The translations under genes were made by a program, and so were the position numbers. A stretch of 64,000 nt of DNA from Candidatus Babeliales bacterium (GTDB lineage Bacteria > Babelota > Babeliae > Babelales > JACPOV01). The stretch covers positions 128,001 to 192,000 of the forward strand of contig JBFWNW010000001.1 of the NCBI GenBank assembly GCA_050250855.1. Reading direction: 5' to 3'. Positions 1-64,000 of this stretch are shown here, one piece after another. Position 1 is the stretch's first letter. Each line of letters begins with the position of its first letter. The notes beneath the pieces are model-generated. The model saw only the letters and a list, made by a program, of their open reading frames with translations, ran no database searches and was not told where the DNA came from.

Positions 1-31
1 GGTACCCTAGGTATACTAAAAAGTTTGAAAT

Positions 32-118
32 GCCGGGATGGCGGAATTGGTAGACGCACGGGACTCAAAATCCCGCGATGGCAACATTGTGTCGGTTCGA
101 GTCCGACTCCCGGCACCA
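32..118 (+). tRNA. tRNA-Leu(CAA)
   Basis: GCCGGGA/TCCCGGC acceptor stem, anticodon arm CGGGA-CTCAAAA-TCCCG, long variable arm, GGTTCGAGTCC T-arm, encoded CCA. Confidence 0.96.
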
Positions 119-152
119 TTACTTCAAAAAACCTAACTTAAGGTTATTCTTT

Positions 153-497
153 ATGATCTCTTCACATAGCTGTATTTTCTGTAACATTATTGCTCAAAAA
201 ATACCAAGCGTGCCGGTTTTGGAAACTGATGATATTCTGGTCATAAAAGATATTAACCCCAAGGCAACGATCCATTATCTTATTATTCCTAAAAAACATA
301 TCCCCGATTTGCGTGATTTTAAGCCTGAAGATCTCTCTTTAGCGGGCACTATGCTCATGATAGCGCAAAGGCTTTCTGAGGGTTTGCCAGAGCCAAAAGC
401 TTTTCGTATACTTATGAATAATGGCCCAGAAGCGGGCCAATGCGTATTCCATGCGCATATGCATTTCTTGGCGGGTAAAAAAATTCCTAGCTTTTAA
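153..497 (+). CDS. HIT-family (HINT) nucleotide hydrolase
   Basis: CIFC N-terminus, DINP, AGQCVFHAHMH histidine triad; start moved to ATG 153 because the ORF-track start at 78 lies inside tRNA-Leu. Confidence 0.93.
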   Translation: MISSHSCIFCNIIAQKIPSVPVLETDDILVIKDINPKATIHYLIIPKKHIPDLRDFKPEDLSLAGTMLMIAQRLSEGLPEPKAFRILMNNGPEAGQCVFHAHMHFLAGKKIPSF

Positions 498-529
498 ATG
501 GTGAGGGTATCTTTTTCAAACGTTATACT

Positions 530-1423
530 ATGCTAAAAATTATTCGTATTGGTTTGTATTTCATAGTACTGGGTATGATCTTGGTTATTTTTCTCTCTTA
601 CCAAGGTATTAAGCATGCGACCAAAAGGCCACGTTATACAACGGAAAAAATAAAAGAGCACGAAGCCAATAGGTCTATTCTCCTTAAAGAGTTTAATGCG
701 CAGCCTCTTACGTTTATGACAGAGGATGGTCTTAATCTCTCAGGATTATTATTGGTGCGCGAAGGTGCTCAGCGTACTTTGCTTATTTGTCATGGCTATC
801 GGATGTGCAAAGAACGTCTTTTGCCATTTGCTTCAATGTTTCCTCATGATAATATTTTTCTGTTTGATCATCGGGCTCATGGCCAGAGCGATGGTTCTCG
901 GGTTACGATTGGGTATGAAGAACCTCAAGATGTTCTTGCTGCCGCACGTGTAGTGCAATCTCATGAAAAAACAAAAAATTTGCCGTTGTATGGGATAGGG
1001 ATTTCTATGGGGGCCGTGAGCTTGCTTGCTGCAGCATGTCAGGAAAAAATTTTTTCTGCCATTATTTTAGATTCACCGTTTGGTAAGCTTGATGTACAAG
1101 CGCGGCGTGTATTTTCGTATAAATTTAAACTCCCCTTTGTTCCTTTTGAAGCGATAGCTCACAAAATATTTGAATATTGTATGCAGTTTTCTTTAGGGCA
1201 GGTTGATTCATTTTCCTCTATTAAAGATCTTACAACCCCGGTTATGATTATCCATTCAGTTTTTGATTCTATTGCATCACTGCAAGAGGCGTATAAGATT
1301 TTTGAAACAGCTCCATGCAAAAAAGAGATGTGGATTGTGCATGCATCACGGCATGCGTATATCTTTTCTGACTGTTCTGAAGAATATCGCCAGCGCGTTG
1401 ATGAATTTTTTAAAACGGCATAA
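530..1423 (+). CDS. Membrane-anchored alpha/beta hydrolase
   Basis: N-terminal TM helix, CHGY oxyanion motif, DHRAHGQSDG, GISMG nucleophile elbow, C-terminal Asp/His candidates. Confidence 0.9.
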   Translation: MLKIIRIGLYFIVLGMILVIFLSYQGIKHATKRPRYTTEKIKEHEANRSILLKEFNAQPLTFMTEDGLNLSGLLLVREGAQRTLLICHGYRMCKERLLPFASMFPHDNIFLFDHRAHGQSDGSRVTIGYEEPQDVLAAARVVQSHEKTKNLPLYGIGISMGAVSLLAAACQEKIFSAIILDSPFGKLDVQARRVFSYKFKLPFVPFEAIAHKIFEYCMQFSLGQVDSFSSIKDLTTPVMIIHSVFDSIASLQEAYKIFETAPCKKEMWIVHASRHAYIFSDCSEEYRQRVDEFFKTA

Positions 1424-1437
1424 ATAGCTTAACTGCT

Positions 1438-1469
1438 GTTCGAATGCTTCGACGGGCTCAGCACGAACG
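1438..1469 (-). repeat. Short palindromic REP-like element, copy 1
   Basis: Reverse complement CGTTCG-TGCT-GAGCCCGTCGA-AGCA-TT-CGAAC matches elements at 37241-37410; lies between convergent genes. Confidence 0.7.
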
Positions 1470-1475
1470 AATTTG

Positions 1476-2402
1476 TTATAACTCTTCTAATTCTGCTAAT
1501 CGATCTTCAGAACTTTTCTTTTGATAAAATTCATCTTGATAAAAAATAGCAAGACCAACAAAGACTGCTAATGCAGATAAAAGAAAATCCCATGATATTT
1601 TTTCATGCAAGAATACCCAGCCATAGAATGCGGCAAAAAGAGGTGTTAAGAAACTTGCAAAAGAAACAAAGGTAGGAGAATATCGTTTGAGCAATGATCC
1701 ATATAAATTATGGCAGATTAAGTTACTTACAATAATAATAATGCCTAAAATTAAAGTAAAGCGGAGCGGATCAATGATCTCTGTTTGTGGTTCATAAATA
1801 AGAGAGGTTGCTAAAGCAAGGACACCGCCAATGAACATACTAATACCATTAATCATAGCAGGCTCATAATTATAATCTTTTATGAATTTCCTTACGACGA
1901 TCCAACCATAACTTAATGATGAAATAGAAAGTACAATTGATAATTCTGCCCACGAGAAAAAGCCAATGCCGCCCATAAGATCTTCACTTGGCGTTGGGTT
2001 TATCAGTACTGGCATAAGACCAAAGAAACCAATGATTAATCCCACCATTTTTTTAAAGGTAACTTCTTCTTTTGATAAAAAATATCCTAATGCATAGGTT
2101 ATGAAGGGCCCCAACGTATAAATTAAGGATGCTTTTGAAGATGACATGTATTGTAAACCCCAAAATCTTAATATATAAGGAATGTAGCAGGTAAAAAGTA
2201 TTGCTTGTACATACATACTCAAATGTTTGCGTTCAAAACGAAATGATGCACTTTGAGAAAAGTATTGATAAGCAAGTAAAATAAAGCCGGCAATGCTCAT
2301 GCGAATGCCAACTAAAAAAATAGGTTGAGCAAAACTGAGTAATGCTTTTCCTAATGAAAATGTTGAAGCAAAAAGTGCATAGAGCATAACAATTTGAAAC
2401 AT
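1476..2402 (-). CDS. DMT/EamA-family transporter
   Basis: About 10 hydrophobic helices in two EamA halves; GIRMSIAG, GLQYMSSSKAS, TPLFAAFYGWVFLHE motifs. Confidence 0.9.
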   Translation of the reverse strand: MFQIVMLYALFASTFSLGKALLSFAQPIFLVGIRMSIAGFILLAYQYFSQSASFRFERKHLSMYVQAILFTCYIPYILRFWGLQYMSSSKASLIYTLGPFITYALGYFLSKEEVTFKKMVGLIIGFFGLMPVLINPTPSEDLMGGIGFFSWAELSIVLSISSLSYGWIVVRKFIKDYNYEPAMINGISMFIGGVLALATSLIYEPQTEIIDPLRFTLILGIIIIVSNLICHNLYGSLLKRYSPTFVSFASFLTPLFAAFYGWVFLHEKISWDFLLSALAVFVGLAIFYQDEFYQKKSSEDRLAELEEL

Positions 2403-2757
2403 AGGTGCTCCTCATAGGGTGATTATAATCAATAGTTACAATAGCATAAGCCGTGATGGCAATGCAATATAAATGGGTTTAAGAATTATACTTGTATCTA
2501 ATAGGAATGTTACTATATAGAGAACAATACGTTATTACGATCAAGAAAAGTGATCTGTAAATTTTAATTCTATTTGCTTTATTAAATTATCAAACAGATC
2601 ATTTTATGTCAATTTTTTTCATTAAACTTTGATTCCGTCTGTTTTTTGAATTAATACTGAGATTTTACCCTATATTTTTCTTGCATTTGCTTGAAGGAAT
2701 TTATTAGCGTCCTTAATAGGAATATATTTGTACTATTAAAAAGGGGTAAGGTGTTTT

Positions 2758-4047
2758 ATGAAAAAGATAGTTTTGTTAAGCGTTGTTGCATTTTTGCATG
2801 GAGCGGTGCAGGCAGAAGCAGTTAAGCAGCCAAAAAAGAAAGGGTGCTACTCTGCAAAACAGGTCAAAGAACGTTCTGAACCGATAAAAAAAGAGTCTGC
2901 CCGATTTGGTATGACAATGCCAAAAAGAGGTTCTCTCGTTTGGCAAAAAAATAAGGAAAAAGAGGCGCGCAAGGTTGTAAAACAACAAAGCATGCAGCAG
3001 GAACAGCAAAAAATGCGTATGACAAAAGAAAGAATGCGCCAAGACAGAAATATGATGCTTGCAAAGCAGCAAGAGATGCAAAGAAAACAAGAAGAAATGC
3101 GTATGATGCTTGAAAAAATGCAGGAAGAAAAAGAAGCACGCAGAATTGCAAAATTACAGCATATGGAAGAGAAAAGACAAGAAAAAATGCGTATAGCTCA
3201 AGAAAGAGAAGAACAAGAAAAACAGATTGCTTTTTCAAAAAAACAAGAAGTTGAACGTAAGCAAGAAGAAATTCGTACAACCTTAGCAAAAATGCATGAA
3301 GAAAAAGAAGCTAAAAGAAAAGAAAAAATGCGCATGGCTCAAGAAAAATTACATCAGGAAAGAACTATGATGCTTGCAAAACAGCAGGAAATGGAACGCA
3401 AGCAGGAAGAAATGCGTCTAATGCTTGAAAAAATGCAGCAGGCAAAAGATGCTAAAAGAATAGCAAAACAACAAAAAGTTGAATGCAAACAAGAAGAGAT
3501 GCGTATGGTGCAGGAAAAAGTAAAACAAGAAAAAGAATCGCGTAAAATAGCAAAACAAAAAGAAAATGAGCAGAAAAAAGTAGAAGAAATGCGTATGGTT
3601 CAAGAAAAAACTGAGCAAGAAAGATTAAAATTACTTGCAAAACAACGAGACATGGAATGCAAGCAAGAAGAAATGCGCATGGTACAAGAAAGAGTGAAAC
3701 AAGAAAAAGAAGCGCGTAAGGTTGCAAAGCAAAAACAGGCTGAAGAAAAAAGACAAGAAGAGCTGCGTATAGCGCAAGAAAAAGCTGAGCAAGAAAAAGA
3801 GATGATGATGGCGCGACAAAAAGAAGCTGAGCGCAAGCAAGAAGAAATGCGTATGGCAAAAGAAAGAATGATGCAAGAAAAAGAAGATCGCAAAATTGCA
3901 AAGCAAAAACAAACTGAAGAAAAAAGAAGAGAAGATATGCGCATGACGCATAAAATGAAACATGAAGCGCCACTTAAAATGGCTTCACGCGATACAATCA
4001 GAAATCAAATGAGATCTATTGCAACATCTCGTATGCAAGGTGCTTAA
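2758..4047 (+). CDS. Secreted Met/Glu/Lys/Gln-rich long alpha-helical repeat protein
   Basis: Signal peptide (MKKIVLL...AVQA), about 11 repeats of 28-30 aa starting MRM/MRI, no Pro/Gly in the repeat region; followed by a hairpin. Confidence 0.85.
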   Translation: MKKIVLLSVVAFLHGAVQAEAVKQPKKKGCYSAKQVKERSEPIKKESARFGMTMPKRGSLVWQKNKEKEARKVVKQQSMQQEQQKMRMTKERMRQDRNMMLAKQQEMQRKQEEMRMMLEKMQEEKEARRIAKLQHMEEKRQEKMRIAQEREEQEKQIAFSKKQEVERKQEEIRTTLAKMHEEKEAKRKEKMRMAQEKLHQERTMMLAKQQEMERKQEEMRLMLEKMQQAKDAKRIAKQQKVECKQEEMRMVQEKVKQEKESRKIAKQKENEQKKVEEMRMVQEKTEQERLKLLAKQRDMECKQEEMRMVQERVKQEKEARKVAKQKQAEEKRQEELRIAQEKAEQEKEMMMARQKEAERKQEEMRMAKERMMQEKEDRKIAKQKQTEEKRREDMRMTHKMKHEAPLKMASRDTIRNQMRSIATSRMQGA

Positions 4048-4083
4048 TTTTAACACACCTATATATTTATAGTATAAAGATAA

Positions 4084-4107
4084 AAGAGGCAGAGAAATCT
4101 GCCTCTT
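4084..4107 (+). terminator. Hairpin, probable intrinsic terminator
   Basis: AAGAGGCAGA-GAAA-TCTGCCTCTT, perfect 10-bp stem with GNRA loop. Confidence 0.7.
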
Positions 4108-4133
4108 ACTCTATTCACTAAAAGGGGATCACT

Positions 4134-6338
4134 ATGAAGAAATATATACTGAATGGAATCTTATTTTTCTTAACATTTTCATCCATGTGCTCTGAAAATT
4201 TTACCAATACTGGTTTAATTATTATTTTTGATGATTCAGAATTTCTTAATAAAAAAGAAGAAGTTTTATTTAAAGCTATGGAAAGGTCTTTAATAGCTGC
4301 TTTACAACAAAAAGCAGCACCAATTTTAGTTTCTTTTTCTGTTTTAAGATCAATAGTAATGCATAGAGATTTATTGAAAATATTGGGAAATTTCACACAA
4401 GAACTTGATTTATGGATTTATAAGAAAGTGAGTGATTTTCTCTACTTATTAGTTCCTAAGAATTACCATGATATTTCTGCATTAAAGAATTATTCTCAAA
4501 TGAACATAGCTAAGTCAGAAGCTTTTACGCCCCTAGAACTTGCTCTAGGATTAAAAATAGATCATATGCACAGTGTAAATTGGCGAGAGATTGAGAAAAC
4601 CCTTTATCTACCACCATGGAGTGAAACTTTAGAAAAAGATTTTATTAATAATCTTCCTAACATTTTTTTATCTAATCAAGATTATAGTAAGGTTAAAATG
4701 CTTGCACAAAGACCGGCATGGGCTTTATATATGACTGGGCATGGAGATATATTAAAGCAAGCGAGTCGTAAATCTATATTGAGCAAACAAGAGCTCATGG
4801 AAGGTTATATATTTTTACAAAAAGCACAGCAAGAATGGCAACTGTTTTTAGAGAAAGAAAAACAAATTAAAAATGTACAAGAGCAAGCTACTCTTTTGGC
4901 AAATGCAGAACTAAGCTTAAAGAAAGCAGTAGATATTTTCAAAAAATTTAAAGACATTAATATTTCGATGCTGAAATTTGATCAGCTTAAATCTGTACAA
5001 GATTCTCATGTATTAGAATTAGAAAAAAAAGAATTTGTGCGCTGTTTTGAAAATGCTGTTTACGTTTTTAAGGTTGATGAAATGTTTATTTTTTCACAAG
5101 AAAACTTTGCTCAAGGGATATATAATATTTTTGCCTACTTAACCACTCCAAATTTTCAAAAACTTTTAGCTTTTCTAGATACAAAAATAAGAACAAAAAT
5201 ATTTTGTTTCGATAGTTGTTTTTCTGGGGGCGGCCTTGATCGATTATATGAAGATCAGAAAAAAGCGATACAAAAAATATATAACTATTTAATTGTTACT
5301 GCTGCAAGCACCGATGCTCCTTCTTTAATGAGTATTAGAATGTTGCAGTTTAATGAATTTTTTAGTGCATTGCGAACTCATGACCCTATTGATTTTGAAG
5401 AAGTGCTAAATTATATTTTTGGTTTTTATTATCAAGAAAAAAAGCTAATTAGGTTTCCCCAAAATTTACCACTTTTAAAGTTTCCTGGCAGGGAATGGGT
5501 TTCTATGATCGATATTCCTGAAAAAATTGTTTCATTAGGAAAAACATTGGCACGTTCGCGTAATCCTAATCAGCCTTTAGATGTATCCCGTTTTTTTGCA
5601 GGGCGTATTACTAAAGAAGGGCATAAAAAGTTATCTATGATCTATCCTCAGATGGTATTATTTTATACTGATAAAATTCCTTTTATTCTTAAGTTTACAG
5701 CACCTCCAACCAAAACTGATGAAGCTATTTTTCCTACCTTTTTTTCCATGATAAGTGGTGATGCGGTACATGAACTAGCAGGTGTGGATGCAGCAGATTT
5801 TGGTTTATGGGATATAGTAATATCGGGTTTTGATGAGTCAGATTCAAGAAAAATTTTTATGATCAAAGAGCTTACTGTAAAAAATGATATAACAAATTGG
5901 CCAGGAAAAAAACCAGGACAACTTTTAAAGCTTACTGATGTTATTCTATTTTATTCAGTTAAAAATCCCCGTGATATTCAAATTAAAGGAGAAATTCATG
6001 GGATATATTTTACACTTAATGGGACTTATTATAGAAGTTGGTGGAAGAAGAAGATGACTGATTTCTCCGGGGATACCTTACAAAATTTTGCCATGGTTAA
6101 AGATGATTATATGCCAGCATTCCTTGAATTTGCAGCTTCCATAAGAAGTCAAAAAGCAAGCAAACCAGATTCAGTTTTTAATGAAAATTTAGAAGAACTT
6201 AAAAAATTTATGGAAATAAAGCCAAAAGAAAAGCCTAAAAAACCATTACCTCAAGAATCGCAAGAAATAGAATCTTTACAAAAGCAACTACAAGAACTTC
6301 AAAAAACATTAAATTCATTACAACAGAAGATTTCATAG
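4134..6338 (+). CDS. Secreted protein with putative caspase/clostripain-fold (clan CD) cysteine peptidase motifs
   Basis: Signal peptide; WALYMTGHG (His203) and IFCFDSCFSGG (Cys362); C-terminal coiled coil. Confidence 0.6.
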   Translation: MKKYILNGILFFLTFSSMCSENFTNTGLIIIFDDSEFLNKKEEVLFKAMERSLIAALQQKAAPILVSFSVLRSIVMHRDLLKILGNFTQELDLWIYKKVSDFLYLLVPKNYHDISALKNYSQMNIAKSEAFTPLELALGLKIDHMHSVNWREIEKTLYLPPWSETLEKDFINNLPNIFLSNQDYSKVKMLAQRPAWALYMTGHGDILKQASRKSILSKQELMEGYIFLQKAQQEWQLFLEKEKQIKNVQEQATLLANAELSLKKAVDIFKKFKDINISMLKFDQLKSVQDSHVLELEKKEFVRCFENAVYVFKVDEMFIFSQENFAQGIYNIFAYLTTPNFQKLLAFLDTKIRTKIFCFDSCFSGGGLDRLYEDQKKAIQKIYNYLIVTAASTDAPSLMSIRMLQFNEFFSALRTHDPIDFEEVLNYIFGFYYQEKKLIRFPQNLPLLKFPGREWVSMIDIPEKIVSLGKTLARSRNPNQPLDVSRFFAGRITKEGHKKLSMIYPQMVLFYTDKIPFILKFTAPPTKTDEAIFPTFFSMISGDAVHELAGVDAADFGLWDIVISGFDESDSRKIFMIKELTVKNDITNWPGKKPGQLLKLTDVILFYSVKNPRDIQIKGEIHGIYFTLNGTYYRSWWKKKMTDFSGDTLQNFAMVKDDYMPAFLEFAASIRSQKASKPDSVFNENLEELKKFMEIKPKEKPKKPLPQESQEIESLQKQLQELQKTLNSLQQKIS

Positions 6339-6352
6339 TATTGAGTACCGAG

Positions 6353-6382
6353 GGGAAGAAGTTTAAAACTTCTTCCCTTTTT
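6353..6382. terminator. Terminator hairpin between convergent genes
   Basis: GGGAAGAAGTT...AACTTCTTCCC stem followed by T tract. Confidence 0.7.
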
Positions 6383-6385
6383 CAT

Positions 6386-7471
6386 TTATTGCGTTGCTTG
6401 TGCAACTAAATATCCTTCAATAAATTCCATAATATCACCATCAAGTACCAAATCTGGTTGCGGTGATTCTATATCAGTTCTATGGTCTTTTACCATTTTA
6501 TATGGATGCAAAACATACGATCTAATTTGCGAGCCCCATTCAATTTTCTTTTTATCAGTTTTTGCTAATTTTGCTTCTTGTTCTGCTTTTTGCTTTTGAG
6601 CAAGTTTTGCATACAGCATTTTCATAGCAGTTTCACGATTCTGCAATTGCGAGCGTTCATTTTGGCATTGTACTACAATATTAGTAGGAAGATGCGTAAT
6701 GCGTACGGCAGAATCTGTTTTATTAACATGTTGTCCTCCAGCACCACCAGCTCTATAGGTATCAATGCGCAAATCTTTTGGATCAATAGAAATTTCAATT
6801 TCTGGCATTTCTGGTGTTACACTTACTGCAGCAAATGAAGTGTGTCTTCTTTTACTGGCATCAAAAGGTGAAATGCGCACAAGACGATGAATTCCTTCTT
6901 CTGTTTTTAAAAGTCCGTATGCATTTTTACCTTTAATAAAAAGAGTGGCAGATTTTATGCCAGCTTCCTCTCCTGCTTGATAATCTATAACGCTTGCATT
7001 GAGGCCTTCGCGTTCACAAAAGCGTATGTACATACGTAAAAGCATATTTGCCCAATCTTGTGATTCGGTGCCGCCAGCACCAGCATTGATGCTAAAAAAG
7101 CAAGCAGATTTATCTTCAGGATCATTTAAAAGAAGTTGCAATTTAAACTTATTAATATGTTTAATTAATGCATTAATATCAGCCGATAGTTTTTGAAGTT
7201 CTGTTTCATCTTCGGAAAACAGATCAATGAATTCACATACTTCATCATACGAGCGCATAACTTCCAGATATTGTTCTCTTTGTGTCCGTATAGATTGGAG
7301 CTCTTTTAAGATTGCTGTTTGCTGAGGATGTTGCCAAAAGTCTTCTTGCATACTTAAGGATTCTAGCCTTTTAAATTCAGGTTCCAGGTTAGCATTGTGC
7401 CAATATTGCTTAATAATCTGTAAATCAGGTTCAATAGCTTTTAATTTTTCGCGAAGTTCATCAACGAGCAT
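6386..7471 (-). CDS. prfB: Peptide chain release factor 2
   Basis: SPF motif (RISPFDA), GGQ motif, WGSQIRSYV; single uninterrupted ORF. Confidence 0.97.
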   Translation of the reverse strand: MLVDELREKLKAIEPDLQIIKQYWHNANLEPEFKRLESLSMQEDFWQHPQQTAILKELQSIRTQREQYLEVMRSYDEVCEFIDLFSEDETELQKLSADINALIKHINKFKLQLLLNDPEDKSACFFSINAGAGGTESQDWANMLLRMYIRFCEREGLNASVIDYQAGEEAGIKSATLFIKGKNAYGLLKTEEGIHRLVRISPFDASKRRHTSFAAVSVTPEMPEIEISIDPKDLRIDTYRAGGAGGQHVNKTDSAVRITHLPTNIVVQCQNERSQLQNRETAMKMLYAKLAQKQKAEQEAKLAKTDKKKIEWGSQIRSYVLHPYKMVKDHRTDIESPQPDLVLDGDIMEFIEGYLVAQATQ

Positions 7472-7630
7472 GGGATTCCTTATACAAAGTAGGTATTTTT
7501 AGGTGAATATACCATAGAAAGGCTATTTGACCAATCGCCTCCAGGTTGACTTTTCCACTTGAAATTATTTTTTTTTATGATATCATGGATAATGACATAT
7601 AAGCTCAGCCTTTAATTCTACCTATTTTCT

Positions 7631-8224
7631 GTGAAATGTATGAAAAAACCCGGAAAGCTCTTTGTGGTATCTGCTCCTTCAGGGGCAGGAAAAACTACCC
7701 TTATAACTACGCTGTGTGAGCGTATAGGCGATCAGCATGCTTTTAAGCGTGTGATTACGTATACTTCTCGGCAGCCAAGGCAAGGGGACCAAGAGGGAAA
7801 AGACTATCATTTTATATCCAAGCAAGAGTTTGAAGTAAAAATTCAAGAAGGCTTTTTTATAGAATGGAGTAATGCTTACGGGAACTACTACGGCTCTCCG
7901 CGGTCTATACTCAATGAGTTGACAAGCGGTGTTTCATTTTTCCTTATTATAGATAGGGCAGGTGCTCAAGTAGTGTCTGAGGTTCATAAAGAATCGGTGC
8001 TTATTTGGATACATACAAAAACTATTGAAATATTAGAAAACAGATTGCGCTCAAGAAATACAGAACAAGAATCAGAGATTTTGAGGCGTTTATCATTAGC
8101 AAAACAAGAAATTGATGAAGAACTGCAAAAAAAATTTTATCAGTACCATGTTTTGAATGATAACTTTGAAAAAGCCATTCAGGAGCTTGTTTGTATCGTT
8201 TTTGATGAGATAGAAAACTCATAG
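7631..8224 (+). CDS. gmk: Guanylate kinase (start may be ATG 7640)
   Basis: SAPSGAGKTT P-loop, TSRQPR..EGKDYHF, YGNYYGS. Confidence 0.94.
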   Translation: MKCMKKPGKLFVVSAPSGAGKTTLITTLCERIGDQHAFKRVITYTSRQPRQGDQEGKDYHFISKQEFEVKIQEGFFIEWSNAYGNYYGSPRSILNELTSGVSFFLIIDRAGAQVVSEVHKESVLIWIHTKTIEILENRLRSRNTEQESEILRRLSLAKQEIDEELQKKFYQYHVLNDNFEKAIQELVCIVFDEIENS

Positions 8225-8280
8225 GTTTGGCGATAATTTTAAGAAAAAATAAAAAATTTTTATTTTTTTTAAAAAAATTG

Positions 8281-8308
8281 TTGACTTAGGCATAGAGACC
8301 TGTATAAT
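8281..8308 (+). promoter_or_regulatory. rRNA operon sigma70 promoter
   Basis: TTGACT-16 nt-TATAAT with upstream A/T tracts (UP-like); boxA-like TCTTTGAAA at 8377-8385. Confidence 0.8.
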
Positions 8309-8469
8309 TACTTCTGTATTTAATGACGAAGGAGCTGAAAACGCAGCTCCTAAATTTATCTAAAAAATTGAAAAAATCTTTGAAATTCACGGTAAACCCT
8401 AAAAGTCAGCTTACAAGTTTTGTGAACGTTTTCCGTAACAAAACAATATAAAATCTCTATTAAGATTTT

Positions 8470-10013
<1,544 letters not shown>

Positions 10014-10131
10014 CGAGGGAGAATAATGTTAGCAGATTTTTCTGCAACGATTTAGGTGTGCTATGGAAAGCATAGCAAAACTTGTAAGCAATTTTTTTAA
10101 TGCTCATTGATAGCATTGGTATAATTAGTAG

Positions 10132-10207
10132 GGGCCTATAGCTCAGTGGTTAGAGCGCCCCGCTGATAACGGGGAGGTCGGTCGTTCAATTCGACTTAGG
10201 CCCACCA
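10132..10207 (+). tRNA. tRNA-Ile(GAT)
   Basis: Cloverleaf, CTGATAA anticodon loop, CCA; located in the ITS. Confidence 0.97.
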
Positions 10208-10297
10208 TTTTTTTTGATGGTGGTGTCTTAAGGTAAAAAATTTTGACTGATCTTTTGCGCGAACTGCTCCTTATTGCAAGAGCTATTTATCATAAAT

Positions 10298-10373
10298 GGG
10301 GATGTAGCTCAGTTGGCAGAGCGTCCGTTTTGCACGCGGAAGGTCAGCGGTTCGAATCCGCTCATCTCCACCA
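10298..10373 (+). tRNA. tRNA-Ala(TGC)
   Basis: GGGGATG start with G3:U70, TTTGCAC loop, CCA; located in the ITS. Confidence 0.97.
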
Positions 10374-10510
10374 AAAGCTAGAGCAAAAAATAAATAATAG
10401 GGTTAGTGAATTGAGAATACAATAAAAATTCTTGTGTTCTTTGAAATATACGATTTAATACGTCTTAGATACAAAAGCGTGGAATTTTCATATATAAAAG
10501 TTAAGAAAAT

Positions 10511-13535
<3,025 letters not shown>

Positions 13536-13642
13536 CTATAAAAATTTGCATATCGTTAGGTAACTAACGAGAGAATTTCACAAATATTATCAAGACGTTT
13601 AAATCGTATATTTCATAGAACCAAGAAAAATTTTTGAAAATT

Positions 13643-13758
<116 letters not shown>

Positions 13759-13765
13759 TTAATAT

Positions 13766-13799
13766 AAGCCCTGAGAGAAATCTCGGGGCTTTTTTTTTT
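13766..13799 (+). terminator. rRNA operon terminator
   Basis: AAGCCCTGAGA-GAAA-TCTCGGGGCTT followed by a long T run. Confidence 0.88.
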
Positions 13800-13894
13800 A
13801 TATTTTTTTTAATATTTTAGTCAACAGTGCAATTATATCTTCGGTTCTTTTTATTCAATTTTAAAATTTCTTTTAAATTAAATTCAAAAAAAAC

Positions 13895-13924
13895 TTGACT
13901 AAGCTGTATATAGCTTGGTTTAAT
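13895..13924 (+). promoter_or_regulatory. Putative promoter of the beta-helix operon
   Basis: TTGACT-18 nt-TTTAAT with TG extended -10; near-palindrome AAGCTGTATATAGCTT in the spacer. Confidence 0.45.
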
Positions 13925-13960
13925 AAAAATAATGTTTTGTACAAAAGAAAAAAGGAGAGA

Positions 13961-16465
13961 ATGTTGAACTCTAAAAATTATTTTTTTTATATAACGATAT
14001 TTGTTATTAGTTTTTCTTTTGGCATCATTCGACCTACAGTAAAACGATCTTTTTCTGATTTTTCTGATGAACAATTAAAAACCATTATTATAAATTCATT
14101 TCAATTATTAGGAAAAAGTTCTTTTGAAGTTGAAGAAGAACTTTTCAAAGGTTATAAATCATTATCAAATGATTTTCGTCTAGTTAATCGTGATTCATTG
14201 CTTGAAATTGCTTATATGATGCAACGCTCAACCTGTGCAAAGCTAACTACTATTTTTGAGTTGTTGTGTGAAATACAAAATGGCTTAGCGCCGCAAGATA
14301 TAAATGGTATATATACTGCATTGGATCAAAGCAGTGAAATTATCTGTGAAAAATTTCAGGAAACCTGGACGGCACTTGAGGCTATGAGCACACCGACTGT
14401 GTATATACTTTTTGATAGCGGTTTTCAGGATACGTTTACTGCTTTAGTAGGCTTGACAGACGCAATGTGCACTAAGTTTGAGGAAACATGGACAATTCTT
14501 GCAGCAAATTGCGGATTTCCGATTGCCATTACAGGCCCAGCAACTATTGCTGCTTCAGGCAACTATTGTTTGGATCAAAATATTTTGGGCAGTATTATTA
14601 TTAGTGCAGACAATGTAAATCTTGATCTTAATCATAAACGTATTTCAAGTGGCACTCCTCATAATATTGAAGTAACTTCTCAAGGAAATATATATATATT
14701 TAATGGAATTCTTTCTGATGCAGCAAGTAGTGCTATCAGCATAACTACGTGTACTAATGTTACTATTGAAAACGTTGACTTTATTGATAATCCAGCGGGG
14801 ATTAGTGTTTTAACGTCTACGATTATTACTGTTAATAATTGTACGTTCCGCGGCAGTAGCGGTCGAGCAATGAGTTTTGATGATTCTATGCTTGGAAATA
14901 TTGCTAATTGTACCTGTGAGCTCAATACTGGTGCTACAGAAATTCTTGCAACCTTTAGCAGTCGTTGTATGCAATTTTCCAATATTGAAATTTGTAATAA
15001 TACTGGGGCGGCAGTATTTTTTCCGATACTAATTAATAATCTATCAGATTCAATATTTCAAGGCGTGCGGGTGAACGAAAATAGTGCGGCCACAGAACTT
15101 GGTGCTTTTGTTATTACAGGTACAACGCAGAATGTAAAATTTTTTGAATGCACTGTTTTTAGAAATAATGCCCCTACCCTTGCTGCTGCACTGCTAGGAG
15201 CTAATCCACAAGATATAACTTTTAACACGTTTAATATTGCTGGTAATAGTTTTTCTAATAATAGTATTCTTGTAGACGCAACAGCTTTGACAAATGGGGT
15301 ATTCAATCAGGTGCATGTTGATGATAATACGAGCTTAGCTGCACTGCGTGCTTTCCAATTGACGAACTGTAGTAATCTTGTATTTAATGGATGCAGTGCG
15401 CTTGATAACACGGCGACATCAACTCTTATTGGACTAGATTTTCAGAATTGTAATGATGGTGTAGTCAAGAATTCAAGCATTAATGATAATACAAGTTCAT
15501 CGTTATCAGTGCAGGGGATAAATATTTACAATTCTCATAATCTTACCTTTGATAGTTGCACTGCATTAGTTAATACGGCTCCAAACTGTCAAGGTATGTC
15601 TGTCGAAAATTCTACAGCATTAAAAACAGTCAACAGTCATTTTATGAACAATGTTGGTTCTGATGTAAATGGTGTGCATGCAATTTCTTCATGTACTGAT
15701 CTTATTTTTAATAATTGTACTTCATTAAATAATACGGCAACCAATGGCGTTTCGCGTGGTTTTTATATGCAGAATAGTCTAAAAGTTGTACTTGATGGAT
15801 GTCTTGCCAATGATAATCTTGGCTCAGCAACAGGACGCGGTATAGATTTCTTTGATACCCATACTTCGTGCATTATAAATAGTTTTGCAAAAATTAATCA
15901 GGGTACTAATGCAGATGGAGAAGGTATACGTTTAGAAAATTGCATTGATGTTGTATGTCAAAATAATAGTTGTCTTGGTAATACGGGAGCTATCCAAGCA
16001 AATGGTATTGCCGTAATAAGTGGTCAAGGGCATACACTACAAGGAAATATCTGTAATAATAATACGACGCGTGGGATTTATATTGAGAGTGCACCAAAAA
16101 ACACCATTGATGGTAATATTTGTAATAACCAAAATAATCGTTTTGGGATCGAGCTTGTTTCAAGTAATAGTAATAGCATAAAAGCAAATATTGCAAATAC
16201 TAATGTAACGGGTATTTCACTTGATAGTGCTAGTCTTGGTAATTGTGTGCTTAAAAATTTTACGTTATTAAATACTGATACGGGAATAAATAATCTAGGT
16301 TCAAGTAATTCATTTATACTTAATAACTCAGAACATAATGGGATTTCTGGGGTGAATAACTTTAATGGCGTACCAACGAGCATTATTGCTATATTTCAGG
16401 TTAGTGTATCAAGTTTTGTTTCGGGAACCACGAATCCATTTGTAAATGTTGATATAAGACCATAA
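13961..16465 (+). CDS. Secreted Cys-rich right-handed beta-helix protein 1
   Basis: ATG 13961 after AAAAAGGAG; hydrophobic N-terminus; two CxKFxETWTxL motifs; GNYCL..VNLDLN cap; many N/I/C-rich PbH-like repeats. Confidence 0.88.
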   Translation: MLNSKNYFFYITIFVISFSFGIIRPTVKRSFSDFSDEQLKTIIINSFQLLGKSSFEVEEELFKGYKSLSNDFRLVNRDSLLEIAYMMQRSTCAKLTTIFELLCEIQNGLAPQDINGIYTALDQSSEIICEKFQETWTALEAMSTPTVYILFDSGFQDTFTALVGLTDAMCTKFEETWTILAANCGFPIAITGPATIAASGNYCLDQNILGSIIISADNVNLDLNHKRISSGTPHNIEVTSQGNIYIFNGILSDAASSAISITTCTNVTIENVDFIDNPAGISVLTSTIITVNNCTFRGSSGRAMSFDDSMLGNIANCTCELNTGATEILATFSSRCMQFSNIEICNNTGAAVFFPILINNLSDSIFQGVRVNENSAATELGAFVITGTTQNVKFFECTVFRNNAPTLAAALLGANPQDITFNTFNIAGNSFSNNSILVDATALTNGVFNQVHVDDNTSLAALRAFQLTNCSNLVFNGCSALDNTATSTLIGLDFQNCNDGVVKNSSINDNTSSSLSVQGINIYNSHNLTFDSCTALVNTAPNCQGMSVENSTALKTVNSHFMNNVGSDVNGVHAISSCTDLIFNNCTSLNNTATNGVSRGFYMQNSLKVVLDGCLANDNLGSATGRGIDFFDTHTSCIINSFAKINQGTNADGEGIRLENCIDVVCQNNSCLGNTGAIQANGIAVISGQGHTLQGNICNNNTTRGIYIESAPKNTIDGNICNNQNNRFGIELVSSNSNSIKANIANTNVTGISLDSASLGNCVLKNFTLLNTDTGINNLGSSNSFILNNSEHNGISGVNNFNGVPTSIIAIFQVSVSSFVSGTTNPFVNVDIRP

Positions 16466-16497
16466 GAGAATTAAGAATTAAAAAAAAGGAAAGCATA

Positions 16498-19116
16498 ATG
16501 ATGAAGGCAGTAGCAGCAAGCAAAAAAATAACACTCTGGCTGTTAGCTTTTTTGTTTATACATGTAGTCGTTCATGCAGATGATTTTTCTAGAGAAGATG
16601 CACTTTGTGAGCAGCAAGATATTACCTGGCTTGCAGAAGAAGTAAAGGATATTATAGTTTTAGTATGCCAAGAGTATGAAGATGCAGCTATGCTTGCTCA
16701 GCTCCACCCAGAACTGATAAAAGTGTATTACGATCTTAAAGCTGGTAAAGAGCCTTGTCAAGAGGAGTTAGTAAAAGCAGCACATCTTCTTATGGTGTTT
16801 CGCTCAACGGGACTTTTGCCGCTTATCTTAGAAAAAGTATGCGCTATTTTAGCCTCAGTTGAAGGTGATTTTAATCCAGTTTTTACTCTTTTGGCAGAAC
16901 AGCAAGAAATTCTTTGTGATAAGTTTCAACAAACTTGGACTATTTTTGATAATTTTTTAACACCGACTTCCATAGTATCCACTCAAAAAGATTTTGAAAA
17001 TACTTTTACAGCACTTGATCAGATGGAAGAAATTTTATGCCAAAAATTCTTAGAAACGTGGACTATTCTGCCTACGACACAACCTACTCCTATCAACGCT
17101 CCCATGGTAATTAGTCAATCTGGGTCTTATTGCTTGAATCAAGATATTGTGGGGACAATCACTATTGCAACAAGTTGCGTGCAGCTTGATTTGAACAACA
17201 AACAAATTGATGCTAATGGAGGCAATGGTATTTCAGTAGCAAGCCAAAGCACTATTATTATTGAAAATGGTTATATTGCCAATGCTGCATCAGCGGTAGC
17301 TATAGATTCTTCTAGTAATATAAAAATTTCCGCTCTAGATTTTATAGGAAATAATTTAGGCGTTTCTGCAGCTACAACTACCTTTATACAGATAGATTAT
17401 TGTACCTTTAGAGCGGGTACAAACGGCATAAGGTTTATGACTTGTACCGGGGGTAGCGTTTCTGACTGTAAATTTACCCAACATAGCTCTACTGTAATAT
17501 CTCTTAGCTTTTCTTCTGCTTGTTTTTTATTTAAAAATATAGCGATATGCAATAATACCATTACCTCTGGTAATTTAATAGCGGCAACCAATTCAGTAAG
17601 AAATATTTTTTTTGATCGAATTCTTATTAATAATAATAGTAGTAGTGGTACCCTAATTCCATTTTTTATACCACTCAATAATGTCCATGTATATAATAGT
17701 TCAATTTGTTGTAATCAAGCAGCATCTAATTTTAAAGGGATAAATGTATTTGGTTGTACGGTGCTTGATAATATTGAAATATCTAATAACCGATCAACTG
17801 GTGGTAGTGTTACGGGTATTGCTCTTGAGCCAGGAACAGGTGGTTTTGAGGATGTATTAAATGCTCAGAATATTACTATTAACAATAATAAAGCAAGCAC
17901 TACCTTTGAAGGAATAGCAAACCTATCACCGGATGTTTTTCAAGAATGTACTATTGAAAATTGTTCTATTAATAATAATAGCAGCAATGGCGCTTCTTCG
18001 GGTATACATTTTATGAGTTCCAAAAATATAACCTTACGAGAAATTTTTATTGCAAATAATTCTGCCGCGGTAAATGCAAGTAATACGTTTGATGGTGTTC
18101 GACTCAATGGGTGTAGTCAAGCAACGCTAGGTCAATGCACGGTATTTGGTAATACTTCACCAACATGCCGCGGGCTTTATATTTTAGGTACGAGTATCAA
18201 TATGCAAGTACTGGATTCTAATTTTAGTGATCAAGTAGGCGGTTCTGATTGCTTTGGGGTGCGCATTGAGGGTAATCCAAGCAATATGTATTTTGATCAT
18301 TGCACTTCGTTACGTAATACATCTACTCAAACAAATGCTAGAGGGATTGGTTTTTCAGTGTCTCTTATACTTCCAAGTTCCATAAATGTAACATTTGAAT
18401 CGTGTATAGCAAATGGAAACAATGCTTTAGCTGGTGGTGTTGCAGCAAGAGGTTATGGTTTTCATATAGTGCAATCAAGAAATTTTGAGATTCTTAATTG
18501 CATAGCAAAACATAACAGTTCGAGTGGTACTGGTTCAGGAATTTTCCTTGAAGGGCTGAACGGCAGGGATTTTATAGTTAAAAATTGTATTCTTAATGGC
18601 AATACCGGGTTGGTTTTTGGAGCTGGCATATCATCAGTTTTTTCCTACGGCATTATGCAATATACTATTTGTAATGATAATTTTGATAACGGCATACAGC
18701 TTGCTGCTGATTATGTGACTCTTGAAGGAAATATTTGCAATAATCATTTGGATGCAGCTAATGGACAGGGAATAGCTGTGAGCGGCGGTTCTGGTGGTGG
18801 TCTTAATGTTGTCAAAGGCAATATATGTAATTATAATCGGGAGGGTATTAGAATCCCAGGTACTTCAACCTTTAGTGCGAAAAACTTGACACAAAATAAT
18901 AGTTCAGTTGGTATAGTTGATCCTAATGGAGTTGGTGGGAATAATAGTTATACCAATAATACATCACAAAGAAATGGGGCAACGGGGACAAGTAATTATA
19001 GCGGAACTTTGCCGACAAGAGCAGCGCTTTTAAATACGTTTAATGTTGGAGCGGGGACCTTTACGGGGGCTGCTGGGCCACTGAATATATTTTCTAATTT
19101 GAATGTATTGCCATAA
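16498..19116 (+). CDS. Secreted Cys-rich beta-helix protein 2
   Basis: Signal peptide (VVHA), two CxKFxxTWTI motifs, GSYCL..VQLDLN cap, PbH-like repeats. Confidence 0.88.
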   Translation: MMKAVAASKKITLWLLAFLFIHVVVHADDFSREDALCEQQDITWLAEEVKDIIVLVCQEYEDAAMLAQLHPELIKVYYDLKAGKEPCQEELVKAAHLLMVFRSTGLLPLILEKVCAILASVEGDFNPVFTLLAEQQEILCDKFQQTWTIFDNFLTPTSIVSTQKDFENTFTALDQMEEILCQKFLETWTILPTTQPTPINAPMVISQSGSYCLNQDIVGTITIATSCVQLDLNNKQIDANGGNGISVASQSTIIIENGYIANAASAVAIDSSSNIKISALDFIGNNLGVSAATTTFIQIDYCTFRAGTNGIRFMTCTGGSVSDCKFTQHSSTVISLSFSSACFLFKNIAICNNTITSGNLIAATNSVRNIFFDRILINNNSSSGTLIPFFIPLNNVHVYNSSICCNQAASNFKGINVFGCTVLDNIEISNNRSTGGSVTGIALEPGTGGFEDVLNAQNITINNNKASTTFEGIANLSPDVFQECTIENCSINNNSSNGASSGIHFMSSKNITLREIFIANNSAAVNASNTFDGVRLNGCSQATLGQCTVFGNTSPTCRGLYILGTSINMQVLDSNFSDQVGGSDCFGVRIEGNPSNMYFDHCTSLRNTSTQTNARGIGFSVSLILPSSINVTFESCIANGNNALAGGVAARGYGFHIVQSRNFEILNCIAKHNSSSGTGSGIFLEGLNGRDFIVKNCILNGNTGLVFGAGISSVFSYGIMQYTICNDNFDNGIQLAADYVTLEGNICNNHLDAANGQGIAVSGGSGGGLNVVKGNICNYNREGIRIPGTSTFSAKNLTQNNSSVGIVDPNGVGGNNSYTNNTSQRNGATGTSNYSGTLPTRAALLNTFNVGAGTFTGAAGPLNIFSNLNVLP

Positions 19117-19161
19117 TGACGGTATAGAGAAAAAATAAACATTGAAAAAGGAGCTTTTTAT

Positions 19162-21696
19162 ATGAATTTTTCATTAATAAAAAGGAAAATAATTCTACCG
19201 TTTTTTATGGTTTTGTGTGTGAATGCTTTTGCGCATAATTCCTATGAATGCCGTACAGATACAGCTTTAAAAAAGCTTATTCTGACAACCTGTAATGAGA
19301 TTCAAAAAGAAGGATTGCTGGATCAATTAGACCCTTACATTGTAACCTGTTACTATCTTCTTTGCAGTGATAAAGAAGTAGAATATGATTATTTGCTGGA
19401 TGTTGCTGCCATGATTCACCGCTCATGCGGAGGTTCTGGTTGCCCATCTATTTTAAAGCAAATTAATGATAAATTGTGTGAGATTTTAGATTTTGATTTT
19501 AACAATGTTTTTACAGCTATTGCTGGCAATACAGAAGTTGCTTGTGAAAAATTTGAGCAAACTTGGACTATTATAGCGGGCATTTCTGAAGTAATGTCTG
19601 TAACATTTGATTTTACAGATTTTTCTTCTGTATTTACAAAAATCGATGCCATAGAAGAATCATTGTGTGATAAGTTTGGGCAAACATGGACAATTTTGGC
19701 AGCAGGATGTACGCCACCAACGCCCATTAGTGCACCAACAACTATCTCAAGTCCTGGTACGTATTGCCTTACGGCTGATATTAGCGGATTAATTACTATT
19801 GCTGCTGATCGCGTAGTACTTGATTTAAATAATCATGAAATTTCTGGTGCTTCACCTAGCAATATTATTATTGCAAATCATAGTGATATTACGATTAAGA
19901 ATGGCCGTATTTCTGGAGCTGGCACGAACTGTATTGATACTGCTACGTGTGAAAACATAAAAATTTTGAATATTGAATTTTCTGATAGTCCGACTGCTCT
20001 TGCTGTTTTAACAACTACCTGCATTCAAATTGATAAGTGTACTTTCAGAGGCTTTTCAAGTGAAGCCCTTTGTTTTAATAATGTTAATAGCTCAGAGGTT
20101 TCAAACTGCAGCTTTTTTAGCAATAGCGGCACCCGATTAATATTTGTTGATACCTGCAACTGTATAAATTTTGTAAATCTTGAAATGTGCAATAATTTTT
20201 CATCAAATGAATTGATTGGTGTTGTGGGAAGCTCCTCATGTGGCTTGAATTTTTTCAATTGTTCTTTTAATGGCAATAGAACTACGACAGCAAGTCTTAC
20301 TCCTCCTAATCTAGCGGGGTTTAGTTTAACAACCTGCCGGGCTGTTATTTATAATAAATGTTGTGTTAATAGCAATATAGCGGAGCATATTTTTATAGGG
20401 CTTGTGTTTAATGATTGTAAAGATGTAATTATAAAAACGGTTGATATTAATAGTAATAGTTTACTACAAGGAGATCCAGATACTTCTCTCTCTGCTATTG
20501 CCGTTAATGATATTATTGCGCCATCTGATAGTAACAGTTTTCTTTTAGAGGATATCCAGATAAATAATAATACTACACCTCAAGATGCGAGATTAATCTT
20601 TTTTAGTGGTGTAAATAATATAAATATAAGAACAGCTACGCTTCAAAATAATATATTTAATGGAAGCTCTTCTCAAGCTATTAATTTAGGAAACGTTGAT
20701 AATTATGTTTTTGATTCTATTGCAATTTTTAATAATCGTTGTGTTGGTGGGATATTTACAGGAATTTCGCTTTCAAGTGGCAATAGGGGTATTGTAAAAA
20801 ATTGTAGTGTATCGGAAAACCTTGGAGGTTCAGATGTAGAAGGATTAGGTGCTACATCATCCCAAGATGTTCAAGTGGTCAACTGCTGTTTTAACGATAA
20901 TATTGGCAGTGATGCTTACGGTGCTCGCATCTATTCATCTAGCAACGATGTTATTCATATTCACTGTTGTTCATTGCGCAATACTGCTACTGCAGGTACT
21001 GCACGAGGATTTTTTTCAGAAGATTCACAAGAAGTTATTTTTGATTCATGTATAGCAAATGATAACGTTGGTACCGATTCTGGCCGAGGTTTTGATATTC
21101 GCTTAACGCAGACGTCATCTGTTATTAAATGTACTGCAAAACGCAATCAGGGTACTTGTGGTGAGGGTATTCATGTAGAAAATAATTGCTTTGATATCGT
21201 AGTAAAAGAATGCATTGCAATTGGTAATACTGGGACCGTAGAAGGTCAAGGTATTTCAATTCTTACTTCAACTATGAATGTAGTGCAAGGAAATACCTGC
21301 AATGATAATACAACCAATGGTATTTTATTGAATAGTACCATCAAGAATGTTGTATTAAATAATACCTGCAACAATAATGGCGGCATTGGTCTTTCATTAA
21401 TTTCAAGTACTAGTAATTTAATCAAAGCGAATTTTGCAAGTTATAATAGTGATGGCATCGTGCTTTCAAGTAGTAGTAATGCAAATTGTGTGTTTAAAAA
21501 TATTGTACAAGCAAATAATGCAACCGGTATTAGTAATACAGGTTTGGATAATGCCTTCTTTAAAAATAAAGCGCAAGATAATACAACCAATTTCAGTGGT
21601 GTAGCTGCTGCAGCAATTGGTGTTTTTTCTTTTGGTTCAGGGACGTATACCTTTGGACCGCCAAATAACTATAGTAATATTTCGGTGGTACCATAA
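19162..21696 (+). CDS. Secreted Cys-rich beta-helix protein 3
   Basis: Signal peptide (NAFA), two CxKFxQTWTI motifs, PGTYCL..VVLDLN cap, PbH-like repeats. Confidence 0.88.
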   Translation: MNFSLIKRKIILPFFMVLCVNAFAHNSYECRTDTALKKLILTTCNEIQKEGLLDQLDPYIVTCYYLLCSDKEVEYDYLLDVAAMIHRSCGGSGCPSILKQINDKLCEILDFDFNNVFTAIAGNTEVACEKFEQTWTIIAGISEVMSVTFDFTDFSSVFTKIDAIEESLCDKFGQTWTILAAGCTPPTPISAPTTISSPGTYCLTADISGLITIAADRVVLDLNNHEISGASPSNIIIANHSDITIKNGRISGAGTNCIDTATCENIKILNIEFSDSPTALAVLTTTCIQIDKCTFRGFSSEALCFNNVNSSEVSNCSFFSNSGTRLIFVDTCNCINFVNLEMCNNFSSNELIGVVGSSSCGLNFFNCSFNGNRTTTASLTPPNLAGFSLTTCRAVIYNKCCVNSNIAEHIFIGLVFNDCKDVIIKTVDINSNSLLQGDPDTSLSAIAVNDIIAPSDSNSFLLEDIQINNNTTPQDARLIFFSGVNNINIRTATLQNNIFNGSSSQAINLGNVDNYVFDSIAIFNNRCVGGIFTGISLSSGNRGIVKNCSVSENLGGSDVEGLGATSSQDVQVVNCCFNDNIGSDAYGARIYSSSNDVIHIHCCSLRNTATAGTARGFFSEDSQEVIFDSCIANDNVGTDSGRGFDIRLTQTSSVIKCTAKRNQGTCGEGIHVENNCFDIVVKECIAIGNTGTVEGQGISILTSTMNVVQGNTCNDNTTNGILLNSTIKNVVLNNTCNNNGGIGLSLISSTSNLIKANFASYNSDGIVLSSSSNANCVFKNIVQANNATGISNTGLDNAFFKNKAQDNTTNFSGVAAAAIGVFSFGSGTYTFGPPNNYSNISVVP

Positions 21697-21720
21697 AAAG
21701 TAGAAAAAAAGGATGAATCA

Positions 21721-24090
21721 ATGAAGCAACGTCAAGGTAACTTGTTTTTTGTAGTGCTAAGCCTATTGAGTTTTAGCAGTCTAAAAGCAGAATTTAATAA
21801 CGAAGATTTTAGTGTTGAATTTGTGGAGCTTGCAGAATATCGCAGTGGTTGTGATAAATTAACGCCAATTTTAAATAAGGCATGCCAAATAGAAGCAACT
21901 GTTACGGTATTTGATTTTAGTGGCGTTTATACAGCAATTGAAGCAAATACAGAGCTTTTTTGTGAAAAGTTTGAGCAAACCTGGACTATTCTCGCTGCTA
22001 TTGAGCAAAATCAAGAAATTGTAGATGAAAATCAGTTTGCTCAAACTTTTACTGCTATTGTTCAAGTGACTGAAATTCTTTGTGGTAAGTTTCAGCAAAC
22101 TTGGACTATTCTTGGATGCTCTGCTCCAATACCAGTGACACAGCCAACAACTATTGCAAACTCAGGAAACTATATTGTAACGACAACGATTAATGGTGCT
22201 ATAATAATTGCAGCTGATCAGGTTTCTCTTGATTTAAACCAACATAAAATTACTGGCGCCTCTCCTGATAATATTTCAATCTCTGGCCAGAGTGATATAA
22301 CTATTTTCAATGGCACTATTCAAAATGCTACTACCAATGGTATTGATATTGCCAATTGTACAAATGTAAAAATTATTGATATTGATTTTGTATCAAATGT
22401 AACTGCTATTAATGTGCTTACTACAACCTGTTTGAAAATAGAAAACTGTACTTTTAGCGCACAAACAGGTGGTGGTATTTTTATTGATAATACCAATAGC
22501 ATCGCCATTAATTCATGCAAATTTAATATCAATTCATGTAGTACTATGCTTAGCTTGGAAGATTCGTTATGCATTAATTGTAATGACGTTGCGATATGTT
22601 TTAATGGGACGCTTTCTTCCACAATACCATTTCTTCCTATTGTTGCTCGAAGAATTAACAATGCACTTTTTAGTAATTGTAAGATTACCAGTAATAACTT
22701 TTCGTCAAATCTAGCACAAGTTTGGCGAGGTTTTACCTTTGAATCAAGCAGTAATATTGCCCTACAAAAATGCTCAATAAGTACTAATCCTGCAACCGCT
22801 GGCGGCACTAATAATTTTATTGGCATTGCTTTTGAACCTACTTGTCAAAACGTAGCCCTTGATGGGATTGATATCGTTGCCAATACCGTATCGCTTTCAT
22901 TTACTGCTATACGAGCAGACTCTTTATCAAATGCGCGACTCTATAATATTTTTATTGATTCAAATAGTGTTACTAATGGCAGTAATACCGGTTTATACTT
23001 CAATAACTGCCAAGATATTACCGGTGAGGGTTTGGTAGTAAGTTCTAATGTTGCAACAAATCAAATTACTGGCTATGAAGCTTTTGCGAGTAATAAATGT
23101 ATGCTGCGTAATGCTGAGTTTAATAATAACAGAACAACTGGCGTATTTGATTCACGAGGGATTTATTTTTCAGGATGTAATAATATTATTTTGCAAACTG
23201 TGCAAGCTCAAGATAATGCTACTACAGGGAGCACAGAAGGTATTACATTTGATAGTTGTAATCAAGTAGTGCTGAATAGTTCCATTACTAATAATAACGT
23301 TGGCAATAATAGTTCCATTGGGGTGAGAATAGTTGATGGGTGCTCCGATATTTTACTTGATAATTGTGTTTCATCTTCAAATTGCGGATTGTTAAGTAGT
23401 TCCACAACACGAGGATTTTTAGCAGAAAATAGCACTAAAATTATATTTAATTATTGTGTAGCCATGGATAATGGAGGAGCTGGGATAGTGAGAGGATTTG
23501 ATGTACGCAATACCACAACCTCATGTATTTTAAATTGTACTGCAGTAGGAGAGCTAAGTACTGCTATTGCTATTGAGCTTGATTCATGCGCTGAAATAAT
23601 CGTTCAAAATTATAGTGCCAGTTTCCTTGGATTAGGTATTAATGTAAATAATACAGCGAATGCTATCATTAAAGATAGTAATTTTATTACGGGTCCTTCT
23701 GGTAATGTAGGTATGAATCTTGTAGATTCAAATCGGATTATTATAGAGGGTAATAGCGTAAAAGGCCACTCTAGAGGCTTAGAATTTACACGCAGTAGTA
23801 CGAACACTATACAAGGCAATATATTTGATAATAATAGTTTTTCGGGAGTAAGGGTTAACACAGTAGATAGCGTTGAAAACTTTTTCTTTAAAAATATTGC
23901 TAATTTCAATACATTATCCGTAGGTTTTATTGATGCCGCTTCTAATTTAAATACTTATTTTTTAAATAAAGCACAGCAGAATGGTTCGGATTTTTCTTCA
24001 ATTGCTCCTGTTGCAATCTTTGATATGTCTACCGGTGCATTTGTCACAACAACAACCTCTCCCTTTGATAATCTTTCAATAGTTCCGTAG
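21721..24090 (+). CDS. Secreted Cys-rich beta-helix protein 4
   Basis: Signal peptide (SLKA), two CxKFxQTWTIL motifs, SGNYIV..VSLDLN cap, PbH-like repeats. Confidence 0.88.
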   Translation: MKQRQGNLFFVVLSLLSFSSLKAEFNNEDFSVEFVELAEYRSGCDKLTPILNKACQIEATVTVFDFSGVYTAIEANTELFCEKFEQTWTILAAIEQNQEIVDENQFAQTFTAIVQVTEILCGKFQQTWTILGCSAPIPVTQPTTIANSGNYIVTTTINGAIIIAADQVSLDLNQHKITGASPDNISISGQSDITIFNGTIQNATTNGIDIANCTNVKIIDIDFVSNVTAINVLTTTCLKIENCTFSAQTGGGIFIDNTNSIAINSCKFNINSCSTMLSLEDSLCINCNDVAICFNGTLSSTIPFLPIVARRINNALFSNCKITSNNFSSNLAQVWRGFTFESSSNIALQKCSISTNPATAGGTNNFIGIAFEPTCQNVALDGIDIVANTVSLSFTAIRADSLSNARLYNIFIDSNSVTNGSNTGLYFNNCQDITGEGLVVSSNVATNQITGYEAFASNKCMLRNAEFNNNRTTGVFDSRGIYFSGCNNIILQTVQAQDNATTGSTEGITFDSCNQVVLNSSITNNNVGNNSSIGVRIVDGCSDILLDNCVSSSNCGLLSSSTTRGFLAENSTKIIFNYCVAMDNGGAGIVRGFDVRNTTTSCILNCTAVGELSTAIAIELDSCAEIIVQNYSASFLGLGINVNNTANAIIKDSNFITGPSGNVGMNLVDSNRIIIEGNSVKGHSRGLEFTRSSTNTIQGNIFDNNSFSGVRVNTVDSVENFFFKNIANFNTLSVGFIDAASNLNTYFLNKAQQNGSDFSSIAPVAIFDMSTGAFVTTTTSPFDNLSIVP

Positions 24091-24124
24091 TTTTTTTAAG
24101 GAAGTAAAAAAAGGAAGACATACT

Positions 24125-27100
24125 ATGCAAGAAAAATGGTTAATAAAACTAAGTTTATTGATACTTTTTGTTCCCGTGATATCTTTTCATGCTGAGCAAC
24201 CTAAAAATCATATGATTTCTTTATATGATTTAGAAGTTGAAGCTGTTTTATCGCCATTGATGGCAGAATATGCTGAATTGCTTCCAATAACATATGCATA
24301 TTATAAAAATAGTGCGCAAGGGCAAACTTCTTTTTCTTCAGAAGAACTTTCTAATGTAATCTCAGAACTCTCCGATTTTATAGAAACCTATTCAACAAGA
24401 TCAGGTAGTTTGCATGGTGATCGTGGTTCACGCCCTGATGCGCCGCCATTAATAGCAAATGATGCGGTTGTTGGTAAGAGTTGTTGCGATTTAACGCAAG
24501 TTATAGCACTCCTTGGCGCATTAAAAAAACTACTTATTAAGATAGAGTTTGAGTTGTGTGAAAAGTTTGAGTTTACTTGGTCGATACTCGACAAAATAGA
24601 TATTGATATTAACGGTATATTTACCGCAATAGATGCAATACAATGTCCAACGGTTGACTTGTCTGGCATATTTACGGCCCTTGAATTTGGATTCTATGAT
24701 ACGCAGACAATATTGTGTGAAAAGTTTGAATTCACTTGGTCAGCGCTTGAGAAAATAGATATTGATGTTAACGGCATTTATACGGTGCTTGAAAATCTTA
24801 CTATAACGTTGAGTGTAGGTGAATTAACAATCAATGCAACAATAGATCTCTCTGGTGTGTTTACGGCACTTGAGTTTGGCTTCTATGATACACAAACAAT
24901 CTTGTGTGAAAAGTTTGAGTTTACTTGGTCGGCACTTGAGAAGATAGATATTGATGTTAACGGTATATTTACCGCATTGAACGATATTACGATTAATGCG
25001 ACCGTTGATGTAGATCTCTCTGGTGTGTTTACGGCACTTGAATTTGGCTTCTATGATACGCAAACAATACTGTGTGAAAAGTTTGAGTTTACTTGGTCGG
25101 CACTGGAGAAAATAGATATTGATATTAACGGGATATTTACCGCATTGAACGATATTACGATTAATGCAACCGTTGATGTAGATCTCTCTGGTGTGTTTAC
25201 GGCACTTGAGTTTGGCTTCTATGATACGCAAACAATACTGTGTGAAAAGTTTGAGTTTACTTGGTCGGCACTTGAGAAAATAGATATTGATGTTAATGGT
25301 ATATTTACCGCATTGAATGATATTACGATCAATGCGACCGTTGATGTAGATCTCTCTGGTGTATTTACTGCCCTAGAGTTCGGCTTCTATGATACGCAAA
25401 CAATACTGTGTGAAAAGTTTGAGTTTACTTGGTCGGCACTTGAGAAAATAGATATTGATGTTAATGGTATATTTACCGCATTGAATGATATTACGATCAA
25501 TGCGACCGTTGATGTAGATCTCTCTGGTGTGTTTACGGCACTTGAGTTTGGTTTCTATGATACACAAACAATACTGTGCGAAAAGTTTGAGTTTACTTGG
25601 TCGATACTCGACAAAATAGATATTGATGTTAATGGTATATTTACCGCAATAGACGCAATACAATGCCCAACGGTTGACTTGTCTGGCATATTTACCGCAC
25701 TTGAATTTGGCTTTTATGATACGCAAACAATTATCTGTGAAAAATTTGAATTCACTTGGTCAGCGCTTGAGAAAATAGATATTGATATTAACGGGATATT
25801 TACTGCATTGAACGATATTACGATTAATGCGAGCGTTGATGTAGATCTCTCTGGTGTATTTACTGCCCTAGAGTTCGGTTTCTATGATACACAAACAATC
25901 TTGTGTGAAAAGTTTGAGTTTACTTGGTCGGCACTTGAGAAAATAGATATTGATATTAACGGTATATTTACCGCAATAGATGCAATACAATGTCCAACGG
26001 TTGACTTGTCTGGCATATTTACGGCACTTGAGTTTGGTTTCTATGATACACAAACAATCTTGTGTGAAAAGTTTGAGTTTACTTGGTCGGCACTTGAGAA
26101 GATAGATATTGATATTAACGGTATATTTACCGCATTGAACGATATTACGATTAATGCGACCGTTGATGTAGATCTCTCTGGTGTGTTTACGGCCCTAGAG
26201 TTCGGCTTCTATGATACGCAAACAATACTGTGTGAAAAGTTTGAGTTTACTTGGTCGGCACTTGAGAAAATAGATATTGATGTTAATGGTATATTTACCG
26301 CATTGAATGATATTACGATCAATGCGACCGTTGATGTAGATCTCTCTGGTGTATTTACGGCCCTAGAGTTCGGCTTCTATGATACGCAAACAATACTGTG
26401 TGAAAAGTTTGAGTTTACTTGGTCGGCACTTGAGAAGATAGATATTGATATTAATGGTATATTTACCGCAATAGACGCAATACAATGCCCAACGGTTGAC
26501 TTGTCTGGCATATTTACCGCACTTGAATTTGGCTTTTATGATACGCAAACAATTATCTGTGAAAAATTTGAACAAACGTGGACTATTCTTAATGCACTAT
26601 GTAACGGTATTGAAGGGTTGCAAGCATCAATTGATGATCTATGTTGTGAAATCTTTGATGACTTTGAGCAGACGATGACTCTTCTCGTAGAAATTAAAGA
26701 CGATATCTTTGAGACGCAAACAATTCTATGTAGTAAGTTTGAGCAAACGTGGACTATTTTAGACGCAGTGTGCAATAAATTTGAGCAAACATGGACAATA
26801 CTTGCGTGCAATGTTTCAGTTCCAATTTCTGCAGCAACAACAATTAGTAATCCAGGAACGTATTGTTTGATTAATGATATTGTGGGTACTATTACCATTG
26901 CTGCTGATAGTGTAACGCTTGATTTAAATGGAAAATCGATATCTGGAGGAGCAAATGGTGTTTACTCAAGTAATCATACTGATATAACAATAAAAAATGG
27001 TCTTATTAAAAATGCTACTGAAAATGGCATTAAGTTTACCAATGTAACTGATATCTCGATATTTTCTATTAAGCTTAGAAATAATACAAAAGGCATAGCA

Positions 27101-28693
27101 CTAAATTCTGTTAAAGGTGGCTTTATTACAGAGAGTATTATGCTAGAAAATGCTACAGGCCTTGAACTGGTGCAAACATCAAAAGTTTTTGTAAAAAATT
27201 GCATAGCACAAGAAAATACGATTGTTGGTTTTTCATTAGTAGATTCAGATAATAATACGTTTAAAGAATGTACTGCAATGTGCAATGGTCTAAGTGGTAA
27301 TGATAGTGCCTATGGATTTATTTCAGATAACGGGCGTTCGAATATTTTTGAGCAGTGCAATGCGCAGGGAACAATCACAACGCAAACTACATTAGATTTC
27401 GTTGCTGCTGGTTTTGCCCTGACCGGTTCAGAAATGTGTACTAAAATTATCAGTTGTGAAAGTTTTGATAATACCACCCCTACGACCGGATTTGCAATTC
27501 CATATGGTATTTTATTAACCTATACATTCACAGTCACAGATCTGATAGTAACAGATTCAGTAACAGTAATTCCTGCAGCTACTGTTGCATCAGTTAACTG
27601 GTCACCAAATGGTAAGTTCCTAGCTATAGGAAGTTTTGGTTCCCCACAAACTCGTATCTATGCGTTTGATGGCATTAATTTGATGCAAGTTGCTACTGCG
27701 GTGCATGGAATTCTTATTCGCTCCGTTAACTGGTCACCGGATAGTAAATACCTAGCCATTGGAGGGGGTTTTAGTGGTGGTGTTCAAGTTCGCGTCTATG
27801 CTTTTAGCGGTGTGAGTTTGACGCAAGTTGCTTCTGCAGCACCAGCACTAGTAGGTTCTATTGCATCAGTTAACTGGTCACCGGATGGTAAATACCTAGC
27901 CGTTGGAGGGACTATGAGTGACATTTTCGTCTATGCCTTTGATGGGGTAAGTTTGACGCAAGTTGCTTCTGAAGCACCTGGAGCTATTGTAAACTCAGTT
28001 AACTGGTCACCTGATGGTAAATACCTAGCCATTGGAAGGAGTAGTGGTGAGATTCTCGTCTATGCCTTTGATGGGGTAAATTTGACGCAAGTTGCTACTG
28101 AAACACTTGCAGGTAGTGTAAACTCAGTTAACTGGTCACCGAATTGTAAGTTCTTAGCTACTGGACTTGATAGTGGTCCTGAGCTTCGCGTCTATGCTTT
28201 TAGCGGTGTAAGTTTGACGCAAGTTGCTACAGGACCTGTAGGAACTCCCGTTTTATCAGTTGATTGGTCACCCGATGGTAAATTCCTAATTACTGGAGGC
28301 TCTGCAGTTCGTGTCTATGCCTTTAATGGATTGGTCCTGACGCAAGTTGCTACTGCAGCAGTACCTATGGGAATGACTGTTTTCTCAGTTGATTGGTCAC
28401 CAGACGGTAGTTATATTGGCTTAGGAAAAGATGGTTCTCCAGAGGTTATTGTTTATAATGCTTTTGCATGGGAGCCGACGAGAAATATTATCAAAAATAA
28501 CCTTCTCTATTGCAATGTTGGCAATGAGTGTCCCGGTGGTGTTGGTATTTCTGGTTCGAGCCTTAAAAATTTAATTATTGGCAATACTGCCTATGAAAAT
28601 ACAGCAAACTATGAATTTGTGACGAATGTATATAAAGATGGTATTAATAATAGCCCAAGTACCTTAGAAAATGTTTCCGTTCCGCCATATTAG
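24125..28693 (+). CDS. Secreted protein 5: tandem-repeat stalk plus beta-helix with inserted WD40 beta-propeller
   Basis: Signal peptide (SFHA); 12 tandem 53-63 aa repeats; PGTYCL..VTLDLNG cap; seven V[ND]WSP[DN] blades. Confidence 0.9.
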   Translation: MQEKWLIKLSLLILFVPVISFHAEQPKNHMISLYDLEVEAVLSPLMAEYAELLPITYAYYKNSAQGQTSFSSEELSNVISELSDFIETYSTRSGSLHGDRGSRPDAPPLIANDAVVGKSCCDLTQVIALLGALKKLLIKIEFELCEKFEFTWSILDKIDIDINGIFTAIDAIQCPTVDLSGIFTALEFGFYDTQTILCEKFEFTWSALEKIDIDVNGIYTVLENLTITLSVGELTINATIDLSGVFTALEFGFYDTQTILCEKFEFTWSALEKIDIDVNGIFTALNDITINATVDVDLSGVFTALEFGFYDTQTILCEKFEFTWSALEKIDIDINGIFTALNDITINATVDVDLSGVFTALEFGFYDTQTILCEKFEFTWSALEKIDIDVNGIFTALNDITINATVDVDLSGVFTALEFGFYDTQTILCEKFEFTWSALEKIDIDVNGIFTALNDITINATVDVDLSGVFTALEFGFYDTQTILCEKFEFTWSILDKIDIDVNGIFTAIDAIQCPTVDLSGIFTALEFGFYDTQTIICEKFEFTWSALEKIDIDINGIFTALNDITINASVDVDLSGVFTALEFGFYDTQTILCEKFEFTWSALEKIDIDINGIFTAIDAIQCPTVDLSGIFTALEFGFYDTQTILCEKFEFTWSALEKIDIDINGIFTALNDITINATVDVDLSGVFTALEFGFYDTQTILCEKFEFTWSALEKIDIDVNGIFTALNDITINATVDVDLSGVFTALEFGFYDTQTILCEKFEFTWSALEKIDIDINGIFTAIDAIQCPTVDLSGIFTALEFGFYDTQTIICEKFEQTWTILNALCNGIEGLQASIDDLCCEIFDDFEQTMTLLVEIKDDIFETQTILCSKFEQTWTILDAVCNKFEQTWTILACNVSVPISAATTISNPGTYCLINDIVGTITIAADSVTLDLNGKSISGGANGVYSSNHTDITIKNGLIKNATENGIKFTNVTDISIFSIKLRNNTKGIALNSVKGGFITESIMLENATGLELVQTSKVFVKNCIAQENTIVGFSLVDSDNNTFKECTAMCNGLSGNDSAYGFISDNGRSNIFEQCNAQGTITTQTTLDFVAAGFALTGSEMCTKIISCESFDNTTPTTGFAIPYGILLTYTFTVTDLIVTDSVTVIPAATVASVNWSPNGKFLAIGSFGSPQTRIYAFDGINLMQVATAVHGILIRSVNWSPDSKYLAIGGGFSGGVQVRVYAFSGVSLTQVASAAPALVGSIASVNWSPDGKYLAVGGTMSDIFVYAFDGVSLTQVASEAPGAIVNSVNWSPDGKYLAIGRSSGEILVYAFDGVNLTQVATETLAGSVNSVNWSPNCKFLATGLDSGPELRVYAFSGVSLTQVATGPVGTPVLSVDWSPDGKFLITGGSAVRVYAFNGLVLTQVATAAVPMGMTVFSVDWSPDGSYIGLGKDGSPEVIVYNAFAWEPTRNIIKNNLLYCNVGNECPGGVGISGSSLKNLIIGNTAYENTANYEFVTNVYKDGINNSPSTLENVSVPPY
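24554..26554 (+). repeat. Coding tandem repeat array, 12 units (159/168/189 bp)
   Basis: Cys codons of CEKF at 24557, 24716, 24905, 25073, 25241, 25409, 25577, 25736, 25904, 26063, 26231, 26399 and 26558. Confidence 0.95.
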
Positions 28694-28757
28694 GTGATAT
28701 TATGAAAGTAAGTTAACTTACTTTTGTTATTTTTCTCAATGATGAAAGCTTTTGTTC

Positions 28758-29801
28758 ATGAAGAATTTAATTCTTTGTTTAGTATTGTTTCGTAACCTTT
28801 TAGGAAATGTTGACTATTTAGAAGTACCTTCATTAAAAGATACCAATATTTTAGCATATAAAGCGGGTGTTCGTCCCTATAGGAAAACAGGAATTCGCTT
28901 AGAGGCAGAGTGGTATAATAAAAAATTGCTTATTCATAATTATGGCCATGGTGGCGCAGGGCTTACACTTTCATGGGGTAGCGCGCAAGAGGTTTTTAAT
29001 ATATTAAACCAAGAGATTAATGCGCATAAAGAGTTAGATAAAGAAAAAACAATAGCAATTATCGGTGGTGGCATTGTAGGTCTTTGTGTTGCTGATATAT
29101 TACTTGAGCATGGTTATAGCGTAAAAATGTATGCAGAAAAAAAATATCATGAGACTACATCTAATGTAGCAGCAGGATTTTTTGGTGCATTTTCAGTTGC
29201 AATAGCAGATGATGAAGATAAAAAACAGCAATTTGATCGAATACTTAAATGGTCAGAAAAAAAATTGCTAGAGCTCTATGAATCTGAAGATCAATGTATC
29301 AAGGGTATTACTTATACAGATTTTTATATTTTTAATACTGAAAATGAGCAAGATACTGTACATTTTAGTAATGGTATGGAAGCTACCTGTCGTAAAAAAA
29401 ATAAATTTATTATGAAAGGCCCCCTTTACCTTGAAAGTATTTTTAACAAGGTTGCAGCGCATGGAGCTCAAATAATAGAAAAACGATTTGATACTCTTAA
29501 TGACATTTTAGGATTACCAGAATCAATTATTATCAATTGCACAGGAATGGGAGCTAAGATTCTTTTTAATGATCCAGATCTTATTGGTATTAAAGGACAC
29601 CTTGTTCATATAGAAAAAAATAATTTTGATGTTCTTATTGGAAATGATGGAACTGATTCATTCTTCATTATGCCGTGGGAAGATAGACTTGTTTTAGGAA
29701 GTAGATTTGTCCAGGAATATGATAATGATAGTTGTGAAATTGACATAGAACAATGTTGTAAAGTTTTGGAATTAGCCAGAAAATTTTTTAATACAAAATA
29801 A
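28758..29801 (+). CDS. D-amino-acid-oxidase-like FAD oxidoreductase, circularly permuted
   Basis: GVRPYR and HNYGHGGAGLTLSWGSA precede the IAIIGGGIVG Rossmann motif; TTSNVAAG, IINCTGMGA, KGHLV. Confidence 0.85.
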   Translation: MKNLILCLVLFRNLLGNVDYLEVPSLKDTNILAYKAGVRPYRKTGIRLEAEWYNKKLLIHNYGHGGAGLTLSWGSAQEVFNILNQEINAHKELDKEKTIAIIGGGIVGLCVADILLEHGYSVKMYAEKKYHETTSNVAAGFFGAFSVAIADDEDKKQQFDRILKWSEKKLLELYESEDQCIKGITYTDFYIFNTENEQDTVHFSNGMEATCRKKNKFIMKGPLYLESIFNKVAAHGAQIIEKRFDTLNDILGLPESIIINCTGMGAKILFNDPDLIGIKGHLVHIEKNNFDVLIGNDGTDSFFIMPWEDRLVLGSRFVQEYDNDSCEIDIEQCCKVLELARKFFNTK

Positions 29802-29892
29802 TTAAAAAAATATCGCTTGAATTTCTATGCGATTATATTAGAACCCGAATAGGTTGTGTAGAAAGAACTATCAAAAAAAGAAAGGACCTATT

Positions 29893-29970
29893 ATGAAAAA
29901 ATTTTATACAAAAGATGCTATGTGCCCAAAATGCAAAAAGAAAAAAGAAGCATGCAAATGCCGAAAATAA
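29893..29970 (+). CDS. Putative 25-aa Cys/Lys-rich microprotein MKKFYTKDAMCPKCKKKKEACKCRK
   Basis: AAAGGA RBS upstream of ATG, CxxC-x6-CxC pattern, TAA stop; below the ORF-track length cutoff. Confidence 0.6.
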   Translation: MKKFYTKDAMCPKCKKKKEACKCRK

Positions 29971-30003
29971 TTTTTGTATACTAGCAGATTTTTCAGGCGG
30001 ATG

Positions 30004-30852
30004 TTAATCATCCGCCATTTTTTTTGCTTGGATAATTGCATAAGGACAAAGATAGTTAATAGAACCATTTTCATTTTCTGGATATAGTTTTAGATATTCA
30101 TCAATTACGGTATCTAAAAATTCATTATGTAAACTTTCATTAAGTATTTCAATGCCGATCGGCAAAGCTTGCAAGTGCTTTTTGAACTGAGCACAAGAAG
30201 AGAAAATATTAAATTTTTTTATACATTGATAAGTAATCTCTGAGCAACCTAACTTGGCAAGTTCTTTTTTGCATTGTTTAGGGTTTATCAAATGCAGCGG
30301 AAAAGCATACTGTTTAAAATGGTCTGACCATCTTGATGATAGCAATGCGGCTTTATAGGCAGTTACTATAGGTTGTTCATCATCAATAGTGGCGATAAAA
30401 AGAAGAGAGCCTCCTGGTTTTAATGCTCTTACTATCTGCGCTAAAGCTGTTTTTATATCTTGTATCCAGTGAAGGCAAAAAAATGATGTTACATAATCAA
30501 ATTCATCTTGAAAGGCAAGATCAGTCGCATCATGCTGCATAAATGATACGTTGGGAATATGAGCATAATGTTCTTGAGCAAACTTAATCATACTCGATGA
30601 AATATCAATACCAATGACAGATCCATACGGTACTTTTTCTGCAAGTAAGGTAGAAATTTTTCCAGCTCCACAGCCAATATCAAGAATTTTTTTATCAGGA
30701 GCAAATTCATATTCGGCTACTATCTTTTGAGCAATGCCATTTTGGCGTTGTGCGTCTCTGTTATAGCGTTGCGCGTGCCACGGTAGTGAATTTTCAGCAC
30801 TGCATGCTGATGATAAAAATAAAGAGCATATAAGATAGAATAATAATACCAT
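30004..30852 (-). CDS. Class I SAM-dependent methyltransferase (Tam-like) with predicted signal peptide
   Basis: ILDIGCGAG, GIDISSSMI, FDYVTSFFCLHW, LKPGG. Confidence 0.9.
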   Translation of the reverse strand: MVLLFYLICSLFLSSACSAENSLPWHAQRYNRDAQRQNGIAQKIVAEYEFAPDKKILDIGCGAGKISTLLAEKVPYGSVIGIDISSSMIKFAQEHYAHIPNVSFMQHDATDLAFQDEFDYVTSFFCLHWIQDIKTALAQIVRALKPGGSLLFIATIDDEQPIVTAYKAALLSSRWSDHFKQYAFPLHLINPKQCKKELAKLGCSEITYQCIKKFNIFSSCAQFKKHLQALPIGIEILNESLHNEFLDTVIDEYLKLYPENENGSINYLCPYAIIQAKKMADD

Positions 30853-31012
30853 AGTTTTTTGCCCCTTTCTTTAAACATTGATTCTAAATTATACCGTAAA
30901 AAAAGTAAGAGCATGAGGTCAACAATTAAAGATAAACTATTGACGGTGATCAGGTACTTTTTTTAAAGTATGGAAAGGTTAAAAAGCATTAAGAAATTTA
31001 TGAAGGGTTGCG

Positions 31013-31345
31013 ATGAATATTTATGATAATGCACGAGATCTATTTTTAGGATTAGTATGTGCTTTATTAATACCATTAACCGTTATCTATGGCTTGGAAT
31101 TTTTAGGGATATATCAAGATTATATGTATTTTTATTATTCCTTAGCAGCAGGGATTTTATTCATAATACTAGGTGCTTTTTTAAAATTAGGATTTATAGG
31201 TAGTGGATTCATTTTAGGCGGTGTACTTACTATTGTTTTATCAATGGGGCCCAGAAGTGCTATGTCAGGAGTAAAAATTGCTTCACTTTTAGGTGTTTTT
31301 CTTTTGATTATTGGTCTTACTGTTTTTTTAAAAAGAAAAAGTTAA
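31013..31345 (+). CDS. Small 4-TM membrane protein, paralogue A
   Basis: Hydrophobic; shares LAAGILFIILGAFLKLGFIG and FLKRKS with the next gene. Confidence 0.8.
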   Translation: MNIYDNARDLFLGLVCALLIPLTVIYGLEFLGIYQDYMYFYYSLAAGILFIILGAFLKLGFIGSGFILGGVLTIVLSMGPRSAMSGVKIASLLGVFLLIIGLTVFLKRKS

Positions 31346-31368
31346 ATTTTTATGAAAGGAGAATTGCT

Positions 31369-31710
31369 ATGACGCTTTATGATAACGTACGTGATCTATT
31401 TTTAGGATTTGCGTTTGCTTTACTAATACCGTTTACTTTTTTTTATGGCATGCATTATGCAGGGTATGATTGTTCAACGGATTTTGCTTTCTATATAATT
31501 CTTGCAGCAGGGATTTTATTTATAATCCTGGGTGCTTTTTTAAAGTTAGGATTTATAGGTGGCGGGAGCATTTTAGGGGGTGTATTTACGATTGTTTATG
31601 GCTATTTGTGCGTGTGGCATAAAATAACAGTGGGAATCAAGTTTGCAACACTTTTAGGAGCATTGGGTGTGATTATTGCTCTTGCACTTTTTTTAAAAAG
31701 AAAAAGTTAG
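31369..31710 (+). CDS. Small 4-TM membrane protein, paralogue B
   Basis: Tandem paralogue of 31013-31345; AAAGGAG RBS. Confidence 0.8.
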   Translation: MTLYDNVRDLFLGFAFALLIPFTFFYGMHYAGYDCSTDFAFYIILAAGILFIILGAFLKLGFIGGGSILGGVFTIVYGYLCVWHKITVGIKFATLLGALGVIIALALFLKRKS

Positions 31711-31729
31711 ATTAAAAAAAGGGTAATAA

Positions 31730-32536
31730 ATGAAAGCAATTTGGAAAGGCTCTTTGCTTATTGGTAAGCTTGAAATTCCTGTAAAATTATATGCAGCTGT
31801 AGAAGCTCATAGTCTTGGTTTTCGTTTAGTGCATGCAAAATGCCATACGCCACTTAATTATCAGCGTATTTGCCCAAAATGCAAAAAAAAGATTGCTTGG
31901 AATGATGTTGATAAAGCTATGGAACTTGCTGATGGTTCATTTTTTATTATTACACCAGAAAAGTTAGAAACATTAAAGCCAGAATCGCTTGATGAAATAA
32001 CTATTAAAGAGTTTGTAGAGCCTTCTCTTATTGCACCTATTTATTATAATGCTCATTATTATCTTGCCCCCACAAAAGTAACGGAAAAAGCATATTTTTT
32101 ATTAGTAGAAACTATGCAAGAGCTTAATAAAACTGCGATTGCTACCTTTGTTATGAAAGAAAAAGATCATGTATGTGCTATAAGTGCATACCAGCATGCA
32201 TTATTATTAAGTACTTTAAATTATAGTTATGAAATTAGACCGATTGAGCGTGTTGAAGAACTTTCGGTTAAAGTTGCAGCGCGTGTGAGCAAAAAAGAGG
32301 AAGAGCTTGCAGAAAAATTAGTCAAAAAAATGAGCAGCAAAAAGTTTGATATTTCAGCATTTCATGATACCTTTGCAGAAAAATTGCGTGAGCAAATTAA
32401 ACGTTCTGCTGCAGGCAAAAAATTATTAAAAGTGCGTGCGCAAAAAGCAGTTAAAGAGCATGGCGTCTCGTTGCTTGAATCATTAGAGGAAAGTGTAGCA
32501 GAGAAAAAACCAGCTCGAGCAAAATCACGCCGCTAG
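31730..32536 (+). CDS. ku: Ku (NHEJ DNA end-binding) protein
   Basis: MKAIWKG..IPVKLYAA N-terminus, EFV..I.PIYY...YYLAP, basic C-terminal tail. Confidence 0.92.
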   Translation: MKAIWKGSLLIGKLEIPVKLYAAVEAHSLGFRLVHAKCHTPLNYQRICPKCKKKIAWNDVDKAMELADGSFFIITPEKLETLKPESLDEITIKEFVEPSLIAPIYYNAHYYLAPTKVTEKAYFLLVETMQELNKTAIATFVMKEKDHVCAISAYQHALLLSTLNYSYEIRPIERVEELSVKVAARVSKKEEELAEKLVKKMSSKKFDISAFHDTFAEKLREQIKRSAAGKKLLKVRAQKAVKEHGVSLLESLEESVAEKKPARAKSRR

Positions 32537-32537
32537 T

Positions 32538-33065
32538 TTATACTGTTTTTTCAAAATCTTTAAAGAGCATGCTTGCTTGTATGCCTTGATTATTTTGATA
32601 TTTATTACTTTTGTACAATTCAAATTCACCAGCAATGCTGTGGTAATAAATTTGGCAGATTTCAACATGGGGATAGATTTTTATTGGTTGTACGCAAAAA
32701 ATTTCAAGCGTCCAGTAACCAGCAAAGCCGACATCGCCAAATCCTGCCGTTACATGAATAAATAAACCAAGCCTGCCTATGGATGAACGTCCTTCAAGCA
32801 TCGGTACTAAATTATTCGTTTTAGTATATTCAACCGTTCTGCCAAGGTATAATTTTCCGGGCTCAAGAAGTAAACCATCTTCGGGAATTGTTAGTTCTTG
32901 GGTGAGATTATTTTTTTTCATATCAAGTACGGGATGTGTGTAATGCAAAAGCTTATTGTGAAGGCGTAAATTATAACTGTTTGGACCGAGCTGTTTAGGA
33001 TTAAATGGATCAATAATAAGATCGTTGCCTAAACGTTTTTGAATTTCTTTGCCGGAAAGAATCAT
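32538..33065 (-). CDS. dcd: dCTP deaminase
   Basis: QLGPNSYNLRL, EGRSSIGRLGL, TAGFGDVGFAGYWTLEI, EICQI. Confidence 0.93.
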   Translation of the reverse strand: MILSGKEIQKRLGNDLIIDPFNPKQLGPNSYNLRLHNKLLHYTHPVLDMKKNNLTQELTIPEDGLLLEPGKLYLGRTVEYTKTNNLVPMLEGRSSIGRLGLFIHVTAGFGDVGFAGYWTLEIFCVQPIKIYPHVEICQIYYHSIAGEFELYKSNKYQNNQGIQASMLFKDFEKTV

Positions 33066-33094
33066 AGCTGTTTTTCCTAGGTTCTAAGAGTTTT

Positions 33095-33652
33095 TTAATG
33101 TACTTTTTCTGATTTGTGAGCTATTTGTTTTTTTATTTCGCTTAAATAATTATCTTTGTCTTCTTGAATTTTTTGTTCAATTGTTTGTTTTGCTAATTTG
33201 GGGCTTATATCATTTCTTATTGATTCTAATTCAATTTCGGCTGTTTTTTTAAGTTTATGAACCGGTGAGCAAGGTATGGGATCATATTTTGGCTTTTTTT
33301 GATCTTGCAAATCATCATCTGAAGGTGTTTTTTTAATACGAGTAATTTTTGGACTTCCTTGGGTAGGTAGTTCTTTTGATAATCTTGTTGAGCTAAATTG
33401 GTGATTTTCCATGCGTTGTTTTACTTGCTCCATACCTAAAAGAAGGGATTCCTTTGAGGGCGCTGTGTTGGTTGGTTTAAAAAGAAGGGATTGTGATTTT
33501 GAATCAGGAGTGAGCTTAACTTTAAGAACCTCAGTAGTGCTAAATGAAGCCGTTTTATACATACCATTTTTTGGGGGCGAATCTTGGGGTTGTTCCATAG
33601 CATGTATAGTAAAACAGAAAAAAGAGAAAAAAATAACGTTCGTGAACTTCAT
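33095..33652 (-). CDS. Secreted, largely disordered hypothetical protein
   Basis: Signal peptide ending IHA-MEQ; S/T/P/K-rich mature part. Confidence 0.75.
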   Translation of the reverse strand: MKFTNVIFFSFFCFTIHAMEQPQDSPPKNGMYKTASFSTTEVLKVKLTPDSKSQSLLFKPTNTAPSKESLLLGMEQVKQRMENHQFSSTRLSKELPTQGSPKITRIKKTPSDDDLQDQKKPKYDPIPCSPVHKLKKTAEIELESIRNDISPKLAKQTIEQKIQEDKDNYLSEIKKQIAHKSEKVH

Positions 33653-33747
33653 AAAAATCCTTTTTATTAATAAAAAATGTCTCTAATGAAAATAGTTTTT
33701 TTAATAACGTTTCTACTATTAAGCATAAAAAAATGAGACATTTAAAA

Positions 33748-36700
33748 TCAATATATTTGGTGATTATTTTTTTCTAGTTTTTCTGACCACCACAGAGCAA
33801 AGCAAATAATAGTTACTGTGCCAATAAAATAGCCTAAAAGAGTTCCATGATAAGGATGAAAAACTCCTTGTTGTATTGATTCTACTACAATTTTTGTACA
33901 AGCTATAAGAGGAATTATGCTGTTGCTAAAACGTATACCAATTCCATAAAGAGCGCAGAATAATAAGCCTACAGCACAGCCAAAACCGAGCCATGAAGAA
34001 ATATGTTCAACACCAGGAGTACCATAATAAGCAAGGCCGGTAACTATACTTATAAAAAGGGTTACTAGGATATGTTTTTTCCATCCTTGCGTGAGTGTAT
34101 CCAAGATCCAGAATATCATATAAAGAAGTAATGCTTCATAAATAAAGGTGGTGAGCATAGTAAGCGCAATGCTCACACTTGGCATAAAAGCGGGCATATG
34201 TATATATTCAGCCCACAAAGGTTTTAATGAGGGGCTCATAACATTAAAAAAGGATATACATCCTATAAAAAATACGCCAAGGCAGGTACCAAGGAGTATT
34301 CTATTTTTTGTTTTTAGAGCTGCATGATAGTTGAATGTTGCCTGTGCCGTAAAACCAGCAATCAGGCCGTAAGCTCCTGCTTTAAAGAATATTCGCATAA
34401 GCAATCCACTTACCAAAGATAATGCTTGATGCCAATACGGCTCACTCGTTTTGAAGGTAGCCGCAAACGTTGGCCAGAAGTTAATAATTTGTATAATTGA
34501 TTTACCAAAAAATAGTATAAAGAAGATAACAAAAAATTGTACAGCAAACTGGTGATGAGCCCACATAAGAATACCTTGTACAGCTCCTATGGTTAAAAAT
34601 AAAAGCAAGGCAAGTGAGCATATCATTGTTATGATATCGAGTATGGCTTTGTGTTGCTGGTAAGAGCGTGTCCATTGCTCTGGTACAAAGACAAAGCGGT
34701 TATAATCGGTAACCTCATTATCAGCAATTTTTATAGTTATGCGTGCTTCTCCCTGTTTTAAAGGGGAAGTGATATCTTGAAAGGTAAAGGTCCAATCAAG
34801 ACGTTCAGGTTGTTTTGTTGCCACTGCAGAAATTTCTTTTAGAACATTTGTATCAAGATTATAAGTATTTTTTATAAATTGCTGAGCAAGCGTGCGAGCT
34901 TCCTGTTCAGAGCTTGTTTTTCCTGGTTTTGATTCAGGCAGTTGGTGTTGAATCCGAGTATTACCATGTTCATCAATTAAAAGCGCATATTCTTCTGCAC
35001 GAGCAGTAATATCCCCCCTGTCAAATTGAGCAAAACGTATTTTCCATTCAGCCGGTGTTAAATACGTTCCAATCAGGTTGTGATATATTTTTTTGCCATT
35101 TGTTTGCCAGACAAAGCGATCAACATCCTGGAGTGTACTATTTTCTGTTGTGACAAGGATGTGCCATACAGAAAGGTCTATATTTTTATTATGTAGAGAC
35201 GCTTCTGCTTTCTGCAGAGCTTCAGTTCGTGATGCTTTTACGGTAGGACCATCTTGCTTGAATGGCGTAAAGAAGATCCATAAGAATAAACCCAAAAAAC
35301 CACTTGCCATGATAATTTTTTTTGCAAAAGAAGGAAAATGTATAGCAAGAGGTGCTTGATGTTTTGGTATAAAAGCAGATGCTTTTTCTGGTTGCCAATG
35401 ATTATTAAAGAATCTTTTTGGAATCTCTGTCCATCTACCAGTACATAAACGAGCATTGAGAACTATAAAGAGAGGAATGAGAGAAACAAGGATGACAAAA
35501 AGTTTATCAAGCCAAATACCTGGCGCTGTAGCGATAAATAATGGCAATGCATATAAAAAAAGATCATAGAAAAAATGTGAAAGAATGCCCGGAAGAAGTC
35601 CAAAATAGAGGTAAATTGAGCCAAATATGCATGAAGGAATAATAAGTTCCACTAAGCGTGCATAAAAAGGTTGGGCTGGATAATTTGCATGTGCAGCGCT
35701 AAAAATAAGTGCTTGTACTATAAAGCCTGCAATAAGCCACAGATTTTTTCTTCCCCATTTTTGACCAATAAGAATGGCACAAGAAAGAGGAATTGCGCGA
35801 AACCAACATTCTTCTAAGAATCCTGCTTGCAATGATTGTGCAACGGAACTGAGCCATGGAGCATAATACGATAAAATATTAGGGTTGAATAATGTTTCAC
35901 TGGGTGACCACCAGCCAAAATAACGTGAGCTGCAATAATAAAAGGCCGTAACAAATGCTAAATCAAAACCAATTAAGAGATATGCTCCCACCGTTCTTCC
36001 TAAGACTTGCCAAGAGCTTGCGGCATCTTTTTTCCAGAGCTGCCAGAGCTGTAGATGTTCAGGAAAAGCTTTTCTTCCCAAGCTTTCAGCTGCCATGAAA
36101 ATTAAAGTGTAGGCTCCCATAAAGCCAAAAAATTGCATGCCAACTTGCAAGAGGAAACTGCTCAAAAATGTTGCGGTTGTCATTTGCGTGTCATAATACA
36201 TCCAGTAAAGTGGTAATCCGTTGATATAATTAAGCGATTGCAAGAGAGAAATTAATGTTCCCCATGCAAGCGCAGTTCTCCATTGCAAAAAGCGGCGACG
36301 CAGTAAAAAGAATAAGCCGAAAACACAGCCACCAAAAATATAAAGAATTATTGCCAATATGCCTGCTGAGCGTGCAAGGGTTTCGTTAGCAGAACGCATT
36401 TCTTCATAACGTCGTTTAAACGCTTCAGGAACTTTTAAAGAGAGTGAATACTCAGTGAGTTTATCACCGCTTACTACCAGCTTAAGGCGGTAAGGAGCAT
36501 TGCCAACTTTTTTGTTTTTATTGTCATAAGAAAAAGTGTGATCAATTCTACCGTTTGGCTTTGCTTCTTGAGAGCTTTCAACGAGCGTATAGTTTGCAAA
36601 ATCTGTATGCCAATCTTTAGTAGCTGCGTTAACAGCTAGTGCGCGAGCTTCTTCTTGAAAAAGTGCTTTACCTGGTGTATCTTCGGCAATTTTTTCACGG

Positions 36701-37101
36701 AAACCGTATGGATTTCCTTCTGGGGTAAAGAGTATGAGTGTTTCATTCGGGTTGCTTTGTGCAAAATGGCGAACATGCCATGTATAAGGAGCAAAATATT
36801 TTTCTTCTAAAATATGAGCAAATGCTTTTTTACCCCCACCTTCAAGTTCTATGAAGTTTTGAGCTTCATCATCGTTATCAAAAACGGTTGCTTGTTTGTA
36901 GTTCTCAGGACCCCAGTTAAATTTTTTTGCTAACATCGCAGCCTGGCGCAAAGCTTCATTGCGGTTCATGGTAATATCAAGATGTACAAGAGGAAAAGCT
37001 TTTGCAAAATATTTAAAAGAAAATAGCATGCCACTAACAAAAATAGCGGCAAGAATGACCCAGAAGCTAGAACGGTGTGAAAATGGTATATTTTGATTCA
37101 T
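33748..37101 (-). CDS. Large CPBP (Abi/CAAX) intramembrane metalloprotease with duplicated extracytoplasmic domains
   Basis: EECWFR, FSAAH and HFFYD CPBP motifs; two homologous soluble domains (EEARALA / QEARTLA). Confidence 0.85.
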   Translation of the reverse strand: MNQNIPFSHRSSFWVILAAIFVSGMLFSFKYFAKAFPLVHLDITMNRNEALRQAAMLAKKFNWGPENYKQATVFDNDDEAQNFIELEGGGKKAFAHILEEKYFAPYTWHVRHFAQSNPNETLILFTPEGNPYGFREKIAEDTPGKALFQEEARALAVNAATKDWHTDFANYTLVESSQEAKPNGRIDHTFSYDNKNKKVGNAPYRLKLVVSGDKLTEYSLSLKVPEAFKRRYEEMRSANETLARSAGILAIILYIFGGCVFGLFFLLRRRFLQWRTALAWGTLISLLQSLNYINGLPLYWMYYDTQMTTATFLSSFLLQVGMQFFGFMGAYTLIFMAAESLGRKAFPEHLQLWQLWKKDAASSWQVLGRTVGAYLLIGFDLAFVTAFYYCSSRYFGWWSPSETLFNPNILSYYAPWLSSVAQSLQAGFLEECWFRAIPLSCAILIGQKWGRKNLWLIAGFIVQALIFSAAHANYPAQPFYARLVELIIPSCIFGSIYLYFGLLPGILSHFFYDLFLYALPLFIATAPGIWLDKLFVILVSLIPLFIVLNARLCTGRWTEIPKRFFNNHWQPEKASAFIPKHQAPLAIHFPSFAKKIIMASGFLGLFLWIFFTPFKQDGPTVKASRTEALQKAEASLHNKNIDLSVWHILVTTENSTLQDVDRFVWQTNGKKIYHNLIGTYLTPAEWKIRFAQFDRGDITARAEEYALLIDEHGNTRIQHQLPESKPGKTSSEQEARTLAQQFIKNTYNLDTNVLKEISAVATKQPERLDWTFTFQDITSPLKQGEARITIKIADNEVTDYNRFVFVPEQWTRSYQQHKAILDIITMICSLALLLFLTIGAVQGILMWAHHQFAVQFFVIFFILFFGKSIIQIINFWPTFAATFKTSEPYWHQALSLVSGLLMRIFFKAGAYGLIAGFTAQATFNYHAALKTKNRILLGTCLGVFFIGCISFFNVMSPSLKPLWAEYIHMPAFMPSVSIALTMLTTFIYEALLLYMIFWILDTLTQGWKKHILVTLFISIVTGLAYYGTPGVEHISSWLGFGCAVGLLFCALYGIGIRFSNSIIPLIACTKIVVESIQQGVFHPYHGTLLGYFIGTVTIICFALWWSEKLEKNNHQIY

Positions 37102-37240
37102 AAAGCATCCTATACTCTACATTAGAATTATTTCTCCAATATTTTATTCTAAAAAGTAAATTATGATTTGTATAGGATGCTGTATTTTTAAGACTAACGT
37201 AAATTCGACCTAAGAACAATATTAGCTAAAGTTATATATC

Positions 37241-37410
37241 CCGTTCGTGGTGAGGGTTTTTCGAAGAAAAACGTCTCGAACCATTCGAACTCAAAATTTA
37301 AAAATTATATTTTTCTCCTCACCACGAACGGAAATTAAATAATTTTTATCACCCTGCAGTGCCCGGCGTAGCTTTATGCAAAGCCTGGGAGCCCGTCGAA
37401 GGGTACGAAC
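37241..37410. repeat. Cluster of REP-like palindromic elements, including a 15-bp inverted repeat and nested hairpins
   Basis: CCGTTCGTGGTGAGG (37241-37255) / CCTCACCACGAACGG (37317-37331); ACCCT...GAGCCCGTCGA-AGGGT-A-CGAAC (37351-37410); GC-rich in an AT-rich context. Confidence 0.8.
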
Positions 37411-37420
37411 ACAAATTATT

Positions 37421-37663
37421 CTATTCTTGCTCCCCAAAAAATGGTGCATTATTCTTTGGATGTTCTTTTTTTTCTTGATTTAATCTTTCCTTTGGAGAAT
37501 GTGGATTAGCTTTAGAATTGGAATGAATTTTTTTTGGAGGTTGATTTAGACGTTGCTGTTGTTTTGCAAATACTTCTTTTTTATTTTTTCTATCACCTTT
37601 ACCGGCTATTAAAGGTGAACTAATGCAGAGTAATAATAAAAACATGAGACTATTTATTTTCAT
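37421..37663 (-). CDS. Small secreted basic hypothetical protein
   Basis: Signal peptide (PLIA), K/N/Q-rich mature part, AAAAGGG RBS-like sequence. Confidence 0.65.
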   Translation of the reverse strand: MKINSLMFLLLLCISSPLIAGKGDRKNKKEVFAKQQQRLNQPPKKIHSNSKANPHSPKERLNQEKKEHPKNNAPFFGEQE

Positions 37664-37742
37664 ACTAAAACCCTTTTTTGGTGATTTATGAATAATTTTT
37701 TATATTTTTTATTGTAGCACGTATTTGCTAGGCGTAAAGCTT

Positions 37743-39092
37743 TTATTGCTCATTATTAAAGAGTTCAAGAAGCTGATATACAGATTTGAAAGAATGAATG
37801 CTTGCAGTTTTTTTCTCAAGCTTTTGATTACTTGCAAGAAGCATTTTTTTAATACCAAATTTTTCTGCTTCGCGCAGGTGAATGCCAATTTGATTAATTG
37901 GTTTTATTTGTCCGGTTAAACTCAGTTCGCCAAGAGCGATAGATTTTTCTGGTAGTGGCTGCTGAAAGTAGCTTGAAAGAAGAGCCAGTGCTATGCCAAG
38001 ATCTGCCGCATTATCTTTTATTTTAAAGCCGCCACTTACTTTAAAAAATATATCATGGGTGCTGAGTTTGATATGTAAATATTTTTCAATAATAGCTGCA
38101 ATAAGTGCAACCTGTTTTGGATCTATGCCAGAAACAATACGCTGTGGCATACCAAATTTGCTGGGTACTAGAAGAGCTTGAAGCTCAAGTAAAAAAGGGC
38201 GTGATCCTTCAACAGAACTTATGAGAGCCGAACCTGGTGAAAATGTTGCTTCACTTAATAAATGTTGATTGATATCAGGAACTTGCTGCAGCCCTTTTTC
38301 ATCCATTTGGAAAAAACCTAATTCACCAAGAGCACCAAAACGATTTTTTACTGAACGAAGAATACGTGTTTGCCAACGATCTTCTCCTTGCAAATAAAAA
38401 ACAGCATCCACCATATGTTCAAGCATTTTTGGTCCGGCAATAGTACCTTCTTTAGTGATATGTCCTGTTAGAATAACAGCAATATTTTTTTCTTTAGCAA
38501 GGCGCATTAATCTAAAGCCCGCTTCGCGTAATTGGCCAATACTGCCAGGGATTACTTGGCTATCAGCAGAATAGCAATTCTGAATAGAATCAATAATAAT
38601 AATATGCGGCATTTCTTCTTCTGCTGTTGCAATGATCGATTCTAATTGTGATTGATCTGAGCAGCGAAGGTTTTCATGCAAGCAATCAAGGCGCTCTGCG
38701 CGTAGGCGTACTTGTTCTAATGATTCTTCAGAAGAAAAATATAAAACAGAGAACTGTGCAGCAAGTGCATTAACAATTTGCAAAAGTAAGGTTGATTTAC
38801 CAATACCGGGATCACCAGTTAAAATTAAAAAGGATCCGGGCATAACACCGCCACCAACAACGCGATCCCATTCATGAATGCCGCTGAGCATTCGTTGTTG
38901 GGCATGCACATTAACTTTGTATAAAGGGGTAAGATTTGTTTCTTTATGCGAAGTTTTAAAATCTTTTGAAGCAAAAGAAGGCTTAAGTTCAGTAATACTT
39001 CCCCATTGCGAGCATTCAGGGCAACAACCTACCCATTTTGGCGGGCGATAGCCGCAATTCGAACAGTTAAAATGTGCAGATTGTTTTGCCAT
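37743..39092 (-). CDS. radA: DNA repair protein RadA/Sms
   Basis: C4 Zn finger, GDPGIGKST, KNRFG, Lon-like C-terminus. Confidence 0.97.
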   Translation of the reverse strand: MAKQSAHFNCSNCGYRPPKWVGCCPECSQWGSITELKPSFASKDFKTSHKETNLTPLYKVNVHAQQRMLSGIHEWDRVVGGGVMPGSFLILTGDPGIGKSTLLLQIVNALAAQFSVLYFSSEESLEQVRLRAERLDCLHENLRCSDQSQLESIIATAEEEMPHIIIIDSIQNCYSADSQVIPGSIGQLREAGFRLMRLAKEKNIAVILTGHITKEGTIAGPKMLEHMVDAVFYLQGEDRWQTRILRSVKNRFGALGELGFFQMDEKGLQQVPDINQHLLSEATFSPGSALISSVEGSRPFLLELQALLVPSKFGMPQRIVSGIDPKQVALIAAIIEKYLHIKLSTHDIFFKVSGGFKIKDNAADLGIALALLSSYFQQPLPEKSIALGELSLTGQIKPINQIGIHLREAEKFGIKKMLLASNQKLEKKTASIHSFKSVYQLLELFNNEQ

Positions 39093-39100
39093 AATTATTC

Positions 39101-39685
39101 TTAAAATAAAGGTTGTTTATCAATTTTGTAGCAGTTGCGGCAGCGAGCTTGATATTTTTCTTCAGCACCAACCATGATAATGGGATCATTAAATTTTGCT
39201 GGTTTTTCATCGACCAAGCGTTGTGTAAAATGGGCGTCTTTGCCACACGCCATACATATGGCTTTTAGTTTAGTGATACTATCAGCAATAGCAAGTAATA
39301 AAGGCATTGGACCAAAGGGAACTTGTCTAAAATCAAGATCTAATCCTGCAACAACAATGCGTTTTCCTTGATCAATGAGTTTGCAAATAACGTTGACAAT
39401 TCCCACTGAGAAAAATTGCACTTCATCGATACCAATTACTTCAATATCATCGGTTACTAAATTTTGCAACGTTTCAGGATTATCAAGCGGTATAGCTTTT
39501 ATTTTATTGCCATTGTGCGAGACAACATATTCAATAAGTGTTCGCTCATCAAGGCTATGCTTGAAAACAAGAATATTTTTTTTTGCTAATTTTGCACGCA
39601 CAAGGCGTCTGATAAGTTCTTCAGACTTACCAGAAAACATTGAGCCGCAAACAACTTCAAGACTTCCTTTGCTGGAATTTTTCAT
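39101..39685 (-). CDS. tdk: Thymidine kinase
   Basis: GSMFSGKSEEL, IDEVQF, AGLDLDF, C-terminal Zn cysteines. Confidence 0.97.
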   Translation of the reverse strand: MKNSSKGSLEVVCGSMFSGKSEELIRRLVRAKLAKKNILVFKHSLDERTLIEYVVSHNGNKIKAIPLDNPETLQNLVTDDIEVIGIDEVQFFSVGIVNVICKLIDQGKRIVVAGLDLDFRQVPFGPMPLLLAIADSITKLKAICMACGKDAHFTQRLVDEKPAKFNDPIIMVGAEEKYQARCRNCYKIDKQPLF

Positions 39686-39796
39686 TTGCTATATCCTTTG
39701 ATTACCTAATAATGATAATTTTGTAGCGTTTTAGTATCTAGAAAAATTATAATAAAGAAAAAACCTTTTTTATCAAATATAAAGTGGAAAAAATGT

Positions 39797-41137
39797 ATGG
39801 CAACGTTTACGTACAAGCAGCAAATACAACAAAAATGGAAAAAATCAGAAAAAGAACATAAAAATGATTCAGAGGCGTTGCATATTAATCAATCATTGCA
39901 GTTGCAAGGCCAAGCAAATCTTTTAGGTGCAAAGAACGCGGTGCTTGTTATGATAGCATCGTTAATTTTGACAGAAGGAAAATCTACACTGCGTAATGTT
40001 CCTGCATCTTCAGATGTGCTTCATATGATAGGGCTTCTTAAAGAGCTTGGCGCAGAAGTGCTCTTTAATACTGATGAACATACATTAGAAGTTGACACAT
40101 CCTTTATTCGTTTTCATTATGTTCGTCCTGAAATAATGAAAAAAATGCGCGCTTCCATTCTTGTTATGGGGCCTTTATTAGCTCGTTTTGGTAAAGCAGA
40201 AATTGCTTTGCCCGGAGGATGTTTAATAGGTTCGCGGCCTGTTGATTTTCATCTTAAAAATTTTTTAAAAATGGGTGTTGCGATTCATGAAGAAAAAGAC
40301 ATGCTTTATGCGCAGGTTAAACAATTAGAGCCAGCTCACATAGTGCTTGAATATCCAAGTGTGGGAGCAACGGAAAATATTACGATGGCAGCAGTATTAA
40401 CGCCTGGTAAAACTACTATCATTAATGCTTCTCTAGAGCCTGAAGTAATGGAACTTATTACCGTGCTCAAAAAAATGGGAGCATTAATTACTATTCATCC
40501 GCCAGCAACTATAGAAATAGAAGGCGTTTCATCATTGCATCCAATAGAACATGAAGTATTAGTTGATAGGTTAGAAGCAGGAGCTTTATTACTGGCAGCA
40601 GCAATTACTGGCGGCTCTGTACATTTGCCTAACGCATGTTATCAACATTTGGATGTATTTCTTTTGAAATTAGAAGAGATGGGACATGCTATTCAATTAG
40701 GTGCTGATGGTATTGGCATTACCCTTCATGCTACAATGCAGCCTAAAGCTGTTTCTCTTAGAACCGCTCCATATCCTGGGTTTCCTACTGATTTGCAAGC
40801 TCCTATGATGGCAGCATTGGCATTAGCAGAGGGAAAAAGTGTTATTCATGAAACAGTATTTGAGAATAGATTTTTACATATACCAGAATTAAAAAAAATG
40901 GGAGCACAAATTACTCTGGAGGGCGATAGGGCTTATATAACAGGAGTTGAAGAGCTTTATGGAACTCATGTTATTGCTGCAGATATTCGTGCTTCATGCG
41001 CTTTAGTTCTTGCGGGTCTTGCAGCAAAAGGGACCACTATAGTCACTGGTGTTAGGCATTGGAAACGCGGTTATGATGCTCTTGATAAAAAATTGCAATC
41101 GTTAGGAGCCCAGATTTTCTTGAAAACTGGCAACTAG
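39797..41137 (+). CDS. murA: UDP-N-acetylglucosamine 1-carboxyvinyltransferase
   Basis: GAKNA, MRASIL, PGGCLIGSRP, PGFPTDLQA, FENRF, DIRAS. Confidence 0.96.
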   Translation: MATFTYKQQIQQKWKKSEKEHKNDSEALHINQSLQLQGQANLLGAKNAVLVMIASLILTEGKSTLRNVPASSDVLHMIGLLKELGAEVLFNTDEHTLEVDTSFIRFHYVRPEIMKKMRASILVMGPLLARFGKAEIALPGGCLIGSRPVDFHLKNFLKMGVAIHEEKDMLYAQVKQLEPAHIVLEYPSVGATENITMAAVLTPGKTTIINASLEPEVMELITVLKKMGALITIHPPATIEIEGVSSLHPIEHEVLVDRLEAGALLLAAAITGGSVHLPNACYQHLDVFLLKLEEMGHAIQLGADGIGITLHATMQPKAVSLRTAPYPGFPTDLQAPMMAALALAEGKSVIHETVFENRFLHIPELKKMGAQITLEGDRAYITGVEELYGTHVIAADIRASCALVLAGLAAKGTTIVTGVRHWKRGYDALDKKLQSLGAQIFLKTGN

Positions 41138-41965
41138 ATCGGTAATTTCTCGTGTAATTTTTGCTTGGCGTGTTTTATTATAATTGAGACGCATTGTTTG
41201 CAAAAGATTTTTTGCATTGCGTGTAGAATTATCCATTGCAACAAAACGGGCAGCTTGTTCGGCAATCAATGATTCAAAAAGAATGTCTTGAATTGAACAT
41301 TGCACTACTTTGTGTGCTAAAAAATCAAGAATTAGTTCTGGTTTTTGTTCCCAGTAATATTCTTCTTTAAGCCCAGACTGTTGCTGATTTTCTTGAAAAT
41401 CAAAGGGAATTAAGTTGACTTTGTGTGGTTTTTGTAAAAAAAATGTCTTGGGATAATTATAGAAAATGGTTACAGAGGTAAAAGGAGTATGAGCATGCCA
41501 AATAAGGTCAGAAATTTTTTGGGCAATAGTAAGAAGTTTTCCCTGAGAAAAATCGGGAAATGTCATGCTGATAGTTCCTTTATGAAACTGTTCATTATCA
41601 ACCATTTTTTTACCAACCAGAATGGTATGTACATTTTCGTAAGAGATTAGCTCTAGTTCGTGCTCTATAAAAGAAAAGAGCATGTTATTAAAACTACCAC
41701 AAAGCCCTTTTTGAGAGCCGATAAGGATAATGAGTGGTTTGGTATCCGAGGACTTTTTTTCTAGTATGTGGTGGTGCCAGGTTTGATGAGACTGTTTTAT
41801 TGAAGTAAACATGTCTACTAATGCATTTTTATAAAAATCAAGATTACCTTTTTTTGTTCGCAAGCGAGCATGAAGGGACATAGATATAAGACGCATAGCA
41901 TGCGTTACTTTTTTAATAGTTTCAATTGCTTTTATGCGTTGGCGCATTGCTACAAGTTCAGACAT
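41102..41965 (-). CDS. atpG: ATP synthase F1 gamma subunit
   Basis: KKVTHAM, KGLCGSFN, AEQAARFVAMDNSTRNA, YNKTRQAKITREI. Confidence 0.95.
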   Translation of the reverse strand: MSELVAMRQRIKAIETIKKVTHAMRLISMSLHARLRTKKGNLDFYKNALVDMFTSIKQSHQTWHHHILEKKSSDTKPLIILIGSQKGLCGSFNNMLFSFIEHELELISYENVHTILVGKKMVDNEQFHKGTISMTFPDFSQGKLLTIAQKISDLIWHAHTPFTSVTIFYNYPKTFFLQKPHKVNLIPFDFQENQQQSGLKEEYYWEQKPELILDFLAHKVVQCSIQDILFESLIAEQAARFVAMDNSTRNAKNLLQTMRLNYNKTRQAKITREITDLVASFQENLGS

Positions 41966-42099
41966 AAGCTAGTTCCTTTGGTAAAGCACGATAATCCTAG
42001 TTCTTAAGGTAAACGGTCTTCATTTTTTTTGCAATTGCTTAAAGCTTTTTACATGATACAGTAAAGAGTAACTATTTTAATGCTAAACCAAAAAAAAGT

Positions 42100-42681
42100 A
42101 TGATTATTATTATTGATGCTTATAATCTTTTAAAAACCTTGTATCATAATACCGAACTTGATGAAAAAAGCGCCTATTATCAGGGTCTTTTAAAACAGTA
42201 TGCAAAAAAAAGAAAGAATACTTTGATACTGGTATATGATGGAGGATCGTCTCCTTGGCAAAGTTCTCATAAAGAAGGTGCTTTGACCATAATACATTCA
42301 GGGTTTCAAGAGACGGCTGATGATGTTATTATGCAGTATATTCAAGCTCATAAAGATAAGGATATTTTAGTAGTTAGTGCAGATCGTGAGATTGCCCAAA
42401 AAGCATATGAATGTAATATCGTCAGTATAGAGCCTTTTCTTTTTGATGCGTATGTACAGCAAGCAGTGAGCAATAAGACACCTGTACAAGAGGTGGCTAA
42501 AAATAGGGTAAAAAAATTAAGACCAGAAGAAACTCATGAGATTGATACGCTTATGGAGCAAGCTAGTGCGATTATTGAACGAAAGCATGATGAGCAAGGA
42601 GATAAAAGTAGATCTCAATCTTCAGGGTCTGTTCTTTCAAAAAGAGAACGAAAAATAAGAGCGCAATTAAAAAAGTTATAA
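42100..42681 (+). CDS. NYN-domain (YacP/Rae1-like) ribonuclease
   Basis: IIIDAYNL, LVYDG, TADDVI, VVSADREI acidic motifs. Confidence 0.85.
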   Translation: MIIIIDAYNLLKTLYHNTELDEKSAYYQGLLKQYAKKRKNTLILVYDGGSSPWQSSHKEGALTIIHSGFQETADDVIMQYIQAHKDKDILVVSADREIAQKAYECNIVSIEPFLFDAYVQQAVSNKTPVQEVAKNRVKKLRPEETHEIDTLMEQASAIIERKHDEQGDKSRSQSSGSVLSKRERKIRAQLKKL

Positions 42682-42683
42682 CT

Positions 42684-43109
42684 ATGAAACATGAAATAAT
42701 AGTAGGACTAGAAAATATTCAATCTGTTGTTGAGCAGCTTTATAAACTCATGGATAGATGCAAAGTATTTACCTTTGAAGGCCCTTTAGGGGCAGGAAAA
42801 ACAACAATCATTCAACTGTTGCTAAAAAAATGTGGTGTTGATGAGGCTATAACAAGTCCTACATTTACCTATGTCAATGTATATGAAAATAATCGAAAAG
42901 AGCTATTCTATCATTTTGATCTTTATCGATTACACACTCTTGATGAGTTTTTTGCACAAGGATTTGATGAATTTTTGTATTTGGAAAACAGCTGGGCTTT
43001 TGTAGAGTGGCCAGAGATCATTTTTCCCCTTTTAAAAAAAGATGTTTGCAGAGTTACTATTGATTATGCAGAAAACAGCATGAGACTTGTTGTTTTGCAG
43101 GTTGACTAG
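42684..43109 (+). CDS. tsaE: tRNA t6A biosynthesis ATPase
   Basis: GPLGAGKTT, SPTF, HFDLYRL, VEWPE. Confidence 0.96.
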   Translation: MKHEIIVGLENIQSVVEQLYKLMDRCKVFTFEGPLGAGKTTIIQLLLKKCGVDEAITSPTFTYVNVYENNRKELFYHFDLYRLHTLDEFFAQGFDEFLYLENSWAFVEWPEIIFPLLKKDVCRVTIDYAENSMRLVVLQVD

Positions 43110-43194
43110 AGAAATTTGCATAAAAAATAGAAAAAATTTGCAATTCATGCCAAAATAACTATTATAATCAATACTTTTACTTGTATTTGAAATA

Positions 43195-43280
43195 GGCGAG
43201 ATTCCCGAGCGGTCAAAGGGGACGGACTGTAAATCCGTTGGTTTATACCTTCGCAGGTTCGAATCCTGCTCTCGCCACCA
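43195..43280 (+). tRNA. tRNA-Tyr(GTA)
   Basis: Cloverleaf, CTGTAAA loop, long variable arm, CCA. Confidence 0.96.
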
Positions 43281-43301
43281 TAAGTTTTTGATCAAGATAG
43301 G

Positions 43302-43377
43302 GCGGGAATAGCTCAATTGGTAGAGCGACAGCCTTCCAAGCTGTAGGTTGCGGGTTCGAGCCCCGTTTCCCGCTCCA
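43302..43377 (+). tRNA. tRNA-Gly(TCC)
   Basis: GCGGGAA stem, CTTCCAA loop, CCA. Confidence 0.96.
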
Positions 43378-43473
43378 GAAGTTTTTTAGAAAAAAACTTG
43401 TAAAAGAGGTTTTATATGGTAAACTTCTTCTCTGTGGTCAAAGCTTGATATTTATAAGAATTTAGAAAATTTT

Positions 43474-43549
43474 GCTGGCGTAGCTCAGTCGGTAGAGCAG
43501 CTGATTTGTAATCAGCAGGTCGCGGGTTCAAATCCTGCCGCCAGCTCCA
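43474..43549 (+). tRNA. tRNA-Thr(TGT)
   Basis: GCTGA-TTTGTAA-TCAGC anticodon arm, CCA. Confidence 0.95.
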
Positions 43550-43745
43550 TATTTTAGCTTTTTAAGTATATATCAAGGATTTTTCGGTAAAAGTGCATGA
43601 ATAACTGACTTTTTAGCTGTTAAAAAGTGATTTTTTCATAAACTCAGTATACTTTAAGCAAATCTTTAGTTATTTTATGAAAAATTAAGTTGTCAACTGC
43701 TATTTTTTTAATTAATCTATACTATACTGCGTTGTAGGTTTTTTG

Positions 43746-43821
43746 GCCCACGTAGCTCAGTTGGTAGAGCACTTCCTTGGTAAGGGAGAGGTCGCCGGTT
43801 CAAGTCCGGTCGCGGGCTCCA
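43746..43821 (+). tRNA. tRNA-Thr(GGT)
   Basis: CTTCC-TTGGTAA-GGGAG anticodon arm, CCA; A5.C68 mismatch. Confidence 0.93.
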
Positions 43822-43855
43822 GGAAGTACGTTGGTTCGAGCATCGAAAGAAGTTT

Positions 43856-44017
43856 ATGGCAAAAAAGAAAAAAACTATCACTCGCTTGAGTTGCGAAGAT
43901 TGCAAAGAGCGTAATTATTCCCAGGTTGTTTCTGGTAAACGAACTGTCGGATCTTTAAAATTAAGCAAGTATTGCTTCCGTTGCAGAAAGCATACGGCGC
44001 ATAAAGAGACTAAATAG
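43856..44017 (+). CDS. rpmG: 50S ribosomal protein L33 (Zn-binding form), not in ORF track
   Basis: Manual translation MAKKKKTITRLSCEDCKERNY...KYCFRCRKHTAHKETK. Confidence 0.95.
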   Translation: MAKKKKTITRLSCEDCKERNYSQVVSGKRTVGSLKLSKYCFRCRKHTAHKETK

Positions 44018-44023
44018 GCCTAA

Positions 44024-44099
44024 AGGCCAGTAGCTCTAACGGTAGAGCGGCAGACTCCAAATCTGAAGGTTGGGGGTTCGAATCCCTCCTGGCCTGCCA
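44024..44099 (+). tRNA. tRNA-Trp(CCA)
   Basis: AGGCCAG stem, CTCCAAA loop; located between rpmG and secE. Confidence 0.96.
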
Positions 44100-44152
44100 A
44101 AACAGTTGTTGGTATATGTTTTTCCCTTTATTGAGTAATTTGGTGACTCGTT

Positions 44153-44332
44153 ATGAAAGATGTAATTCGCTTTTTTTCTGAAGTAAAGCTTGAGCTAGGA
44201 AAAGTTGTTTGGCCAGACTTCAATGAGCTTGTAGGGTCTGTGATAATAGTTTTGCTTTTGGTTTGTGCTTTTTCCGTTTATTTAGGTGCAATAGATTTGT
44301 TTTTTTATAGGATAGCCGAACGTATTTTTTAG
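44153..44332 (+). CDS. secE: Preprotein translocase SecE, not in ORF track
   Basis: Manual translation MKDVIRFFSEVKLELGKVVWP followed by one TM helix; directly upstream of nusG. Confidence 0.93.
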   Translation: MKDVIRFFSEVKLELGKVVWPDFNELVGSVIIVLLLVCAFSVYLGAIDLFFYRIAERIF

Positions 44333-44383
44333 GGGTACACTGCGCATGATAGCTTCAATAAAAATAATATACAGGATACATTC

Positions 44384-44908
44384 ATGAAGCGCTGGTATGT
44401 TGTTCAGATTTATGCTGGCTATGAAGAAGCAATTAAAAAGGATCTTGAACGAGAAGTAGCTGAAAGAGGATTAAAAGATTTTTTTGGCGAGGTTCTTATT
44501 CCTTCCGCTAAAGCAAAGCAAGGTTTTCAGCTTATTGAACAAGATAAAGTTGACCAGCAGCTTTTTCCTGGATATATTCTCATTGAAATGGATGCTGTTC
44601 CTGAAGCTATCAAGCTTGTTCAGTCAGCGCCACGAGTTTTGAAATTTTTAGGCGGTAAAAACCCAGTTCCTCTTTCAAAGAAAGAGGTTGAGCGAATTGT
44701 TGCTCAAATGAAGGGTGAAGTTGCTATTGCGCCTAAGAAGAGTGATTTTGTTGAAGGAAGCGAGATTGAAATAACAGAAGGTCCATTTGCTGGATTCGTC
44801 GGTGTTATCGATAAAATAGAAGATGAGAGTGAGCGTTTGGTCGTTATGGTTAGTATTTTTGGACGCATGACGCCTATTGAATTGGGTTTTAATCAAGTTA
44901 AACGATAA
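44384..44908 (+). CDS. nusG: Transcription termination/antitermination factor NusG
   Basis: WYVVQ, FPGYILIEM, KOW motif GPFAGF, VSIFGRMTP. Confidence 0.97.
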   Translation: MKRWYVVQIYAGYEEAIKKDLEREVAERGLKDFFGEVLIPSAKAKQGFQLIEQDKVDQQLFPGYILIEMDAVPEAIKLVQSAPRVLKFLGGKNPVPLSKKEVERIVAQMKGEVAIAPKKSDFVEGSEIEITEGPFAGFVGVIDKIEDESERLVVMVSIFGRMTPIELGFNQVKR

Positions 44909-44928
44909 TAATTTAGTTGGGTTATTCT

Positions 44929-45351
44929 ATGGCAAAGCCAATAAAAGCTAAAGTTAAGTTACAGTTGCCTGCGGGTGCTGCTACCCCTGCGCCACCTGTT
45001 GGTTCAGCTCTTGGGCCGCATGGTATCAATATGATGGAGTTTTGCAAGCAATTTAATGCTCAAACTGCTGACAAAAAAGGACAAACGATTCCTGTTTTAG
45101 TTACTATACATCAGGATCGTTCTTTTTCTTTTGTGACAAAAACACCTCCTACTGCAGAGCTTATAAAAAAGAAAATTAATATTGCAAAAGGTTCTTCAAA
45201 GCCTAGCCTTGAAAAAGCAGGTAAGCTTTCTTGGCGTGATGTTGAAGAAATTGCTGCTATAAAATTGCCAGATCTTAATGCAGTTGGCATTGATGAGGCA
45301 AAAAAAATTGTAGCAGGAACTGCGCGTAGTATGGGAATCGAAGTCGAATAA
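44929..45351 (+). CDS. rplK: 50S ribosomal protein L11
   Basis: AGAATPAPPVGSALG, FCKQFNA, GTARSMG. Confidence 0.97.
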   Translation: MAKPIKAKVKLQLPAGAATPAPPVGSALGPHGINMMEFCKQFNAQTADKKGQTIPVLVTIHQDRSFSFVTKTPPTAELIKKKINIAKGSSKPSLEKAGKLSWRDVEEIAAIKLPDLNAVGIDEAKKIVAGTARSMGIEVE

Positions 45352-45372
45352 GATGAGTTTAGGGTTATAACT

Positions 45373-46065
45373 ATGGCAAAGCAAGGAAAGCACTATCGTG
45401 CAGCAAAAGAAAAAGTTGAAAAGAAGTCTTTTCCGTTGGTAGAAGCATTAAAACAGGTTAAGGAATTAGCTTTTGCAAAATTTGATGAATCTGTTGATGC
45501 TAATGTCAATTTGGGTATTGATGCAAGTAAGGGAGAGCAAGTTGTTCGCGGTTCAATTATTTTGCCTCATAGCTTTGGAAAAAAAGTAAAAGTTATTGTT
45601 TTTGCTAAAGGCGATTATGCAGAACAAGCAAAAGAGGCAGGCGCTGATGAAATAGGTGCTGATGATCTTATTGATAAAATCGAAGGCGGATGGCTTGATT
45701 TTGATGTTGCTGTTTCAACTCCTGATATGATGGGTAAAGTTGGTAAGTTAGCTAAGCTTCTCGGTCCAAAAGGATTGTTGCCAAATAAAAAATTGGGAAC
45801 AGTTACTTTTGATATAGGTCCGGTAGTGCGCGATCTTAAAAAAGGTCAAAAATTTTTCAAAAATGATAAAAGTGGCCTTGTTCATTTTACTATAGGTAAG
45901 GTGTCTTTTAGTCCTGAGCAACTTAAAGAAAATTTAGAATCATTTATGAAAGCTCTTGTCGCTTCAAGGCCTGCAACAGCTAAAGGTAAATTTATTAAAA
46001 AATTAACTCTTTCTTCTACTATGGGCGTTGGTTTTCACATTAACGCTGATGAAATAGTAGGGTAA
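45373..46065 (+). CDS. rplA: 50S ribosomal protein L1
   Basis: AKFDESV, LGPKGLLPN, SSTMG. Confidence 0.97.
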   Translation: MAKQGKHYRAAKEKVEKKSFPLVEALKQVKELAFAKFDESVDANVNLGIDASKGEQVVRGSIILPHSFGKKVKVIVFAKGDYAEQAKEAGADEIGADDLIDKIEGGWLDFDVAVSTPDMMGKVGKLAKLLGPKGLLPNKKLGTVTFDIGPVVRDLKKGQKFFKNDKSGLVHFTIGKVSFSPEQLKENLESFMKALVASRPATAKGKFIKKLTLSSTMGVGFHINADEIVG

Positions 46066-46080
46066 TAGGCGGGGAAAGCT

Positions 46081-46599
46081 ATGAATCGTCAAGAAAAAAA
46101 ACAAATGATAGATACACTGAAGAATGACTTTGAAAAAAGCAATGCTTCATTTTTGGTGGGATATAAGGGATTGACTGTTTCTCAGTTGGCTGATCTGCGC
46201 AAGAAGTTACGACCAGAAGGTGCTTCTTTGCATGTTGCAAAAGTAACCTTGATGAGACGTGCCATTGCAGATATTCCAGTTTCTAATGAGTTAAGTTCTC
46301 TGTTAGGAGGACAAATTGCTGTTGTTTTTGCGCAAAAGGAAGTTCCTTCTGTTGCAAAAGTTTTATCTGATTTTACTAAGGAGACGGAAACGTTTTCTTT
46401 GATTGGCGGATATTTTGAATCTTCAGTTTTATCTCAAGATTCTATTAAACAACTTGCATCTTTGCCTTCTCGAGAAGTTCTATTGGCACAAGTTTGTGGT
46501 ACATTAAAAGCGCCAATTTCAAAATTTGCGCAAGTACTTAATACTATACTTGTTCGTCCATTAGTTGTTTTAAAAGAGATTGAAAAAAAGAAGTCATAA
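46081..46599 (+). CDS. rplJ: 50S ribosomal protein L10
   Basis: YKGLTV..L..LRKKL, LASLPSRE; synteny. Confidence 0.95.
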   Translation: MNRQEKKQMIDTLKNDFEKSNASFLVGYKGLTVSQLADLRKKLRPEGASLHVAKVTLMRRAIADIPVSNELSSLLGGQIAVVFAQKEVPSVAKVLSDFTKETETFSLIGGYFESSVLSQDSIKQLASLPSREVLLAQVCGTLKAPISKFAQVLNTILVRPLVVLKEIEKKKS

Positions 46600-46696
46600 A
46601 ATTCGTTGATTAATAAAGATGATGCTATTAACGAGGTTTATGGTAATAGTTATACGTATGGATATATGTTCATTTTAATAGCGAATGGGGAATGCT

Positions 46697-47083
46697 ATGT
46701 CAGCTAAATCGCATGAAAAATTAATTGAAGAAATTGGCAATATGTCAGTTCTAGAGCTTTCAGATCTAGTAAAAGCTTTAGAAGAAAAGTTTGATGTAAA
46801 AGCTACTATGTCTATGGCAGCAGCTCCTGCAGCAGCGGCAGCAGCGCCTGCAGCAGCTCAGGCTGAAGAAAAAGCGGAATATAAAGTTACGCTTAAAGAT
46901 GCTGGTTCAGACAAGATGAAAGTAATTAAACTTGTTAAACAATATTCAGGTCTTGGTCTTCAAGAATCTAAAGCGGCTGTTGATAACGCTCCATCAGTGA
47001 TCGTTGAAAAAGCTGCAAAAGATAAAGCAAATGAAATCAAGCAAAAACTTGAAGAAGTTGGTGCTAAAGTAGAATTAGCATAA
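46697..47083 (+). CDS. rplL: 50S ribosomal protein L7/L12
   Basis: MSVLELSDLVKALEEKF, Ala-rich hinge, GLGLQESK, LEEVGAKVEL. Confidence 0.97.
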   Translation: MSAKSHEKLIEEIGNMSVLELSDLVKALEEKFDVKATMSMAAAPAAAAAAPAAAQAEEKAEYKVTLKDAGSDKMKVIKLVKQYSGLGLQESKAAVDNAPSVIVEKAAKDKANEIKQKLEEVGAKVELA

Positions 47084-47095
47084 ACAAAAATAACT

Positions 47096-47136
47096 GTCGT
47101 TCCATATAAAATTGTCTCTGTATGGAACGACTTTTT
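47096..47136 (+). terminator. rplL-rpoB intergenic terminator/attenuator
   Basis: GTCGTTCCATA...TATGGAACGAC 11-bp stem followed by TTTTT. Confidence 0.75.
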
Positions 47137-47187
47137 CATCTTTTTTTTAGGATAGGGGCTGATTGAAAATTCGGGAGGAGCGGCTGC

Positions 47188-50100
47188 ATGTCTGTTGGCA
47201 TGAATAAAGATATTGTACGTAAATCATTTGGGAACGTTAGGGATGTTGTTCCTGTTCCTGATTTAATTGCAATTCAATCAAAATCATTTAACGATTTTGC
47301 TCAACTTGATTGTTTACCTAATGAACGAGTATGTATGGGCCTTGAAAAGGTCCTTCGTGATATTTTTCCAATCGATTATGATAATAAAATGTCATTGGAA
47401 TATGTTAGTTATGAATTAGGCGATTGGGCATGTACGTGTGGGAAACTTAAAGGTATTGTAGATCGCTATACATGGACTTGTTTATCATGTAAAAAGTCTG
47501 ATTGTTCACGCCTTGACAGTAAATTAACCTGTACTTTTTGTAAAAAAAATACAGCTCGTTATAAGACATGTTCAAACTGCTTATCTCGAGTTTCAATTCA
47601 ATTGGTAATGGGGACTGAAGAATGTCGCTCAAGTGGACAAACTTTTTCTATGCCGTTGAGAATAAAAGTACAACTTATAGCTTGGAATGTTGATGAAGCG
47701 GGTAACAAAAATGTTCGCGAAATCAAAGAACAAGATATTTTCTTTGCAGATGTGCCAGTTATGGCAGATTTGTATGAAGAGAAGGGTGTTATTAAGCTAG
47801 GGGACAAAGGAACTTTCCTTATTAACGGTGTTGATAGGGTTGTGGTAAGTCAGTTACATAGATCTCCTGGCGTTGTATTTACTCAAAGCAAAAAGGTTAA
47901 AGACGTTCGAGGAAGACCATATTACTTAGCTCGCTTGATTCCTATGCGTGGCTCATGGTTAGACTTTGAGTTTGATAGTAATGACAATCTTTACGTTCGT
48001 ATAGATAAAAAGAAAAAGCTTTTAGTTACAACGTTCTTGCAAGCATTAGGGATTTCTCGCGACACCATTATAAAACAATTTTATTCTTTTGATCATATTG
48101 TTGTTAAAAATGGTGAATTTTTGCGTTCTGTCAATGAATCACTTATTGGCCAACGTCTAGAAAAAGGAATGATTCCTGATAACGTTGATCAATCTTTCTT
48201 GGGTAAAAGAGTTACTAAAGAAATCGTAGATGCATTGAAAAAAGCAAAAGTTGATTATGTTGTTCTTAAGCATGCTTCTATTGTGAATCGCGTGGTAGGT
48301 GCGGATGTAATTGATCCAGAAACTGGTGAAGTTATCATAGAACAAGGTCAATCGTTGCATGAAGAGAACCTTAATACGCTAAAAAAATTAAAATCAGTTG
48401 AATTAGATTTAATTAGTTCTTCAGGGTATGTTCTTCAACCTACAATTGCTTTAACGCTAACGCAAGACAAATGCTATTCAGAAGAAGATGCATTGAAGGA
48501 TCTTCATTCTAAAGTATGGCCTGGTGATAGTTCATCATTAAAAGAAATTAAAGAGCGTCTTGAGAATATGCTCTTTAGTAATAGATTATATGATTTGACT
48601 CGTGTTGGACGTATTCGTATTAATCGTAAATTAGGCCTTGATGTCTCAGAAGATATTCATGCGCTTACTCGTGAAGATATAGTAGAAACTATTCGTTACT
48701 TGGTTAATTTGCGAGAATTGGGTGAGGGTGAACTGGATGATATTGATCATCTAGGAAATCGTCGCGTTCGCCTTGTTGGTGAACTTCTCACGAACCAAAT
48801 TTATTTAGGATTCTTGCGCATAGAACGTATTGTTAAAGAACGCTTTAGAACACAAGAAATACACAGCGCCTTAATGCCCCAAGACTTTTTGAATATTAAG
48901 CCATTAAGTGCGGTTGTTCGTGAATTTTTTGGAACGGGACAACTTTCTCAGTTTATGGATCAAACAAATCCTCTTTCTGAGATTGCTCACAAGAGAAGAC
49001 TTTCTGCTCTCGGGCCCGGTGGTGTTCTTAAAGATCGTGCTACCTATGAAATTCGTGATGTACATACTTCTCACTATGGTCGTATTTGTCCGATTGAAAC
49101 ACCTGAGGGTCAAACTATCGGTTTGATTTCTTCTTTAGCTACTTATGCTATGGTAAACGATTTAGGTTTCATTGAAACTGCCTATCGCCCTGTGCATGAT
49201 GCTAAGATAAAGGAAGATGTTGTATTCTTAGATGCTTTCCAAGAAAGCCATAAGTATATAGCTCAGTTTGATGCAGCGCGACGGGATTCATCTACATTAA
49301 AAAATGATTTAGCTGTTGCTCGTCACGAAGGTAACTTTTTATATGTTGAGCCTGAAAAAGTTGATTATGTTGATTTATCACCAAAACAACTTGTTTCAGT
49401 ATCAACGGCTCTTATTCCTTTCCTTGAACACGATGATGCTACGCGTGCATTAATGGGTTCAAACATGCAACGACAAGCGGTGCCTTTGATAAAATGTAAG
49501 GCTCCTATTGTTGCTACTGGTATGGAAAAAGAGATTAGTAAATCTTCTGGTGCTGTATTGGTTGCAAAACGTCCTGGTCTTGTTGAGTATGTTTCTTCAG
49601 AGAAGATTATTATTCGTGTAGACCAAAGTGAATTTGATAATATAGAAGATTGGATTTCCCAAGGAATTGATACCTATAACCTGAGAAAATTCCAACGTTC
49701 AAGTTACAGTACATGGATTCATCATACACCAGCTGTAAATAGAGGCGATAGAGTTTCTGCTGGTACCATTTTAACGAATGGTGCTGCTATTGAATCTGGT
49801 GAATTGGCATTAGGCTCTAACTTATTAGTAGCATTTATGCCTTGGCATGGATATAACTTTGAGGATGCTATTGTGCTGAGTAAGCGCTTAGTAGCTGAAG
49901 ATGTTATGACTTCTGTACATATTGATGAATACGTTGTTGATGCGCGTGATACTAAGTTGGGGCCTGAGGAAATAACAAAGGATGTTCCTAACGTTAGTGA
50001 AGCTGCGCTGTCAAGCTTAGATGATGACGGTATTGTTTACGTTGGAACTCGCGTAAAGCCTGGAGATATTTTAGTTGGTAAAGTAACCCTTAAAGGTGAT

Positions 50101-51510
50101 ATTCAGTATTCTCCTGAAGAAAAACTCTTGCGAGCTATCTTTGGAGAAAAAGCACGAGAAGTACGAGATACTTCTTTACGTGTACCACCTGGTATAGAGG
50201 GAACTGTTGTTGATGTAAAAGTATTTTCTCGTAGCGGTATCAGAAAAGATAAGCGTTATAAAGAGCTTGTTGCTGAAAAAACAGCTAAGATGGAAGGTGA
50301 ATTTAATGATCATCTTAATTTCTTAAATGAGATGGTTAAAGCTTCACTTATTCAAGAATTAGCTGATAAAGCTCCTTCGGGTAAAGTTTCTGCAACGCTT
50401 ATTAAGAATAAGAAATATGATGCAGAAAAACTTGAAAAACTTTCATTACAAGAACTATTTGTGCTTAAAGTTGAAGATAAAGCGGTAAATGAAAATATTT
50501 CACGCATTAAATCTTCTCTTGAAAATCAGCGAAGAATTTTGGCTGGTTTGAAAGAAGAGCGCATTAATCGTCTCAAGAAGGGTGATCCATTACCATCAGG
50601 TGTTATTAAGATGGTAAAAGTTTATATTGCCGCAAAACGACATATTTCTGTTGGTGATAAAATTGCAGGTCGCCATGGTAATAAAGGTGTTGTTTCAACT
50701 ATTGTTCCTCGTGAAGACATGCCATACATGGAAGACGGTACTCCTGTTGATATTGTACTGAATCCATTAGGTGTACCATCACGTATGAACGTTGGACAGA
50801 TCTTAGAGACGATTCTTGGATTGGCTGGACGTCAAATTGGTAATCAGTTGAAATCATTGCTTGATTCTACAGGATTTGATGAAGTCAAAAAGTATTTGGA
50901 AAAATATTATGGCTCTGACTTAATACGTTCTTATGAAAAAGAATATGGTAAGGATGAGTTGTTAAAATTAGCTCAAACTACAGCGCGTGACGGCATGCCG
51001 TTTAAGTCGCCAGTATTTGAAGGTGCTCATTTTGATCGTGATATTAAACCTATACTTGAAGAATTAAATTTACCGATAACTGGTTCATTTATGATTCGAG
51101 ATGGAAGAACGGGTGATTGTTTTGATCAGCCAGTAACGGTTGGTTCAATCTATATGATGAAACTAAACCACATGGTTGATGACAAGTTGCATGCTCGTTC
51201 TGTTGGACCTTACTCGTTAGTAACGCAACAGCCTTTGGGTGGTAAAGCTCAAATGGGTGGCCAGCGTTTTGGTGAGATGGAAGTATGGGCTCTGGAAGCT
51301 TATGGTGCTGCTTATACATTGCAAGAAATGTTGACCTATAAGTCTGACGATGTGAATGGTCGACCTAAGGTGTACGATGCAATTGTAAGTGGTGAAAAGA
51401 TTCCTGATCCAGGACTACCAGAATCATTTAATGTATTGATTAAAGAGTTACAAAGTTTAGGTTTACGCGTTGATTTATTTAGGACGGGCAAGGAGGAAGT
51501 CAGTGAGTAA
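47188..51510 (+). CDS. rpoB: RNA polymerase beta subunit
   Basis: QLSQFMDQ, GDKIAGRHGNKG, GGQRFGEMEVW. Confidence 0.99.
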   Translation: MSVGMNKDIVRKSFGNVRDVVPVPDLIAIQSKSFNDFAQLDCLPNERVCMGLEKVLRDIFPIDYDNKMSLEYVSYELGDWACTCGKLKGIVDRYTWTCLSCKKSDCSRLDSKLTCTFCKKNTARYKTCSNCLSRVSIQLVMGTEECRSSGQTFSMPLRIKVQLIAWNVDEAGNKNVREIKEQDIFFADVPVMADLYEEKGVIKLGDKGTFLINGVDRVVVSQLHRSPGVVFTQSKKVKDVRGRPYYLARLIPMRGSWLDFEFDSNDNLYVRIDKKKKLLVTTFLQALGISRDTIIKQFYSFDHIVVKNGEFLRSVNESLIGQRLEKGMIPDNVDQSFLGKRVTKEIVDALKKAKVDYVVLKHASIVNRVVGADVIDPETGEVIIEQGQSLHEENLNTLKKLKSVELDLISSSGYVLQPTIALTLTQDKCYSEEDALKDLHSKVWPGDSSSLKEIKERLENMLFSNRLYDLTRVGRIRINRKLGLDVSEDIHALTREDIVETIRYLVNLRELGEGELDDIDHLGNRRVRLVGELLTNQIYLGFLRIERIVKERFRTQEIHSALMPQDFLNIKPLSAVVREFFGTGQLSQFMDQTNPLSEIAHKRRLSALGPGGVLKDRATYEIRDVHTSHYGRICPIETPEGQTIGLISSLATYAMVNDLGFIETAYRPVHDAKIKEDVVFLDAFQESHKYIAQFDAARRDSSTLKNDLAVARHEGNFLYVEPEKVDYVDLSPKQLVSVSTALIPFLEHDDATRALMGSNMQRQAVPLIKCKAPIVATGMEKEISKSSGAVLVAKRPGLVEYVSSEKIIIRVDQSEFDNIEDWISQGIDTYNLRKFQRSSYSTWIHHTPAVNRGDRVSAGTILTNGAAIESGELALGSNLLVAFMPWHGYNFEDAIVLSKRLVAEDVMTSVHIDEYVVDARDTKLGPEEITKDVPNVSEAALSSLDDDGIVYVGTRVKPGDILVGKVTLKGDIQYSPEEKLLRAIFGEKAREVRDTSLRVPPGIEGTVVDVKVFSRSGIRKDKRYKELVAEKTAKMEGEFNDHLNFLNEMVKASLIQELADKAPSGKVSATLIKNKKYDAEKLEKLSLQELFVLKVEDKAVNENISRIKSSLENQRRILAGLKEERINRLKKGDPLPSGVIKMVKVYIAAKRHISVGDKIAGRHGNKGVVSTIVPREDMPYMEDGTPVDIVLNPLGVPSRMNVGQILETILGLAGRQIGNQLKSLLDSTGFDEVKKYLEKYYGSDLIRSYEKEYGKDELLKLAQTTARDGMPFKSPVFEGAHFDRDIKPILEELNLPITGSFMIRDGRTGDCFDQPVTVGSIYMMKLNHMVDDKLHARSVGPYSLVTQQPLGGKAQMGGQRFGEMEVWALEAYGAAYTLQEMLTYKSDDVNGRPKVYDAIVSGEKIPDPGLPESFNVLIKELQSLGLRVDLFRTGKEEVSE

Positions 51511-54500
51511 TCAAATATTAGAGCGTTTTAGAGAATATATTAGCGCAACGAAATTTAACGCTATTCGCCTCGGACTTTCTTCACCTGAAAAGGTTCGTTC
51601 TCTTTCATATGGAGAAGTTAAAAAGATAGAGACAATAAACTATCGAACGCTAAAACCAGAAAGAGATGGCTTATTTTGTGCGCGTATTTTTGGTCCTGTA
51701 AAAGACTGGGAATGTAATTGCGGTAAATATAAGCGTATGAAACACCGTGGTGTTACCTGCGAAAAGTGTGGCGTTGAAGTTATTCAATCACGTGTTAGAC
51801 GTGAGCGAATGGGCCATATTGAGCTTGTTGCGCCGGTGTGCCATATTTGGTACTTAAAAGGTATCCCGAGCTATTTAGGTATAGTTATAGATATTCCGGT
51901 TAAGGACTTAGAACGAGTTATCTACTTTGATGCTTATATGGTTATACGCCAAGGAAATTCTCCTTATGCGCCAAAAACCCTATTAAATCATGCGGAATAT
52001 GAACAATATTTAGATACGCATCCTGAAGATATAGATTTTAAGGCTGAGGTTGGTGCTGAGGCTATCCGCCTTTATTTACAAGGCATAGATTTAGCACTTG
52101 AAGTTGCTCATTTAGAAAGAGAATACGAAAAATCAACAGCTGTTGCTGCTCGTCACAAAATAATGCGACGAATCAAGGTTCTTTCTGAAATGATGCAATC
52201 TAATATCAATCCAGCTTGGATGATTATGGGTGTATTGCCTGTTTTACCGCCAGACTTAAGACCGCTTGTACCGTTGGAAGGTGGTCGTTTTGCAAGTTCT
52301 GATTTAAACGAATTGTATCGAAGAGTTTTAAATAGAAATATTCGTTTGCAGAGATTGCTTGAAATTGAAGCTCCTGCTGTTATTATTCGTAATGAAAAGC
52401 GTATGCTTCAAGAGTCGGTTGACGCTCTTATTGATAATGGTCGTCGAGGACAGGCTATTCGTGGATCTAATAAGCGCCCACTTAAATCTTTAAGTGAAAT
52501 GCTTCGTGGTAAGCAAGGTCGCTTCCGTCAAAACCTTTTGGGTAAACGTGTTGATTATTCTGGTCGTTCAGTGATCGTAGTTGATCCTGAGCTGCGTATG
52601 GATCAATGTGGATTACCAAAACTTATGGCTCTAGAGCTTTTCAAGCCATATATTTATGAAGGTTTGATTGCTCGCGAAGTAGCTCCTAATCTACGTGTTG
52701 CAAAGCGTATGGTAGAAGAATCTGCACCAGAAATTTGGGACGTATTAGAAGAAGTTGTTGCAAAGCGTCCAGTATTGCTGAACCGTGCTCCAACTCTTCA
52801 TCGCTTGGGTATTCAGGCTTTTTATCCTAGTTTGGTTGATGGAAAAGCTATCAAAATTCATCCTCTTGTTTGTGCGGCATTTAACGCTGACTTTGATGGT
52901 GACCAGATGGCGGTTCATATCCCATTAAATGAGAAAGCTCAAATAGAAGCGGAAACGTTGATGTTGTCTTCAAAGAATATTTTGTCAGTTGCGAATGGTC
53001 GTTCATTGGCCGTTCCTTCTCAGGATATGATTTTAGGATTGCATTATATGACTAAAGTTCGCTGTAATGCTCGAGGAGAAGGTGTAGTCTTTTCTGGTGT
53101 ACAAGAAGTTCTAACAGCTTTTCAGCATAATCAAGTAGATCTTCATGCGCGTATTAAAATGAGAATTTTGAATGGTGATATTGTTGAGACAACGGTAGGC
53201 AGAGTTATTCTGTACAATGCATTGCCAGAAGGTTCAGAATTTTATTGGATCAATAAAGTAATGAAACGCAGTGATGTAACTCGTATGATTGAAAAAATCT
53301 ACCATCGCTTTGGCAATGAGGCTACTGTTGCATGTTTAGATAAAATTAAGAAACTAGGTTTCTTCTATTCTACTCATGGTGGTATTTCGTTCTCATTAGG
53401 AAACTTAGTTGTTCCTGCTGCTAAAAATGAAGTGGTAAAACGTGCAGAAAAAGAAGTTCAGCGCATTGAAAAAATGTATATGGACGGTGTTATAACAAAT
53501 GGTGAGCGCCATAATAAGGTTCTTGCTATTTGGTATCATGCTACTGCTGAAGTTGCAGGTGATGTTGCCAAAGATTTAGAAGAAGAAAATCAAATTGCTT
53601 TTGCAAATAAAGATAAAGACTTTAAGCCATTTAATCCTATCTTTATGATGCTTGATTCTGGTGCACGTGGTTCAAAAGATCAGATTAAACAGCTAGTTGG
53701 TATGCGTGGTCTTATGGCCAAGCCGTCTGGTGAAGTTATGGAAACTCCGGTTAAAAGTAACTTTAAAGATGGCCTGAGCGTTTTTGAATACTTTATTTCT
53801 ACGCATGGTGCCCGTAAAGGACAAGCTGATACAGCATTAAAAACAGCAAACTCTGGTTACCTAACGCGTAAGCTTGTTGATGTTGCTCAAGACGTTGTTA
53901 TTACAATTAAAGATTGCGGCACAATGGCTTATATTGATATGGAAGATTTGAAAGAGGGTGGTGATATTATAAACCCTATTGCAAATCGAGTATTCGGTCG
54001 CATTGTAGCGGCGGACGTTAAAGACCCGGTTTCTGGTCAAATGTTGTTCAAACAAGGACATCTGGTTAATCGAGATGATGTTAATACTATCGCTAATTCT
54101 GCATTATCAAGGATACCTACCAAATCTGTGTTGACGTGCCATGCAAAACGTGGTGTTTGCTCGATGTGTTATGGTATGGATTTATCTAAAGGTCAGATGG
54201 TTGAAGTTGGAACGACTGTTGGTATTATAGCAGCTCAATCTATTGGTGAACCAGGTACGCAGCTTACCATGAGAACGTTCCACATTGGTGGTATTGCTAG
54301 TGGTACAGCAGAGCAATCTCATATTACTGCGCGCCATAATGGTATTGTTCAATTACGTGGTGTTCGTACTATTCAAAATAAAGATGGTAAAAACATTATT
54401 ATGAGTCGTAAAGCGTCTATCGTAATTCTTTCTGATGACGGTAGAGAGCTTCAGCAACATAATGTTGAGTACGGTTCTATCTTGCTTGTACACGATAAGC

Positions 54501-55645
54501 AAGAAATAAAATCTGGTACAAGGCTAGCTGAATGGGATCCAAACTCAACAGTAATTATTACTGAAAAGAGCGGTATTATTAATTATGTTGACTTGGTTGA
54601 CAATGTTACGGTTCAAACAGTATTTGACGAGGCGACGAACAAATCAAGTAAAATTGTTTTAGAGCATCGTGATGAAAAATATCAGCCTTCTATAGCTATT
54701 GTTGATCAAGAAGATGAAGAGCTTGCTCAATATTACTTGCCTACAGGTGCTTACTTGGCAGTTGATAAAGGAGCAAAAGTTCAAGCTGGAGACATTTTAG
54801 TTAAAATTCCTCGAGAAACCTTTAAAACTAAAGATATCGCCGGTGGTTTACCACGTATTGCTGAGCTTTTTGAAGCACGAGTTCCAAAAGATCCAGCTAT
54901 TATTTCAGACATAGATGGTGAAGTGGTATTCGGTGGTATTCATCGAGGCTTGCGTAAGGTAACCGTTGTTAACGCGTATGAGTCTTTTGATTACTTTATT
55001 CCGCGTGGTAAACAGTTGAATGTTGCTAATGGGGATAAAGTAAATGCAGGAGATCAGTTGACGACTGGTGTTCCTGTGTTGCATGATGTTTTAAGAATTT
55101 TAGGGCCAGAAGTACTTCAAAAGTATTTAGTTGGACAAATTCAAGAAATTTATATGCTACAAGGTGTAACCATTAACGACCGCCATGTTGAGCTTATTGT
55201 TCGCCAAATGCTTCGTAAAGTGCGTGTGGTTGATTCTGGAGATACTGATTTCCTTATTGGTGATCGTGTTGATAAAATTCACTTTAAATCGGTGAATGCA
55301 TTGTTACAAGCAGAAGGCAAAAAAGTAGCTGCAGCAAAACCTACTCTTATGGGTATTACGCTTGCATCTCTTGATACAGAAAGCTTTATTTCAGCAGCTT
55401 CTTTCCAAGAAACAACGAAGATTCTTGCTGAAGCATCTATATCAGGTGCTGTTGATAACTTGTATGGCTTAAAAGAAAATGTAATTATTGGTAAACTGAT
55501 TCCAGCAGGTACAGGTATTAAGTCTTTTAGAGAAAAGTACCTTGGTAGCGAAGAATCAGAGTTTGAAAAAGAAGCGCGCGCTGAAGAAATAGCAACTATG
55601 ACGCGCGCTAAAACGAATAGTAAACAGAGAACAAAAACGGTATAA
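51503..55645 (+). CDS. rpoC: RNA polymerase beta' subunit
   Basis: GTG start after AGGAGG overlapping the rpoB end; NADFDGD; Zn finger motifs. Confidence 0.99.
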
Positions 55646-55658
55646 TAAATATTGTTGT

Positions 55659-55733
55659 AGGCGCGTAGCTCAGCGGCAGAGCACTGCTTTGACGTAGCAG
55701 GGGTCAGCGGTTCAAATCCGCTCGTGCCTACCA
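55659..55733 (+). tRNA. tRNA-Val(GAC)
   Basis: CTGCT-TTGACGT-AGCAG anticodon arm, T-arm GGTTCAAATCC, CCA. Confidence 0.94.
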
Positions 55734-55775
55734 TATAATAAAGAAAGTAACAGTTAATAACCTTAGGCAGGAACT

Positions 55776-56039
55776 ATGGAGAAGACAATAAAACAAAAGT
55801 TAGTGCAAGATTTTGGCAAGAGTGCTCAAGATACTGGATGTACAGCAGTGCAAATTGCATTATGGACTGAAAAAATTAAATTGCTTGAAGAGCATTTTAA
55901 AAAATTTCCAAAAGATGTAGGTTCTAAGCGTGGTTTGTTAAAAGCTGTTGCTAGTAGACGTAGCGCATTGTCGTATCTTGAAAAAAATAATCAAGAAGAA
56001 TATCAATCAGTTATCAAGCGTCTGAATTTAAGAAAATAA
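55776..56039 (+). CDS. rpsO: 30S ribosomal protein S15
   Basis: DTG..AVQIA, KD..SKRGLLK.V, LNLRK; upstream of pnp. Confidence 0.95.
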   Translation: MEKTIKQKLVQDFGKSAQDTGCTAVQIALWTEKIKLLEEHFKKFPKDVGSKRGLLKAVASRRSALSYLEKNNQEEYQSVIKRLNLRK

Positions 56040-56087
56040 TTTAAAACAATAAAGATGCTTGATTGTTTCAGGTTTAGGATTTAATGT

Positions 56088-58178
56088 ATGGTAAAAAAAT
56101 TTACACTTCCCGATTTTAATTATGAAGTAGAACTTGGCAAATTTGCACAGCAAGCAGACGGTGCTGCTTGGTTTAAACAAGGTGGTACCGTTGTATTAGC
56201 AACAGTGGTTTCTCAGCCTACTAAAGATTTTCCAGGCTTTTTACCGCTTTCTGTTGACTATCGTGAGCAATTTTCTGCTGCAGGCAAAATACCAGGTGGC
56301 TATTTTAAAAGGGAAGGAAAGTCGACTGATAAAGAAGTCTTGACAAGTCGCCTTATTGATAGAGCTATACGTCCTTTATTTCCTGAAACATATTTTAATC
56401 AAGTTCAAGTTTTGGTTACGGTATATTCTGTAGATAAAGAGCATATGCCAGCAACCATGTCGCTCGTTGCAGCTTCAGTTGCTTTATCAACAGCAAATAT
56501 TCCTTTCATGGGGCCAATTGGTGCAGTTGAAGTTGCTCGCGTAAAAGGCGAGTGGATTTTTAATCCTACTTATCCACAAGCTCAAGAATCTGACGTTCGT
56601 TTGGTAGTAGCTGGAACGGATGAAGGTATTAACATGGTTGAAGGATGTTTGAATGAAGTACCTGAAGACCAACTCGTTGATATTCTTTTCAGAGCACATG
56701 AAAAAATTAAAAAACAGGTTGAGTGGCAAAAGAATATTCAAAAAGAGTTTCAAGTAAAACCTGAAGAAATCCAAGAGCATGGCGATTGGGCATTATTCAG
56801 ACAAAAAGCAGAAGATTATTTGACGCCAGAGCGTTTAAAAACAATTTTTGTTCCTGACAAAGAGCAACGTGATCTGGCAATGGCAGCGCTTAAAGATACC
56901 TTTATGACTGAGCAAAAAGGGTTCATAGAAGAGCAGGGTGTTCCTGAAAACTTTATTGAATATATTTATGAAAAAGTTTTTGCTGAAAAAGCAAGTGATC
57001 AAGTTTTTGCCATGAAGCACCGTATCGATGGTAGACCATATGATAAAGTTCGCGCTATTTCTGTTGAAGTAGGGCTTTTGCCTTTTACTCATGGATCTTC
57101 ATTATTTACGCGTGGTCGTACACAAGCGTTAGCAAGTGTTACCTTGGGTGGTGGTCAAGATAAGCAAATGGTTGAAGGCTTAATGGGTGATACTCTTGAA
57201 AAATCATTCATGCTTCATTATAATTTTCCGCCTTTCTCTTCCGGTGAAGTTAAACCTTTGCGTGGTCCTGGTAGACGTGAAGTAGGGCATGGGTATTTGG
57301 CTAATTCTGCACTAGAACATATGCTTCCTGCTGCCGATAAGTTTCCTTATACTATTCGTATTGTTGTAGATATTTTAGAATCTGATGGTTCTACTTCTAT
57401 GGCAACTACCTGTGCTTCAACTATGGCTTTGATGAATGCCGGTGTTCCTATCAAAAAGATGGTGAGTGGCGTTGCTATGGGTCTTTTAAGATCACCAGAA
57501 GGTGTTTTCCAAGCAATTACTGATATTACCGGCAGTGAAGATGCTTACGGTCTGATGGACTTTAAAGTATGTGGAACGCAAGATGGTGTCACTGCAATCC
57601 AAATGGATATTAAATATAAAGGTGGATTGCCTAAAGAAGTATTCCAAAAAGCATTAGCTCAAGCAAAAGAAGGTCGCTTACATATTTTGGGTGAGATGCA
57701 AAAAGTTATGACGGCACCAAGTCCTGAACTTTCTAAATTGGTACCAAAAATTGTAACTGTAAAAGTTCCAACTGATAAAATTGGTGCAATTATTGGTTCT
57801 GGCGGGAAGATTATTAAAGAGATCATTGAAAAAACACGTACTCAAATTGATATTGAGGACGATGGTACCGTTAACGTATACGGAACACCAGAAGCTGATC
57901 TCGATCAAGCAATAAATTGGATTAATACGCTTGCTGGGCAGATCAAAAAAGGAACTATTTATAAAGGCCGTGTGAAAAGAACAGCAGACTTTGGTGTATT
58001 TGTTGAAATTGCACCAGGACAAGATGGCCTTGTACATATTTCTGCTATTGATCGAGCAAAGCAGCAAAACTTGTCAAAGTTTTACCCAAGTGATACAGAA
58101 ATTCCTGTTGAAGTTATTGATTATGATGAATCTACAGGAAGAATTCGCTTGAGATTCCTTGAAGAAGCACCAAAATAA
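56088..58178 (+). CDS. pnp: Polyribonucleotide nucleotidyltransferase (PNPase)
   Basis: Two RNase PH domains, RREVGHG, MDFKV, KH (IGAIIGSGG) and S1 domains. Confidence 0.97.
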   Translation: MVKKFTLPDFNYEVELGKFAQQADGAAWFKQGGTVVLATVVSQPTKDFPGFLPLSVDYREQFSAAGKIPGGYFKREGKSTDKEVLTSRLIDRAIRPLFPETYFNQVQVLVTVYSVDKEHMPATMSLVAASVALSTANIPFMGPIGAVEVARVKGEWIFNPTYPQAQESDVRLVVAGTDEGINMVEGCLNEVPEDQLVDILFRAHEKIKKQVEWQKNIQKEFQVKPEEIQEHGDWALFRQKAEDYLTPERLKTIFVPDKEQRDLAMAALKDTFMTEQKGFIEEQGVPENFIEYIYEKVFAEKASDQVFAMKHRIDGRPYDKVRAISVEVGLLPFTHGSSLFTRGRTQALASVTLGGGQDKQMVEGLMGDTLEKSFMLHYNFPPFSSGEVKPLRGPGRREVGHGYLANSALEHMLPAADKFPYTIRIVVDILESDGSTSMATTCASTMALMNAGVPIKKMVSGVAMGLLRSPEGVFQAITDITGSEDAYGLMDFKVCGTQDGVTAIQMDIKYKGGLPKEVFQKALAQAKEGRLHILGEMQKVMTAPSPELSKLVPKIVTVKVPTDKIGAIIGSGGKIIKEIIEKTRTQIDIEDDGTVNVYGTPEADLDQAINWINTLAGQIKKGTIYKGRVKRTADFGVFVEIAPGQDGLVHISAIDRAKQQNLSKFYPSDTEIPVEVIDYDESTGRIRLRFLEEAPK

Positions 58179-58190
58179 AGGTCTGATTTT

Positions 58191-58964
58191 ATGCCACGTA
58201 GCTACAAAAGAACGCCAGATCAAGTTCGCCCTTTAAAGATTACAAAGCATGTTGCCGGTAATGCTGATGGATCTGTGTTGCTAGAGCTTGGCAAGACTAA
58301 AGTTATTTGTACTGCTTCGTTGGCCAATACAACGCCGCATTTTTTGAGAAATAAAGATAAGTGGTGGCTTACCGCTTCCTACAATTTATTACCGGCCTCA
58401 GCACAAACTCGTGTTGAGCGAGAATCTATAGCAAAGCGTAACGAACGTTCTGTAGAAATATCTCGTTTGATAGGAAGATCTTTGCGTTCTATTGTTTCTT
58501 TGCACGATATGGGCAGTGAAAAAACAATCTATATTGATTGTGATGTATTGCAAGCAGATGGAAGTACCCGTTGCGCGAGCATTACGGGTGCTTTTGTTGC
58601 ACTTCAATTGGCTGAGCAAAAATGGCTTTCTCAAGGCATTATCAAGCAACCATTTATACAAGATGAGCTTGTAGCAGTATCCTGTGGTATTTTAGATGGA
58701 ACAGCGCTTGTCGATATAGATTATGCAGAAGATAGTAATGGTGTGGCAGATTTTAATTTTGTCATGACGCGTTCTGGCAATATTATTGAAATTCAAGGCT
58801 CTGCTGAACAAAAACCTATTGCATGGAATCAAGTTGCATTGCTGGCCACGCTTGCTCATAAAGGGATTCAAGATATTTTTGCTTTTCTTGATAATCAAGA
58901 TACTCCCGTAAAGCATGATAAAAAATTACAGGTCTCGCTTAAAGAACTATTACAAAGTCAATAA
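58191..58964 (+). CDS. rph: Ribonuclease PH
   Basis: EISRLIGRSLR, DCDVLQADGSTR, DYAEDS, IEIQGSAE. Confidence 0.95.
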   Translation: MPRSYKRTPDQVRPLKITKHVAGNADGSVLLELGKTKVICTASLANTTPHFLRNKDKWWLTASYNLLPASAQTRVERESIAKRNERSVEISRLIGRSLRSIVSLHDMGSEKTIYIDCDVLQADGSTRCASITGAFVALQLAEQKWLSQGIIKQPFIQDELVAVSCGILDGTALVDIDYAEDSNGVADFNFVMTRSGNIIEIQGSAEQKPIAWNQVALLATLAHKGIQDIFAFLDNQDTPVKHDKKLQVSLKELLQSQ

Positions 58965-58966
58965 CT

Positions 58967-59914
58967 ATGGATTTTAAAGCACTTGTTATGTTATTTGAGG
59001 AAACTGGATTAGAAAAAAATCCAGTTTTTTGTTTTACCGGATCTGACTATCCTGTGCTTTTCTTTTCATTGCTCAAACAGCAGTGGGCTCCTCGTTTGCA
59101 AGGGAATATTCGTTCAATTGATGGAGAATCTATTGATTTTGAACAGTTTAAATCAGAGCTTTCTGTAGCATTTTTGGCAACAAGCTTGGTTTATTGGTGC
59201 GGTAATATCAGTGCTTTTGATGCCAAGCTGCAAAAAAAATTTTTAGCATTTGCTCAGCAGTATCAAGGACCACACAAATTGGTTTTTTTTATTGAAAAAG
59301 TTCCCGCAGAATTAAAAAAAAGAACAGATGTTTCAGTACTAGAACTTTCTGCAGAACTTACTAAAGAGCATTGGCATGAAATAGCGCAGCTTTTTTTTGA
59401 AAAAACACCCATTAATAGTCAGGTTATTGATTCTTTGGTAAAAAAAGTTGGTGCTGTATCTTTAGATACCATTTGTCTTTTATTGCATTATGCCACGTTA
59501 TTAAGCCGTGCCTCGGTTGGACCATTTATTGAGCAATGGCTGCCGATGATCTTGAATGCTGAAAAATCACTATTCACCCTAAGTGCTCATTTTTTTGCCC
59601 AAAAAAGTAAAGAATTCTTTGCTCTATGGTATGAGCTCAAAGATACGTATCCACCACAATTCTGGATCTCCTATTGGTCCGAGCAGCTTTTTAGAGCAAC
59701 ATTTTTTGTAAAATATGCTAAAGCGCAGAATTTTTTAGAAGCAAAAAAAATAGCCTATCGCTTGCCATTTACGTTTATTAAAAAAGATTGGAAGAGCTTT
59801 TCCACAAAGCATTTAATCATGGCTCATGATTTTTTATATGATATTGATTATCAGCTGAAAAACGGTGGTCAGCCATTTGCGCTTGAACTATTTTATAGCA
59901 GATTTTTTGTCTAA
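58967..59914 (+). CDS. Divergent DNA polymerase III delta (HolA)-like protein
   Basis: Size and C-terminal LYDIDYQLKNG..FALELF pattern resemble HolA; similarity elsewhere is weak. Confidence 0.55.
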   Translation: MDFKALVMLFEETGLEKNPVFCFTGSDYPVLFFSLLKQQWAPRLQGNIRSIDGESIDFEQFKSELSVAFLATSLVYWCGNISAFDAKLQKKFLAFAQQYQGPHKLVFFIEKVPAELKKRTDVSVLELSAELTKEHWHEIAQLFFEKTPINSQVIDSLVKKVGAVSLDTICLLLHYATLLSRASVGPFIEQWLPMILNAEKSLFTLSAHFFAQKSKEFFALWYELKDTYPPQFWISYWSEQLFRATFFVKYAKAQNFLEAKKIAYRLPFTFIKKDWKSFSTKHLIMAHDFLYDIDYQLKNGGQPFALELFYSRFFV

Positions 59915-59923
59915 CCGTGTACT

Positions 59924-60289
59924 TTAATGCTCTTGAATAAACTTTTCTAGTTTTTGCACGCTCATTTGATTTTGAGTTTCTATCCAACTAAAATATTCTT
60001 CTAGGACGGAATCTTGATTTTTAATGATAGATATCTTCTCAGATTTTGTATTATCATAAATTTTTTTTCCCATAGTATAGTAAGCAAAGATGTTTTTTGC
60101 ATTTATAAGTGTAGAAAAATTAGCATTATTTGTTGATGACAAATTTGTATATACCGCTTCAAGAGTATTTTCCAAAAACTTGTTTTCTTTTCCGTTTTTT
60201 ACCATTTCGATTAAATCTGATATCTGAATTTCTTGGCACCATAATGTTTGACACGTAAAAAGAACTATAAAAATTAATAATTTTTTCAT
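59924..60289 (-). CDS. Secreted hypothetical protein
   Basis: MKKLLIFIVLF signal peptide. Confidence 0.7.
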   Translation of the reverse strand: MKKLLIFIVLFTCQTLWCQEIQISDLIEMVKNGKENKFLENTLEAVYTNLSSTNNANFSTLINAKNIFAYYTMGKKIYDNTKSEKISIIKNQDSVLEEYFSWIETQNQMSVQKLEKFIQEH

Positions 60290-60320
60290 AAATGTTTTGT
60301 AATTTTAAATGTTAATTAAG

Positions 60321-61223
60321 CTACTCTTGAGCGCCTTTTTCTAAAAGAATAGTTATGGTAGGTTCATGACCTATTTCTTTTGCGTATTGCAGAATTTTTG
60401 TGTTATAGTAAAAGCCATTAGGGTTTGCGCCATGTTCAAGGAGAAGCTTTACTGTCTCAGGAAATTTCTTTTTAATAGCAATGGTTAAAGGTGACTCTGA
60501 ATTTGAATTTGGGCGGTCGATAGCAATATTTTTTTGCTGTAAAAGGAACGTTATAATAGGTAAAGAATTTTCCTTTACAGCAAAGGTTAGAGATGTCTCA
60601 TTTTTTTCACAAAGTTCATTAATGCTAGCTCCATGAGCGATTAAGCTCGACATTATTTTAGTAGTATCATGATTAGCATCGTATTCATTAATAGCATAAT
60701 GAAGTGGTTTAAATCTAGATGCATCAGCTGCATTTGGGTTGGCATTGTATTTTAGAAGAAGATTGATCATAGCAAGACTGTTTGCAAGATGGATTGGTCT
60801 TTGCCCTATTATAGTATAATTATTATTAGGATTAGCCCCATGTCTGAGTAAACATTCTGCAGTTTCAATATAATCAAACTCTGTAGCTACACTTAAAGCG
60901 TCTCGTCCTCCATATTCAACATTGATATTTGCTTTTTTTTCAAGAAGTGCTTCTACAACAGAAGGTTGATTATAAGCGGTGGCATATATTAAATGGGGTG
61001 CTCTTAGAACATAATCATCATTAAGATCGCAGTTTTCTTGATTGATGATTTCAAGTGCTTTTTCTTTATTTCCTGAACAGATTGCTTCTATTAAAGGTGT
61101 ATGTTTGGGCGAATGTCGTTCAAGCTGTTTACGATAGCATATTTCACGAGAGCTTAATTCCATTCCTAAAAAAGATTGATTCAAAAGTAATATAATGATG
61201 CCTATGTTATAAAAATTTTTCAT
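60321..61223 (-). CDS. Ankyrin-repeat protein with signal peptide
   Basis: TPLIEA, LLRHGANPN, PLHYA, LLEHGANPN repeats; N-terminus ends FLG-MEL. Confidence 0.93.
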   Translation of the reverse strand: MKNFYNIGIIILLLNQSFLGMELSSREICYRKQLERHSPKHTPLIEAICSGNKEKALEIINQENCDLNDDYVLRAPHLIYATAYNQPSVVEALLEKKANINVEYGGRDALSVATEFDYIETAECLLRHGANPNNNYTIIGQRPIHLANSLAMINLLLKYNANPNAADASRFKPLHYAINEYDANHDTTKIMSSLIAHGASINELCEKNETSLTFAVKENSLPIITFLLQQKNIAIDRPNSNSESPLTIAIKKKFPETVKLLLEHGANPNGFYYNTKILQYAKEIGHEPTITILLEKGAQE

Positions 61224-61238
61224 AGAATTAATATCTTT

Positions 61239-62315
61239 TTATTTAAGTTTAATATCCATAATAATGGGCAGGTGGTCACTTGCATTGCTATAGTATACAT
61301 AACTTCCTGCCAGAGGTAAATGCCACGTTGGTGCGAGCATAATAAAATCTATAGATGTTCCTGACCATGTGGTAAAATGTGGCCCATGCCAACCAAGTTG
61401 AGAAAATGAATCGGTATACTTTTTATTATGAAGTTCATCAAGAACGAGCGTTGGTGTTGTCCGATTGAGCGCAGCTTTATTTTCTTGTATTACAAGATCC
61501 CAGCCACTTTGTTTGTTAATGGTATAATCATAATCTTGCTTGCGTACAGCATTAAAATCTGCGGCAATCAATACATTCTTTGTACAGAAAGGAAATGCTA
61601 AAATTTCCTTGATCTGTGCAAGGCGATACTCTTCAGTTGGATCTGAAACTTCTAAATGAGTGCCAATAATCTCTAACGGTTGTTCTAGTTGCGGAATCAT
61701 CAATTGCGTATAAATATAGCAACGCTCTTCACCACGTTCTTTGAGTTGGCTTTCGAATGAAACAGATTTTGATTTTTGTGGTTTTATTTTAGAAATAATA
61801 ACATTACCAAACCAATCACCAGCTTTAAATGCTTGGTTTTTATATGTTTTACAGCCAAGTATGGTTTGATAGCCAAGTTTTTTTAATTTTTTTTGCAGGG
61901 CTGTTGTATTATGTTCAAAAGCATTACTATCCTCTACATAAAGTTCTTGCAGTACGGCAACATCTGGATTTATCTTTTCTATACTGTGTAAGATGGTATG
62001 TTCACTAGGTTTATTGTTAGAATCTTTTAAGAAATGTACATTGTAGGACAGGATTCTAAAAATATCATTTTTCTTTTTTGGAATTTTATTATTTTCATTA
62101 AGAGCAGCCTGAATAGTTTTTTCAAAAAGATCTAGTTTTTCTTGGCGATTGATAGCAGTAGGTTTTTCTTGATGCGCGATTTTGTGCCATAGTTGGTGGA
62201 TGGGCATTGTTTGGTGCTGTTTTGGTGTTGCTACTTTATTTGCGTTAAGAAAAAGAGTGGTTATAACTCCTATAGTTAGTACAGAAGCCAAAATAGTTTT
62301 TTTGTAGTGTATCAT
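61239..62315 (-). CDS. Endonuclease/exonuclease/phosphatase (EEP) family protein, exported or anchored
   Basis: SYNV, LQE, THL, ADFN, IDFI, SDHLPI. Confidence 0.9.
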   Translation of the reverse strand: MIHYKKTILASVLTIGVITTLFLNANKVATPKQHQTMPIHQLWHKIAHQEKPTAINRQEKLDLFEKTIQAALNENNKIPKKKNDIFRILSYNVHFLKDSNNKPSEHTILHSIEKINPDVAVLQELYVEDSNAFEHNTTALQKKLKKLGYQTILGCKTYKNQAFKAGDWFGNVIISKIKPQKSKSVSFESQLKERGEERCYIYTQLMIPQLEQPLEIIGTHLEVSDPTEEYRLAQIKEILAFPFCTKNVLIAADFNAVRKQDYDYTINKQSGWDLVIQENKAALNRTTPTLVLDELHNKKYTDSFSQLGWHGPHFTTWSGTSIDFIMLAPTWHLPLAGSYVYYSNASDHLPIIMDIKLK

Positions 62316-63500
62316 CTATTTTTCCCAACAGCTTGCCATACGTAAAAAGCAAAACTGTTCTATCTCTCTGCTTAGAGAGCCATCAGCTTTTTTGGTATAA
62401 AGAGGTTCTTTGGCGTATGAAAGATTTAGTATATCTTCATAGGTTGTTGCATTTAGAAAAAGCTTTTCAAGTGGTAGCTCAACAATTTTGCCATAACCAA
62501 ATTGATAGCCAATAGCGGCAATAATACGGTTATGCTCAAGGCAACTCACTACAAGTAATCCTCCAGGCACAAAAAGTAGATCTCCTTGCAAAAGAGAATC
62601 TGTTGGTTGTAGCGGTTTAAGATTTTTTGCTGCGGTAATAGTATTTTTAAAATAGTAAGGAATGCCGCAAATTTGAGCAGCCCGCAATATTAATCCAGAA
62701 GCATCAAAGCCTGTAAAAGGTGCTGCGCGAAAAGATGGTTGCCAATATTCTATAAGCTGGCCATCAGCAGAAATACTTTCTTCTTTTGTATACGTATGAG
62801 GATAATATTTTTCTGTAAAAGAAGTACCGCCCCAGACAAGAGGGATGGAGCCGAGATCTTCAGAAGCCCACATGCGTAGCAAAGTAACAAAATCATCTAT
62901 TTTTTGATTATTGCCTTTTTGACTAGGTTCTGTGCAGAGGTAGAGAGGGACTTTAGCTGATGTTGTAGCTTTTACTTGGGGATTATAAAAAACAATAGAA
63001 TAATAATGATTATTTTTTTTTGTCATAATAAAACGGGTTCCAGCAGAAAACAGTGTATTCGTCTCTTCATGATAATAAGGGAGTTTGAGAGTGATAGTAT
63101 TTTCATAGCGTGTATCAGGATTTTGGTAAGAAAGAGGCTGAGGAATTACTCTTTTTTCTGATTCGTGAAGCTTAGAAAAATAGGTAAGATTCTTTTTTAA
63201 GGTCCATACGGTATTTTTTTTCTCTTGCCCTGATTGCATAAAAAAGTGTGGCGCAGCAACAAGAGCTTCATACTCACGCTCTTCAAGCACTGTTACCACT
63301 TCATTAAAAAGAAGTTGGTGAATACGAGGGCAGTTTTCAATACTATTTTTTTGCCCGGCCCATGATATGGGTAATTCATGGTAAGGTCTACCAAGCGGTT
63401 CTCCTGTACAATCAACAACCGGAGCGGTAACAACAGCATATTCGCCATACATAAAGATGCCATGAAGCAAGAGTATTGTTAAGATAGAGATTTTTTTCAT
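62316..63500 (-). CDS. Secreted NlpC/P60-like protein, catalytic residues apparently lost
   Basis: QLLFNE SH3-like region, PLVWGGTS, GFDASGL (C replaced by A), GDLLFVPGG (H replaced by G). Confidence 0.75.
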   Translation of the reverse strand: MKKISILTILLLHGIFMYGEYAVVTAPVVDCTGEPLGRPYHELPISWAGQKNSIENCPRIHQLLFNEVVTVLEEREYEALVAAPHFFMQSGQEKKNTVWTLKKNLTYFSKLHESEKRVIPQPLSYQNPDTRYENTITLKLPYYHEETNTLFSAGTRFIMTKKNNHYYSIVFYNPQVKATTSAKVPLYLCTEPSQKGNNQKIDDFVTLLRMWASEDLGSIPLVWGGTSFTEKYYPHTYTKEESISADGQLIEYWQPSFRAAPFTGFDASGLILRAAQICGIPYYFKNTITAAKNLKPLQPTDSLLQGDLLFVPGGLLVVSCLEHNRIIAAIGYQFGYGKIVELPLEKLFLNATTYEDILNLSYAKEPLYTKKADGSLSREIEQFCFLRMASCWEK

Positions 63501-63507
63501 TAACTCA

Positions 63508-64000
63508 TTAACCTTTCATGCTTTGATCAGTGATAAATTTCTTCATAAAGCGGTCTGGTTGAATAATGCCGCCAGAAATAATTAAAGACATTGCCTCTTG
63601 GCGCGTCATATTAACAACTTGATAATCTCCCTCTGAAACTAAAATGAGATATCCCGTTGTAGGGTTCGGTGTAGTAGGGATAAAAATATTATAAAACTTT
63701 TTATGTTGAGCGGGGGATACTTCCTGTGGTACTTCTGATGTCAAAAATCCGATACTAAAAACACCTTGGCGTGGAAATTCTACCAAAACAACTTGTTTGA
63801 AGGTTAATTTTTCAGGCACAGTAAATGCTTGTACTAATTGTTTGATGCCAGAATAAACAGGATTCATAAGAGGAATTCTAAAAAATACTCTTTCTAGTGC
63901 ATGTAAGAATGATCGCAAAAAGAATGTTCTAAAGATTGCGCCAATGATAAGGATAAAAAGCAGTACAAGAAAAATCTCAGAATGAGGAATGCGCTGTAAT
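63508..64000 (-). CDS. DUF502-family membrane protein (5' end outside window)
   Basis: RIP..VYSGIKQ, VLVEFPR, FIPTTPNPTTGYL, IISGG; frame stays open to the window edge. Confidence 0.9.
   Translation of the reverse strand, partial: LQRIPHSEIFLVLLFILIIGAIFRTFFLRSFLHALERVFFRIPLMNPVYSGIKQLVQAFTVPEKLTFKQVVLVEFPRQGVFSIGFLTSEVPQEVSPAQHKKFYNIFIPTTPNPTTGYLILVSEGDYQVVNMTRQEAMSLIISGGIIQPDRFMKKFITDQSMKG

Follow-up and report, generated by a model that had tools for sequence, protein, structure and literature searches.

Tandem paralogs of putative exported stalk-and-beta-helix proteins in a Babelales genome: a possible repertoire for host-cell contact

Judged from their sequences, five adjacent genes (G1-G5) in a genome of the order Babelales (Babelota; assembly GCA_050250855.1) are tandem paralogs of a fast-evolving, lineage-specific family of about 26 genes. 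With a probability of about one half, we read this family as a diversifying repertoire, specific to its lineage, of exported adhesin-like proteins with a stalk and a beta-helix that may serve contact with the host cell. The window, i.e., the whole stretch of DNA that was analysed, comprises 64,000 nucleotides of contig JBFWNW010000001.1 (positions 128,001 to 192,000), and all coordinates below are positions within it. Dependentiae are widespread parasites of protists, and to our knowledge, how they recognise and enter their hosts is essentially unknown. An exported, quickly diversifying family with an undescribed helical module would offer a tangible candidate for what meets the host and could mark host-range differences between lineages, and the stalk module itself presents a target for structure determination.

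Gene array and paralog family

The five ORFs are co-oriented on the + strand and span 13961-28693 (Table 1). The intergenic gaps are 32, 45, 24, and 34 nt, and an AAGGA-type ribosome-binding site, consisting of a run of A followed by GGA(G), lies ahead of each start codon, so that the orientation, the gaps of 24-45 nt, and the binding sites named in the original prediction were all found again. An alternative TTG start of G1 lies upstream at 13895. The array itself contains no terminator-like structures beyond two weak stems of 5-6 pairs, each within coding sequence, and the next strong terminator-like site on the array strand is at 29996-30016. Given the tight spacing, a common transcript would be probable, and co-transcription of G1-G5 is plausible on sequence grounds. 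The sequencing runs listed as containing this DNA are three DNA runs from one study, with no RNA run among them. The neighbours of the array are housekeeping genes (rRNA operon, DAO-type oxidoreductase, methyltransferase, and Ku); no assembly, anchor, or usher gene was found among them, nor any nosF/nosY ABC components, NosFY-type genes, or alginate genes.

Table 1. Positions of the array, its flanking signals, and the modules of the encoded proteins (window coordinates)
Feature	Position	Strand	Details
5S rRNA	13644-13758		Upstream of array
Strong terminator-like hairpin after 5S rRNA	13766..13791	+	11-bp stem, 6 GC pairs, T-run; upstream array boundary
G1, 834 aa	13961..16465	+	Signal peptide, N-terminal helical region, two stalk units, cap, beta-helix, end motif FVNVDIRP; PF13229 83.9 bits, PF05048 45.4 bits
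G1 stalk module (aa 89-184)	14225..14512	+	RS motif plus two units; hydrophobic periodicity peak 3.75 residues
G2, 872 aa	16498..19116	+	G1-like layout; end motif FSNLNVLP
G2 stalk module (aa 102-195)	16801..17082	+	Alignment, motif, periodicity
G3, 844 aa	19162..21696	+	G1-like layout; 41 Cys (4.9%); end motif YSNISVVP
G3 stalk module (aa 87-183)	19420..19710	+	Alignment, motif, periodicity
Weak terminator-like stem in G3	20050-20067
G4, 789 aa	21721..24090	+	G1-like layout, N-terminal region shorter; end motif FDNLSIVP
G4 stalk module (aa 41-135)	21841..22125	+	Motif, AF2, periodicity
G4 right-handed parallel beta-helix (aa 137-715)	22129..23865	+	AF2 pLDDT mostly >90
Weak terminator-like stem in G4	22904-22918
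G5, 1522 aa	24125..28693	+	Signal peptide, N-terminal region with GSRPDAP motif, 15 stalk motifs, cap, beta-helix, inserted propeller; end motif LENVSVPPY
G5 expanded stalk (aa 145-897)	24557..26815	+	15 C.KF..TW[ST] motifs
G5 168-nt (56-aa) tandem array	24843-26470	+	9.8 copies in this assembly, 87% matches
G5 cap and first beta-helix segment (aa 899-1129)	26819..27511	+	pLDDT 85-97, model residues 20-250
G5 seven-bladed WD40-type propeller (aa 1139-1445)	27539..28459	+	Inserted in beta-helix; AF2 model residues 260-566
G5 terminal beta-helix rungs (aa 1455-1496) and tail	28487..28690	+	AF2 strands at model residues 576-617

All five proteins share one modular layout from signal peptide (Sec-type, N-termini judged by eye) to end motif, in agreement with the original prediction. 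Within an alignment of G1-G4, the invariant positions include R89-S90, the two C.KF..TWT motifs, P187/P193/I196/G200/Y202 and V219-L221-D222-L223-N224 in the cap, and a final N...P. The cap consensus common to the family proteins of the array reads P.PI..G.YCL...V.LDLN, with GNYIV in G4 in place of GxYCL. A conserved R-[SA] motif, which in G5 is the Arg-Ser at aa 92-93 and in relatives reads [KR]-[AS]-P-R-P-D-A-P, closes a short helical N-terminal region; the motif of the predicted "pro-region ending in Arg-Ser" therefore stands, but we do not adopt the label, which implies cleavage. The supposed C-terminal motif is likewise conserved family-wide but not truly C-terminal: because it sits internally in multi-cassette relatives, we take it for a domain boundary and reject the reading as a terminal sorting signal or tag.

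The genome holds 46 matches to G3. Family membership was assigned to 21 proteins by phmmer and motif and to five more by the cap HMM or the end motif; they are arranged in four arrays, one of which is G1-G5, with about 21 further members in the other three. The 21 clearest members sum to 18,627 aa, or 4.6% of the 1.22-Mb genome. Pairwise identity among G1-G4 is 30-36% and varies by region, with 40-48% in the stalk and cap, 16-31% with indels in the centre, and 32-42% in the C-terminal third. Conservation is thus concentrated at the ends of a cassette, with hypervariable rungs in the middle or, in G5, an inserted WD40 propeller there. Giant relatives chain three to four such cassettes in one protein.

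Outside this genome, the stalk module has a patchy distribution, occurring in 20 of 201 genomes of the phylum, which belong to 13 of 120 genera; some of these genomes have over 20 matches. It is rare in general, as a search of 1.84 billion proteins with G3 aa 91-213 (overlapping the G3 stalk module) returned 72 cluster representatives at E<=1e-3. The module was combined with Beta_helix in 17 of the 28 matches that were scanned, several of them also with propellers. When 5.8 billion proteins were searched with G3, the top match apart from its paralog G4 covered only 18% of the query. The five-gene array was not found in the examined regions of a genome of the same genus (G170), which have only single or paired members, 35-39% identical and at other loci; in G002, too, no array was found, and its diverged members lie elsewhere, alone or in pairs. 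The operon conservation that the original prediction proposed to look for was accordingly not seen in these two genomes. Pattern searches of genome contigs with family alignments gave pattern matches, none of which was confirmed. The claim that the family is undescribed agrees with a full-text literature search, which returned no paper on it from the text open to searching; the parts of Dependentiae genome papers that were consulted deal with pili, ankyrin-repeat proteins, and "surface antigens of unknown function" and do not mention it.

Beta-helix bodies and the inserted propeller

A Cys- and Asn-rich beta-helix had been proposed for each protein, and composition and profile matches, together with AlphaFold2 (AF2) models of G4 and of the C-terminal part of G5, bear this out. 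Asn makes up 10.8-12.8% of G1-G4 against a median of 4.4%, and Cys 3.3-4.9% of G1-G4 and 2.3% of G5 against a genome median of 1.23% (comparison set of 924 other ORFs of the genome, 95th percentile 3.1%). Both PF13229 (Beta_helix, 36.4-83.9 bits, cut-off 25.9) and PF05048 (NosD, 28.1-45.4 bits, cut-off 23.6) match all of G1-G5. The model of G4 (mean pLDDT 80.7) has regular rungs with few long loops and a single long low-confidence loop at aa 301-331; in both G4 and G5, the last ~25-70 residues after the final modelled rung are of low confidence. The model of G5 aa 880-1522 (mean pLDDT 83.5) passes from a beta-helix, to which the PF13229 match at aa 944-1083 belongs, through a seven-bladed propeller into more rungs, and its last 24 residues (pLDDT 26-34) form a tail that bears the family end motif. 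The propeller matches PF00400 at 77.2 bits (cut-off 27) in addition to many other propeller families, and Foldseek aligned it to the WD40 structure 5yzv with an E-value of 1.6e-17 and a target-normalised TM-score of 0.88.

Compared with known structures by VIA-align, the G4 beta-helix reaches Z 21-28 to tailspikes, Vag8, AlgE4/E6, NosD, and PfbA. The best match is the receptor-binding domain of a cyanophage tailspike (7eea, Z 28.0), followed by Sf6, HK620, CBA120, and phi29 gp12, and a tail protein of phage Andhra tops the Foldseek list. AlgE4/E6 stand at Z 26.4-26.7, and the other top neighbours include alginate epimerases/lyases, PL6 lyases, Klebsiella and Acinetobacter phage depolymerases, and RbmB. 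Enzymes (AlgE4/E6, AlgG, PL6 lyases, phage depolymerases) are as numerous among the neighbours as adhesins (Vag8, PfbA, pertactin), and since their Z values lie within a few units of each other, the fold is unable to separate binding from catalysis.

These neighbours lend some weight to an alternative that we nonetheless consider unlikely, namely that the family consists of secreted carbohydrate-active enzymes (depolymerases, lyases, or epimerases) that would act on glycans of the host or prey, such as the glycocalyx, the cyst wall, or vacuole contents, with the paralogs covering different substrates. The combination of PF05048 (NosD/CASH type) and PF13229 is typical of carbohydrate-binding and -processing beta-helices, and there are weak sequence matches to AlgG, AlgE4, and NosD (E about 0.01). 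However, no lyase or hydrolase family matched G1-G4 at E<=0.01, and the central rungs, the usual site of a cleft, are the least conserved part. No invariant or near-invariant charged residue was found across 34 family members, a weak argument as the alignment is repetitive and rich in indels; in the equally repetitive and indel-rich alignment of G1-G4, only D222, R599, E659, and K765 are invariant charged residues outside the stalk. The regular rungs with few long loops also speak against a catalytic role, and the propeller insertion in G5 suggests binding over catalysis. While the mannuronan C5-epimerases AlgE4/AlgE6/AlgG, PL6 alginate lyases, and NosD resemble the family in their PF05048 and PF13229 signature and in fold (Z 21-27), neither a family-level match nor conserved catalytic residues were detected in the family, and as far as PDB sequence searches go, they lack the stalk module.

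In the preferred reading, the proteins form a variable, ligand-binding (adhesin-like) repertoire for meeting the host cell; their binding face would be provided by the variable beta-helix or the propeller, and the helical module would serve as a spacer, possibly also as an oligomerisation or disulfide-stapling element. The five products would then be alternatives or additive variants and not obligate partners.

Stalk module, cysteines, and export

The stalk unit, [FY]TA[LI]..C.KF..TWTIL, occurs in two copies in G1-G4, in 15 in G5, and in up to 40 in one paralog. The conserved residues of the unit (Cys, Phe, Trp, and Leu) follow one another at intervals of 3-4-3, like the core positions of a coiled coil, and the units are predicted to form amphipathic alpha-helices: the hydrophobic periodicity is 3.3-3.75 residues in G1-G4 and exactly 3.6 in the G176 and G198 relatives (beta-helix control, 7.6 and 2.5), and AF2 models the G4 stalk, at low confidence, as a pair of long helices (aa 67-96 and 104-130). 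An additional period-2 component is present in the 56-aa unit of G5. A beta-strand fibre (triple beta-helix or spiral), considered for the stalk on account of the T/I/V/F-rich segments of G5, is not favoured because the periodicity in G1-G4 and the relatives is alpha-helical. Pfam similarities of the stalk are to coiled-coil-type families only, none secure enough to assign it to a family, and the structural libraries that were searched gave no match to it (best E 0.26 in a sequence search against the PDB; no usable feature match for two queries to the ESM Atlas, with structure rows at TM <=0.30 for the second query). A 1192-aa variant (P0003) exists beside the 1522-aa G5; the contigs of DNA runs X1-X3 are all interrupted at the repeats, at 24589 and 26543, and therefore neither confirm nor refute the copy number of the tandem array.

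Profile searches of whole proteins and C-termini agree with the original prediction that the proteins carry no autotransporter barrel, YadA anchor, lipobox, or LPXTG. Neither a barrel nor Chlam_PMP repeats were found at E<=0.01 in whole proteins (for G5, among the matches listed), at E<=1, the C-terminal pieces searched (200 residues for G1-G4, 77 for G5) matched neither of these nor any other C-terminal anchor family, and no YadA-type membrane anchor matched whole proteins or C-termini of G1-G5. Curated NCBIfam/Pfam models of sorting tags (sortase/LPXTG, PEP-CTERM-like, T9SS CTD) gave no match at the C-termini, no transmembrane-like stretch follows the end motif, and no lipobox was recognised in G1-G5. 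With no barrel, lipobox, or known sorting tag, there is room for a periplasmic location. The envelope genes of the genome include two for Omp85, two for secretins, and one for a VKOR homologue; DsbA and DsbB were not found in the genome. In the host-contact reading, Sec export would come first, and a further step would bring the proteins to the cell surface or into the medium; as noted, two secretin genes are present.

The original prediction had taken G1-G5 for subunits of a fibre or coat of infectious particles, a homo- or hetero-oligomer joined by disulfides, with variable beta-helix heads and G5 as an extended tip. The tight co-oriented genes without a strong internal terminator, the shared amphipathic helical module with its conserved Cys at a coiled-coil core-like position, and the VKOR homologue would all suit such an assembly, as would the giant relatives with their three to four cassettes per chain. 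The total number of cysteines is odd in G2 (29), G4 (27), G5 (35), and mature G3 (39), so that at least one Cys per chain is left without an intrachain partner, and low-confidence monomer models of the stalk and the tail are to be expected if folding needs assembly. A three-copy model of G4 aa 41-300 scored 0.12 against a mark of 0.42, which is evidence in neither direction. On the other hand, most cysteines of the body lie at periodic rung positions, as is typical for internal ladders, so that "Cys-rich" alone does not imply cross-linking and loses weight as evidence for it. DsbA and DsbB, as well as any dedicated assembly, anchor, or usher gene among the housekeeping neighbours, are missing from what was found. 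Five distinct subunits of one system are, moreover, hard to reconcile with paralogs of a family of about 26 members in four arrays of unlike composition and with an array that was not found in G170 or G002, and we hold the fibre or coat to be improbable. Slightly less probable still is a specific form of it in which the stalk unit would be a disulfide-stapled coiled coil of a new kind through which the paralogs of one array co-assemble into host-attachment fibres on the infectious cell of Dependentiae, with mixed heads (beta-helices plus the G5 propeller) and with array composition setting host range.

Relation to known systems

Chlamydial polymorphic membrane proteins (Pmps), which are type Va autotransporters, are a large, fast-diverging, tandem multigene family of Sec-exported beta-helix proteins in bacteria with an obligate intracellular life in a host and a small genome. 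The family described here resembles them as a set of tandem, diverging, putatively Sec-exported beta-helix proteins that takes up a sizeable part of its genome (the 4.6% given above), but it differs in the absence of a match to a C-terminal beta-barrel or Chlam_PMP and in having a short end motif and, at the N-terminus, a stalk of helical repeats that bear Cys. Apart from the common fold, there is no sign of homology with Pmps. Bordetella Vag8 (7akv) and pertactin (2iou) and pneumococcal PfbA (3zpp, 4mr0) share the beta-helix fold (Z 21-27.5); they are surface proteins that bind host molecules and are anchored by an autotransporter barrel or LPXTG, whereas no such anchor was found in G1-G5. 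Since other intracellular bacteria are well known to have variable families of beta-helix surface proteins, we do not regard the G1-G5 family as a new kind of system.

Phage tailspikes and appendages (cyanophage Pam1 7eea, Sf6 2vbk, phi29 gp12 3gq7, Andhra 8egr) likewise have a long beta-helix after an N-terminal stalk (Z 24-28) and head the structural comparisons, but a derivation of G1-G5 from domesticated tailspike or tail-fibre genes, or a role in tailocin-like particles, is highly improbable in view of the Sec signal peptides, the housekeeping and rRNA neighbours without phage context, the lack of any PHROG match in G1-G4 at E<=1e-3 (those of G5 run through the propeller and repeats only), the absence of a match to a C-terminal chaperone domain family, and a scan of viral contigs with the G1-G4 alignment that gave pattern matches, none confirmed, and no relative.

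A last likeness concerns the C-terminal domain of the baculovirus polyhedron envelope protein (PF04513, Baculo_PEP_C), which matched the G5 stalk at 38.0 bits, borderline to its 38-bit cut-off, and did not match G1-G4. PF04513 is counted among the families with frequent overlaps driven by coiled coils, according to the part of the source consulted (PMC3695513). As none of the matching stretches in G5 is significant alone, and given such overlaps, we read the match as reflecting a common coiled-coil character and not homology; the relative P0035 matches the same family at 65.4 bits.

The tandem array and its shared layout

Downstream of the rRNA operon of the window and its terminator-like hairpin, after an AT-rich spacer of 202 nt, lie five tandem paralogs, G1–G5. 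The ORFs bore out the original prediction of co-oriented genes with short gaps (24–45 nt; 32, 45, 24, and 34 nt from G1 to G5) and A-rich ribosome-binding sites, with a poly-A/GGA(G) site upstream of every start. Within the array, a terminator scan found only two weak terminator-like stems, both in coding sequence; the next strong plus-strand site lies at 29996–30016, 3′ of a DAO-type oxidoreductase gene. From the sequence, co-transcription of G1–G5 is plausible. Promoter-like hexamers were uninformative, because their count (85) was no higher than in shuffles (73.3 ± 9.4).

Features of the window (w) and family arrays on contigs C1, C2 and C4 of the same genome
Feature	Location	Strand	Details
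16S rRNA	w:8470–10013
tRNAs (two)			in rRNA operon
23S rRNA	w:10515–13533
5S rRNA	w:13644–13758
Strong terminator-like hairpin	w:13766–13791		3′ of 5S rRNA
G1	w:13961–16465	+	834 aa
G2	w:16498–19116	+	872 aa
G3	w:19162–21696	+	844 aa
G4	w:21721–24090	+	789 aa
G5	w:24125–28693	+	1522 aa
Family array (L030, L031)	C1:3–29315		11 genes; contig start, first gene cut by contig end
Family array (G1–G5)	in window
Family array	C1:337203–348018
Family array (L029 and beyond)	C4:157739–171947
Family fragment	C2		contig end

G2–G4 are 30–36% identical to G1, and the G1–G4 alignment confirmed every predicted motif: R89-S90, the cap (P187/P193/I196/G200/Y202 and V219-L-D-L-N224), a terminal N....P, and two stalk motifs C.KF..TWT, each after F/Y-T-A/K/L-L/I, are invariant. 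These four proteins have conserved ends and a hypervariable middle, with 40–48% identity in stalk and cap, 32–42% in the C-terminal third, and 16–31% with many indels in the central rungs. Beta_helix (PF13229) and NosD (PF05048) exceeded curated cut-offs in all five proteins. Judged by eye, the N-termini resemble standard type I (Sec-type) signal peptides, e.g., ...SLLSFSSLKA/EF in G4. As predicted, neither an autotransporter barrel nor a YadA anchor was matched by the full-length proteins or by their C-terminal regions, nor was a curated sorting tag, and no known anchor or enzyme-family signature was found in the family. Cysteine makes up 3.3–4.9% of G1–G4 and 2.3% of G5 (genome median 1.23%, 95th percentile 3.1%, 924 other ORFs), and asparagine 10.8–12.8% of G1–G4 versus a median of 4.4%.

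Past the array, two adjoining tandem paralogs (31013–31345 and 31369–31710) encode hydrophobic proteins of ~110 aa that both begin M.(I/L)YDN(A/V)RDLFLG and have no Pfam match, followed by a Ku homologue (31730–32536; PF02735, 132.9 bits) in this 1.2-Mb genome. Long ORFs without a Pfam family at E ≤ 1e-5 lie at 33748–37101 (−, 1117 aa), 2758–4047 (+, 429 aa), and 4134–6338 (+, 734 aa).

A large, rare and patchily distributed family

G1–G5 belong to a much larger family, of which they form one array. The assembly (1,218,285 bases, 11 contigs, 95% complete) holds 46 matches to G3; phmmer with G1–G5 retrieved 26 ORFs, 21 with family features and 5 matching only the G5 propeller, and searches with an HMM of the cap region and with the end motif brought in five extra members. 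Together, the 21 clearest members comprise 18,627 aa, or 4.6% of the assembly. At the start of C1, four paralogs of ~870–935 aa and two longer ones all have a G5-type beta-helix–propeller cassette and end in ...ENVSVPPY. On C4, a protein of 2424 aa that carries 40 stalk motifs is followed by some six shorter beta-helix genes, the majority of which retain the end motif but have no stalk motif. The 1297-aa member at C1:344113–348018 (−) is broken by an N run that makes its C-terminal part unreadable.

Of the 1043 ORFs ≥150 aa long, 25 finish with the end motif ([FWLYI]-x-N-[ILV]-x-[ILVF], no more than 3 residues from the C-terminus); ~21 of these belong to the family, and ~4.5 would be expected by chance. 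Its predicted conservation held, its C-terminal character did not: in multi-cassette relatives from protein collections (e.g., P0052, P0058, P0075, P0077, P0079, P0061, P0026, P0002, P0017, and P0018) it is internal (…LQNISxxG…, …YFTNVDP…) and closes many cassettes; a Cys-containing helical linker, or fresh stalk units, comes after it and leads to the next cap. The motif therefore marks where a domain of a modular cassette ends, and its reading as a terminal sorting tag was rejected. Four metagenomic chains (P0052, P0058, P0075, and P0026; 3179–3719 aa) each carry three or four cap/beta-helix/propeller cassettes joined by such linkers.

Searched against 5.8 billion proteins, G3 gave 13 matches, the best of which besides its paralog G4 covered 18% of the query. 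An exhaustive HMMER search with its stalk and cap (aa 91–213) against 1.84 billion cluster representatives gave 72 matches at E ≤ 1e-3, including some own-genome paralogs and some matching the cap part only, and 33 at E ≤ 1e-10. A Pfam scan of 28 matches showed 17 with the module plus Beta_helix, several also with propellers, and 11 without Beta_helix at E ≤ 1e-4. The stalk profile matched 20 of 201 phylum genomes (this one included) in 13 of 120 genera, all of the same order, in a sample of genomes of roughly 1 Mb from one single order. The spread is patchy, and some genomes (G126, G146, G176, G194, and G198) have their own tandem arrays with >20 matches. Relatives share an N-terminal plan of a signal peptide and then a helical region that contains a sequence resembling L-L-x-C-Y-x-x-L; they carry a [KR]-[AS]-P-R-P-D-A-P motif, of which R-S in G1–G4 is a reduced form, and their repeats consist of F-x-x-T-[WF]-[TS]-x-L sub-units.

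The module recurs in relatives; the array was not found in G170, of the same genus, which has only partial matches to G4 (35–39% identical) and no family gene upstream of its DAO homologue. In the regions examined, members in G170 and in a further relative, G002, occur elsewhere, alone or two to three together. The original prediction of a five-gene fibre system is only partly supported; the observation of the genes and their layout is real and wider than described. A fibre built from G1–G5 as five subunits is possible but disfavoured, as the genes are paralogs, the genome holds other arrays of the same family, and this array is not conserved. We infer instead that the family may be a diversifying repertoire of exported, putative binding proteins for host contact, which parallels chlamydial Pmps in logic, not in ancestry. 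Intracellular bacteria are already known to have variable families of exported beta-helix proteins; new here is the undescribed helical stalk module. Full-text literature outside subscription journals yielded no description of the family; the accessible text of the TM6 comparative paper (PMC4776705) mentions WD40, other repeat domains, and pili, and neither it nor that of another Dependentiae genome paper mentions beta-helix families.

Beta-helix, stalk and cysteines

The AlphaFold2 model of G4 (34-row alignment, mean pLDDT 80.7, pTM 0.76) shows a regular right-handed beta-helix at aa 137–715 with pLDDT mostly >90, while the stalk helices (aa 67–96 and 104–130) have pLDDT 33–55 and the last ~70 residues are likewise low. 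Foldseek and VIA-align returned generic beta-helices only: cyanophage Pam1 tailspike (VIA-align Z 28.0), Bordetella Vag8 (27.5), AlgE6 (26.7), AlgE4 (26.4), phage Andhra tail (26.4), and PfbA (21), and further Sf6 tailspike, phi29 gp12, and NosD. Enzymes, tailspikes, and adhesins are interleaved among these neighbours, and the fold therefore does not decide function; an enzymatic role could be read from the fold, but no charged residue is conserved across the 34 sequences, a point whose weight is limited by alignment quality. Nothing beyond the beta-helix fold speaks for a phage origin.

In the proposed repertoire of binding proteins, the stalk module would act as a spacer and possibly as an oligomerisation element. 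It is best read as an amphipathic alpha-helix: hydrophobic periodicity is 3.3–3.75 residues in G1–G4 and exactly 3.6 in the G176 and G198 relatives, with control peaks for the beta-helix at 7.6 and 2.5. The C, F, W, and L of C-x-K-F-x-x-T-W-T-I-L are spaced 3-4-3, which would resemble coiled-coil core positions, and in Pfam the module resembles coiled-coil-type families only. A borderline PF04513 match (38.0 bits versus a 38-bit cut-off, no single stretch significant) fits this, as the accessible text of PMC3695513 lists that family as prone to coiled-coil overlaps. The module had no match among PDB sequences (best E 0.26) and no neighbour in the Atlas.

The cysteine-rich composition was correctly predicted. 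In the beta-helix body, however, cysteines recur every ~23–28 residues with small offsets, i.e., at fixed rung positions, and look like internal ladders, which weakens cysteine richness as a sign of intermolecular cross-links; the conserved stalk cysteines are candidates for such links. The genome encodes diderm envelope proteins (two Omp85, two secretins) and a VKOR homologue, while DsbA and DsbB were not found in the 95% complete assembly; putative envelope disulfide formation is therefore possible.

Repeat array and propeller of G5

The fifth protein is long, as predicted, but the prediction had missed its 15 stalk motifs, tandem array, and WD40-type propeller. The 168-nt unit at 24843–26470 has 9.8 copies in this assembly, a number not independently secured because short-read contigs from three DNA runs all end at the array edges (24589 and 26543) and a 1192-aa, otherwise identical variant of G5 exists (P0003). 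The propeller was detected by profile match, and the AlphaFold2 model of aa 880–1522 (11-row alignment, mean pLDDT 83.5) runs from cap and beta-helix through a seven-bladed propeller to further beta-helix rungs and a 24-residue low-confidence tail. The propeller matched solved WD40 domains, among them 5yzv (E 1.6e-17, target-normalised TM-score 0.88). Two pairs of ~456–489-aa ORFs elsewhere in the genome (C1:472441–475245 and C2:103575–106807) match G5 only (E 2e-21 to 4e-27), presumably through the propeller, and appear to be free-standing relatives of this inserted domain.
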